A stretch of 64,000 bases of DNA from Macrostomum lignano. Taxonomy: Eukaryota. This document shows positions 1 through 64,000 of the stretch, in pieces; the stretch's first letter is position 1; every line of letters begins with the position of its first letter. The translations under genes and the position numbers were made by a program. The stretch is taken from the NCBI GenBank assembly GCA_002269645.1, contig NIVC01003389.1, positions 36,061-100,060 of the forward strand, read 5' to 3'. The notes below the pieces were generated by a model. It worked only from the letters and a program-made list of their open reading frames with translations. It did not search any database and was not told the origin of the DNA.

Positions 1-129
1 ACCTGAATTTGATACCTAATAGGAACGGTTTCTGAGTTTGTTTTGAGTAACTTTTAAGGCGAGGGGCATTTGTGACGCTTTTGCAGATCAATGAACTGGA
101 ACCAAACCCCCACCCCCTCCCCCCGGCAG

Positions 130-3100
130 GAGCGCAAGCGGCACCAGGATTCCGCCAACTCCGTGCGTCGCCGGGCGGCCGCCGCGCCTGCTGCCTCTGG
201 AGCGCAGAGGCTGCCGGGGACTGTCGCAGTTCGAGGAGGCGCTGCTGCTCCGGGGGCACCCACCGCCGTTGCCGTGGTCGAGCTGGACCATCGGCATCAG
301 CATGCGCCGCAGGGGAAACAGCAGGGGCAGCAGCAGAGACACCCCGGACCCGTTGCTAATGGCGACAGTTTCAGCTCAGCGAATCCTGATGTGCATCGGC
401 TGTCGCAGCAGGTGGCCAGGCTGGAGGCTGCCGGTAAGACTGCAGTTGCTGTGTCAGCCTCCCAGATCCTCAGTTGCTGTGCCTGCCAGCCTCCCAGATC
501 CTCAGTTGCTGTGCCTGCCAGCCTCCCAGATCCTCAGTTGCAGGGTCAGCCTCCCAGATCCTCAGTTGCAGGGCCAGCCTCCCAGATCCTCAGTTGCAGG
601 GCCAGCCTCCCAGATCCTCAGTTGCAGGGCCAGCCTCCCAGATCCTCAGTTGCAGGGCCACCCTCCCAGATCCTCAGTTTCAGGGCCAGCCTCCCAGATC
701 CTCAGTTTCAGGGCCACCCTCCCAGATCCTCAGTTTCAGGGCCACCCTCCCAGATCCTCAGTTGCAGGGCCACCCTCCCAGATCCTCAGTTTCAGGGCCA
801 GCCTCTCAGATCCTCAGTTGCAGAACCACTCTCCCAGATCCTCAGTTTCAGGGCCAGCCCCCCAGATCCTCAGTTGCTGGGCCACAGCCTCCCAGATCCT
901 CAGTTTCAGGGCCACCCTCCCAGATCCTCAGTTGCAGGGCCACCCTCCCAGATCCTCAGTTTCCGGGCCAGCCTCTCAGATCCTCAGTTGCAGGGCCACT
1001 CTCCCAGATCCTCAGTTTCAGGGCCAGCCCCCCAGATCCTCAGTTGCTGGGCCACAGCCTCCCAGATCCTCAGTTGCAGGGCCAGCCTCCCAGATCCTCA
1101 GTTGCTGGACCAGCCTCTCAGATCCTGGGACTAATTAAACAGTCATATAGTTCAAAAGTTTAGCAGCAGAAAGCACTTAATTGTGCTTTGACCTCTTGTC
1201 ATTTAGTCAGAGTCGAAGTGCAATTTGCATTTAGAAGGCTTTCAAATACTTTTTCAATTTTCATGAATCTCGAGATCTCTGCCCCCCCCCCCCTGCGCGC
1301 AGTCTGACAGTCTCCAAGCTTTGCTGTTTTTTTTATTTATCCAAGTTTGCTTTGCTAGCTGGCTGTATACGGGAAGATGCGTTATGAAATGCTATGAAAA
1401 CTCTGCGATACCCATAGATCTCTGTGGCTCTGTTAGACAGAATGGCCTGAGGGCCAGGAATTTGTTTTCATATTAAATCAACAGCATAGACTCGGGGCTG
1501 CGGCTACAATGAGGGCTGGGCTATGCTGGGAGAGACTTGGGTTCGACATGGATGGAGGGTGCCGGTGCGTCTACCTTTGCATTTTTTGCTGCCTGCTCAA
1601 GTGCAAATGCGGTCCGCCCCCATGCAGAAAGTAGACAGAGAGTTGGGGGAGAGAGAGAAGGTTTAAACTGGTGGCATGGAGATATTAATGCGCAGTTATC
1701 TTGGCTTACCCCCCCCCCCCTGACTGGGCCTCTGTGTGCGCACCTGCCTTAACTGTCTTCTGAATGAACCCATTTTTTACCTTGGCCCACACTCACTGTC
1801 TGCTCCTTCCCACCAATACCTTTGCCCTGAGTTCTGCCCCTCTGCCCGCTTCCTGTTGCTAAGCCCACTAGCTGTCACTGAAATGGAGTCCGCCTTTCAT
1901 TCTCTGACCAAAAAACACGGGGCGGGCGGGCGCGCTCTCTCGCCAAAGGGGGGCAGGGCTGCTGCCTGTGCGGCGTGTACTTCGCCTCTCTACCGTTGCC
2001 TCTCGCCTGCCCCCTCCTTCCCTTCCTCCCTCTCTTGTCTGAGGTGGTTGGCTTTCTTTTTTAGTTGCAGCAGAAAGTGTGCGTGTGTGTGTGTGTAGCT
2101 TATCAGGCACCCCTCTTAAATTTACAGCCTGCATTTTTGCCACCTCCCCCTCCCGAGTACCCCTGGCACCCGCCCCCAGCTCATCTCATCTGACTCTCTC
2201 CATTAATAAGGTCCGAATGCTTCTCACACCCGATTTAGTCCGCTTCTAAAAAGGGTCGCGTATTGAAATTGAAATCTAACAATTTGCTTGTCAGAGCGAC
2301 AGCTCGAGTCTCAGCTAGTCCAACTCAAACAGCCAGCTCGAGGCGAAGACGCAGCCGACGAAGAGTCCGCTTGGCTGGACAGTTTCGCTGCTGTCCGAAG
2401 CAATTTGAGACGATCTCGCAGCTTCAGAGACTCGACAGCATCGGCAGGCTCTGGTGCAGCTGGTTACTATCAGCATTTTGACTGGGCAGCAACTCAGGAC
2501 GCCAGCATGATGCGAGCTTCGACTCCAGCTGCTGCTGAGGACAATCGCCATCGTCAGGGTCGGACGGCCGAGAAGTCTGCGGCGGCGCCTCCTGCGAGGT
2601 TGTATAGTGCCAAGGTGAGGCAGTGTGTCTGAGCTGGTATCACTTCTGTGTCTGAGCTGGTATCACTTCTGTGTCTGAGCTGGTATCACTTGTGTGTCTG
2701 AGCTGGTATCACTTCTGTATCTGAGCTGGTATCACTTGTGTGTCTGAGCTAGTATCACTTCTGTATCTGAGCTGGTATCACTTCTGTGTCTGAGCTGGTA
2801 TCACTTCTGTGTCTGAGCTGGTATCACTTGTGTGTCTGAGATGGTGTCATCCCCCTGTTAGAGCTGGAATCACCCTTGTGTTGTTGGAGTTGGCATCAGT
2901 TCGCCTCTGCCGCGCCACCACCCGCAGGATGCCGCTGCCCGCAGCCCGAGCCCCAGCCGCCTCGGTCGCGGCGCCAACGACAACGGCTCGATGGCAACTG
3001 AGCTCGCCCGTGTGCGCCGAGAGCGCGACGACCTGCGCGCCGTGCTGGACCGCTTCGAACGGCACATGGCCGACATTCAGGCCAATGTGCGCGGCCACGC

Positions 3101-4800
3101 CATTGAGCGGGCAAATCTGCAGCGCGCATTGGAAGACTCAAAGGTAGGTCGAGTCTGTGTTGGTGGCCTTTGTAATGGCTTTTGGTTGTAGTGAGAGGCG
3201 GGGAGAGGTGGGAGAGGCGGGAGAGGTAAGAGAAGCGGGAGAGGTGAGAGAGTTGAGAGAAGCGGGATAGGTGAGAGAGGCGGGATAGGTGAGAGAGGCG
3301 GGAGAGGTGAGAGAAGCGGAGTAGTGAGAGAGTTGAGAGAAGCGGGAGAGGTGAGAGAGGCGGAAGAGGTGAGAGAGATGAGAGAAGCGGGAGAGGTGAG
3401 AGAGGCGGGAGAGGTGAGAGAGGCGGGAGAGGTGAGAGAGGTGAGAGAAGCGGGAGAGGTGAGAGAGGCGGGAGAAGCGGGAGAGGTGAGAGAGGCGGGA
3501 GAGGCGGGAGAAGTGAGAGAGGCGGGAGAGGTGAGAGAAGCGGGAGAGGTGAGAGAGGCGGGAGAGGTGAGAAAAGCCGGAGAGGTGAGAGAGGCGGGAG
3601 AGGTGAGAGAAGCGGGAGAGGGGAGAGAGGCGGGAGAGGTGAGAAAAGCCGGAGAGGTGAGAGAGGCGGGAGAGGTGAGAGAAGCGGGAGAGGTGAGAGA
3701 GGCGGGAGAGGTGAGAGAGATGAGAGAAGCGGGAGAGGTGAGAGAGGCGGGAGAGGTGAGAGAAGCGGGAGAGGTGAAAGAAGCGGGAGAGGTGAGAGAG
3801 GCGGGAGAGGAAGATCTAGACTAGAGGTAAAGAAGCCTGATATGGGAGTGAGCTGTAAAATATATTGTAGACAGAAAAATGAGATGGGAGGTATTGTGTA
3901 AAAAGAGGAAGGAAGAGGAGTTGCAGGTGGTAGGAGGAGGTCAGGGGTGTTGATTTATATTTGCTTACAAGTCAGGGACAGACGTGACGGCAGTAGAAAT
4001 AGGGATGGATCAACATTTAAGGCGCGATAGAGGCATGGAGAAATGTTTACTGCCGACCGAGTTTCCAGCCGTGCTCAATTCACCACCCGTTGCCGCAGGC
4101 TGAGCTGGCCCGGGCTCGCCGGGAGCTCCTGGCCTCTGCCGGCGCTTCCGCTGCCGCCTCCGCCTCCGGCCCGTCGCTGGCGCCCAGGCCGCGCAGAAGC
4201 GGGCCGAGACCGACCGGGACGACGCCCTGGCCGAGCTGCAGCGGACGGCCAGCGAGCGGACAGCCTGCGGGAGAGGCTGCAGGCTGCCGCCGAGACCGCC
4301 TCCGGTGACAGGGCCCTGGAGCAGCGACTCGAGGAGCTCATGGCCGCCGCTAGGAAGGTCGGCTCCTGTGCCCTGATGTGCTGCTTTCCCACACTATATC
4401 ATACACCCTGTCCCACACTATATCCCACACCCTATCCCACACTATATCCCACACTATATCCCACACTATCCCACACTATATCCACACCCTATCCCACACT
4501 ATATCCCACACCCTATCCCACACTATATCCCACACCCTGTCCCACACTATATCCCAAACCCTATCCCACACACCCATCCCACACCCTATCCTACACCCGA
4601 TCCCACACTATATCCCACACCTATCCCACACTATATCCCAAACCCTATCCCACACTATATCCACACCCTAGCCCACACTATATCCCAAACCCTATCCACA
4701 CACCCATCCACCCAATCCCATACATCCGCAGGCGGCAGCCGAGAGAGACGACATGGCCACCGGGCTGCCGCATTCCGGCAGCGCTGCGCAGACGCAGAGG
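130..4800 (+). CDS. cep135: CEP135/TSGA10-like coiled-coil gene, partial copy A (exons 130-433, 2295-2614, 2928-3143, 4099-4357, 4732-gap)
   Basis: AG/GT-bounded exons join in phase. ERDDLRAVLDRFERHMADIQANV matches CEP135 ELQRMLERFEKYMEDIQSNV. The exons nearest the gap carry 1-3 nt deletions relative to copy B. Confidence 0.7.
456..1127 (+). repeat. Intronic 28-bp minisatellite (cctcccagatcctcagttgcagggccag); duplicate at 5604-6282
   Basis: Visible tandem array; it explains the PDPQLQG and SQILS repeat ORFs in all three frames. Confidence 0.95.
2626..2838 (+). repeat. Intronic ~23-bp minisatellite (tgtgtctgagctggtatcacttc); duplicate at 7777-7990
   Basis: Visible tandem array. Confidence 0.9.
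3194..3810 (+). repeat. Intronic purine-rich ~18-bp minisatellite (gaggcgggagaggtgaga); duplicate at 8345-8962
   Basis: Visible tandem array; source of the REAGEV ORFs. Confidence 0.9.
4388..4725 (+). repeat. Intronic 12/24-bp minisatellite (ccacactatatc/ccacaccctatc); duplicate at 9547-9885
   Basis: Visible tandem array. Confidence 0.9.
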
Positions 4801-5348
4801 NNNNNNNNNNNNNNNNNNNNNNNNNNNNNNNNNNNNNNNNNNNNNNNNNNNNNNNNNNNNNNNNNNNNNNNNNNNNNNNNNNNNNNNNNNNNNNNNNNNN
4901 NNNNNNNNNNNNNNNNNNNNNNNNNNNNNNNNNNNNNNNNNNNNNNNNNNNNNNNNNNNNNNNNNNNNNNNNNNNNNNNNNNNNNNNNNNNNNNNNNNNN
5001 NNNNNNNNNNNNNNNNNNNNNNNNNNNNNNNNNNNNNNNNNNNNNNNNNNNNNNNNNNNNNNNNNNNNNNNNNNNNNNNNNNNNNNNNNNNNNNNNNNNN
5101 NNNNNNNNNNNNNNNNNNNNNNNNNNNNNNNNNNNNNNNNNNNNNNNNNNNNNNNNNNNNNNNNNNNNNNNNNNNNNNNNNNNNNNNNNNNNNNNNNNNN
5201 NNNNNNNNNNNNNNNNNNNNNNNNNNNNNNNNNNNNNNNNNNNNNNNNNNNNNNNNNNNNNNNNNNNNNNNNNNNNNNNNNNNNNNNNNNNNNNNNNNNN
5301 NNNNNNNNNNNNNNNNNNNNNNNNNNNNNNNNNNNNNNNNNNNNNNNN
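4801..5348. other. Assembly gap (548 N)
   Basis: Run of N. Confidence 1.
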
Positions 5349-8300
5349 GAGCGCAGAGGCCTGCGGGGACTGTCGCAGTTCGAGGAGGCGCTGCTGCTCC
5401 GGGGGCACCCACCGCCGTTGCCGTGGTCGAGCTGGACCATCGGCATCAGCATGCGCCGCAGGGGAAACAGCAGGGGCAGCAGCAGAGACACCCCGGACCC
5501 GTTGCTAATGGCGACAGTTTCAGCTCAGCGAATCCTGATGTGCATCGGCTGTCGCAGCAGGTGGCCAGGCTGGAGGCTGCCGGTAAGACTGCAGTTGCTG
5601 TGTCAGCCTCCCAGATCCTCAGTTGCTGTGCCTGCCAGCCTCCCAGATCCTCAGTTGCTGTGCCTGCCAGCCTCCCAGATCCTCAGTTGCAGGGTCAGCC
5701 TCCCAGATCCTCAGTTGCAGGGCCAGCCTCCCAGATCCTCAGTTGCAGGGCCAGCCTCCCAGATCCTCAGTTGCAGGGCCAGCCTCCCAGATCCTCAGTT
5801 GCAGGGCCAGGGCCACCCTCCCAGATCCTCAGTTTCAGGGCCAGCCTCCCAGATCCTCAGTTTCAGGGCCACCCTCCCAGATCCTCAGTTTCAGGGCCAC
5901 CCTCCCAGATCCTCAGTTGCAGGGCCACCCTCCCAGATCCTCAGTTTCAGGGCCAGCCTCTCAGATCCTCAGTTGCAGAACCACTCTCCCAGATCCTCAG
6001 TTTCAGGGCCAGCCCCCAGATCCTCAGTTGCTGGGCCACAGCCTCCCAGATCCTCAGTTTCAGGGCCACCCTCCCAGATCCTCAGTTGCAGGGCCACCCT
6101 CCCAGATCCTCAGTTTCCGGGCCAGCCTCTCAGATCCTCAGTTGCAGGGCCACTCTCCCAGATCCTCAGTTTCAGGGCCAGCCCCCCAGATCCTCAGTTG
6201 CTGGGCCACAGCCTCCCAGATCCTCAGTTGCAGGGCCAGCCTCCCAGATCCTCAGTTGCTGGACCAGCCTCTCAGATCCTGGGACTAATTAAACAGTCAT
6301 ATAGTTCAAAAGTTTAGCAGCAGAAAGCACTTAATTGTGCTTTGACCTCTTGTCATTTAGTCAGAGTCGAAGTGCAATTTGCATTTAGAAGGCTTTCAAA
6401 TACTTTTTCAATTTTCATGAATCTCGAGATCTCTGCCCCCCCCCCCTGCGCGCAGTCTGACAGTCTCCAAGCTTTGCTGTTTTTTTTATTTATCCAAGTT
6501 TGCTTTGCTAGCTGGCTGTATACGGGAAGATGCGTTATGAAATGCTATGAAAACTCTGCGATACCCATAGATCTCTGTGGCTCTGTTAGACAGAATGGCC
6601 TGAGGGCCAGGAATTTGTTTTCATATTAAATCAACAGCATAGACTCGGGGCTGCGGCTACAATGAGGGCTGGGCTATGCTGGGAGAGACTTGGGTTCGAC
6701 ATGGATGGAGGGTGCCGGTGCGTCTACCTTTGCATTTTTTGCTGCCTGCTCAAGTGCAAATGCGGTCCGCCCCCATGCAGAAAGTAGACAGAGAGTTGGG
6801 GGAGAGAGAGAAGGTTTAAACTGGTGGCATGGAGATATTAATGCGCAGTTATCTTGGCTTACCCCCCCCCCCTGACTGGGCCTCTGTGTGCGCACCTGCC
6901 TTAACTGTCTTCTGAATGAACCCATTTTTTACCTTGGCCCACACTCACTGTCTGCTCCTTCCCACCAATACCTTTGCCCTGAGTTCTGCCCCTCTGCCCG
7001 CTTCCTGTTGCTAAGCCCACTAGCTGTCACTGAAATGGAGTCCGCCTTTCATTCTCTGACCAAAAAACACGGGGCGGGCGGGCGCGCTCTCTCGCCAAAG
7101 GGGGGCAGGGCTGCTGCCTGTGCGGCGTGTACTTCGCCTCTCTACCGTTGCCTCTCGCCTGCCCCCTCCTTCCCTTCCTCCCTCTCTTGTCTGAGGTGGT
7201 TGGCTTTCTTTTTTAGTTGCAGCAGAAAGTGTGCGTGTGTGTGTGTGTAGCTTATCAGGCACCCCTCTTAAATTTACAGCCTGCATTTTTGCCACCTCCC
7301 CCTCCCGAGTACCCCTGGCACCCGCCCCCAGCTCATCTCATCTGACTCTCTCCATTAATAAGGTCCGAATGCTTCTCACACCCGATTTAGTCCGCTTCTA
7401 AAAAGGGCCGCGTATTGAAATTGAAATCTAACAATTTGCTTGTCAGAGCGACAGCTCGAGTCTCAGCTAGTCCAACTCAAACAGCCAGCTCGAGGCGAAG
7501 ACGCAGCGACGAAGAGTCCGCTTGGCTGGACAGTTTCGCTGCTGTCCGAAGCAATTTGAGACGATCTCGCAGCTTCAGAGACTCGACAGCATCGGCAGGC
7601 TCTGGTGCAGCTGGTTACTATCAGCATTTTGACTGGGCAGCAACTCAGGACGCCAGCATGATGCGAGCTTCGACTCCAGCTGCTGCTGAGGACAATCGCC
7701 ATCGTCAGGGTCGGACGGCCGAGAAGTCTGCGGCGGCGCCTCCTGCGAGGTTGTATAGTGCCAAGGTGAGGCAGTGTGTCTGAGCTGGTATCACTTCTGT
7801 GTCTGAGCTGGTATCACTTCTGTGTCTGAGCTGGTATCACTTGTGTGTCTGAGCTGGTATCACTTCTGTATCTGAGCTGGTATCACTTGTGTGTCTGAGC
7901 TAGTATCACTTCTGTATCTGAGCTGGTATCACTTCTGTGTCTGAGCTGGTATCACTTCTGTGTCTGAGCTGGTATCACTTGTGTGTCTGAGATGGTGTCA
8001 TCCCCCTGTTAGAGCTGGAATCACCCTTGTGTTGTTGGAGTTGGCATCAGTTCGCCTCTGCCGCGCCACCACCCGCAGGATGCCGCTGCCCGCAGCCCGA
8101 GCCCCAGCCGCCTCGGTCGCGGCGCCAACGACAACGGCTCGATGGCAACTGAGCTCGCCCGTGTGCGCCGAGAGCGCGACGACCTGCGCGCCGTGCTGGA
8201 CCGCTTCGAACGGCACATGGCCGACATTCAGGCCAATGTGCGCGGCCACGCCATTGAGCGGGCAAATCTGCAGCGCGCATTGGAAGACTCAAAGGTAGGT

Positions 8301-11300
8301 CGAGTCTGTGTTGGTGGCCTTTGTAATGGCTTTTGGTTGTAGTGAGAGGCGGGGAGAGGTGGGAGAGGCGGGAGAGGTAAGAGAAGCGGGAGAGGTGAGA
8401 GAGTTGAGAGAAGCGGGATAGGTGAGAGAGGCGGGATAGGTGAGAGAGGCGGGAGAGGTGAGAGAAGCGGGAGTAGTGAGAGAGTTGAGAGAAGCGGGAG
8501 AGGTGAGAGAGGCGGAAGAGGTGAGAGAGATGAGAGAAGCGGGAGAGGTGAGAGAGGCGGGAGAGGTGAGAGAGGCGGGAGAGGTGAGAGAGGTGAGAGA
8601 AGCGGGAGAGGTGAGAGAGGCGGGAGAAGCGGGAGAGGTGAGAGAGGCGGGAGAGGCGGGAGAAGTGAGAGAGGCGGGAGAGGTGAGAGAAGCGGGAGAG
8701 GTGAGAGAGGCGGGAGAGGTGAGAAAAGCCGGAGAGGTGAGAGAGGCGGGAGAGGTGAGAGAAGCGGGAGAGGGGAGAGAGGCGGGAGAGGTGAGAAAAG
8801 CCGGAGAGGTGAGAGAGGCGGGAGAGGTGAGAGAAGCGGGAGAGGTGAGAGAGGCGGGAGAGGTGAGAGAGATGAGAGAAGCGGGAGAGGTGAGAGAGGC
8901 GGGAGAGGTGAGAGAAGCGGGAGAGGTGAAAGAAGCGGGAGAGGTGAGAGAGGCGGGAGAGGAAGATCTAGACTAGAGGTAAAGAAGCCTGATATGGGAG
9001 TGAGCTGTAAAATATATTGTAGACAGAAAAATGAGATGGGAGGTATTGTGTAAAAAGAGGAAGGAAGAGGAGTTGCAGGTGGTAGGAGGAGGTCAGGGGT
9101 GTTGATTTATATTTGCTTACAAGTCAGGGACAGACGTGACGGCAGTAGAAATAGGGATGGATCAACATTTAAGGCGCGATAGAGGCATGGAGAAATGTTT
9201 ACTGCCGGACCGAGTTTCCAGCCGTGCTCAATTCACCACCCGTTGCCGCAGGCTGAGCTGGCCCGGGCTCGCCGGGAGCTCCTGGCCTCTGCCGGCGCTT
9301 CCGCTGCCGCCTCCGCCTCCGGCCCGTCGCTGGCCGCCCAGGCCGCGCAGAAGCGGGCCGAGACCGACCGGGACGACGCCCTGGCCGAGCTGCAGCGGAC
9401 GGCCAGCGAGCGGGACAGCCTGCGGGAGAGGCTGCAGGCTGCCGCCGAGACCGCCTCCGGTGACAGGGCCCGGCTGGAGCAGCGACTCGAGGAGCTCATG
9501 GCCGCCGCTAGGAAGGTCGGCTCCTGTGCCCTGATGTGCTGCTTTCCCACACTATATCATACACCCTGTCCCACACTATATCCCACACCCTATCCCACAC
9601 TATATCCCACACTATATCCCACACCCTATCCCACACTATATCCCACACCCTATCCCACACTATATCCCACACCCTATCCCACACTATATCCCACACCCTG
9701 TCCCACACTATATCCCAAACCCTATCCCACACACCCATCCCACACCCTATCCTACACCCGATCCCACACTATATCCCACACCCTATCCCACACTATATCC
9801 CAAACCCTATCCCACACTATATCCCACACCCTAGCCCACACTATATCCCAAACCCTATCCCACACACCCATCCCACACCCAATCCCATACATCCGCAGGC
9901 GGCAGCCGAGAGAGACGACATGGCCACCCGGGCTGCCGCATTCCGGCAGCGCTGCGCAGACGCAGAGGAGCAGCTGAAGATGGCGCAGCGCTGTCTGGCT
10001 GAGCGCTCTGAGGCCGCCGCCGAGGCGAACGCCGCCCAGGAGGCCGCCGCGGCCGCCGCCGACGCCGCCCAGCGCCAGTGCCGGCAGCTGCAGGCGGAGG
10101 CCACCGAGGCCAGGGAGGCCGCAAACGAGCTGGACGATCAGTGCGGCCGCGCCCAGAGGGAACTGCGCGCCGCCCGCGAGGAGCGCGAAGAGATGCGCCG
10201 CAGTATCGCCTCGCTGCAGGTTAGGCGGGGTTGATGCTGAGGTTCTCTAGCTCGATACCTGGTTTATGAGGACCTGGCAGAGATTCTCTTAACTGCTCCG
10301 CATTCTCAACACCAGAGAGGCGGACTGGACATTCCTCACTTTGCATATCTGAGGTTGTCTACTAACGAGTAGTGCAAAAAGAAAGTTATTAACTAAAGTT
10401 GCGAATTCGATTCTCATTTAAGAGAGACTCCACCGTGCGAAATCTATTGGCTGGTAGCAGTTGTTTTGAATTTCCTTAACTTTCTATCTCAGATTATTAA
10501 AATGAGTTGCCGCATAGTGAGGGGCTGGTGAGTCTGGTGACTAGCATAGATCTGTTTAAATGCACCTATGTCAGAGAATTCTACAATTTTCTAGAATGCC
10601 CACGAGGGAGAGAGGAGGGGTGAGAGGAGAGCAGAAGTTTCAAAGGACCCGAGGGCCGGATAGAAAGGCTTCGCGGGCCGGATTTTGCCGACTCCTGTTC
10701 TAAGAGTGCATGCTTCATCACTGCTTGATGCCCTCCTCACCTGGCAGAATGAGAAGGCGGCCGCCGAGTCCTCAGCGAAGGACCGCAGCGACCGGATCCG
10801 CAGCCTGGAGGCGGAGGCGCGGGCCGCGGCAGCCGAGGCGGCGGAAGCTCGCGCCGAAGCGGCCGAAGCCGGCCAGGCCTGCGAGCGGACGCGCAATCAG
10901 GCGGCTGCGCGCGAGGCCGAGCTGCGCCAGGCCGCCACGGATGCCGCTGCCGCCGAGCGCCGGCGCACGGAGGCGGCCGCTTCTGACGCGGCGCGCATGC
11001 GCGAGGATCTGTCCGCCGCGGCGCGGGAGATTCGCGCATTGCGCGGCGAACTGCAAGCGGCTCGGGAGGAGCGCGAAGAGCTTCTGGCCCGGCTGGCGCA
11101 GGAGTCGCGCCGCACCGAGGAGGCCACCGAGGCTGGCGCCGAGTTGCGCGAGCGCTGCCGCGCCATCAGCGCCGAAGCGGAGCGAAACCGCGCCGAGGCC
11201 GCCACAGAAAACGGCGCCCTTCGGCAGCATCTGGCGGCGCGCGACGCCGAGCTGGCCAGGGCGCGGGAGCGCGCCAACAACGGCGAGGCGGAGGCGCAGG

Positions 11301-13948
11301 AAGCGCGGCGCTCAGCGGCGGACTTGGCGGCAAAGGTCGACACGCTGGAGAGGTCGCTGCGCGAGGCGCAGGATTCGGCGAGGAGGCAGCACGGCGAGCT
11401 TCAGGTTGGTGTTGACGCTTGCTTGCGCCTCTGCCTTGATGCTGGGCCAGCCTCCCAAATCCCCTCAGTTGCTGTGACAGCCTCCCAGATCCTCAGATTC
11501 TGGGCCAGCCTCCCAAATCCCCTTAGTTGCTGTGACAGCCTCCCAGATCCTCAGTTGCTGGGCCATCGCCACTTTCCAAGACCAAGCAGTGTAGGTCAGC
11601 GGTGATGCGTCCAAATCACGCGCCTAAGTCTCCGAATCCGTGCGCAGTCAACTCCCGTCCGCCTCCCCTTCAGGCCGCCTTTGCCGACCTGGCCGCCCTG
11701 CGCGATCTGTGCGCCCAGCTGGAGGCCGACAAAGAGCGGCTGGAGGCGGACAAAGACCAGCTGGAAGCAGAGCGCGGAGAACTCGAATCGGAGCGTGAGC
11801 AGCTAGCCGGCCAGCTGTCCGAGATTTCGGACACGTCCGGCCGGACGGAGGCAGCGCTGGCTGACGAGCGCGAGGCCCGGCTGGGTCTGGCCGGAGCCCT
11901 GGCCGAGTGCCGCGACGAGGCCGCCCGCTGCCGGGCCGCCGCCCAGGAGGCCGAGTCAGACGCAGAGCGCGAGCGCGAGCGCGCCGACGCCGCCGAGGCC
12001 CGCGCCGACGCCGGCGCCCGCGAGACCGGCCGACTTCGCTCCCGCTGCGCCGAGCTCGAAGCCGAGAGCGAGCGGCTGGCGCGGCTGCTCTGCGCCGAGC
12101 GCTTCGAGCGGGAGCGGCTGGCGGCTAGGATTGGCGCCGCGGCCAGGTAGCTTTGATTGAGATGCTCTGGTAGTGTAGACTGAGAGTAGATTCTATAGTT
12201 TAAGATTAGATTCCGTAGTGTGAGATTAGATTCTTTTTTCATTTTTAGTATATGGATAGTGTGAGATTAGATTCTATAGTGTGAGATTAGATTCCGTAGT
12301 GTGGTATAAGATTCTATAGGGTCCGTACTGTGAGATTAGATTCTATAGTGTGAGATTAGATTCTTTAGTGTGGTATTGGATTATATAGTGTGGGATTAGA
12401 TTCCGTAGTGTGGGATTAGATTCTATAGGGTCCGTACTGTGAGATTAGATTCTATAGTGTGAGATTAGATTCCATAGTGTGGGATTAGATTCTATAGGGT
12501 CCGTACTGTGAGATTGGATTCTATAGTGTGAGATTTAGATTCTATAGTGTGAGATTTAGATTCTATAGTGTGGGATTAGATTCTATAGTGTGGGATTAGA
12601 TTCTATAGTGTGGGATTAGATTCTATAGTGTGGGATTAGATTCTATAGTGTGGGATTAGATTCTATAGTGTGGGATTAGATTCTATAGTGTGGGATTAGA
12701 TTCTATAGTGTGGGATTAGATTCTATAGTGTGGGATTAGATTCTATAGTGTGAGATTTAGATTCTATAGTGTGGGATTAGATTCTATAGTGTGGGATTAG
12801 ATTCTATAGTGTGAGATTTAGATTCTATAGTGTGGGATTAGATTCTATAGTGTGAGATTTAGATTCTATAGTGTGGGATTTAGATTCTATAGTGTGGGAT
12901 TAGATTCTATAGTGTGGGATTAGATTCTATAGTGTGGGATTAGATTCTATAGTGTGAGATTTAGATTCTATAGAGTGAGATTTAGATTCTATAGGGTGAG
13001 ATTTAGATTCTATAGTGTGGGATTAGATTCTATAGTGTGAGATTTAGATTCTATAGAGTGAGATTTAGATTCTATAGTGTGGGATTAGATTCTATAGTGT
13101 GAGATTTAGATTCTATAGAGTGAGATTTAGATTCTATAGTGTGGGATTAGATTCTATAGTGTGGGATTAGATTCTATAGTGTGGGATTAGATTCTATAGT
13201 GTGGGATTAGATTCTATAGTGTGAGATTTAGATTCTATAGAGTGAGATTTAGATTCTATAGGGTGAGATTTAGATTCTATAGTGTGGGATTAGATTCTAT
13301 AGTGTGGGATTAGATTCTATAGTGTGGGATTAGATTCTATAGTGTGAGATTTAGATTCTATAGAGTGAGATTTAGATTCTATAGTGTGGGATTAGATTCT
13401 ATAGTGTGGGATTAGATTCTATAGTGTGAGATTTAGATTCTATAGTGTGAGATTTAGATTCTATAGGGTGAGATTTAGATTCTATAGTGTGGGATTAGAT
13501 TCTATAGTGTGGGATTAGATTCTATAGTGTGGGATTAGATTCTATAGTGTGGGATTAGATTCTATAGTGTGAGATTTAGATTCTATAGTGTGAGATTTAG
13601 ATTCTATAGGGTGAGATTTAGATTCTATAGTGTGGGATTAGATTCTATAGTGTGGGATTAGATTCTATAGTGTGGGATTAGATTCTATAGTGTGAGATTT
13701 AGATTCTATAGAGTGAGATTTAGATTCTATAGTGTGGGATTAGATTCTATAGTGTGGTTCCACAATCTGCTGATTCCACAATCACAACAAATGGAGTGGA
13801 ATCAGCAGATCAGATCCCATCTCACCCCCATTGCAGGGCCGCCTCCCCAGCCCGCTTCTCAGCCTCAGGCCAGCAGCAGCAGAGGTCCGGCGGCAGCTCC
13901 CGAGCCCAGAGCCCCATGGGCCGCCGTTACGAAGATGAAGATTTCTAA
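5349..13948 (+). CDS. cep135: CEP135/Bld10-like centriolar coiled-coil protein, copy B (exons ..5582, 7447-7765, 8079-8294, 9252-9515, 9899-10219, 10748-11404, 11674-12146, 13837-13948); 5' end lies outside the window or in the gap
   Basis: Canonical splice sites in consistent phase, apart from a 1-nt deletion near 7507. Matches to CEP135: DDALAELQRTASERDSLRERL ~ ELALSDLRRIMAEKEALREKL; ADLAALRDLCAQLE ~ NDLSSLRELCIKLD; AERFERER ~ TERYERER. Stop TAA at 13946-13948 overlaps AATAAA. Confidence 0.85.
11445..11565 (+). repeat. Short, degenerate copy of the 28-bp cctcccagatcctcagttg minisatellite in a second CEP135 intron
   Basis: gggccagcctcccagatcctcagttgctg units match the array at 456-1127. Confidence 0.85.
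12190..13756 (+). repeat. Intronic 20/21-bp minisatellite (gattagattctatagtgtgg)
   Basis: About 1.5-kb tandem array in the last CEP135 intron. Confidence 0.95.
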
Positions 13949-14574
13949 TAAAATCGATTTTTAGCACCAAATCATCTAACAGTCTGTCTGCACTTCCTGC
14001 CCGCCTGACCTCCGCTGGATCCGTGCTCATCTCCCCCTACTCAATGGAGCGTTGATCCGCCACTGCCCATAGTTTAACACTACTAGATTAAGTAGTATGT
14101 ACGCTGAGGAGAATCTATGTATTTTTAATAATTATTTATACATGTGATAGTTCTAAATAAATTTTGTCGCCCAGCACTACTCATAGTAGGTAAAAAAATT
14201 AAAATTGCGGAAAAAAGTTTGAAATCTTTAGGCTTCAGATTCTCATAATTAAATAGAATTATTGACATTTCCGTCCAGATTTTTATTCAGTGTCTTAATG
14301 AACTTTATCAATATTTTCAGTCTATCTTTTATGTCTGTGTCGGCATTGATATGTCGGATTTTTATGTAACTGCTTTTTGTCTGGCTGGCTGGATATGAAA
14401 TACATTGTTTACATTTCTCATATATATATGCAGAGGCGCTTTGCAGACAAATTGTCTTTGAATAATCAGATTGTGTACTTTAGTAGCAAGGCTGAGTAGC
14501 TTTAGACTGAGTGCATCCAGTAATGTTACTCGTGCAATTATAGAGCAATATTTTGTTAGTATCATAATTTTATC

Positions 14575-15180
14575 AGATTAGATCAAGTTGATCGGTCTTG
14601 TTATCATGAGATTAGATCAAACTGAGATCCTATTATCATGAGATTAGATCAAACTGACATCCTATTATCATGAAATTAAATCAAGCTGAGATCCTATTAT
14701 CATGAGATTAGATCAAACAGATCCTATTATCATGAGATTAGATCAAACAGATCCTATTATCATGAGATTAGATCAAACAGCTCCTATTATCATGAGATTA
14801 GATGAAACAGATCCTATTATCATGACATTAGATGAAACAGATCCTATTATCATGAGATTAGATCAAACAGCTCCTATTATGATGAGATTAGATCAAACAG
14901 CTATTATCATGAGATTAGATCAAGCTGAGGTCTTGTTATCATGAGATTATATCAAACTGAGATCCTTTTTTCATGAGATTAGATCAAGCTGAGGTCTTAT
15001 TATCATGAGATCATATCAAACTGAGATCCTATTATCATAGATTAGATCAAGCTGAGGTCTTGTTATCATAAGATTAGATCAAACTGAGATCCTTTCTCAT
15101 GAGATTAGATCAAGCTGTGGCCTTGTTATCATGAGATTAGATTCACTACAGAGCCCATTAGCATGAGATTAGATCCCAGT
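14575..15180 (+). repeat. ~30-bp minisatellite (attatcatgagattagatcaaacagatcct)
   Basis: Tandem array ending just before the BAP18 acceptor. Confidence 0.9.
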
Positions 15181-15231
15181 AGGGCCCCTGCCAGTCAGTC
15201 AGCTGTGCAGCTCCGCATTGGCCCGCAGCAA

Positions 15232-16080
15232 ATGAGCGGCGGCGGCAACGGCAGCAGCAGCGCGGCGGTCGTCTCGGACATTTTCGCCTCGGCCGGCCAG
15301 GCGTTCGGCCGTCTGGCCGAGCTGACCCGGCAGCTGCACGCGGACGAGCAGCAGGCGGCAGGCGGAGGCGGGGGCGGCAAATGGTCGGCGGCGGAGCTCG
15401 ACATGCTGCGCGACGCCGTGAGCCGCTTTGGCGCCGATTTGAATCGCGTCACAGAGCTGGTCAAAGCGCGCACCCTGCGCCAGTTGCGCGGCCAGGTGCG
15501 CCAACCTGCGGCAGTTGCGGCGCCAGCTGCGGCGCCTGAAGACGAAGCGCCGCCAGTCAAGCTGGCCAAGAAGTCGCCGTCTCAGGCTGCGGCAGCTGCA
15601 CCGTCGTCTGTCATTGGTCGCGGCGGAGCCTCCGGCCGAGGCAGTCGCGGCGGCAGCGGACGCGGCCGAGGCGCCGGTCGTGGCCGAGGACGGGGCGCCG
15701 GGCGCGGCCGGGGTCGCGGCCGAGGCCGTGGCGCCGGGACGTCAGCGCCTGCCGTTTCGACCGCCGCCGTCGCAGACGCGGGCGATGACGACGAAGACGA
15801 CGAGGACGATGAGGAGCGGCAGCTGTACACCGGCGAGGACGTCGACGACGGCGACGACGACCCGCTGGCTGGCGGCTTCTACGGGAACGGCTCGGACGAC
15901 GACGATGATGATGATGATGATGAGGATGATTTGGAAGCTGGAGGCGGCAACTGCCAGCTGCGGTTCGATGTCGCAGGTGGCGCTGGCGGCCGGAACTTGG
16001 CGGCCGTTGCCGACATTGGAGTCGAGGACGACGACGAAGACGACGATGACGATGACGACGAGCTGGTGGGCGGCTATTAG
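15232..16080 (+). CDS. BAP18: Chromatin complexes subunit BAP18 (C17orf49)-like SANT/Myb protein with RG-rich and acidic C-terminal extension
   Basis: VSDIFASAGQAFGRLAELTRQLH...KWSAAELDMLRDAVSRFGADLNRV ~ BAP18 VGEIFSAAGAAFTKLGELTMQLH...KWTETEIEMLRAAVKRFGDDLNHI. The ATG follows a cccgcag acceptor-like site. Confidence 0.88.
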   Translation: MSGGGNGSSSAAVVSDIFASAGQAFGRLAELTRQLHADEQQAAGGGGGGKWSAAELDMLRDAVSRFGADLNRVTELVKARTLRQLRGQVRQPAAVAAPAAAPEDEAPPVKLAKKSPSQAAAAAPSSVIGRGGASGRGSRGGSGRGRGAGRGRGRGAGRGRGRGRGRGAGTSAPAVSTAAVADAGDDDEDDEDDEERQLYTGEDVDDGDDDPLAGGFYGNGSDDDDDDDDDEDDLEAGGGNCQLRFDVAGGAGGRNLAAVADIGVEDDDEDDDDDDDELVGGY

Positions 16081-16354
16081 CACTGACGCCGCTCTCCAGC
16101 TGCCGCCTGTACAGTGCAATGCAGTGCTTTGTTCACGTGTTCTCTTGTTACATTTTTCCTGCGCTCTGGCAGCTGATGATTGCTACTGCTTAATGTTTTT
16201 ATATTGACTCTTTTCATGTGTACCCGTGCTCACTGTCTGTGCAAACTGCTGTCATGTTTTGCAGCCGCTTTTCAAAGCAGGGGTCGGCAACTCCGGCCCT
16301 CGGGTCTTTTGAAACTTTGCAATAGCAATCCGGCCTGCTCAGGGGGGGTGTCTT

Positions 16355-17000
16355 CTCAGCTCTCTTCTCAGTCCTCTCCTCTCTCCCCTCTCTTTTCTCC
16401 TCTCCTCTCTTCTCTCCTCTCCTCTCCTCTCCACTGTCCTCTCCTCTCCTCTTCTCTCCACTCCACTGTCCTCTCCTCTCCTCTCCTCTCCACTGTCCTC
16501 TCCTCTCCTCTTCTCTCCACTCCACTGTCCTCTCCTCTCCTCTCCTCTCCACTGTCCTCTCCTCTCCTCTCCTCTCCACTGTCCTCTCCTCTCCTCTCCT
16601 CTCCTCTCCTCTCCACTGTCCTCTCCTCTCCTCTCCTCTCCTCTCCTCTCCTCTCCTCTCCTCTCCTCTTCACTGTCCTCTCCTCTCCTCTCCTCTCCTC
16701 TCCACTGTCCTCTCCTCTCCTCTCCTCTCCTCTCCACTGTCCTCTCCTCTCCTGTCCTCTCGTCTCTTCTCGTCTTTTCCTTTCACTTCTCTTCTCTTCT
16801 CTCCTCTCCCTCTTCCTCTCCTTTCTTCTCCTCTCTTCTCTTCTCCTCTCCTTTCCTCTTCTCTCCTCTCCTTTCCTCTTCTCTCTTCTCCTCTCCTCTC
16901 TTCTCCTCTCTTTTTTCTCCCATCTCATTTCCTCTCATCTCATTTCCTCTCATCTCATCTCCTCTCTTTTTTCTCTACTTTCATCTCTCATCGCAACTCC
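16355..17000 (+). repeat. Pyrimidine-rich (CTCCT)n-like simple repeat
   Basis: Visible low-complexity tract. Confidence 0.95.
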
Positions 17001-17426
17001 CATCTCGCCTCTCACCTCTCTTCTGTGGTCTCTCATCTCGTCTTTCCTTTTCTCGCTCTCTCATTCCCATTGCTTTCTTCTCTCATTTTGCCGGCAGCAT
17101 GATCATCTATTGAAGTAGATTCTTTTTTGGCCCTTTAAGTAAAAACGTTTGCCGACCCCTGTTTTCAAGCTTGCTTCACATTCGCTACTGCGGTGTCCCG
17201 ATTGCATGATCAATTTATAGTGTAAATTATGAATCAATTTAGTCATTCGTCAATTCGTCATTCATGCTCATTATGCAAGAAAAGTGTGTATTAATTAATA
17301 CATTGGATAGGGCAGGATACCTGCTGCAGTGACTGTCGCTATTTTAGTATAAAATTGTCACCATGAAGTAATTTTTTTCATCGTTTTAAAAACTAATTTT
17401 CATCCCTTTCGGCGGGATGTAAAACA

Positions 17427-17580
17427 GTTAGGGAGAATGTAAACCAGTTAGGGAGAATGTAAACCAGTTAGGGAGAATGTAATCCAGTTAGGGAGAATGT
17501 AAACCAGTTAGGGAGAATGTAATCCAGTTAGGGAGAATGTAAACCAGTTAAGGAGAATGTAATCCAGTTAGGGAGAATGC
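17427..17580 (+). repeat. 20-bp minisatellite (gttagggagaatgtaaacca)
   Basis: Tandem units, each containing TTAGGG. Confidence 0.9.
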
Positions 17581-18756
17581 AATCCGGACAGAGAGAACAC
17601 TTACACAGGCACACGCTGTGTACAGTAGCCCTGACTCTCATTGTCAGACATGTACATACTCCTGAGGCCGGCTGGTAGTGGACTTTGGTCGAGTCAAGTT
17701 TTAGATCAAGTAGTCAATGCCAGTACTAAAATAATGAAAAAAATATGCTTTCAAAAATGTAACTCGGGGTCATGCCTGTTTTTCATCAATTTTTGCTTTA
17801 AAGAAGATCTTAGTACGAGTACGGAGTAAATAAAACATATTTTGAATTGTTTGTAATCGCATCTTGTCGCAACATATCACTGGGATCTGTATTCAATCTG
17901 ACCTCAAGTGTGCCGCTCTTAAAAGCTTGGACAGGACGAAAAAGTCATCAAAATTACTCGGATTAACCAGTGGCTGACGTCTACGGTAAGCACAGGGAGT
18001 GGTGGGCCGACGCCCCCGACTGCCGGCAATCCCGCGCGGCATCCATGGCTGTTTTGCCAGGCATCGCGACCTCCAGGGAAAATCCGCAGTGAGGAATGCT
18101 CATTCTGTCTCTCCGGTGTCGAGAATACGGAGCACTGCATCTGTGAATGCCCCGTCTGTACTCAGGACAGGCTCACTTACTTCGGCACAAACCCGGACCT
18201 TTCCGACATTTTTCAGGCCCGAGAATCTCTCCCAGCTCGTCCGATACCTAAATGGCTAGGAGAATCACAGGATCTCCCTGCGCAACACCGCAGTACCAGC
18301 TGCCTGTGGTTGTCGGGTTTGCGGAATGGACTTCGACCGCCTCCTGCTGTATCCGGATTCCCGGAACCTCCTGCAGTTGAGTCAAAGTGTTTGGTAGGAT
18401 TGGCCCTCGTGGGAGGGAGCTGCACAGTTCAGCCATTGAGTCCGATGCGTTGTCCGGTGAGCTGAGCAAGTCTGGTTAGGAGGATGTAGTCCGGTTGGAT
18501 GGCTAATAACCGTGTAAATGTACTTTTAACTACCTCTATTGATTTACTGGTAGTGCGGCACTGCATAAAAGTTCGAAATAAAGAATTTACAATGTGGGAC
18601 ATGCTTTTTCTCAAGAAATGCCCAGAACGGCGAGTATAAATTTTTACTTCATAATGTGCAATTTAATTTTCAAGAGGAACGTTAAACGGCATTAATATAA
18701 ATTAGAAGGTAATGAATTTTCTTAGAAATCCAGACAGAATCCCATGAATCATTGGC

Positions 18757-18911
18757 AGTAGTAGAGGATAACACAACTCTGCCGCAGGGAAAGCCACGGA
18801 AATTCCGTGGGCCCGGATCAGAAGGGCGCCTATGTGTTTGCATAGCTCAACTCTGCCGCAGGCAAAGCCATGGGAATTCCGTAGACTCCTAATGAGAGTA
18901 CATAGGCACCT
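18757..18911 (+). repeat. Left terminal inverted repeat (155 bp)
   Basis: Reverse complement of 34134-34286 except for one 2-nt indel (ctaatgagag vs ctaatgag). Confidence 0.95.
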
Positions 18912-18969
18912 GTGTCCCATAGGGGTAATGTGAATACATAGCCGCATGTGTTTACATAGGAGATATTTG

Positions 18970-18977
18970 TATATAAA
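18970..18977 (+). promoter_or_regulatory. Candidate TATA box (TATATAAA) upstream of the PC4-like gene
   Basis: Consensus TATAWAW just inside the left TIR, ~75 nt before the ATG at 19052. The region is AT-rich, so a chance match is possible. Confidence 0.35.
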
Positions 18978-19051
18978 CCAGAAAATTTGTTTTCACAAAT
19001 AATAAAAATTTTGAAATTCTCGCTCCGTTACATCGTAATAACTAATTAATA

Positions 19052-19795
19052 ATGGTCGATATTGGAGAAGGCTACAAACTTCAAGTACAAGAGTATGAAG
19101 GAGTACAGTTTATTGCGATTCGGAAATTTTATCGACATGGCAGCACAGCGAGTTTAAAACCTGGCGTTCCCGGATTTAACCTCAACATCCGACAATGGGA
19201 GAAGTTGAAAGAACTGAAGCGAACTCTCGTGAAGGCGGCCCTAGGCGGGCAACAGAGGATCATCAAACTCGGTTTTGATAAGTTTGTTGAGGTTAAGAAC
19301 GGCATCATCTGGCTAAGACGGCTTCCAGAAGATTGTTGCGAAGAATTTTTGAAGCGAAACACTGTGGCTTTGGCACCAGCTCTGTGGCGAAAACTGTGGG
19401 AGCAGGCTGCATGGATCGACGAGCAGCTGTCTGCCCCACGCCAAATTTCTGATGTGTATGAGCTGGAGTCGGGATCTTCGAGCGAGAGCAACGGTGATGA
19501 TGATGACAACAGCAACAAGGACGACATCGTGCGGCTTGCGAAGACTGAGGATGAGGGCGTCCAATCAAGCACTCTGCGCATCGACGATGAAGTGGTCGCA
19601 TCAACGCCTCTACCGGTGACAAGTGCTGCAGCTGGCTTTATCCCAAAGCAGGATTCGGATTTGCTGCAGGACCCAGTCTGGTATCGCTTCCGGGCTGAAG
19701 CAGCTGCGGTCGAGAACGTCAGGAAGCGCAAGCAACCATATCCGCTGCGCAGGCAGAATGCCATGAGACTGCGCCTCAATGAGGATGAGGAGTGA
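19052..19795 (+). CDS. PC4/Sub1-like ssDNA-binding or coactivator protein with two tandem PC4-like repeats and an acidic/basic tail
   Basis: DIGEGYKLQVQEYEGVQFIAIRKFY...KPGVPGFNLNIRQWEKLKE ~ PC4 [25 protein letters not shown]...KPGRKGISLNPEQWSQLKE. Second repeat KLGFDKFVEV...IWLRR...VALAPALWRKLWEQAAWIDEQL. C-terminal RKRK resembles an NLS. Confidence 0.8.
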   Translation: MVDIGEGYKLQVQEYEGVQFIAIRKFYRHGSTASLKPGVPGFNLNIRQWEKLKELKRTLVKAALGGQQRIIKLGFDKFVEVKNGIIWLRRLPEDCCEEFLKRNTVALAPALWRKLWEQAAWIDEQLSAPRQISDVYELESGSSSESNGDDDDNSNKDDIVRLAKTEDEGVQSSTLRIDDEVVASTPLPVTSAAAGFIPKQDSDLLQDPVWYRFRAEAAAVENVRKRKQPYPLRRQNAMRLRLNEDEE

Positions 19796-20239
19796 AGAAG
19801 AAGAAGAATAAGTGCTTTGAAGAACTTTGGTGACTGGTGACTGACTTAAATTGGCTCATTTAACAATTTCTATAGTTAACATTGCTCATTTATCCAGAAA
19901 ACTTAATTAAGTCTCTCCATTTAAGAAAATCATGCAACCTATTGTTTCTTATCCGCTGAAAAATATAAAAGCTTCTTTTCATAAAAAATTGTTTTCCTTT
20001 GTTCTTGTGCTTAAGAAAAAATTAGACTGTTGACTTTTGTTTCTTGAGAAAATGGAAAAAATTTACTTTGCTCCTGGCCAACCAGCTAGTTTTTCAATTT
20101 GCTCAAAGCTGCTGCATCAAGTTGGAGAAGAGGGTGGGCATAAAAATTGAAAGAGCATTGAACAGTGGCTCAATGAGCAAACCGCGAAAAGAACTTAAAA
20201 AAATTGTTTTGCAGGCTTTCATTCAGCTTGATTTTGATA

Positions 20240-21310
20240 ATGGAAAAGATCTACTACAACCCTGCTCAGCCTGCCAGTTTCTCGGGTGTCTCAAAGCTTC
20301 TGCACGAGCTCAAGAAAACACAGGATAATCGTGAATCTAAAAAGAGCATCGGACAATGGCTGACTGAGCAGCCTGTGTACACACTGCACAAGCAAGCTAG
20401 GAGACGCTATCCTATGGCACCAATCATTGTTAGGGCTATTGATGATCAGTGGGAACTTGACCTGGTTGAGATGATACCATTTGCAAAATACAATAACGGC
20501 TACAAGTATATTCTCACATGTATAGATGTCCTCTCTAAATCTGGTTGGGCCAGGCCTCTAAAAAACAAATCAGCTGCGGAAGTCAAGTTCGCATTCGAGA
20601 GTATCCTGAGGTGCTCAAAGCGCCAGCCACGCACAGTCCGCACGGATCAAGGAAAAGAGTTCATCAATACCAATTTTCGGGAGTTCTGTATAAGCAAGGG
20701 AATTTTGGCATTCCCCACTAATAGTGAGCAAAAAGCAGCCATCATAGAGAGGTGGAATAGAACTTTGAAAAACAAAATGTGGCGATATTTCACCCACAAG
20801 AGCACTTTGCATTGGGTTGATGTGTTGCCAAAGCTGGTCAAGTCGTACAACAACACTTACCACAGAAGCATCAAAATGGCACCGACTAGCGTATGCAAAG
20901 AGAATGAGACTGAGGTCTGGATGAACCTTTACAATGGAAGAGCCATTGAGACTGTGAAGAAGCCAAAGAAGCCCAAATTCAGTGAAAAGCAGTCAGTGAG
21001 AATTTCCAATGCACCCAGGCTATTCCGCAAAGGATACAAGGCCAACTGGAGTGAGGAGGTGTACACTGTAGTATGTAGGGCACCGAAGCACTATCCGTAC
21101 ATGTACAAGATTAGGGACATGAAGGGTGAGGAGATCCGGGGTCTCTTTCATGAGCATGAGCTGCAGGCGGTGCCGGACTCACAGCGGCTGTATGTGATTG
21201 AGAAGATCCTGAAAACGGAGAAGCAGAAGGGAAAAATTCGCTATCTGGTGAAGTGGGCCGGCTACGACTCGACAGGCTGGGTGGATGAAAAAGACTTAAG
21301 AAAGGTTTAG
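20240..21310 (+). CDS. int: Retroviral-type (rve) DDE integrase with C-terminal chromodomain
   Basis: QWELDLVEM, VRTDQGKEF and AIIERWNRTLK give D,D,E. YVIEKILK...YLVKWAGYD chromodomain. Intact ORF. Confidence 0.95.
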   Translation: MEKIYYNPAQPASFSGVSKLLHELKKTQDNRESKKSIGQWLTEQPVYTLHKQARRRYPMAPIIVRAIDDQWELDLVEMIPFAKYNNGYKYILTCIDVLSKSGWARPLKNKSAAEVKFAFESILRCSKRQPRTVRTDQGKEFINTNFREFCISKGILAFPTNSEQKAAIIERWNRTLKNKMWRYFTHKSTLHWVDVLPKLVKSYNNTYHRSIKMAPTSVCKENETEVWMNLYNGRAIETVKKPKKPKFSEKQSVRISNAPRLFRKGYKANWSEEVYTVVCRAPKHYPYMYKIRDMKGEEIRGLFHEHELQAVPDSQRLYVIEKILKTEKQKGKIRYLVKWAGYDSTGWVDEKDLRKV

Positions 21311-21329
21311 CTTTTGCGCATCTCTTCTC

Positions 21330-22154
21330 ATGAGGTTTAACATTATAATGCGAACTATTTTGATTAACAGTGAGCATGCTGAAGGTACTCCTAGTGACTT
21401 TAATTTTTACCTGCCTTCACCTATTTACTTGGATCGAAATGTGGACTATGAGGCAGGTCTGGCTGAAATCCATCTGCCTGCTGCATGGTTCAATGTTGAC
21501 GAGCCTTACTGCTTCACTGTCTCAGATGGAAGAGAGCATGAGGCCCTGGTTCTTCAACCCGGACGCTTTGCTAGAGTGGAGGAGCTGGTGGAGCGCCTGA
21601 ATGAGCTGCTGGCCAACTCTGATTCGCTGTTCTTTGATGCGATGAGTGACAGGGAGTCTGAGATGGAGGCTGATGAGTCCGGCCTGATGGGGCGTAGTGG
21701 CAACAGGGAATTTGGTATGAAGTTCGAAATCCGCAACTCACGAACTGTGGTGCACAACAACACTGCGAGAGCAGAGCTGTTTCTTCCATCTAGCAAAATT
21801 CTGCATTGGCTGGATTTGGAAACCAGGCTGTGAAAATCCAGCCAGGGAGCCGCGTGTCCGAGCATTGCATTGGCTGTCCGCGCACCAGCTTAATCAATGT
21901 ACACTGCAGTGTCGTTGAGTCAACTAATTGCAACTTGGCTCCTGTTGAGAACAGTTGGAATGAAAGCCGGCATTGAATGGGGCAACTATCAAACAAAAAT
22001 ATTTAAGAAAACAATATTCTTCCCGATTCAACGAATCAGTCTTCTTCACAGCATTCGAGTTCAGCTGCGTGACATCTATGGTTGCCCACTGATTGCCCAG
22101 ACACTCAGCCCTGTTCTGCTCACAGTTCAGATTCGAGAGAAACGCATTCAATGA
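21330..22154 (+). CDS. Minor capsid (penton-like, single jelly-roll) protein, split by two frameshifts (~21820, ~21920)
   Basis: N-terminal TPSDFNFYLPSPIYL..DYEAGLAEIHLPAAWFNV and C-terminal LINVHCSVVES..LLRTV..IRVQLRDIYG are typical of Polinton mCP. The three pieces lie in frames 0/2/0. Confidence 0.75.
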
Positions 22155-22537
22155 ACTACCAGCAGCTGATCCAGCAATATTCGGGGGTGAGGACAGGACA
22201 CGAAAAGCCTGCACTCTATGGCTGTGGGAGCTTTCCGGGGATCATGACATACCAGCCTCCTCCAGCGGCTACATCATCATTCTCAACGCATAGCAATGTC
22301 AGGCGGAAAAGAAATACTGAAGCAAGTCCGAAACGATTGAAGAAGAAGTACACCCGAAAGGCAACTGGTAGAGATCGCACCAATAAGAGGTGCAATGAAA
22401 GAAATCCGAGCAAGGCTAGTAGGAAAAAGCTTAAGAATAGGAAGACGAAAGCAAAGAAGAATGCAGCAGGCGGAGGAAAGCGAAAGCGAAAAGTCAGCAA
22501 GAAAACTGTGAAACGCGTGCTCGACTCTCTGTCATAG
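22151..22537 (+). CDS. Small, highly basic putative virion core/DNA-condensing protein
   Basis: ATG overlaps the upstream TGA (ATGA). K/R-rich C-terminal half. LYGCG fits the adenain consensus. Located between mCP and MCP. Confidence 0.65.
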   Translation: MNYQQLIQQYSGVRTGHEKPALYGCGSFPGIMTYQPPPAATSSFSTHSNVRRKRNTEASPKRLKKKYTRKATGRDRTNKRCNERNPSKASRKKLKNRKTKAKKNAAGGGKRKRKVSKKTVKRVLDSLS

Positions 22538-22539
22538 AC

Positions 22540-23820
22540 ATGGCTTACGGATTCAATCCCAGACTTGATTTATTTAAGACGCCTGTTCTACAAACCTGCA
22601 TTGAAAAAGCTACTTATGTTGATATTCACCCAGTAAATTCCATTACTGCAAACTCCCCCATTGAATTTGACTGCCACCAATCTGCCGATGAATACACTGA
22701 TTTGCTTAATTCTTTTCTTTATATTCGCTGCCGCCTTGTGAGACTGGATGGGGGTTTGCTGAGGGAGGATGTTCGAGATGGAGATGGCATCATCACCGAG
22801 CGCAGAGACAGTGATGTGCACCCAGAAAACTTTGTTTTGTCTACAGCCTTCTCAGATGTAATTGTGAGCATTAACCAGCGAGTGGTGTCTGGTGGAGACC
22901 AGCTCTATCCCTACCATGCGTACTTCAAAGCACTAATGAGCTCATCTGATGCCCAGCAACTAAAACTTTACCCTGCTGGCTTCCTGGAGCCGAACTCGGC
23001 AGCTGAAGAGCACACGGAGAGCCACAGGGAATCCCGATGGATGGAGTATGCAGGGCCGCTCTTCAGCGATGTTTTCCAGTGCCCAGTGTTTCTGCTAAAC
23101 AATCTGCACTTGCACATCAAACTGGTGCCCAGCGATGGGGCCTTTGCCATCAGAAGCCCGAATGCAAACAACGCGGCATACCGCATGGAAATCTCTCACT
23201 GCATTTTGCATCTTCGCCGAGTCAAAGTGGTGCCCCACATCAGCCTGGCCCACGAGCAGGGGCTGACAAACCAAAATGCACTGTATCCCATCGAGCGAAC
23301 TGAAATGCAGAACTTCATCCTACCCCAGGGCATTCAATCTAAAAACATTGAAGGATTCACTCATGGAAAATTGCCGAAGTTCATCATGCTGGCCTTCGTG
23401 AGCCACCGTGCATTCAACGGTCATCATCACGCGAGCCCGTTCCAGTTCCAGAGCTTCAACCTTAGCCGGTTGGCTCTAAAGAAAGGTGGGGAAACCGTGT
23501 GCCACGGTGCCTTCACACCTGAAAACAATTCCTTCGTAAGAGAATACTTGCACTACCTGAAAAGCTGTCAATCTGCAAGCCTCACAAATTCGGTTCCGTG
23601 GATCCCTTACCAGCTCTTCTCCAACAACAGCACGGTGTTTGCATTCGATCTCACACCCGAGGGAGCGGCTCTGTGGTACGGACAGAAGGAGGGCAACCTG
23701 CGGCTGGAGATTCGCTTCCACAGGCACTGAATGAAGCGGTGTCCTGATCGTCTGTGCCTGTATGACTCGCTGATTGAGGTCACCAAGCACCGGGAGCTTT
23801 TGCTGGACTATTCCTCTTAA
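22540..23820 (+). CDS. Major capsid protein (double jelly-roll, PY/hexon-like); C-terminus broken by three 1-nt deletions
   Basis: RLDLFKTPVLQTCIE..YVDIHP..SPIEF..EYTDL, FQFQSFNL and VFAFDLTP..GNLRLEIRF. Frame-corrected tail QALNEAV-LIVCA-YDSLIEVTKHRELLLDYSS* ends at TAA 23818-23820. Confidence 0.88.
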
Positions 23821-23825
23821 TTGGC

Positions 23826-24335
23826 ATGGACGCAATTCAACTACTCCATCTCGCCAGAAAATTTTTGTCTTGCCGAAAATTTCTCATCATTACTTTACAT
23901 TCACGCTATAAAAATGTATTGTCTTTGAGTCTAAAAAGAAAATATCGATCAATTCCCTTTGAAAACAAGTTTGTGTTTGTCCTACTACAGCACAATGGCT
24001 CATTTGGTCACTGGGTGGTGTGCTATGCTGGGCAAGGAAATTGCATTGAGCTGTTCAACTCCCTCGGCTGGGAACCTGAAATTTTATCTGTGGTTTATAA
24101 TTTGTTTCGAGAGATTAAAACAACTGGCTTTTGGCTCCGAAGCAATATAAACAGATTTCAATGTGCTAACTCTAATAAATGCGGAGTGTTTTGCATCTAT
24201 TTTGCTTATCAAAAGTTGCTGATCAATCGGTCATTTGAGGGTATTTTAAAGAGTTTGCACTCTAATGAAAAAAATCATTTGAATGATAGAATCTTACAGA
24301 GGTTTGAAGCCAACTTAAGAAAAAGATGTCCGTGA
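23826..24335 (+). CDS. Adenain/Ulp1-like cysteine maturation protease (PRO)
   Basis: GHWV (His), ELFNSLG (usual FDS motif, here Asn) and FQ..SNKCGVFC (Gln, Cys). Confidence 0.85.
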   Translation: MDAIQLLHLARKFLSCRKFLIITLHSRYKNVLSLSLKRKYRSIPFENKFVFVLLQHNGSFGHWVVCYAGQGNCIELFNSLGWEPEILSVVYNLFREIKTTGFWLRSNINRFQCANSNKCGVFCIYFAYQKLLINRSFEGILKSLHSNEKNHLNDRILQRFEANLRKRCP

Positions 24336-24358
24336 TTTCTAATATTTATGCATTAGAC

Positions 24359-25004
24359 ATGGGAGAAAAGCGAGTTTGCTACGATATCCGCCTCAGGCAG
24401 GGAAGCTGCATGATTGTCTGCGGGCCCACCAATGCAGGAAAAACAACCTTTGTCAAACACCTGATCCAGTACAGAGACGTCATGTTTGATGTGAAGCCTG
24501 GCAGAGTTCTGTGGTACTATGGGATCTCACAGGCAGGCCATGCAGAACTGAGCAGCCTAGGTGTGCAGCTGCGCCAGGGATTTCCCACCAACATCGAGGC
24601 AGCACTTAGGCCCAATGACCTGGTTGTTTTCGATGACTTAATAGAGGAAACTTCAAATCTGCTTCAATGCGAAATTTTTTCACAGGAATCGCACATCACT
24701 TGCCGTGCTTTTGGTGATGCTGACTCAGAATATATTTTTCAAGGGAAAAGAGTCGCGAACAATGAGCTTGAATGTAATGTATTTAGCTATCTTGAAAAAC
24801 CCCCGAGACCAGCTGCAGATTGCAGCACTGGGCAGGCAGTGCTTTACAGAGAAGCCCGGCTTTCTGCTGTCAGTGTTCAAGCACGTGACCGCGCAGAACA
24901 GGGGAGCCTACCTGTTCCTAGACTTTCACCCATCAACTCCCGATGAGCTGCGAGTGCGGGCCAGAATTTTGCCCAACCAGCGACCCCATCTTGTATTTGC
25001 TTAA
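24359..25004 (+). CDS. A32/FtsK-like genome-packaging ATPase, two frameshifts at ~24675-24705
   Basis: Walker A GPTNAGKT, Walker B LVVFDD, then FTGIAHH, MLTQNIF, KNPRD and YLFLDFHP in successive frames. Confidence 0.9.
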
Positions 25005-25046
25005 GAAAGTGAAGCTTGTTTTTTATCGGCTATTGTTTTCATCGCT

Positions 25047-25382
25047 ATGGAAGTGCTTGATTCACATGCAAGTCTGTTTGCGGTTCTTGCGTCACCTAAA
25101 TATACCGTGCGCTTCAAGCGGCTGTTGATAAAAAATTGTCCAAAAGAAGTGCGTTATTTTCTTGTCGAGGCCTGCCATAATCTCTTACAAAACAATTTAT
25201 CGTTTTTGATCAATGAAAAAGCTGTTCTTGCAAAGTCAAAAGAGATAATTCGAAAATTACTCAGCAAGAAGAAAGACAGACTTGTTAAGGCTGGCTTCAT
25301 TAAAATACTCCCGATTCTGCTTAAGCTGGTAAAGAAGAAGAAGCAAAATGAACAAATTTTCAGAAATGGTTCTGATTCCTAA
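25047..25382 (+). CDS. Conserved small basic Polinton protein (amphipathic, possibly membrane-active)
   Basis: EACHNLLQNN..L..IIRKL..AGFIKILPILL resembles the recurrent Polinton EC..N.L.GN...GGFL..LL.PIL small ORF. Recognised by eye only. Confidence 0.6.
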   Translation: MEVLDSHASLFAVLASPKYTVRFKRLLIKNCPKEVRYFLVEACHNLLQNNLSFLINEKAVLAKSKEIIRKLLSKKKDRLVKAGFIKILPILLKLVKKKKQNEQIFRNGSDS

Positions 25383-26039
25383 AGCAGAGTATGAGATGTT
25401 GATGCAGAATTTGAAGCCAAATGAGACTAGCACTGACGCTGACTTGAAGCAGGCTCAGAAGAAATGCGATGACATCTTGTATGCCGAGGATTATCCAGAA
25501 GATGTGAAAACCGCCATGTATCAAAGTGCAATGCAAAGTTTGCTGGCCAAGCGCAAGCACGCTGGAAAAGAAGGATCACGAAATACTGAAGCCAAGTTGA
25601 TGAAAACAGAGACACCACAGATGAGCACCTGGGAAGAGAAGATCAGCAAGTCGGTGCCACAGAAATTCAAAACCAGGGCTCGCAGTCTATGGACGATCCT
25701 GTCCACCAATCCAGAGCTGATTAGATTTTGTGAAAACGGAGAGGTGGAAATCGCAGGCACGTCAATCCCTTCCTCAAACATACTGGACTTGATTCAGCAC
25801 GCAGTGAGGGATTCGCATGTGAGCGTGAACCAGTTGGGTGGAACGAGTTCATCGATTTGCTGCAGCAGAAAAAGCTTAATGTTCCGCTTTCCGCTATTGG
25901 TAAATCAGTTAAGAAGAAAATGGCAACCAGCAGAGGGAGTGAACTGGAGAAAGAACAGGCGAGTCTAGTCAAGGGGTACGGGAGCAACACAGCCTGGCTG
26001 AAACTGCCTGGCAGAAAAGTATATAAGAAGGCTGACTGA
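25348..26039 (+). CDS. Conserved Polinton uncharacterised protein, one frameshift at ~25837
   Basis: NGEVEIAGTSIPSSNILDLI..[G]WNEFIDLL..NVPLSAIG matches the recurrent Polinton GE...G..I.GSNI.DL..GW..F...NVP...GN motif. Joining needs one extra base in a G run. Confidence 0.7.
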
Positions 26040-26067
26040 CTCCGAAATTTCGAGGGAAAGCTGCATC

Positions 26068-26500
26068 ATGAACTACATTGACTTCCAAGGATTCCCGTGC
26101 AACAGCACAAGCAAAAAATTTGTTGTGAAGGAGTTGGCAGTTGTTCAAGTCAGAGCGGGAAGCTACCGCATTGCTCACCATGTGTACGCACCTCCGTATC
26201 CATGGGAGAGAGTCTCACCTGACATGCGAGTTTGCTACAGACAGCTATCAAAGAGTCTGCACCAGTTTAAGTGGAATGATGGAACCCGTCCGTACATGGA
26301 ACTGGCGGAAGACATTCTGAGCATTGCCAGTGGTCCGATCTGGACAAATGGGGAAAGGAAGTCTATTTTCCTGACTGAGCTGCTTGGTAGACAAGTTTAT
26401 AACCTAGAAGATTTGGGAGCACCCTCGACTGAAGATTCAGATACTGGCTGTGCAGTGAGAAATTCGTTGCTGCACTACAGTTGGCTTAAGCCAAAGTTCT
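26068..26500 (+). CDS. Conserved Polinton protein with DnaQ/DEDD-like fold (PZ-like); 3' end uncertain
   Basis: IDFQGF..KELA..PPYPW..H..W.DG..Y..G..K..NLEDLG..CA..N pattern, recurrent in Polintons. Confidence 0.65.
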
Positions 26501-26587
26501 GCATCAACTTAAGAAGCGAGCAGTGTCCGTGGCACACAAGCAGTAAAGTTGGCAGAAGCAGATTTGCTGAAGAAGTTGACGATCGAA

Positions 26588-27177
26588 ATGAGCCTACCAG
26601 CTACAGCCCTAAGAGTGACCAATCTGGTTGGCGGAGTAGATCTGAGGCTGGATGGTGGCAGGGGCGCTCAGCTACCTCTACGGGAACTGGCTCTCAGCAT
26701 GGCTCATGTGATCTACCGGGCCGTCTGGCCCCGGGTGCTCATCAAGCGGATGCGAAGTCCCAGAGTGACTCTGCTACTCTACCCTACTGGGCAACTGAGC
26801 ATCTGCGGTGCCAAGACCCACGCAGACGCCAAAAGGGCTGCCCGTCGCTTCGTGGCTATGCTGCATCGGAGAGTGCCGCTCAACTGCTGCCTCCTCAAGC
26901 CATTTGTGTTCGGATTAAAACTATAACTGCTCATGGTAAATTTAACTTCTGCAATGCTTTGTCCCTCACAAATCTTGCTGCCTCTGGCATACTGTCTTAC
27001 GCTGAGTATGAGCCCGAGTCGTTCTCTGCTCTAATTTCTACATTACGTTATTGTAAATGCTTGTTATTTCATACTGGTTCTTTTGTTCTTAGTGGAGCAA
27101 AATCTATGAGCATGTTGCGCTTCGACCTTTCTACGTTGCATAGTTTAATCAGCCAGTTTATCACCTATCAAAAATAA
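26588..27177 (+). CDS. TATA-binding-protein (TBP)-like protein with both saddle repeats, one frameshift at ~26900
   Basis: Repeat 1, frame of 26549: TNLVGGVDL..LPLRELAL..RMRSPRVTLLLYPTGQLSICGAKTHADAKRAARRF ~ TBP [52 protein letters not shown]. Repeat 2, frame of 26068: YEPESFSALI..LLFHTGSFVLSGAK ~ YEPELFPGLI..LIFVSGKVVLTGAK. Confidence 0.85.
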
Positions 27178-27178
27178 A
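27173..27178 (+). terminator. Candidate poly(A) signal closing the rightward Polinton gene cluster
   Basis: AATAAA overlaps the TBP-like stop and is followed by a T/GT-rich tract. Confidence 0.4.
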
Positions 27179-27906
27179 CAAAAAGTGTGTTCCGTTTGTT
27201 CTTGAATGTTTGCGTAAATTCGTTACGGAAAACGGCATCTTTAAATTATTGATTTTTATTTTAAAAAATAAGTTTTAACTAAAAAATTAAAGGTGAAATG
27301 AGCATAGAATAATTGAAAACTGGGAGCTAAAACGTGTAATCAGATCTCTCCCCTCACAAAAACAGAAAGAGGGCATAGAACCCATTCCAAAAAGGTTCTG
27401 CCAAAAGCGAAATTGCTTAGATTGATACACGTGAATGAAGAAATTAATTAATCAAACTCGACTGACACTCATACATGTAACTGGACCGCAAAATTACTAG
27501 TATAGGCAAGAAATTTCAACAAAAGCAATGCAAAGAAATGTTTTAGCATCATGTTAAAAAAGTAATAAATGAACATAAAACCCAGCAATAAAAATTTCAA
27601 CACATTAAATTTACTGACTTTGCAATTTAATATTACGAGTAGAAATCGTGCAGTTACAAGGTACTGAAATAAAATTACTAATAAATTAATAGCTAGCATT
27701 AAGACTTCAGACAAAAAGTTCAAAAAGACACTAAAATTATGGTGAAACAGGAGAGGCAAATTGCTGCAACTACTTCTATCTGAGATAGCAAAATTGAGAC
27801 AGCATATAATTTAAACGGATAAAGGCGAGTATATGTTTGAAGAAATCAAAGACTAAATATTCAGAATAAAATGTGTAGAGGCCGTGTGATAAAAAGTTAT
27901 ACTCAG

Positions 27907-28215
27907 TCACTTATTAAATTCGTGGCGCCGCTTTCGGGAGGCTGTAGCATTCACGTGCTGTTGCAGCTGCGACGACTCCGGATGAAGAAGTTGGAAATGG
28001 CCAAACGGGAGACTGTAGTTCGGTGCCAGCCAAGCGCGCTTGTCCTCCCAAATGCTTAAGGCACACTTTCGCTGCTGCAGCGTGAATAGCCTGTGTTGGA
28101 TGCTAGCGATCCTGTGGATGATGACGAACATACTACTCAGATCATTGAAGACTCTCAAGTAATCACTATGCGCAATCTCCTTCTTGACGACACATCCTTG
28201 AATGCCTTTGGCTTT
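27907..28215 (-). CDS. polB: Detached C-terminal segment of pPolB
   Basis: KAKGIQ..VVKKEIAHSDY...HRLFTLQQRKCALSIWEDKR..SLPFGH is the typical Polinton pPolB C-terminus. Confidence 0.85.
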   Translation of the reverse strand, partial: KAKGIQGCVVKKEIAHSDYLRVFNDLSSMFVIIHRIASIQHRLFTLQQRKCALSIWEDKRAWLAPNYSLPFGHFQLLHPESSQLQQHVNATASRKRRHEFNK

Positions 28216-28413
28216 AAATAAAGGTAAATATCAACATGAAGTATTATTTGAGTTGCCGATGCATTTCGTCCATTTGCATTAGGACATCGTCAGGGTCTTT
28301 TTATTGAGAAACAATTTGAACGAATATTCAGTATATATAGATAGTTGAGAGTAACAAGAGTAGTTGAATTGAGTTTTTAATTGATGGTTTAAAACTTGTA
28401 CATAGTAATCAAT

Positions 28414-28546
28414 TTTTGATACAGTATTGGTTGGGTAAAGTGCATATCAGTTTCAAGCCAGTCCGGTCATTGACAATGGTCATTGACCATTGACTTGACT
28501 GGTCATTGACTGATATGCACTTTACCCAACCAATACTGTATCAAAA
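28414..28546. mobile_element. MITE-like foldback insertion with 38-bp perfect inverted repeats, interrupting polB
   Basis: 28414-28451 is the exact reverse complement of 28509-28546. The 57-nt spacer has three GGTCATTGAC copies. Confidence 0.65.
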
Positions 28547-31500
28547 GGAGCTCCAGCTCCTTCGTCCTTGATGCAACCGAGGCGAGCTTTCAATTCATTT
28601 GAGAACAGCGGGTGCTCAGGTGAATAGTTGGAAGTGTCAAGGAGTTTCTTTGCTTTTAGCAGTGGAAGAACTTCCGACTGCACATCCATATTCTGAATGC
28701 AAAGAAAGAGCGAGTCGGTGTCTCCACCACAGAGCCGAACACGGGCACCCTCTTGCTCAAGCCAAGGCTTCAATTTGTCGTAGAATAACTCGTACATGAT
28801 TAGCTTCGAATAGTCAAGAACACACTGGCCAATAAAAATCGGACGATCAAGCTTGACCTTAGTCTTCTGGAATTCAATTATGCTCAGTGAGTCGGTAATT
28901 ATGATAAAGTTCTTAATGGATGGTTTTGAAGCCAGCACCTTTGCTTTTGCAGTGTTGGTGCAAATCCGAATGTCACGTCGCTTACGCACGTTTTCCATTG
29001 TTTTTCCGAAGAGTGCATTGTTTTTTAGTTTGTAGTAGTCTTTCTCGAAGCTGTTTGTCGCAGCAGCTCTTTTCACGCTGTTCATGTTAACATAGTCAGC
29101 AAATATCGGCTCCTGTTTGTACTCAATCATTCGATTAATTCGTTTGATTTTCATTCCATGGCTCAAGTAGAACGCCAAGATAGCCGAATGAAGCACATAA
29201 CTCTGCTTGTCATGGCAGGTGAGCAGAAGTTTTTCTGCCGAACGATAGGCTGCTTTGTCTCCAGTAATCTGCCTCCAAAGCTGTCGCATGTAGGCAGGAA
29301 ATTCTTTGAATTTTGGTGCTTCTTTTTCTGGTGCAAAAGGCAAATCTTCAGTGGTGGAATGTATCTCTGCTGGATATAGAAGATCGACATCGAGCAGATA
29401 AGCAATTGGATCTGAGATTTTGAGCCCTCGGATACGATCCTCGGTCCACAGCTGTAGCTCATCTTCGGAAAGCCAGCGAAATCCATTTGCAGGCAAGTTC
29501 ATGGTAAGAGCTTGACCGTAAAGGTTGTTAGCATCTACTGCTAGAAGCTCGGTAGGAACAGCTTGATCAGCGCCCTCGTCGTGACAGTCATCATCATCAT
29601 CATCATCATTGTCATTGCAGATAGTCTGATTGTCAGCTGCTTCCAAATTTTTTCTAATATCTGGAGAGTTGGCTGACACTCTGTGTATGTTCACAAATGA
29701 CATGCCACCGCGAATACCGCGCTCGAATGTTGCATACATTTGCGAATCCGTAATCAGCTCGATTCTGGATTTGAGAGACTTCAGTGCTGAAGCAAAAGAT
29801 AATCCCGGGGTTGAAACGAAATGCACCGGATCAAGGCCATCATCACGAAGGCTGAGCCTGCGAAAATTTTCAAAGACATCGGCGAGCTGCCGAATGTCAA
29901 GCTCAAGGTAGCATAGCATGTACTCTTTCAGCGTTTTAACTTGGAATTCGTGCCATGCTTTCTGTGCATGCCTGTAATCCTCATCACTGCAGTGGCTTTT
30001 AGTCAGAACGTTGTAGAATTGTTCTTTACTAGGCAGCTCGGTATCCTCAAGGACATTTGAATTGGTTAAGTAGTCGTACGGAAAAGTGCATTTTCTGAAT
30101 AAAACTTCTGGAGACAACAGTGGAAACTTACTTTTTAGCAGGCTAGTGATGGTGCACTCTTCTTCTGGCAGGTTCTTGATCAGCTGAGCCAAGCTGGCGT
30201 TGAGAAATTGGTTAGAATCAATGAATTGAATGGTAAAGAACAATGGCTTAGTCTTTCCTCCCCTCTCGTACTCATCGATTTTGAAGTCAACTTTCATTGA
30301 AACAAACTGCTCAGGATTCTGTGGAATAACCGAAATCCTCCATCCATCCATGAGATCCAAAGCCGTTGACATAATGAGATGAAGATCATAGCCTTTTAGA
30401 TTGTGGAAAACCACAGGAAGAAAACGCCTTTTTAGACGAGCCTGCATGTTGCACTGAGCACAGGCTGCACCTCGGAATTCGCCACTGAGGTGATCATGAT
30501 CCCAGTGCTTTCCGCTTTCACTATCAAAGCCGCTTCCGCAGTAGTGACACGATATAGCGTCGCGGAAGCGTTGCTTTGCAGCCTCCGTTCTAATAGCCGT
30601 CTGATGACTGAACTCCGTGTTCCAGCCATAAACCTCTCGAGCTAGCTGTTCAAGGGACTGCAAGAAGTCAGAAACACACTTTTTCGGATTTTCACTCACA
30701 AATATGTTAACATCATTGTCGACTCCTATAGGTGATAACCCTGTGAGGCCTGCTCGGTGCACCACCAAGTAACCAGCAGCAACGGCAACATGCTCTGTCA
30801 GCTTTACAGTGCTCGAACCAGCTTCAGTCTGCTGCCCTGTGTGAGGTGCATTCAATGCCTCGAAGTCGGCGTACACAATGAATGGTGGGCTGATTGTCTT
30901 TTCCCACGCCGTAAACCGAAGTACATTGTGATCTTCATCCGGAAGTTCTTCCTGTACAAAAATCCCACCAGGCTCACAGACATCTTCACAGTGCTCATCG
31001 AACGCCTTGCTAGTGTGAAATGACAGCAGACATCGCTCACACCACTTTCGCTGGTACAGGTGGGCTTTACTGTTCAACAATCTGTTGATGTTCGAGACAG
31101 CACACCAATGACCACCAGCTGAGTTCTCGTTCGTGGATGGTGGAAGAAACATCAGCAGGACAACTGTTCGTTCTCTCATGGTAGCTGCGCTTGGCTGTCG
31201 GAGGACTTCAGCAGCTTCATTCTCCCAGGTGAAAACAGTGAAGCAAAGGGTTGGATTTAATTCCTCGACAGCAGACAGATCGTACAAATTGATCGGCAGA
31301 CTCAGTCCCGTAATGTTAATCTCATCTAGCCATTCGGTGTACGAGGATTCTCGTTGAGCTGACTTCTTAATACGGCAGTGATCTTTGTGAAGAAAGGCAA
31401 GGCACGCGTAAACAAAGCAATTTTCACCGCTGCTAGGAGGAGAAATGACGGCCTTCTTTTGAAAAAGCGCAGTCGGCAAACTAAACCCAGCCGCACGCCC

Positions 31501-31989
31501 CGAATAGTAGGGAGTTCGAACAGCGAGGGCAGAGCAAAGGTCGAAGAAATTTATCTTGTCAATGGCCCATCCACTGCCATTAGCGTTGTACACGTCTACT
31601 CTCTGCTCTAACTCTGCAAATCGCTGCCTCCACCAGTCATCAAATTCCTGCACATCAACCAGCATACAAAGATTTGTACTCATCCATTTGTTTTCAACAT
31701 TGACTGCTTCTGCTGCCTGCACCCGAATCATGCGCACGTTTAGCTTAATTTGTGCTCTTAGCGAACAGTTGTCAAAGGAGTCAAGACGAACTTCGAGATA
31801 CTGCAGAACCGCATATTTGACCAGGTCTAGAAACTCGAATGGATCAATGTCAGCTGTTGGGGTGAAGCGATGAATCTGCAGTACATCATCGTGGGCACTG
31901 TTCACCAAGGAGATAACACATGAAGACCCTAAAAATAAAATCGAGAGATAAGATAGTGAAAATCGAGAAACATAAACTGAGAATCTCAT
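28522..31989 (-). CDS. polB: Protein-primed family B DNA polymerase with Zn-finger and endonuclease-VII-like insert; truncated at ~28547
   Basis: ExoI VYADFEAL, C..C..DHDHLSGEFRGAAC..CN, ExoII FHNLKGYD, Pol A DANNLYG, Pol B KLKNNALFGKT, Pol C GGDTDS, then KDE. Confidence 0.95.
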   Translation of the reverse strand: MRFSVYVSRFSLSYLSILFLGSSCVISLVNSAHDDVLQIHRFTPTADIDPFEFLDLVKYAVLQYLEVRLDSFDNCSLRAQIKLNVRMIRVQAAEAVNVENKWMSTNLCMLVDVQEFDDWWRQRFAELEQRVDVYNANGSGWAIDKINFFDLCSALAVRTPYYSGRAAGFSLPTALFQKKAVISPPSSGENCFVYACLAFLHKDHCRIKKSAQRESSYTEWLDEINITGLSLPINLYDLSAVEELNPTLCFTVFTWENEAAEVLRQPSAATMRERTVVLLMFLPPSTNENSAGGHWCAVSNINRLLNSKAHLYQRKWCERCLLSFHTSKAFDEHCEDVCEPGGIFVQEELPDEDHNVLRFTAWEKTISPPFIVYADFEALNAPHTGQQTEAGSSTVKLTEHVAVAAGYLVVHRAGLTGLSPIGVDNDVNIFVSENPKKCVSDFLQSLEQLAREVYGWNTEFSHQTAIRTEAAKQRFRDAISCHYCGSGFDSESGKHWDHDHLSGEFRGAACAQCNMQARLKRRFLPVVFHNLKGYDLHLIMSTALDLMDGWRISVIPQNPEQFVSMKVDFKIDEYERGGKTKPLFFTIQFIDSNQFLNASLAQLIKNLPEEECTITSLLKSKFPLLSPEVLFRKCTFPYDYLTNSNVLEDTELPSKEQFYNVLTKSHCSDEDYRHAQKAWHEFQVKTLKEYMLCYLELDIRQLADVFENFRRLSLRDDGLDPVHFVSTPGLSFASALKSLKSRIELITDSQMYATFERGIRGGMSFVNIHRVSANSPDIRKNLEAADNQTICNDNDDDDDDDCHDEGADQAVPTELLAVDANNLYGQALTMNLPANGFRWLSEDELQLWTEDRIRGLKISDPIAYLLDVDLLYPAEIHSTTEDLPFAPEKEAPKFKEFPAYMRQLWRQITGDKAAYRSAEKLLLTCHDKQSYVLHSAILAFYLSHGMKIKRINRMIEYKQEPIFADYVNMNSVKRAAATNSFEKDYYKLKNNALFGKTMENVRKRRDIRICTNTAKAKVLASKPSIKNFIIITDSLSIIEFQKTKVKLDRPIFIGQCVLDYSKLIMYELFYDKLKPWLEQEGARVRLCGGDTDSLFLCIQNMDVQSEVLPLLKAKKLLDTSNYSPEHPLFSNELKARLGCIKDEGAGAPFDTVLVG

Positions 31990-32089
31990 GATTGCTTATA
32001 AATCCAGCTCAATTAGCTATTCATAATAATCGATGTCTGTATGCAGAATCGAGGAGGGTGTTTTTGGATGTATACAATCGATATAGGTG

Positions 32090-32295
32090 TGCAGAGGTGT
32101 GCGAAGTCGAGGTGGGGTGTCCAGAGTCGAGGTGTGGTGTCCAGAGTCGAGGTGGGGTGTCCGGAGTCGAAGAAGGGATGTGCAGAGTCGAGGAGGGGGT
32201 GTGCGGAGTCGAGGAGTGGGTGTGCGGAGTCGAGGAGGGGGTGTGAAGAGTCGAGGAGGGGGTGTGCAGAGTCGAGGACGGGGATGTGCAGAGTC
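32090..32295 (+). repeat. ~21-bp minisatellite inside the Polinton (gagtcgaggagggggtgtgca)
   Basis: Tandem units upstream of the polB start. Confidence 0.85.
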
Positions 32296-33261
32296 AGGGT
32301 TGGTGTACGGACTCGGGGTGGGCGGGTGTTATTACGCATTAATTAAAACTGAATTAGTTACACATTTCGAGTTGAAGGTTTAAAATTTTTCCACTTCAAA
32401 TATTGGTAAGAAAATAATTGATTTTTTACATTAACAGAGTGGCAAAACTCACCTGTCCCTTCACCTGCTCTTCGCCTAGAACATGTTGTAGGATCCTGCA
32501 TGTTGCGACTGCCGGCTGCCAGGCAATGCTGATGCAGATTTGTCTGCTTCCAGCTTCGAATTGATCAATTTTAAGGCCAATGGCAATGCTTAGCTTAAAA
32601 AGGAATAATTAAGAAAAATGCAAAGTAGAGATCGAATCTAGTTAAGATGCTCTTATTCTATTCGCGATATTGAGACTTAGCAACGAGCACCAAGCTATAG
32701 AAAAGCAGCCCGCGGATAGTAAAAACCTCAAAATCAAAACTAATAGTCGAGTAATGCGAATAGGTTGCCATGATGCGATAGCTTTTAGCATCAAATCCAC
32801 CGATACGAGTTGATTTGCTATTTTTCTGTCTAGTTTGCGTTTTTTCTAAAAATAATTAAGTGTGTATTATGAGAAAAAAACAATGCAAAAACAACGTGTA
32901 TTTGGTATAAACGGCTTTGTAGCAAGAAAATAATTTAGAAGAAGAAACTTTTATTTAGCATTAAATTACAAACTTTCTGCATAGAAAGCAGTATAATTCA
33001 TTATAAGCTACCATGTACATTCTTGCTCTCCTAATAACTAAATATTGGTATCAAAGAGCCTCCAGCTTGATAAACTGCTTAGCCCAGCCCAACGAGATAA
33101 ATCACAGGTAACATGCACTGAAAAGATTAATTTAATTTAAGCAGTTTTTAACTTCTTTTAGAGCTCCTCCCCTTATCAAAAGTCCACTCATTTTTGTAGA
33201 ACTTTTTTGTGTGCAAAAAATTCGTTTCCCTTGCCAACAAAATACTCCAGGCTAAAGCAAA

Positions 33262-33846
33262 TTAAGAGTTACTCAAGCGAATACGGATCCCCCCTCCAAA
33301 GTCAATTGAGTACTCGCCCACAACGCTACTCGGTAGGACGAATTGAAGGCAAACTGACGGTGCAGCCATCGGTTCAGCGGCTTGGACTCCTGCTGATTGT
33401 TGAACCACCGGTGGGGTAGCATGAGGTTCGACTCCTGCTGATTGTGGAAACTCTGGTACCACCGGTGGGGTAGCATGAGGTTCGAAATCTCGTAGGAGAT
33501 CAGACAGGCTGGCATCCGCCATCATTCCAGCCATATTTTTTCCAGCGACTGGAACAGCCCTGTGCGGTGGCTGCTGCTCGACCGTGGCTTTTTCGTTCGT
33601 CTCCTCCGGCTCCAACTCGTGCTCCTCAAAGAAAGCCGTGTCCAATTCTGGCGGAGCAACAAAATCAGCGGCAGCAGCATCATCGTCATGGCGATTTACC
33701 GGTGTCTGAAGACTGAGAGCACCAGCCGCTGGAACGTCAACGCTGGCAGCTTGATGGTCGATGCCAGCAGGTCCAGAAGCAGCAGCTGGATAGTCGACGC
33801 TGGCAGGTCCAGGAAGGCTGGCAATCTTTTGAATACGCCGCCAACT
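33262..33846 (-). CDS. Orphan Polinton reading frame (acidic, Pro/Ala-rich); start uncertain
   Basis: The frame of ORF 33262-33645 stays open upstream to a TAA at 33847-33849. Contains an internal EPHATPPVV duplication. No homology recognised. Confidence 0.4.
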   Translation of the reverse strand, partial: SWRRIQKIASLPGPASVDYPAAASGPAGIDHQAASVDVPAAGALSLQTPVNRHDDDAAAADFVAPPELDTAFFEEHELEPEETNEKATVEQQPPHRAVPVAGKNMAGMMADASLSDLLRDFEPHATPPVVPEFPQSAGVEPHATPPVVQQSAGVQAAEPMAAPSVCLQFVLPSSVVGEYSIDFGGGIRIRLSNS

Positions 33847-34133
33847 TTACCCCACCCAGTCGAGGGTGGCAATAAAACTACTGATAACTGAGCACTCTCT
33901 CCTTTCAGCAACAAAGCCGCCGCCGCCGCCAGCTCCCAGACAGCGGGAGAGAGAGAGGCTTGGCTACCACTATTTTTGTTTACAGAAGTTAGTTATTACC
34001 GATAAAATTATATAATAAAGTATTAGTATAATACTGAATACAATAAAATACCGCTGATATTTGCCAATCGTTCAACACAATTTCTAGAGATTCCCCTAGC
34101 TCGCCTCTGTGCATACTTGTGGATTCCCCCATG

Positions 34134-34286
34134 AGGTGCCTATGTACTCATTAGGAGTCTACGGAATTCCCATGGCTTTGCCTGCGGCAGAGTTGAGCTA
34201 TGCAAACACATAGGCGCCCTTCTGATCCGGGCCCACGGAATTTCCGTGGCTTTCCCTGCGGCAGAGTTGTGTTATCCTCTACTACT
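34134..34286 (-). repeat. Right terminal inverted repeat (153 bp)
   Basis: See left TIR. Confidence 0.95.
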
Positions 34287-35095
34287 ATTGGCGAATTATG
34301 ACGGCTAACTTTGAAGTTTAGTTCTGTCGCAGCGAGTCCCGGACTGTTGGTCGAACTCTCAAATATTGGCATGTTTTTATCAAATAAAGTAGTTTGAATC
34401 TTGAAAAATGTTTTGAGTAGCTATAAACAGATTAAATTAACACACTTCAGAAGTCAAACAATGCCTGGCTAAATACATTGAATGCCCGGCCAGTGAGTGT
34501 GTTGTGTTCACACCCACTGGGGGCAGGAGACAAACAAGCCACTGGATTGGCGGGCTTGCAGCATAAAATTAAGAATGCACAACTGAATGAGTAGGGCTTA
34601 TATGGAACTTCAATTTTTGCCTGTTCATCAACCAAGCACATTGTGTGAACTGCAAGATTTTATCACCCTCTGTGCGAATATAGTCACAATGAGAACTGCG
34701 AGAACGAGCAAGAAAGATAGAACTTTGACTTGCCAAGCAGGCGTGTACACAGTGCTGACCTGAAGTACGAGCTGTGTGCATACTCGACAGAAAGGGAACT
34801 TCTACTTTTGATAAACATTAGATTCATAAATATAAGTTGTTAACTAATACAATACCAAATCAATCTAAGCACCTACAAAGGTACAAGTGCAGAACAGCAA
34901 CCAGAGCGTCTCACTTCCGGGTACGAGTAAGTGCACGCATTATTGAGCCAACGGCTTTATTATTATACAATTGCAACTATGAAAGCCCTGCTATTATCAT
35001 ACGCATCCTTCTGAACTGAAAAGTGGCGTTTTATCTGCCTCTCTCGTTGCTGGGGGGTGCTTCTTTAATAACATTTGACTTTGCCTTTTAGAGAA

Positions 35096-36038
35096 ATGGC
35101 AACTCCAGCGAGTTCCTCACTTGGCAAGGATTTGGAGAGTCTTGGAAAAGCTTTCAATGCATGTGTAATGATAAACTGAGATTGGCGAAGAACTTAAAAA
35201 GGCAAAAGAACAACTCAAGTCAGTCGATACTAGTGCAGACACCATCAACGTGACTTTGCTGCCCTTTCGTGAATTTAAAGACGTTGTGAAGGACTGCCTT
35301 CGCATTGCCGAATCGTTGCATAGTCAAGAGGCAGGCATTGCCGAAGATCACTCAAAATGTTTCGAAGAGATGAAAAACATTGCGAATTCGGGAACTCTGA
35401 CAAATGAAAATGTTGAAAGCATGAAAAACGCGTTGACCAAGCTCGTCGAAGACTTCGAAAGATTCGGGCGTGACTTGGATGAATTTGTGGAGCGCATAAA
35501 AAAGTTGCAGAGAGTGTCGGAGAGAGTGAAAGATGAGACACCTCGGGAGGAAGAGACAGTTGAAAAGAGGCGGCCAGCACGAGATCGGAGGCCGACTGGA
35601 ACAATTTTTATCAATGGATGGAATTAATCACCACATTTGGCCTCATCACTCAAACAAGCTACTATCAGGCCTCGGTAGATGCGAACAAGAGACGGTATGA
35701 TAGGGCAGAAGAACTGGATAATCTTTTAGGCTCGACAACTGCTGGACATCGCTCTGCGAACAATCAACGGTGTTGGGAAAAGAATCGGGAGCCGTCCTGT
35801 CCAGCTTACAAAAGAAGTAATTCAGCTTATCCAATCTGTTCTCCTACAATATCAGAAGATTGCTGAAGCTCAGCAACAGGCTCTCCAAGCTCAGAAGAAA
35901 AGCATTGAAGCAGAGGAGAAAGCCGCTATAACAGAGCAGGAGGTCGCTGAATTGAAGAAGAAGGAAGCTGAAGCGCAGGCAGAAAATGAACGCCTGCGAA
36001 GAGAGCTGGAGGAGTTGAAAAAAAACCAAGGAAAGTAG
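35096..36038 (+). pseudogene. Paralogue 1 of the MATPASS helical-protein family, frameshifted and partly deleted
   Basis: Collinear with 41169-42146, but frameshifts near 35170 and 35565 and a short deletion near 35728. Confidence 0.85.
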
Positions 36039-36264
36039 CCAGCTGATCGGCTTTATCTTGATATTTCAACTCGCCTGACATATTTTAATTGTTAAGTACG
36101 ATATATATTCCAATTCGTCAATATTTATACTGTAATAGTAGCTTGTACTGTAGTGTATTATTTGGACTTTTATTTTTTATCTGCAAGTGTGTGAGACTCA
36201 CAAGTTATCCTTAACGATATGATTGATTGCCTGAAATCTCTCTTTATTTGGCCGGCCATAGGTA

Positions 36265-37283
36265 ACCAACAGTTCAGTAACCAATAGTTCAGTGACCAAT
36301 AGTTCAGTGACCAATAGTTCAGTGACCAACAGTTCAGTGACCAATAGTTCAGTGACCAACAGTTCAGTGACCAACAGTTCAGTGACCAACAGTTCAGTGA
36401 CCAACAGTTCAGTGACCAACAGTTCAGTGACCAACAGTTCAGTGACCAATAGTTCAGTGACCAACAGTTCAGTAACCAATAGTTCAGTGACCAACAGTTC
36501 AGTGACCAACAGTTCAGTGACCAATAGTTCAGTGACCAACAGTTCAGTAACCAATAGTTCAGTGACCAACAGTTCAGTGACCAACAGTTCAGTGACCAAT
36601 AGTTCAGTGACCAACAGTTCAGTGACCAATAGTTCAGTGACCAATAGTTCAGTGACCAACAGTTCAGTGACCAATAGTTCAGTGACCAACAGTTCAGTGA
36701 CCAATAGTTCAGTGACCAATAGTTCAGTGACCAATAGTTCAGTGACCAATAGTTCAGTGACCAATAGTTCAGTGACCAACAGTTCAGTGACCAATAGTTC
36801 AGTGACCAACAGTTCAGTGACCAATAGTTCAGTGACCAATAGTTCAGTGACCAACAGTTCAGTGACCAATAGTTCAGTGACCAACAGTTCAGTGACCAAT
36901 AGTTCAGTGACCAATAGTTCAGTGACCAATAGTTCAGTGACCAATAGTTCAGTGACCAACAGTTCAGTGACCAATAGTTCAGTGACCAATAGTTCAGTGA
37001 CCAACAGTTCAGTGACCAATAGTTCAGTGACCAATAGTTCAATGACCAATAGTTCAGTGACCAATAGTTCAGTGACCAATAGTTCAGTGACCAATAGTTC
37101 AGTGACCAATAGTTCAGTGACCAATAGTTCAGTGACCAATAGTTCAGTGACCAACAGTTCAGTGACCAATAGTTCAGTGACCAATAGTTCAGTGACCAAC
37201 AGTTCAGTGATCAATAGTTCAGTGACCAATAGTTCAGTGACCAATAGTTCAGTGACCAATAGCTAGTTCAGTGACCAACAATT
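36265..37283 (+). repeat. 15-bp minisatellite (agttcagtgaccaay)
   Basis: Homogeneous tandem array; source of the VTELL, TNSSV and NYWSL ORFs. Confidence 0.97.
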
Positions 37284-38950
37284 CAGTAAGAGATGCCTGG
37301 CTCAGACATTTGGCCACCTCAAAGTCCTCTCATCTGGCGGTAAGCCCTTACTCGAGTCGAAAAAATCAAAATAATGTAGACAGTCAGTGCTCACCTGGGA
37401 ATTTCAGTCAATCTACCAAACTCCATCCATACGCATCTGTCTGGCTACCCATTGTAGGATTGGGATGTACATTTAAGAGGGAAGTTCCACCTTCTACGAG
37501 CGCATGCAGTACAGTACAATGTACAATCGTACTGCAATGGATACAGAGACAAAGGAGAGTGCATATCAAGCAATAGCAATTAGGAGGAACTTCCTCCTGG
37601 GCATTTTTAGCGATCCTACGCAAATTGAGTAAGCCATATTGAATAGCTTATGTAATGCTAAATGTAAAGGACTTGGCGTTATGCATACAAACAACCTTGG
37701 AAGTTTTTTTAAGTTCCATTGTCCGATAGTTATTCTACTAAGCAGATCTTCAATGCGTTCCTGGAAATGTTCTCAGGTCTTGCTTACGACTTAGTTTATA
37801 TAGGTCAGAGTAGGGATTTTTTTAAATACGTTTTAATTTGAGTAGCTATTATTTGCATTTGGACAACTATTTTAACAGCTGCACTGATTTTCTCCGATCT
37901 GAGAACTCTCCTCAGATCTCAGCCCCAAGTGACGAATGCAATTTACACCACGCACGCGGTTCTTTGTTGTCTCAACTGTGTGGAAGATGCAATTGCGTCA
38001 CAATGCCCCAGGAGAGACTGGAGAATTGTGGCTAAGAGTTGGATTAAAGCTTAAGCATGTTGCTGGGGTGTGAATGGGTGGACTCAGACACTGAGATCTT
38101 TTCTCAGATTTTCAGTAAGAGTGACGCGATTTAAACCCACGGCCTTTACGCTACAATCGTGGTGAAAACGGACAGATTAAAAGTGAACCAATAGGGCTTA
38201 TTCATGGAGGAAAAGAAAGGTCTATGCACCATGGACATTGGATTAAAGCTGCTAGTCAATTTTTCTGTTCTGTGCACTCGTGATGGCCCCGGCCACATGA
38301 CAGGCTGTGAGTGTAATGGCGCGCGCTGAGGACATGCTGGAAGTTTTCATGTTAACGCGGCCTGTCGCTTGCCAATATGTTCGATTGTGCAGTGCAAACT
38401 GGAGACTGCAGAGACAGTGTGGAGACTCGACAGGCAGCATCTGGAATTCGGTGCTGGATCGGCAGATCTTTTTTCCGATAAACAAATTTATTTTCAGTCC
38501 GGTTGGGCCCGTGAGATGGTTTAAGCATGGGCAGCCGAAGTACTTGTAGCATGTCGCAGGACGATTTTCTTAGAAAGCTGGAAAGGAACGTAAACTTATC
38601 GTTTCGCCAGTGAATTTAGTGAGCTCTCGAGAACGCATTGCGCTGAATGAGGTTTCGCCATAGACAAATCTAGGACAACGCAATTAGGATTGACGGAAAG
38701 CTACGTTTCTTGGAAAATTTTAAGAGGCAAGTTTTCCGAAAAATGCGCACATTACGTACCTCATGGAATTGAGCTGCACAATTAAGCCATGAAAAGCCCG
38801 ACTCATTGTCCACTGAGCTGAGCAGCTCTGACCCTGTTTAGAGGATGTAGTAGCCCGGTTGGATGGGTAATAATACCTTCTTAATCTTTTTTACATTTAT
38901 CTACCTTTATTGGTTTACTTGCATGAAGCGCATACGAGTTCATAAGAGAA

Positions 38951-39266
38951 GAGGTTGTAGCCAAGTGGCTAGAGCGTCGGACTCACAACTGAAAGGTCGG
39001 GGGTTCGATTCTCGACCCAATCAGAACAATTTGTGTCCTTGAGCAAACACTTAACTCTGCATTGCTTCAGTTCACCCAGCTGTAAAATGGGTGCCAGCAT
39101 TAGCTGGGGTAATTGAGGGTGTGTGTGAGGACCCCCCCCCCCCCAGTCCTTGGGCTGAACAGCCCGCAGCCTTCAGATGCGCTGCGCAATAGCTGCGGCT
39201 GAGCTGTCGGTTGCACATCTGCCCTTTTGGGCAGGTGTAAAAAATTATTTTGTTACTATTATTATA
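38951..39266 (+). mobile_element. tRNA-derived SINE with CORE-like central domain
   Basis: A box tagccaagtgg, B box ggttcgattc. Central tgtgtccttgagcaaacacttaac..cagctgtaaaatggg resembles the MIR CORE. AT-rich tail. Related copies at 56200 and 58410. Confidence 0.8.
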
Positions 39267-39610
39267 AGAGTTCGAAATTAAGGAAACGATGCATTGATAA
39301 TGTGGGTTATGCTTCTTCTAAAAACAGTTCGCAAAATGTTAGGTATGAATTTTTACTTCAGAATGTATTGCTTTATTATCAAGATGAACGATATTAAAGA
39401 GTAATAATTTTTGCTCGAAAATAATTAATTTTTATTGTAGAATCCCATTAATCATGTGCGACAATTTTAGACCCATGTATCCAAGGCATAGATCTTATAT
39501 TCTTTGATCCAAGAACAAGTCTTAGCGTTAGATTTGAAGTTCAGTTCTATTAAAGTATAGTTTCATGTTCACATCAGTTCGCTCCTCGGTAGTTCTCGAC
39601 GTCCCAGCTG

Positions 39611-40474
39611 TCACGGTCTCGTCCCGCGCTTCACTTCGGCGAACCGCCTCTCCTGCCATTTGTCGAGCTCGTTGAACTTCTCAAAGTTGCGCCGGGCCTC
39701 CATCACAGCCGTCTCACTTGCAGCCGCGGCCAGGTCCCGCACCAGCTGGCTGTGGTCGGACCTGGCAAAGTCCGGACATTCCCGTCCGATCTCGTCCACC
39801 TCCGGGTCCAGTCCAGCCGCCAGTCTGCACAGACAGGCCTGGAACGCGTGCTTTCTGGCGCTGAGCAGCTCGTGCTTCTCAGCGTGCCTCGTCAGCTCCT
39901 TGAACTCGTTGGCAGCTTGCTTCCAATCGCCCTTGTCAGCCAGGATCTTGGCTCTCTCTTCGCGGCACTCGGCCTCGTTCGCTGGACTATTTTCCATTCT
40001 GTATAGATCAGCCGCCTTGGCATAGTGTCTGGCTGCCAGGCTCTGAGCAGACTCTTGTGGCTCCTTCTCCAAGGCTTGGCGCTCCTGCTGATCGAGCTGC
40101 GAGTGGCCGCCAACATCAGTTCAGAGAAGGTGTCCGGGCATCTTGCGCTCCAGACTCACCGCCCACTCTGCGACATTCTTGTGCATTCCGGCAGCAAAGT
40201 TTAAGTGGCCCAGCTCACCGTGGATTCCAGCCGCCTCCTTCAGTGCCAGAATCGCTAGGCGTGCGTCATGCTTGACGAAGCAGTTGGCCGCCTCGCTCAG
40301 ACACTTTGCCACCTCAAATTCTTCCCTCTTCTGACGGTAGAGCTCAGCGGCTTCAATGAATTTTCTACCTGCTGGAGTCCAGTCCTGCTTCAGCTTGAGC
40401 TTGTTGGCTTTTTTGACGGTACTTTCGGGCGAACTCTCAAATGCTGTAAATACTGACATGATTTTATCAAACAA
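39611..40474 (-). CDS. Divergent alpha-SNAP (NSF attachment protein)-like protein; exons 40474-40160 and 40096-39611, 266 aa
   Basis: QDWTPAGRKFIEAAEL, HYAKAADLY, SARKHAFQACLC and FNELDKW align with NAPA KNWSAAGNAFCQAAQL, HYEQSADYY, SAKDYFFKAALC and ISRLDQW. A 63-nt GTGAGT..CGCAG intron removes the in-frame TGA. Confidence 0.88.
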
Positions 40475-41168
40475 ATGTGGTTTGAGTGGTGAAAACTGTT
40501 GCGGGTATACTCTTAAATGGATTAAATTAGTGCGCTTCAGGAGACAAAAGTGTCAGGCATAGGCATTTGTATAGTGGAATGTGAACGAAATATGGACTGC
40601 GCGGGGCAGGAGACAACAAGCCACTGGATTGACCCGCTTTCAGCATCAATGTAAGAATGCACAGCTACGAGTAGATGAGCACGGCTAATATGAAAGTTCA
40701 GTTCTGTCTGTGCATCAACCGAGCACACTGTGTGTACTGCAAGATTTTTCGCCCTCTATGTACGAATAATTGACACAATAGAGAACTGCGAGACCGAGCA
40801 AGAAAATGGAACGTCGACTTGCCAAGCAGACGCGTACACACTGCTGGCCTTGAGCACGAGTTGTGTACTCGTACATAGTCGACAGAAAAGGAACCTCTAC
40901 TTTTCAGAAGCATTGATATAAATGGTTGGCCAAAGCAATCCAAGCACTTACAAAGTTGCAAGGGCAGAACAGCAACGGGAGCGTCTCATTCTGGGTAAGT
41001 GCGCGCATTCTTGAAATAGTAGCTATAATTATAACGGTATGCAATTATGGCAATCCTGCTAATATGAGAGGCATATTTTTGAACCGATAATCGGATTTTA
41101 TCTGGTTCTGTCGTTAATTACCGTCGTTGATCATATTTTTTAAATGATTGACTTTGCCTTTTAGAGAA

Positions 41169-42146
41169 ATGGCAACTCCAGCGAGTTCATCACTTGGCAA
41201 GGATTTGGAGAGTCTTGGAAAAGCTTTAAATGCATGTAAGAAGATACAAGAGATTAACAAAAATCTTAAAAGGGCAAAAGAACAGCTCAAGTCGGTAGAG
41301 AATGGTGCAGACTCCATCAACGTGGCTTTGCCAACCCTTCAGAAATTTAAAAACGCGGTGAGGGACTGCCTTCGCATTGCTGAATCGTTGTATGGACAAG
41401 TGACGGGCATCGCCAAGGATCACTCAAAATGCCTGGAAGAGCTGAAAAAAACTGCGAATTCGGGAACTCTGACAAATGAAAATGTTGAAAGCATGAAAAA
41501 CGCATTGACCAAGCTCGTCGAAGACTTCGAACGATTCGGACGTGAATTGGGTGAATTTGTGGAGCACACAAAAGAGTTGCGCAGAGTGTCGGAGAGAGTG
41601 AACGATGAGGCATCTCGGGAGAAAGAGAAATTTCGAAAAGAGGCGGCCAGCACGAGATCGGAGGCCAACTGGAAAAATTTTTATCAATGGATGGAATTAA
41701 TCAACACATTTGGCCTCATCACTTTAACTAGCTACTATCAGGACTCGGTAGATGCGAACAGTAGCCAATATAAGAAGGTAGATGAACTGGATAAACTTTT
41801 TCGAAAGTTTGAGAAGGCTCGAAAACTGCTGGACGTCGCTCTGCAAAAAATCAACGGTGTTGGGGAAAGAATCGGGAGCCGTCCTGTCCAGCTTACAGAA
41901 GATGTAATTCAGATTATCCAATCTGTTCTCCTGCAATACGAGAAAATTTCTGAAGCTCAGCAACAGGCTGCCCAATCTCAGCAACAGGCTGCCCAATCTC
42001 AGCAACAGGCTGCCCAATCTCAGCAGAAAACCGTTGAAGCAGAGGAAAGAGCCGCTAGAGCAGAGGAGGAGAATGCTAAAATGAAGGAAGAACTGGAACG
42101 CATGCGGAAGAAGATGGAGGCGATGAAGAAAAACCAAGGAAAGTAG
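41169..42146 (+). CDS. Paralogue 2 (intact, 325 aa) of an unassigned alpha-helical protein with one hydrophobic segment and a Q-rich coiled-coil tail
   Basis: Intact ORF. A conserved ttgccttttag acceptor lies just before the ATG in all three paralogues. A conserved upstream donor-like site lies near 40995. Confidence 0.8.
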   Translation: MATPASSSLGKDLESLGKALNACKKIQEINKNLKRAKEQLKSVENGADSINVALPTLQKFKNAVRDCLRIAESLYGQVTGIAKDHSKCLEELKKTANSGTLTNENVESMKNALTKLVEDFERFGRELGEFVEHTKELRRVSERVNDEASREKEKFRKEAASTRSEANWKNFYQWMELINTFGLITLTSYYQDSVDANSSQYKKVDELDKLFRKFEKARKLLDVALQKINGVGERIGSRPVQLTEDVIQIIQSVLLQYEKISEAQQQAAQSQQQAAQSQQQAAQSQQKTVEAEERAARAEEENAKMKEELERMRKKMEAMKKNQGK

Positions 42147-42672
42147 CAAGCTGATTGGCTTCTTATTCTGGACTCGCTGACTGAAAAAAGTTTTAATTTT
42201 TACTTCAGACTTTGCCTCTGAATGAAGCGCTGAAATCGTGTTTTTTAATAATCTTATGCCGAGAAACATTTTTGGACTAAAACAAACGTAGTAGCTCTCC
42301 ATATATAAAATCACCAGCCTCAGTGTGTCTTCTTTTGAACCTAATATTTCAACTCGCTCGAGATTCTTTTAATTGTCAAGTAAGATATTCATTCTAATTC
42401 GTCAATATTTATGCTAAAATATTAGCTCACATTTTAGTGTATTATTGGTCATTTTATTTTTTATCTGCTAGTATGTGAGTCTCACAAGTTATCCTTAACG
42501 ATATGATTAATTGCCTGGAATTTTTCTCTTTATTTTACCGGCCATTGCTTACACTTTTTTTGTTTGCTGTGAGTTGTTATTAAAAAAAATCTATTTTTCA
42601 TAAAAAATCTGCAAAAGCGAAGTGAAAAGAAATCACGTTATTAGCAGTTCATTTAATGAAAAAATATTGAAG

Positions 42673-55256: not shown

Positions 55257-56199
55257 TTTCAGCCAGTTGTATTTATTTTTTACTCAGGCAAGTAGGGCTT
55301 CGGTGAAACCTAAATAAATGCTTTTACTTGACACTGCTTACATTGGGCCATAGAATTTCGTCTTTTAAGAAGTGCAAAAAGAACTCCTTGGTTTGAAAGA
55401 GTAAATCTTAGTTTCGAAAGGTGTAAATCAGTTGATGCATTGTAAATTGAAAACATACATAAAAATCGTTGCTTTAGGCCACTTTCGATCTGGCAACTCA
55501 ACTTTTGCTTGCAAATCAACTTACATTGTTAACCACTGAAACTATAGTACACCTTTTCCGTTGAATTTCAACAAAACTCGCTTTCAATTTCAGCATATTT
55601 TGGCGCGCTTTTTTAGTGTACTGTATCAATCTTGAACAGCCCCCTCTTAAACTAACAACAAATAATGTAACTGCCTGTGGCTCTCTATAGTATCTCTCTT
55701 TAAACTGAGTGCTGCTCTCCTCGAAGTTCGCTACTAGAAAACAGCATACACTGATTTTTAAATAAACAGTAGCTAAATAAAGAATTCGAATGTCAGCTTG
55801 CCGATATTGAATGCGAGTTCTGTTGAAATTGAGTGGAAAAAAAGGTACATTTAGCGTTTGCTTGGTTACCAATGTTTTCAGTTTTCTTATTTTGGACAGT
55901 GCCTGACGTCAAGATAAGAATGAGACGAAAAACAGCGCACCCACCTCATAAAGTCGCAACTCTCTGTGAGAAGCTTGAATCAAAAAGCAGCAAGTGACTT
56001 GGAAACTGATACGAGCGTGAGAGGAAATCTGTTGCTGCAAAACATCTGGCCGAATCGAAAGTGAAATAAACAAACTTGTCTTGCACCTGTTTGGTCACGG
56101 CTTGTCCTTAAACTCGTGGAGTGTCCAGAAGATTTAAAGCTTAACCGGACTTGACGGATCAGCGTCTGTCCGTCAAGTCCGGTCGATTGACTTGTGCGC

Positions 56200-56486
56200 T
56201 TGTAGCTAAAAAGCTAAAAATAGAGCGTACACGACTTGTAGGTCGGGGGTTCAATTCCCGAACAATTTGTGTCCTTGACAAGACACTAAACTCTGCATTG
56301 CTTCGGTTCACCCAGCTGTAAAATGGGTGCCAGCATTAGCTGGGGTTATTGAGGGTGTGTGGCGACCCCCTCCCCAGTCCTTGGACTGAACAGCCGTACG
56401 CAGCCTTCAGATGCGCTGCGCAATAGCTGCGGCTGAGCTGACGGTTGCATATCCATACCCATTAGTGCAGGTGTAATCAATAAAAA
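56200..56486 (+). mobile_element. Second copy of the CORE-like tRNA SINE
   Basis: Body nearly identical to 39000-39240; degenerate A box. Confidence 0.8.
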
Positions 56487-57460
56487 TTGAGAAGGTTGCT
56501 GGAAATCTGGCAGACGTAAGTGGGAGCTGACGAGCTTTTTTTAATAACATGCAGCTTGTTAAGCTGATGCGAAGATGAACGAGACGCCCAAGATGTGATT
56601 ACTGTATTATTTGCACTGCCCTGGCTCAACCTGGCTAGATAAATACAGGTGCAACTGCACGGCAAAGGCAGGCAGGTAACTAAGGATTTACTCTTTAGCT
56701 CTTCAGGCAATAAGAATTTCCTCAGGGTTCCATCTCTCATCTAGTCAGCTCGGGTGGGGGTCCCAGTTAGGGAAAACAGGCTCTTGTTCGAAGCAAGCCT
56801 GCTTGTAGAAGTGCCCGCATGGAATCGGATGGCACACCTGTTGCTTCAAGCTCGCTCTCCTACTGATTAATACTTCACTACCAGCGGCTGCACCTGATGC
56901 AGACACAAAACTGCAGCCTGACAATCGGTTTACTCGGAGGAATTATCATTTCTGCGCTAGAACTCTGACGTAGCTGTATAGCGCTGATGTAGCATCTGTT
57001 TTAAAAATGTGCAGCTGGATTATCATAAATGGCTGATGATAGAAGTAAATAATTATCAGCGGATTATGCGCAGGAAACTGGTCCTGCAGAATCCAATTCC
57101 ATGAAAGCAGACTGTTCCGTCTTCATCATGTCCTCGGATTCAGACAGTCTGTCTGAAAAAATGGATTGACAGTGGGATATTCAGCTCAATTTCTGAGGCG
57201 GAACTGCGGGAACAGGGATTCGCTCTTTTCAATTTTCCATTTCATTCGTGCTGAATTCAACGATAGAAGGAAATGCATTCAGTTTAACAGTCTGTCCCTG
57301 ATTATCACGGAAAGCTGGCTCGGAAAGAAACAGAAAACTAATTTGAAATTTTGTTCACACGAAAGGGCAGTGTAGTTTGAAGCAGCAGTTTCTTTGAGGC
57401 ATGGACTGATGAACTTCGAATCGTTACCTATCTCAAAATCATAGGACTACCGACTTACAG

Positions 57461-57871
57461 ACTCACTCAGCTCATTCTCTTACTGACTCACTCAACTCAT
57501 TCTCTTACTGACTCACTCAACTCATTCTCTTACTGACTCACTCAGCTCATTCTCTTACAGACTCACTTAACTCATTCTCTTACTGACTCACTCAACTCAT
57601 TCTCTTACTGACTCACTTAACTCATTCTCTTACTGACTCACTTAATCAGTCAGTCAGTCAGTCAGTCAGTCAGTCAGTCAGTCAGTCAGTCAGTCAGTCA
57701 GTCAGTCAGTCAGTCAGTCAGTCAGTCAGTCAGTCAGTCAGTCAGTCAGTCAGTCAGTCAGTCAGTCAGTCAGTCAGTCAGTCAGTCAGTCAGTCAGTCA
57801 GTCAGTCAGTCAGTCAGTCAATCAGTCAGTCAGTCAGTCAGTCAGTCAGTCAGTCAGTCAGTCAGTCAGTC
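57461..57871 (+). repeat. 25-bp minisatellite (ctcattctcttactgactcactcaa) followed by a (CAGT)n microsatellite from ~57645
   Basis: Visible arrays. Confidence 0.95.
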
Positions 57872-58409
57872 GTAAAATCACTCACTTTGATTAGCATTAT
57901 TTAGTAATGTCTCACTAAGTGCAAGTGTCCAGAACTAAGCTTTAAAGTCACTTTCTGTTAAATTTTCTCAGGTAAAAATCTGAGATGAAAAATCTGGCAC
58001 GGCCTTGGGAAGCTCTGGCGTAGAAGCGACACCGCCTGCTCCACCATAAATTTCTACGTGTTTCGCTTCATCCCGTTTTTTACTGTGGCATGAACAGATA
58101 GAGAAATTTCAGAGCAGCTTCTCACACACTGCTCACGGTAAGCGAAGAGGCACCTCAGGGCCCGATCTCGCCAATCCGAGCTGCTCGATCGCTGATTGGC
58201 CTAAACTCCGAGTTGCGTCTTCAGTATGAAAATCTTCAAATTGATGTCAGAAGCCTGCTGAAGAAAATCTGACGCTTGTTGTTGGGAATTTTCTGCCCAC
58301 ATTCAGAACTAATTGCTGAGCCCATTGCAGGTAAAATTGTTCGTTGACTGTTGTTGTTTTTCTTTTTAAAGTATTGATATAATGACATTTATAATAAATT
58401 AATATATCG

Positions 58410-58622
58410 GCGCATCTGAAGGCTGCGTACGGCTGTTCAGTCCAAAGGACTGGGGGGTCGCCACACACAACCTCAATTACCCCAGCTAATCCTGGCACCC
58501 ATTTTACAGCTGGGTGAACTGAAGCAATGCAGATCAGTTAAGTGTCTAGCTCCAGGACACAGATTGTTCCGAGTGGGTCGAGAATCGAACCCCTGATGCT
58601 CTGACCACTAGGCTACAACCCC
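58410..58622 (-). mobile_element. Third, 3'-truncated copy of the CORE-like tRNA SINE
   Basis: The reverse complement matches the SINE head (ggttgtagcc..ggttcgattctcgaccc) and the CORE-like body. Confidence 0.8.
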
Positions 58623-58978
58623 TAGGTGATTTACGTAGAATCCAATTATTAACAGCTTCTCGCTGGAAATGCATCATCGAGATTGGAAGTTTTACCTCGT
58701 TTTCGACTGTCTCACCAGCTGCATTTCTGAATTCTAATGAAGCAATCATATGTGTTTATCCCCGTTGGTTCACAAGTCAAACGCAGTTGTGTTTTCTAAA
58801 CTGGTTTTCGCAAAGATTTGCTTTTTTTCAAAGCAACTTGACTAAGATATGTTTCATTTGCTATTCGGAAGTCCAGAAGCTGAGATATTGTCAGTTTAGT
58901 GCTAACCTAATTAGAAACCGCCTACCTAACCATCAGAGTCCTCGCTAAAACCTACCTTCAGCTTCAGGCCAATTCTCC

Positions 58979-60169
58979 ATGTCAGAAGGGAGCATCGGTA
59001 TCCATGGTAACGAGAGCCGCAGTGAGGCGGCCTGGGCCGGCGGCCCGCTGTGGATGCGCGCGCTGATCATCGCCAGCTACGCCGTGATCGGCTGTCTGGG
59101 CACCGCCGGGAACGCTCTGGTGGCATTCGTTGTTCTTCGAAAGCACAGCATGCAGACAATCACTAACTTGTTTATCACCAACCTGGCCGTCTCCGACATC
59201 ATCATGAGCGTCGTGAATGTGCCGCTGACTCCAGCGGCAATCTTCATGAACAGCTGGACTCTGCCCACCGCCCTGTGCAAGCTGATGCCCATGACCATGG
59301 GGGTCACGGTGTATGTCTCCACCCTGACCTCCACCGCCATCGCCATGGACCGCTACTTTGTCATTGTCCACCCGTTCGTCCCCCGGATGCGCACCAGCCT
59401 CTGCGTGCTGGTGGTGGCCGTGGTCTGGATAGTCGCCATGCTCATCAGCGCCCCGATCGCCGTGTTCCAGAGGACCAAAGCCTCGGACGATCGCAGCCGG
59501 GTGAGCTGCGTGGAGGACTGGAAGAGCGAGTACCGGGCCGTGTTCACCGTGATCAGCTTCGTGCTGCAGTTCCTGGCTCCCTGCTCCGTCATCACCGTCT
59601 GCTACGCCAGAGTCAGCGCCAGTCTCAGCCGTCGCCATCGAAGCCACATGGCGGCTTGCCGATCGCGCATAAAAGAGGCCATCGACATCAAGAGGAAGAG
59701 ACGCACGAACAGGATGCTGATGGCGATGGTGCTGATATTTGTACTGAGCTGGATCCCGATAAACCTGCTGTGGTTGGCCAAGGACACGGGCTTAGCGGGC
59801 GAGCACACCTTCCAGTGCTTGTTCTTTGTTTGCCACGTGCTGGCGATGAGCTCGGTGATGTACAATCCGTTCCTATACGGCTGGCTCAACGCCAACTTTC
59901 AGTCGGAGTTCCGCAGCCTCCTGCCGAGCTGCTGCAGCCGCCACCTGTCGGCCATGGCAGTTGATCCGGCGGCCGAGACGGCTGCTGACGCCAAGGCTGG
60001 CCTGATGGACGAAGCCGCTCCGACGCCGGGATCCATTGATCTTCCGGATGCTAGGAGGCTGGAGGCGGTGCCGCTCTCGCTGATGCGGCCGTCCCAGCAG
60101 ACTGAGATGGAGCGTTCTGAACAGTTTACAGATCCCTTGCTCAGCGAGAATGGAGGTTCCAGCAAGTGA
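58979..60169 (+). CDS. Intronless class A GPCR, neuropeptide Y/sNPF/PrRP receptor-like
   Basis: GNALV, TNLFITNLAVSD, CKL..AIAMDRY, WIPINL, MYNPFLYGWLNANF; seven hydrophobic segments. Confidence 0.92.
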   Translation: MSEGSIGIHGNESRSEAAWAGGPLWMRALIIASYAVIGCLGTAGNALVAFVVLRKHSMQTITNLFITNLAVSDIIMSVVNVPLTPAAIFMNSWTLPTALCKLMPMTMGVTVYVSTLTSTAIAMDRYFVIVHPFVPRMRTSLCVLVVAVVWIVAMLISAPIAVFQRTKASDDRSRVSCVEDWKSEYRAVFTVISFVLQFLAPCSVITVCYARVSASLSRRHRSHMAACRSRIKEAIDIKRKRRTNRMLMAMVLIFVLSWIPINLLWLAKDTGLAGEHTFQCLFFVCHVLAMSSVMYNPFLYGWLNANFQSEFRSLLPSCCSRHLSAMAVDPAAETAADAKAGLMDEAAPTPGSIDLPDARRLEAVPLSLMRPSQQTEMERSEQFTDPLLSENGGSSK

Positions 60170-60349
60170 CCTCGGTTGTAATTGCCGGTTCTCTGCTCGG
60201 GATGCTCCTAGTAGACTGTGAACATTCAACACCTTGGATATGGCTTTGACTTTTTATAGACATAGCTTTGCTTGATTCTGTTGCTGTGTTTCCGTGTATC
60301 AGTATGATTTGTACTTGCAATACTGAACACTTGTTCGCAATACCTTCAG

Positions 60350-60610
60350 TACCCAATAACTGTTACCTGCTGTACCCAATTACTGTTACCTGCTGTATCC
60401 AATAACTGTTACCTGCTGTCCCCAATAACTGTTACTTGCTGTCCCCAATAACTGTTACCTGCTGTCCCCAATAACTGTTACCTGCTGTACCCAATAACTG
60501 TTACCTGCTGTACCCAATAACTGTTACCTGCTGTACCCAATAACTGTTACCTGCTGTACCCAATAACTGTTACCTGCTGTACCCAATAACTGTTACCTGC
60601 TGTACCCAAT
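60350..60610 (+). repeat. 23-bp minisatellite (ccaataactgttacctgctgtac)
   Basis: Visible tandem array. Confidence 0.92.
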
Positions 60611-60949
60611 AGCTGATATCTGCTATACCGCATACCTTTTCACAATACCTGCACTTGCTAGTTCATGATGACTATGCATCGTGCCGAAAATTTTTCAGTC
60701 AACTCACGCTAACAAAAATATTCAGATTTTCAGTTGAAAAACTACACAAAAATATTGCTTATTCAGCCCTTAATGTACTTTACGAAATTTTCCTACTAAG
60801 ATAGGAACATCGTAACTTTTTAACACAGCCACATCTTGTCCCCATGATTAAATGTATAAATAATTTTATCAATTTCCCTCGTCATTAGACGCCTTTGAGT
60901 GACGCGTCAACTTTATTATTGACTTGTTCTACGTACTTCAGCTCTGCGG

Positions 60950-62735
60950 ATGACTCGGGGACGAGCGTCCATGACTCGTGGATGAGTGTCCATTACTCCA
61001 GGGATATGGGTGTCCATGAATCGGAGATGACAGTGTCCATATGACTCGTGGATGAGTGTCCATTACTCCAGGGATATGAGTGTCCATAACTCGGAGATGA
61101 CAGTGTCCATATGACTCGTGGATGAGTGTCCATTACTCCAGGGATATGAGTGTCCATAACTCGGAGATGACAGTGTCCATATGACTCGTGGATGAGTGTC
61201 CATTACTACAGGGATATGAGTGTCCATAACTCGGAGATGACAGTGTCCATGACTCGTGGATGAGTGTCCATTACTCCAGGGATATGAGTGTCCATTACTC
61301 CAGGGATATGAGTGTCCATAACTCGGAGATGACAGTGTCCATATGACTCGTGGATGAGTGTCCATTACTACAGGGATATGAGTGTCCATAACTCGGAGAT
61401 GACAGTGTCCATGACTCGTGGATGAGTGTCCATTACTCCAGGGATATGAGTGTCCATAACTCGGAGATGACAGTGTCCATGACTCGTGGATGAGTGTCCA
61501 TGACTCGGGGATGACAGTGTCCATGACTCTTGGATGAGTGTCCATGACTCGGGGATGACAGTGTCCATGACTCGGTGATGACAGTGTCCATGACTCCAGG
61601 GATATGAGTGTCCATGAATCGGAGATGACAGTGTCCATGACTCGGGAATGAGTGTCCATGACTCGGTGATGACAGTGTCCATGACTCCAGGGATGACAGT
61701 GTCCATGACTCGGTGATGACAGTGTCCATGACTCGGGGATGACAGTGTCCATTACTCGGTGATGACAGTGTCCATGACTCGTGGATGAGTGTCCATGACT
61801 AGTGAATGAGTGTTCATGATTCATTATGGATGAGTGTCCATGACTCGGGGATGACAGTGTCCATGACTCGTGGATGAGTGTCCATGACTCGGGGATGACA
61901 GTGTCCATGACTCGTGGATGAGTGTCCATGACTCGGTGATGACAGTGTCCATGACTCGTGGATGAGTGTCCATGACTCGGGGATGACAGTGTCCATGACT
62001 CTTGGATGAGTGTCCATGACTCGGGGATGACAGTGTCCATGACTCGGTGATGACAGTGTCCATGACTCTTGGATGAGTGTCCATGACTCGGGGATGACAG
62101 TGTCCATGACTCGGTGATGACAGTGTCCATGACTCGGGGATGACAGTGTCCATGACTCGGTGATGACAGTGTCCATGACTCGTGGATGAGTGTCCATGAC
62201 TCGGGGATGACAGTGTCCATGACTCTTGGATGAGTGTCCATGACTCGGGGATGACAGTGTCCATGACTCTTGGATGAGTGTCCATGACTCGGGGATGACA
62301 GTGTCCATGACTCGTGGATGAGTGTCCATGACTCGGGGATGAGTGTCCATGACTCTTGGATGAGTGTCCATGACTCGGGGATGACAGTGTCCATGACTCG
62401 GTGATGACAGTGTCCATGACTCGTGGATGAGTGTCCATGACTCTTGGATGAGTGTCCATGACTCGGGGATGACAGTGTCCATGACTCGGGGATGACAGTG
62501 TCCATGACTCGGTGATGACAGTGTCCATGACTCGTGGATGAGTGTCCATGACTCGGGGATGACAGTGTCCATGACTCGTGGATGAGTGTCCATGACTAGT
62601 GAATGAGTGTTCATGATTCATTATGGACGAGTGTCCATGACTCGGAGATAACAGTGTCCATGGCTCAGGGACGAGTGTCCATGACTCGGAGCTGAGCTTT
62701 TATGACTCGGGATGACAGTTCCCATGACTCCGGAA
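60950..62735 (+). repeat. Compound ~19-21-bp minisatellite (gtgtccatgactcg + gatga/gatgaca variants)
   Basis: Long tandem array; source of the MDTVIPESWTL ORFs. Confidence 0.95.
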
Positions 62736-64000
62736 CGATTTTTATAAAAATTTCCTTTTCTCAGTTTAAGGAACACTGGAAGTTACGCTGTCATCAAAAC
62801 GGAGCACTCGCTATTAGTGTAAAACACCGCCAATTAATGGTGGTCCTGTTTCAGTATTGCAGTTTTTGAAATCAGGAGCCTTCGAAATTTACAAGAAGTT
62901 CCCGACCCACATTTATTCAATATAAGACGCACGGAGGCACGCCCAGACACACTAAGACATTCAAAGACACAGCTAAAACACATTAAATCTGAATACACAT
63001 GTTTACACGCTAAGACACATATACTGACACATGCTAGGACACACCAAGACACGCTAACACAACACTAAGACACACATTATGAATCCAAACTATGAATCTA
63101 AGACTGGATCGGATCAGGCGACCCAGCAATTTCATTAACTTCAATTGTCTCAGGCGAACAAATTGTCTTCTAATTCACCATCACACCCTAATCTCTCTCA
63201 AGGAGCAGTGCAGCGGATAATCTCTGAGCTTTAATGACTTTCCAATGACCTTGCGAGACGCTGATTATCAGTTATGATTTATGAGCAGGATCACGAACTG
63301 AGACACATTTGCGTCATTAGCGAACTAATGAGCGAGTCCGTGGAGACTGCAATGCAAATAGAATTTGAACTTTATTCAAATTTTGCAATAATTTTTCCAT
63401 GAAAAGAGCGTTCCTATCCAGAAAGTTTTAATTTAAGGAAATTGGAACTAATTAGGGTACAATAAATTTGGGCATTGCAAATGTCAGCCCTAAAAAATCT
63501 TTTTGAAAGCAAAAGAATGCATCGAAATCAGGTGGCTTTCATAGCTGGCATCGTTCAATCATAATTGATAGATTGGCTCTCCAGAAATGGTGTATTTTTC
63601 AACTGGCCACAATAACTGACTGCACAGAGCTGGCTGCGGCACTCGAGTCAAAAACCTCAATCAATCAATAAATCAAGAAAATTTATATGCATTTAGAAAA
63701 GTGATGAAAATATAAATATGAATATAACGCGTATTATATAATCACTATCTAGCATAAATTCGATATTGAAATAGTGAACGAGTTCGTTTCATGTTCTCGG
63801 GCTGAAAATTTGTTTAACTGAGAACGACGTTCGACTGGATAATTTAAAATCAGTCTATGGGCCATTCTCTGACGCTACTGAAACGCATTAAATATGCACT
63901 GGCTATTTATTTGTATATAACTGAATATTAGAAAGCTTTCCTCATATCAAAAACGATTTTATAAAAAAAAAACAGCCACCAAGAGCAGACAGACGGACAG

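Follow-up and report, generated by a model that had tools for sequence, protein, structure and literature searches.

Mavericks (Polintons) carry capsid genes and no RNA polymerase, and how the expression of their genes is timed is an open question. It is raised by a 64,000-nt stretch of the Macrostomum lignano genome (GenBank assembly GCA_002269645.1, contig NIVC01003389.1, positions 36,061 to 100,060, forward strand; hereafter the window), in which a TATA-binding protein (TBP) homologue is encoded inside a Maverick. We asked whether this gene is a genuine TBP, how it is distributed among such elements, and what it could do for them.

The element and its TBP gene

The element spans 15.5 kb (18757-34286), ending in two arms of 140 nt (18757-18896 and 34147-34286) that are 100% complementary. 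These terminal repeats, the 6-bp duplication around them and a retroviral-type integrase (Pfam rve, 49 bits) place it among the Mavericks/Polintons. A packaging ATPase, a protease and a double jelly-roll (DJR) capsid gene are recognized through weak Pfam matches, homology to Pox_A32-positive ATPases and DJR clusters. The Polinton context given in the first-pass annotation holds, with inverted arms, an ATTGGC duplication and ORFs of integrase-plus-chromodomain, protease, P-loop ATPase and pPolB type. The genes on the + strand follow the order PC4-like, integrase, putative minor capsid, basic ORF, major capsid, protease, ATPase, two unassigned ORFs, exonuclease-like and TBP. The element belongs to family A, one of four TBP-bearing Maverick families discussed below, and its features are as follows.

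18751..18756, +: target-site duplication, left copy, ATTGGC (6 bp); same hexamer at 34287-34292
18757..18896, no strand: left terminal inverted repeat, 140 nt, beginning AGTAGTAG
18970..18976, +: TATA word of canonical type, 82 nt upstream of the PC4-like ORF; candidate host-TBP promoter
19052..19795, +: PC4-like ORF (Pfam PC4, 29.6 bits; cut-off 25)
20240..21310, +: retroviral-type integrase with C-terminal chromodomain (Chromo 24.1 bits, slightly below cut-off)
21297..21302, +: TAAGAA ahead of the putative minor capsid ORF; subfamilies L053 and L062 have a homologous site
21330..21833, +: putative minor capsid (penton) ORF, of which this copy has a truncated form; placed by position, no Pfam match, indel rows in the gene
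22151..22537, +: small basic ORF, possibly core-protein-like by composition
22432..22437, +: TAAGAA, 108 nt upstream of the major capsid ORF
22540..23730, +: major capsid ORF of double jelly-roll type; its relative in L051 (427 aa, 86% identical) is longer; no Pfam match
23826..24335, +: adenain-like maturation protease (Pfam Peptidase_C5, E 0.004, below cut-off)
24326..25004, +: packaging ATPase, in two frames in this copy; TAAGAA at 24316; relatives match Pox_A32 above cut-off
25002..25007, +: TAAGAA, 45 nt upstream of ORF 25047
25047..25968, +: two conserved Maverick ORFs (25047-25382 and 25348-25968); sibling forms have no Pfam match
26020..26029, +: TATATAAGAA, a canonical TATA overlapping TAAGAA, 44-48 nt upstream of the exonuclease-like ORF
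26068..26587, +: exonuclease-like ORF; no Pfam match
26510..26515, +: TAAGAA, 78 nt upstream of the TBP start; kept in 6/6 family A stretches compared
26588..26880, +: TBP repeat 1, in the frame of ORF 26588-26926
26880..27177, +: linker and TBP repeat 2 (EPE stirrup, F190/F207 equivalents)
26930..26940, no strand: point where element subfamilies cross over, at the beginning of repeat 2 (identity tiles, dS jump, loose ends at 26,936)
27173..27178, +: AATAAA overlapping the TBP stop; first + strand AATAAA after 24,174
28522..31989, -: protein-primed family B polymerase-type ORF, C-terminus cut short (1155 aa against 1277 aa in a sibling)
31993..32000, -: TATAAGCA word (family C type), immediately upstream of the polymerase ORF
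34147..34286, no strand: right terminal inverted repeat
34287..34292, +: target-site duplication, right copy

Three of these labels are assumptions of ours: ORF 21330-21833 is presumed to be the minor capsid gene from its position and a motif, ORF 26068-26587 is taken as exonuclease-like from an acidic motif, and ORF 28522-31989 is taken as the polymerase from its motifs. The polymerase-type ORF is 37-48% identical to its paralogues, and its only Pfam match is Endonuclease_7, with none to DNA_pol_B_2; the polymerase of another TBP-bearing locus, L119, does match DNA_pol_B_2. The L051 relative of the major capsid protein lies among DJR-like clusters at 0.97-0.98 by features, with a recognition score below threshold. 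No RNA polymerase ORF was found among the ORFs of the 15.5-kb element. A 59-nt inverted repeat (85% complementary, 28414-28546) lies at the 3' end of the polymerase ORF, and beyond the element the window contains three related blocks, one of them inverted, with coiled-coil ORFs (34500-47700) and two SNAP-like ORF pieces (39611-40459).

Both halves of the TBP gene exceed the cut-off of the Pfam TBP profile (PF00352, 22.9 bits). Repeat 1 lies in an ORF of 112 aa (26588-26926; 46.7 bits, E 2.8e-12) and repeat 2 at the 3' end of ORF 26068-27177 (40.1 bits, E 3.2e-10, for 26893-27174). The gene's position at 26588-27177, its split across two frames and its two TBP repeats, all of which had been proposed from the letters of the DNA, are therefore confirmed by the ORF list and by the significant profile match of each half. 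The frameshift lies near 26,880, likeness to sibling proteins stopping at residue 97, and the length difference is present in contigs from all four sequencing runs. A DNA search of the genome with the TBP gene gave at least 40 matches. Among 19 other copies examined, 17 have an unbroken frame (196 aa in 13, 190 aa in four) and two are broken at sites different from that of the window copy. Since natural unbroken frames exist, repair of the frame was unnecessary and later work used the natural ones. The unbroken siblings led us to dismiss a programmed frameshift. We also dismissed a 369-aa exonuclease-TBP fusion, which the break itself creates; the fusions in other broken copies are different ones. 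The break may represent real decay or an assembly error. The window copy shows 23 indel events against one sibling (21300-32000), and its terminal repeats are perfect; near-identical siblings differ by 3-10 indels and 5-8 substitutions per 4.3 kb, and indels about as numerous as substitutions suggest assembly noise.

In family A copies without the break, the exonuclease-like frame reads on through TBP repeat 1; in the window copy it reads into repeat 2. Of 14 family A stretches, 11 leave this frame open over the whole of repeat 1 (26588-26926 in the window; L005:1569-2420). Under synonymous re-coding the chance of this is about 0.04 for each lineage, and the lineages are not independent of one another. 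The overrun is possibly an overprinted tail.

Residues, fold and constraint of the TBP

Residues were read on P0001, a sibling protein of 196 aa with an unbroken frame, against yeast TBP. In yeast numbering, P0001 keeps N69, V71, T112, L114, E186, E188, F190, L205 and F207, and has Pro for F99, Tyr for F116, Ser for V122, Cys for T124, Lys for Q158, Thr for N159, Thr for V161, Lys for V203 and Ser for T215. The canonical set of four intercalating Phe and two central Asn is thus represented by Pro/Tyr/Phe/Phe and Asn/Thr. The first-pass annotation had read the four Phe positions as W, Y, F, F. The last three are correct (Tyr65, F146 and F161 for F116, F190 and F207), but Pro48 occupies the F99 column, in which 111 of 113 non-element TBPs have Phe; the reading was off by one because Trp47, which is His in family B, stands one residue before it. 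The other residue assignments are accurate, namely the kept Asn of repeat 1 (N69, N12 in P0001), the intact TFIIB-contacting stirrup (E186/E188, here E142 and E144), Thr for Asn in repeat 2 (N159, Thr112) and the absence of an N-terminal extension. The acidic stirrup is found in 18/18 family A/B-type rows, with Ser, Thr, Leu, Met or Ile at L189. Loss of F99, of R196 (variable) and of L189 (Ser/Thr) could weaken binding to DNA or to TFIIB.

P0001 matches solved TBPs in sequence (35 distinct chains, E down to 1e-14). Its predicted structure is a TBP saddle (pLDDT 95.7, pTM 0.87) whose top PDB matches are TBPs, with TM scores of 0.76-0.82 and rmsd of 2.0-2.9 for most entries, although the model is not independent of cellular TBPs because the folding alignment held 114 non-element TBPs. 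Coding constraint was estimated from nine subfamily copies of family A. Repeat 1 has a dN/dS of 0.27 or less in 35 of 36 pairs; for repeat 2 the value is 0.07-0.26 in 14 of 36 pairs, synonymous sites being saturated in the other 22. Values elsewhere are 0.09 in family D, 0.17 and 0.13 in metagenome pairs, and 0.56-0.83 in three family B pairs. The gene encodes a TBP that is compact and complete, with two repeats, and that is under purifying selection in family A. The proposal of a divergent, potentially functional TBP in a Polinton is supported by the profile match, the predicted fold, the unbroken siblings and the dN/dS values.

A captured host TBP that persists as a functionless passenger is the least probable account of the gene and is largely refuted by dN/dS. 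The broken window copy and the nearly neutral evolution of family B copies would fit it, as would an AU test that did not reject a grouping of host TBP with the family A/B-type rows (p 0.417). However, 17 of 19 other copies are unbroken, dN/dS is about 0.1-0.25 across saturated dS, and TBP is present in distant Mavericks. A degenerating host retrocopy confined to this one copy, which the first-pass annotation had set against its own reading, is contradicted by many copies in four families and by only 28% identity to host TBP.

The pattern of kept residues bears on a second alternative, in which the protein serves as a decoy or shuts off the host, titrating TFIIB, TFIIA, NC2, Mot1 or TAF1 or occupying host TATA boxes, and host TBP reads the element promoters. 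Family A keeps protein-facing surfaces (the EPE stirrup and a basic helix-2 patch, K82, R86, R87 and R94) and has several altered DNA contacts, as such a role would allow. The helix-2 patch, however, is not kept in family B. The TBPs of the two families are 33% identical and their common residues, among them the non-canonical K111, T112, K157, Y65 and S71 (P0001 numbering), cluster on the DNA face and the stirrups; invariance of DNA-face residues across both families argues against a decoy, which also does not predict the family-specific words described below. We consider it unlikely, though the strongest of the competing accounts.

Comparison with known TBPs gives a similar picture. Cellular TBP has the same saddle fold, and the window type is 28-29% identical to host TBP. 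TRF2/TLF proteins are marked by the loss of three Phe. The window type keeps F190 and F207; host TRF2 lacks F190 and falls inside the cellular clade. Among viral proteins, the vTBPs of beta- and gamma-herpesviruses (KSHV ORF24, HCMV UL87) have a TBP fold and act with host Pol II at variant (TATT) late promoters (PMC12529657). ORF24 is a 752-aa multidomain protein of a six-protein complex, without an acidic stirrup and with a predicted TFIIB clash; V122, T124 and L205 are replaced in it by Asn, Asn and Ser. The Maverick TBPs, in contrast, are stand-alone cores of 165-200 aa, and those of families A and B keep EPE; P0001, a 196-aa core with the stirrup, does not have the herpesvirus architecture of a Pol II-binding N-terminal domain and a C-terminal DNA-binding domain. 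F99 is kept by ORF24 and lost in the window type. Several Maverick TBPs resemble ORF24 in having polar residues at V122, T124 and L205; the window type has Ser, Cys and Leu where the TBPs of L112 and L115 have N, N and S, like ORF24. TBP homologues of Nucleocytoviricota and mirusviruses resemble the window type in being virus-encoded TBP folds (Foldseek E 1e-11 to 1e-5, 8-21% identity), but match its fold more weakly than cellular TBPs do. Many of these viruses encode their own RNA polymerase, unlike the 15.5-kb element. The window gene is thus a real member of the TBP family, and by membership neither a canonical TBP, nor TRF2, nor a herpesvirus vTBP.

TBP genes across Maverick families

The closest named proteins are M. 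lignano gene models. The host genome has a normal TBP and TRF2, at three places each. Of 150 TBP rows that were scored, the remaining 138 have lower scores, and in 20 of 20 stretches taken from around rows of this kind Maverick genes adjoin the TBP. TBP-like genes occur in four Maverick families of this genome, A (the window) and B, C and D. The first-pass annotation noted that TBP is not a canonical Polinton gene. The gene is no rarity among Mavericks, recurring in these four families and in metagenomes. Family B has 24 near-full-length places in the genome; its copies (L086-L095) are about 12 kb long, mostly without a full polymerase, and have a tract resembling subterminal repeats between the exonuclease-like and TBP genes. 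The TBP-likes of families C and D are very divergent (31, 22.6 and 21.2 bits, and one without a match), so that one of four tested passes the Pfam cut-off.

Several further observations concern families C and D. No ATG is found at the expected start of their TBP-like open frames (L139:1245-1799; L153:4942-5475). A 276-aa ORF (L139:204-1034) lies directly upstream of the TBP-like gene in six of six family C stretches in which the latter is seen or partly seen, and is a candidate partner of it. In L159 (minus strand, near 2,000-3,350) the TBP-like frame continues into what we take to be nucleoside-kinase-like sequence; in L157 the two are separate ORFs. Family C also carries dUTPase and phospholipase A2-like ORFs (L139:3365-4433), family D a Fic-domain ORF (L153:2630-3409), and in L156:2477-6858 a different capsid-like gene block adjoins the family C polymerase.

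Within family A the gene is a mosaic. Copies (L051-L063) are 91-99% identical left of about 26,935, and their right arms are unrelated, with repeat 2, spacer and polymerase 37-70% identical. Contigs from two of four runs depart from the window sequence at 26,936 and, by eye, continue into another repeat 2 type. Judged from these alignments, the family A TBP is a natural chimera of one shared repeat 1 and many repeat 2 types. Each unbroken right arm examined keeps a constrained repeat 2, which suggests that the TBP gene predates the divergence of the polymerase lineages. Module swapping is reported in a preprint (10.64898/2026.10.13.758929), and a crossover in the TBP gene fits it. A second junction was observed near 21376, at the start of the capsid block, with loose ends in two of four runs; from the loose ends at both places, 21,376-26,936 may move as a single module.

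Beyond this genome, a profile search of 1.84 billion representatives returned eight proteins at E 1e-30 or better, one a duplicated plant TBP and seven of element type (P0004, P0008, P0014 and four gene models or fusions). The window's subtype therefore looks narrow. No relative was found in 192 candidate stretches of a metagenome scan with the family A/B alignment, nor in viral-contig scans with alignments A1, A4, A5 and A6 and proteins P0279 and P0195; a viral-contig scan with the ATPase gave one locus, L170. A metagenome scan for compact TBP-likes gave 23 loci. Of the 19 strong ones, 16 have integrase, capsid, ATPase or protease genes and three, on short contigs, have none in view; none were seen at the four weak loci. 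In L119 the order is polymerase, ATPase, integrase, TBP, minor capsid and major capsid, and PC4 scores above its Pfam cut-off on the TBP contig in L113, L115, L123 and L129. Compact TBP-likes also make up the P0192, P0228 and P0263 clusters, where 198 and 35 members lie on megabase contigs. Some are Mytilus records named TBP. They look like multi-copy element genes.

In trees, the window type lies near compact TBP-likes of 165-190 aa. Quick trees put it outside the eukaryotic clade (support 97) and separate 23 element-type rows from 17 cellular and archaeal rows (SH-aLRT 87), with long branches. The phylogeny against host TBP and TRF suggested in the first-pass annotation may set element rows apart, but the AU test cited above leaves a grouping with host TBP unrejected. 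Short TBP-likes without fetched context (group Y and most of group X) were omitted from the last tree.

Candidate promoter words and a possible mechanism

Recurrent words were first noticed by eye upstream of genes and then counted. TAAGAA is the top hexamer upstream of 25 genes pooled from families A and B and L119, occurring before 14 of them (17 in 2,750 nt upstream, against 16 in 32,805 nt). Family C has the word TATAAG[CT]A in 5/12 genes and family D has TATAAATA in 5/12; in a table of families (A/B/L119, C and D) by words, off-diagonal matches are zero. Words lie 34-110 nt upstream of many genes, mostly 34-60 nt before the start codon. Subfamilies unused in the choice of words, with ORFs called mechanically, carry the family word in 9/16 (A), 12/50 (C) and 8/18 (D) genes against null means of 1.2-1.8 (p 0.0005 each), although they are not fully independent because they share ancestry with the training copies. 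In L118 the word precedes four of eight genes (p 0.056, not significant alone). Packed stop codons do not explain TAAGAA, since GAA follows 16 of 51 upstream TAA. The words are absent from about half of the genes, and in family B TAAGAA is not top-ranked (2/6 genes). One family C subfamily keeps its word with no TBP seen in cis, at a place interrupted by another element. Listings of words upstream of the polymerase gene in other copies are unreliable, as the stretches may omit that region. L170, the one complete TBP-less Maverick compared, has TAAGAA before none of ten genes and no strongly enriched hexamer; TAAGAA there has a 6:1 sense bias.

Aligned on the family C and D words, TAAGAA would occupy positions 3-8 of an 8-bp box. 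Window sites mostly have T directly before it, at box position 2 (11 of 13), against G at 11 of 13 sites of L119 and 10 of 15 of L118. The yeast mutant TBPm3 (I194F, V203T, L205V) reads G at box position 2, which shows that these residues determine the base read there (PMC1636458). In the L118/L119 TBPs V203 is Thr and L205 is Cys, two of the three TBPm3 positions being changed, and the G at position 2 fits these residues. TBPm3 is a laboratory mutant, and the window protein differs from it in having Lys at 203 and Leu at 205; L112-L119 are the closer parallel. The family-specific upstream words give indirect support to an altered DNA specificity of the window-type TBP, as proposed in the first-pass annotation.

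The protein could instead be a dosage supplement of ordinary specificity, supplying TBP where that of the host is scarce (for example in the germ line), with the words as inherited TATA variants. The family D word is canonical, TBP-less L170 has TATA-like words before some genes at similar distances, and PDB entry titles point to crystals of wild-type TBP on a G(-26) box and to its tolerance of TATAAG boxes in crystals; host TBP may therefore read some of the words. Yet the words of family A and L118/L119 mostly have T or G at position 2, where G abolishes binding of wild-type TBP (PMC1636458), and the DNA face has diverged in a conserved manner. We hold this to be unlikely as well, and a little behind the decoy. 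Another possibility is that the TAAG words are late promoters for the polymerase of a helper large DNA virus, the TBP having some other task. Late promoters of baculovirus/nudivirus type contain TAAG, as do the words of families A, B and C. Promoter motifs shared with helper viruses appear to be a theme of virophage papers. The position of many words 34-60 nt before the start codon, however, fits a box at -30, and the family D word lacks TAAG; this reading is improbable. Still less probable, though not quite so remote as the passenger, is a structural role in replication or integration, by bending a terminal origin or tethering the integrase to Pol III genes. TBP often adjoins integrase and PC4 in metagenome contigs, but the 140-nt terminal repeat contains no TATA-like or TAAGAA word, and no tRNA gene was found in any of the 21 loci scanned or in the window.

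At a probability of roughly 60%, we favour the view that the element encodes its own factor for promoter recognition, which would bring in host Pol II in the way herpesvirus vTBP does, but with the TFIIB stirrup kept. The element TBP would bind its family word in the minor groove and bend it; in family A the box would read N-T-TAAGAA, which corresponds to a TATA box carrying G at position 6 and a base other than A at position 2. The kept EPE stirrup would recruit host TFIIB, and host RNA polymerase II would thereby be directed to the virion-assembly genes. More speculatively, first expression may come from canonical TATA boxes readable by host TBP, at the PC4-like gene and the exonuclease-like/TBP unit, host-read TATA first and the element word later making an early-to-late switch, and the PC4-like protein may act as coactivator. 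As to origin, we tentatively suggest, at somewhat less than even odds, an ancient capture of TBP, often with PC4, in a widespread animal Maverick/polintovirus lineage, in which TBP and word co-evolve family by family.

The only precedent we found for a Maverick-type TBP is a label in one figure legend: a 'TBP' gene of a MELD virus, midsize and with adintovirus-like PolB (Starrett et al. 2021, Fig. 5, in a section on non-animal datasets; PMC8502044). In the accessible portions of that paper and its supplement and of preprint 10.1101/697771 nothing was found on TBP distribution, residues, promoters or function, nor was TBP or TATA found in those of PMC11131425, PMC10748475, PMC11161782, 10.64898/2026.06.19.733378 and 10.64898/2026.10.13.758929. 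None of the papers listed in a further search paired an element name with TAAG. Mentions may exist in subscription journals, Repbase reports, GenBank annotations or preprint supplements.

In annotation, the many TBP-family matches of this genome may belong to elements and not be host paralogues, and the same may hold for some short 'TBP' records from other animals. A self-encoded TBP with a matching word offers a concrete, testable mechanism for Maverick gene expression, and would argue that these elements express their genes in the nucleus as a regulated viral programme. It would also provide TBPs of altered specificity, together with candidate sites, as a panel made by nature, from which one could learn how residues of TBP read the TATA box through a surface that is almost invariant in cells. 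If TBP and word do co-evolve family by family, one animal genome would hold several orthogonal TBP-promoter codes. The late-transcription switch would be a minimal one, resembling herpesvirus vTBP by convergence but working via host TFIIB. The findings suggest that these elements steer the gene-reading machinery of their host to themselves.
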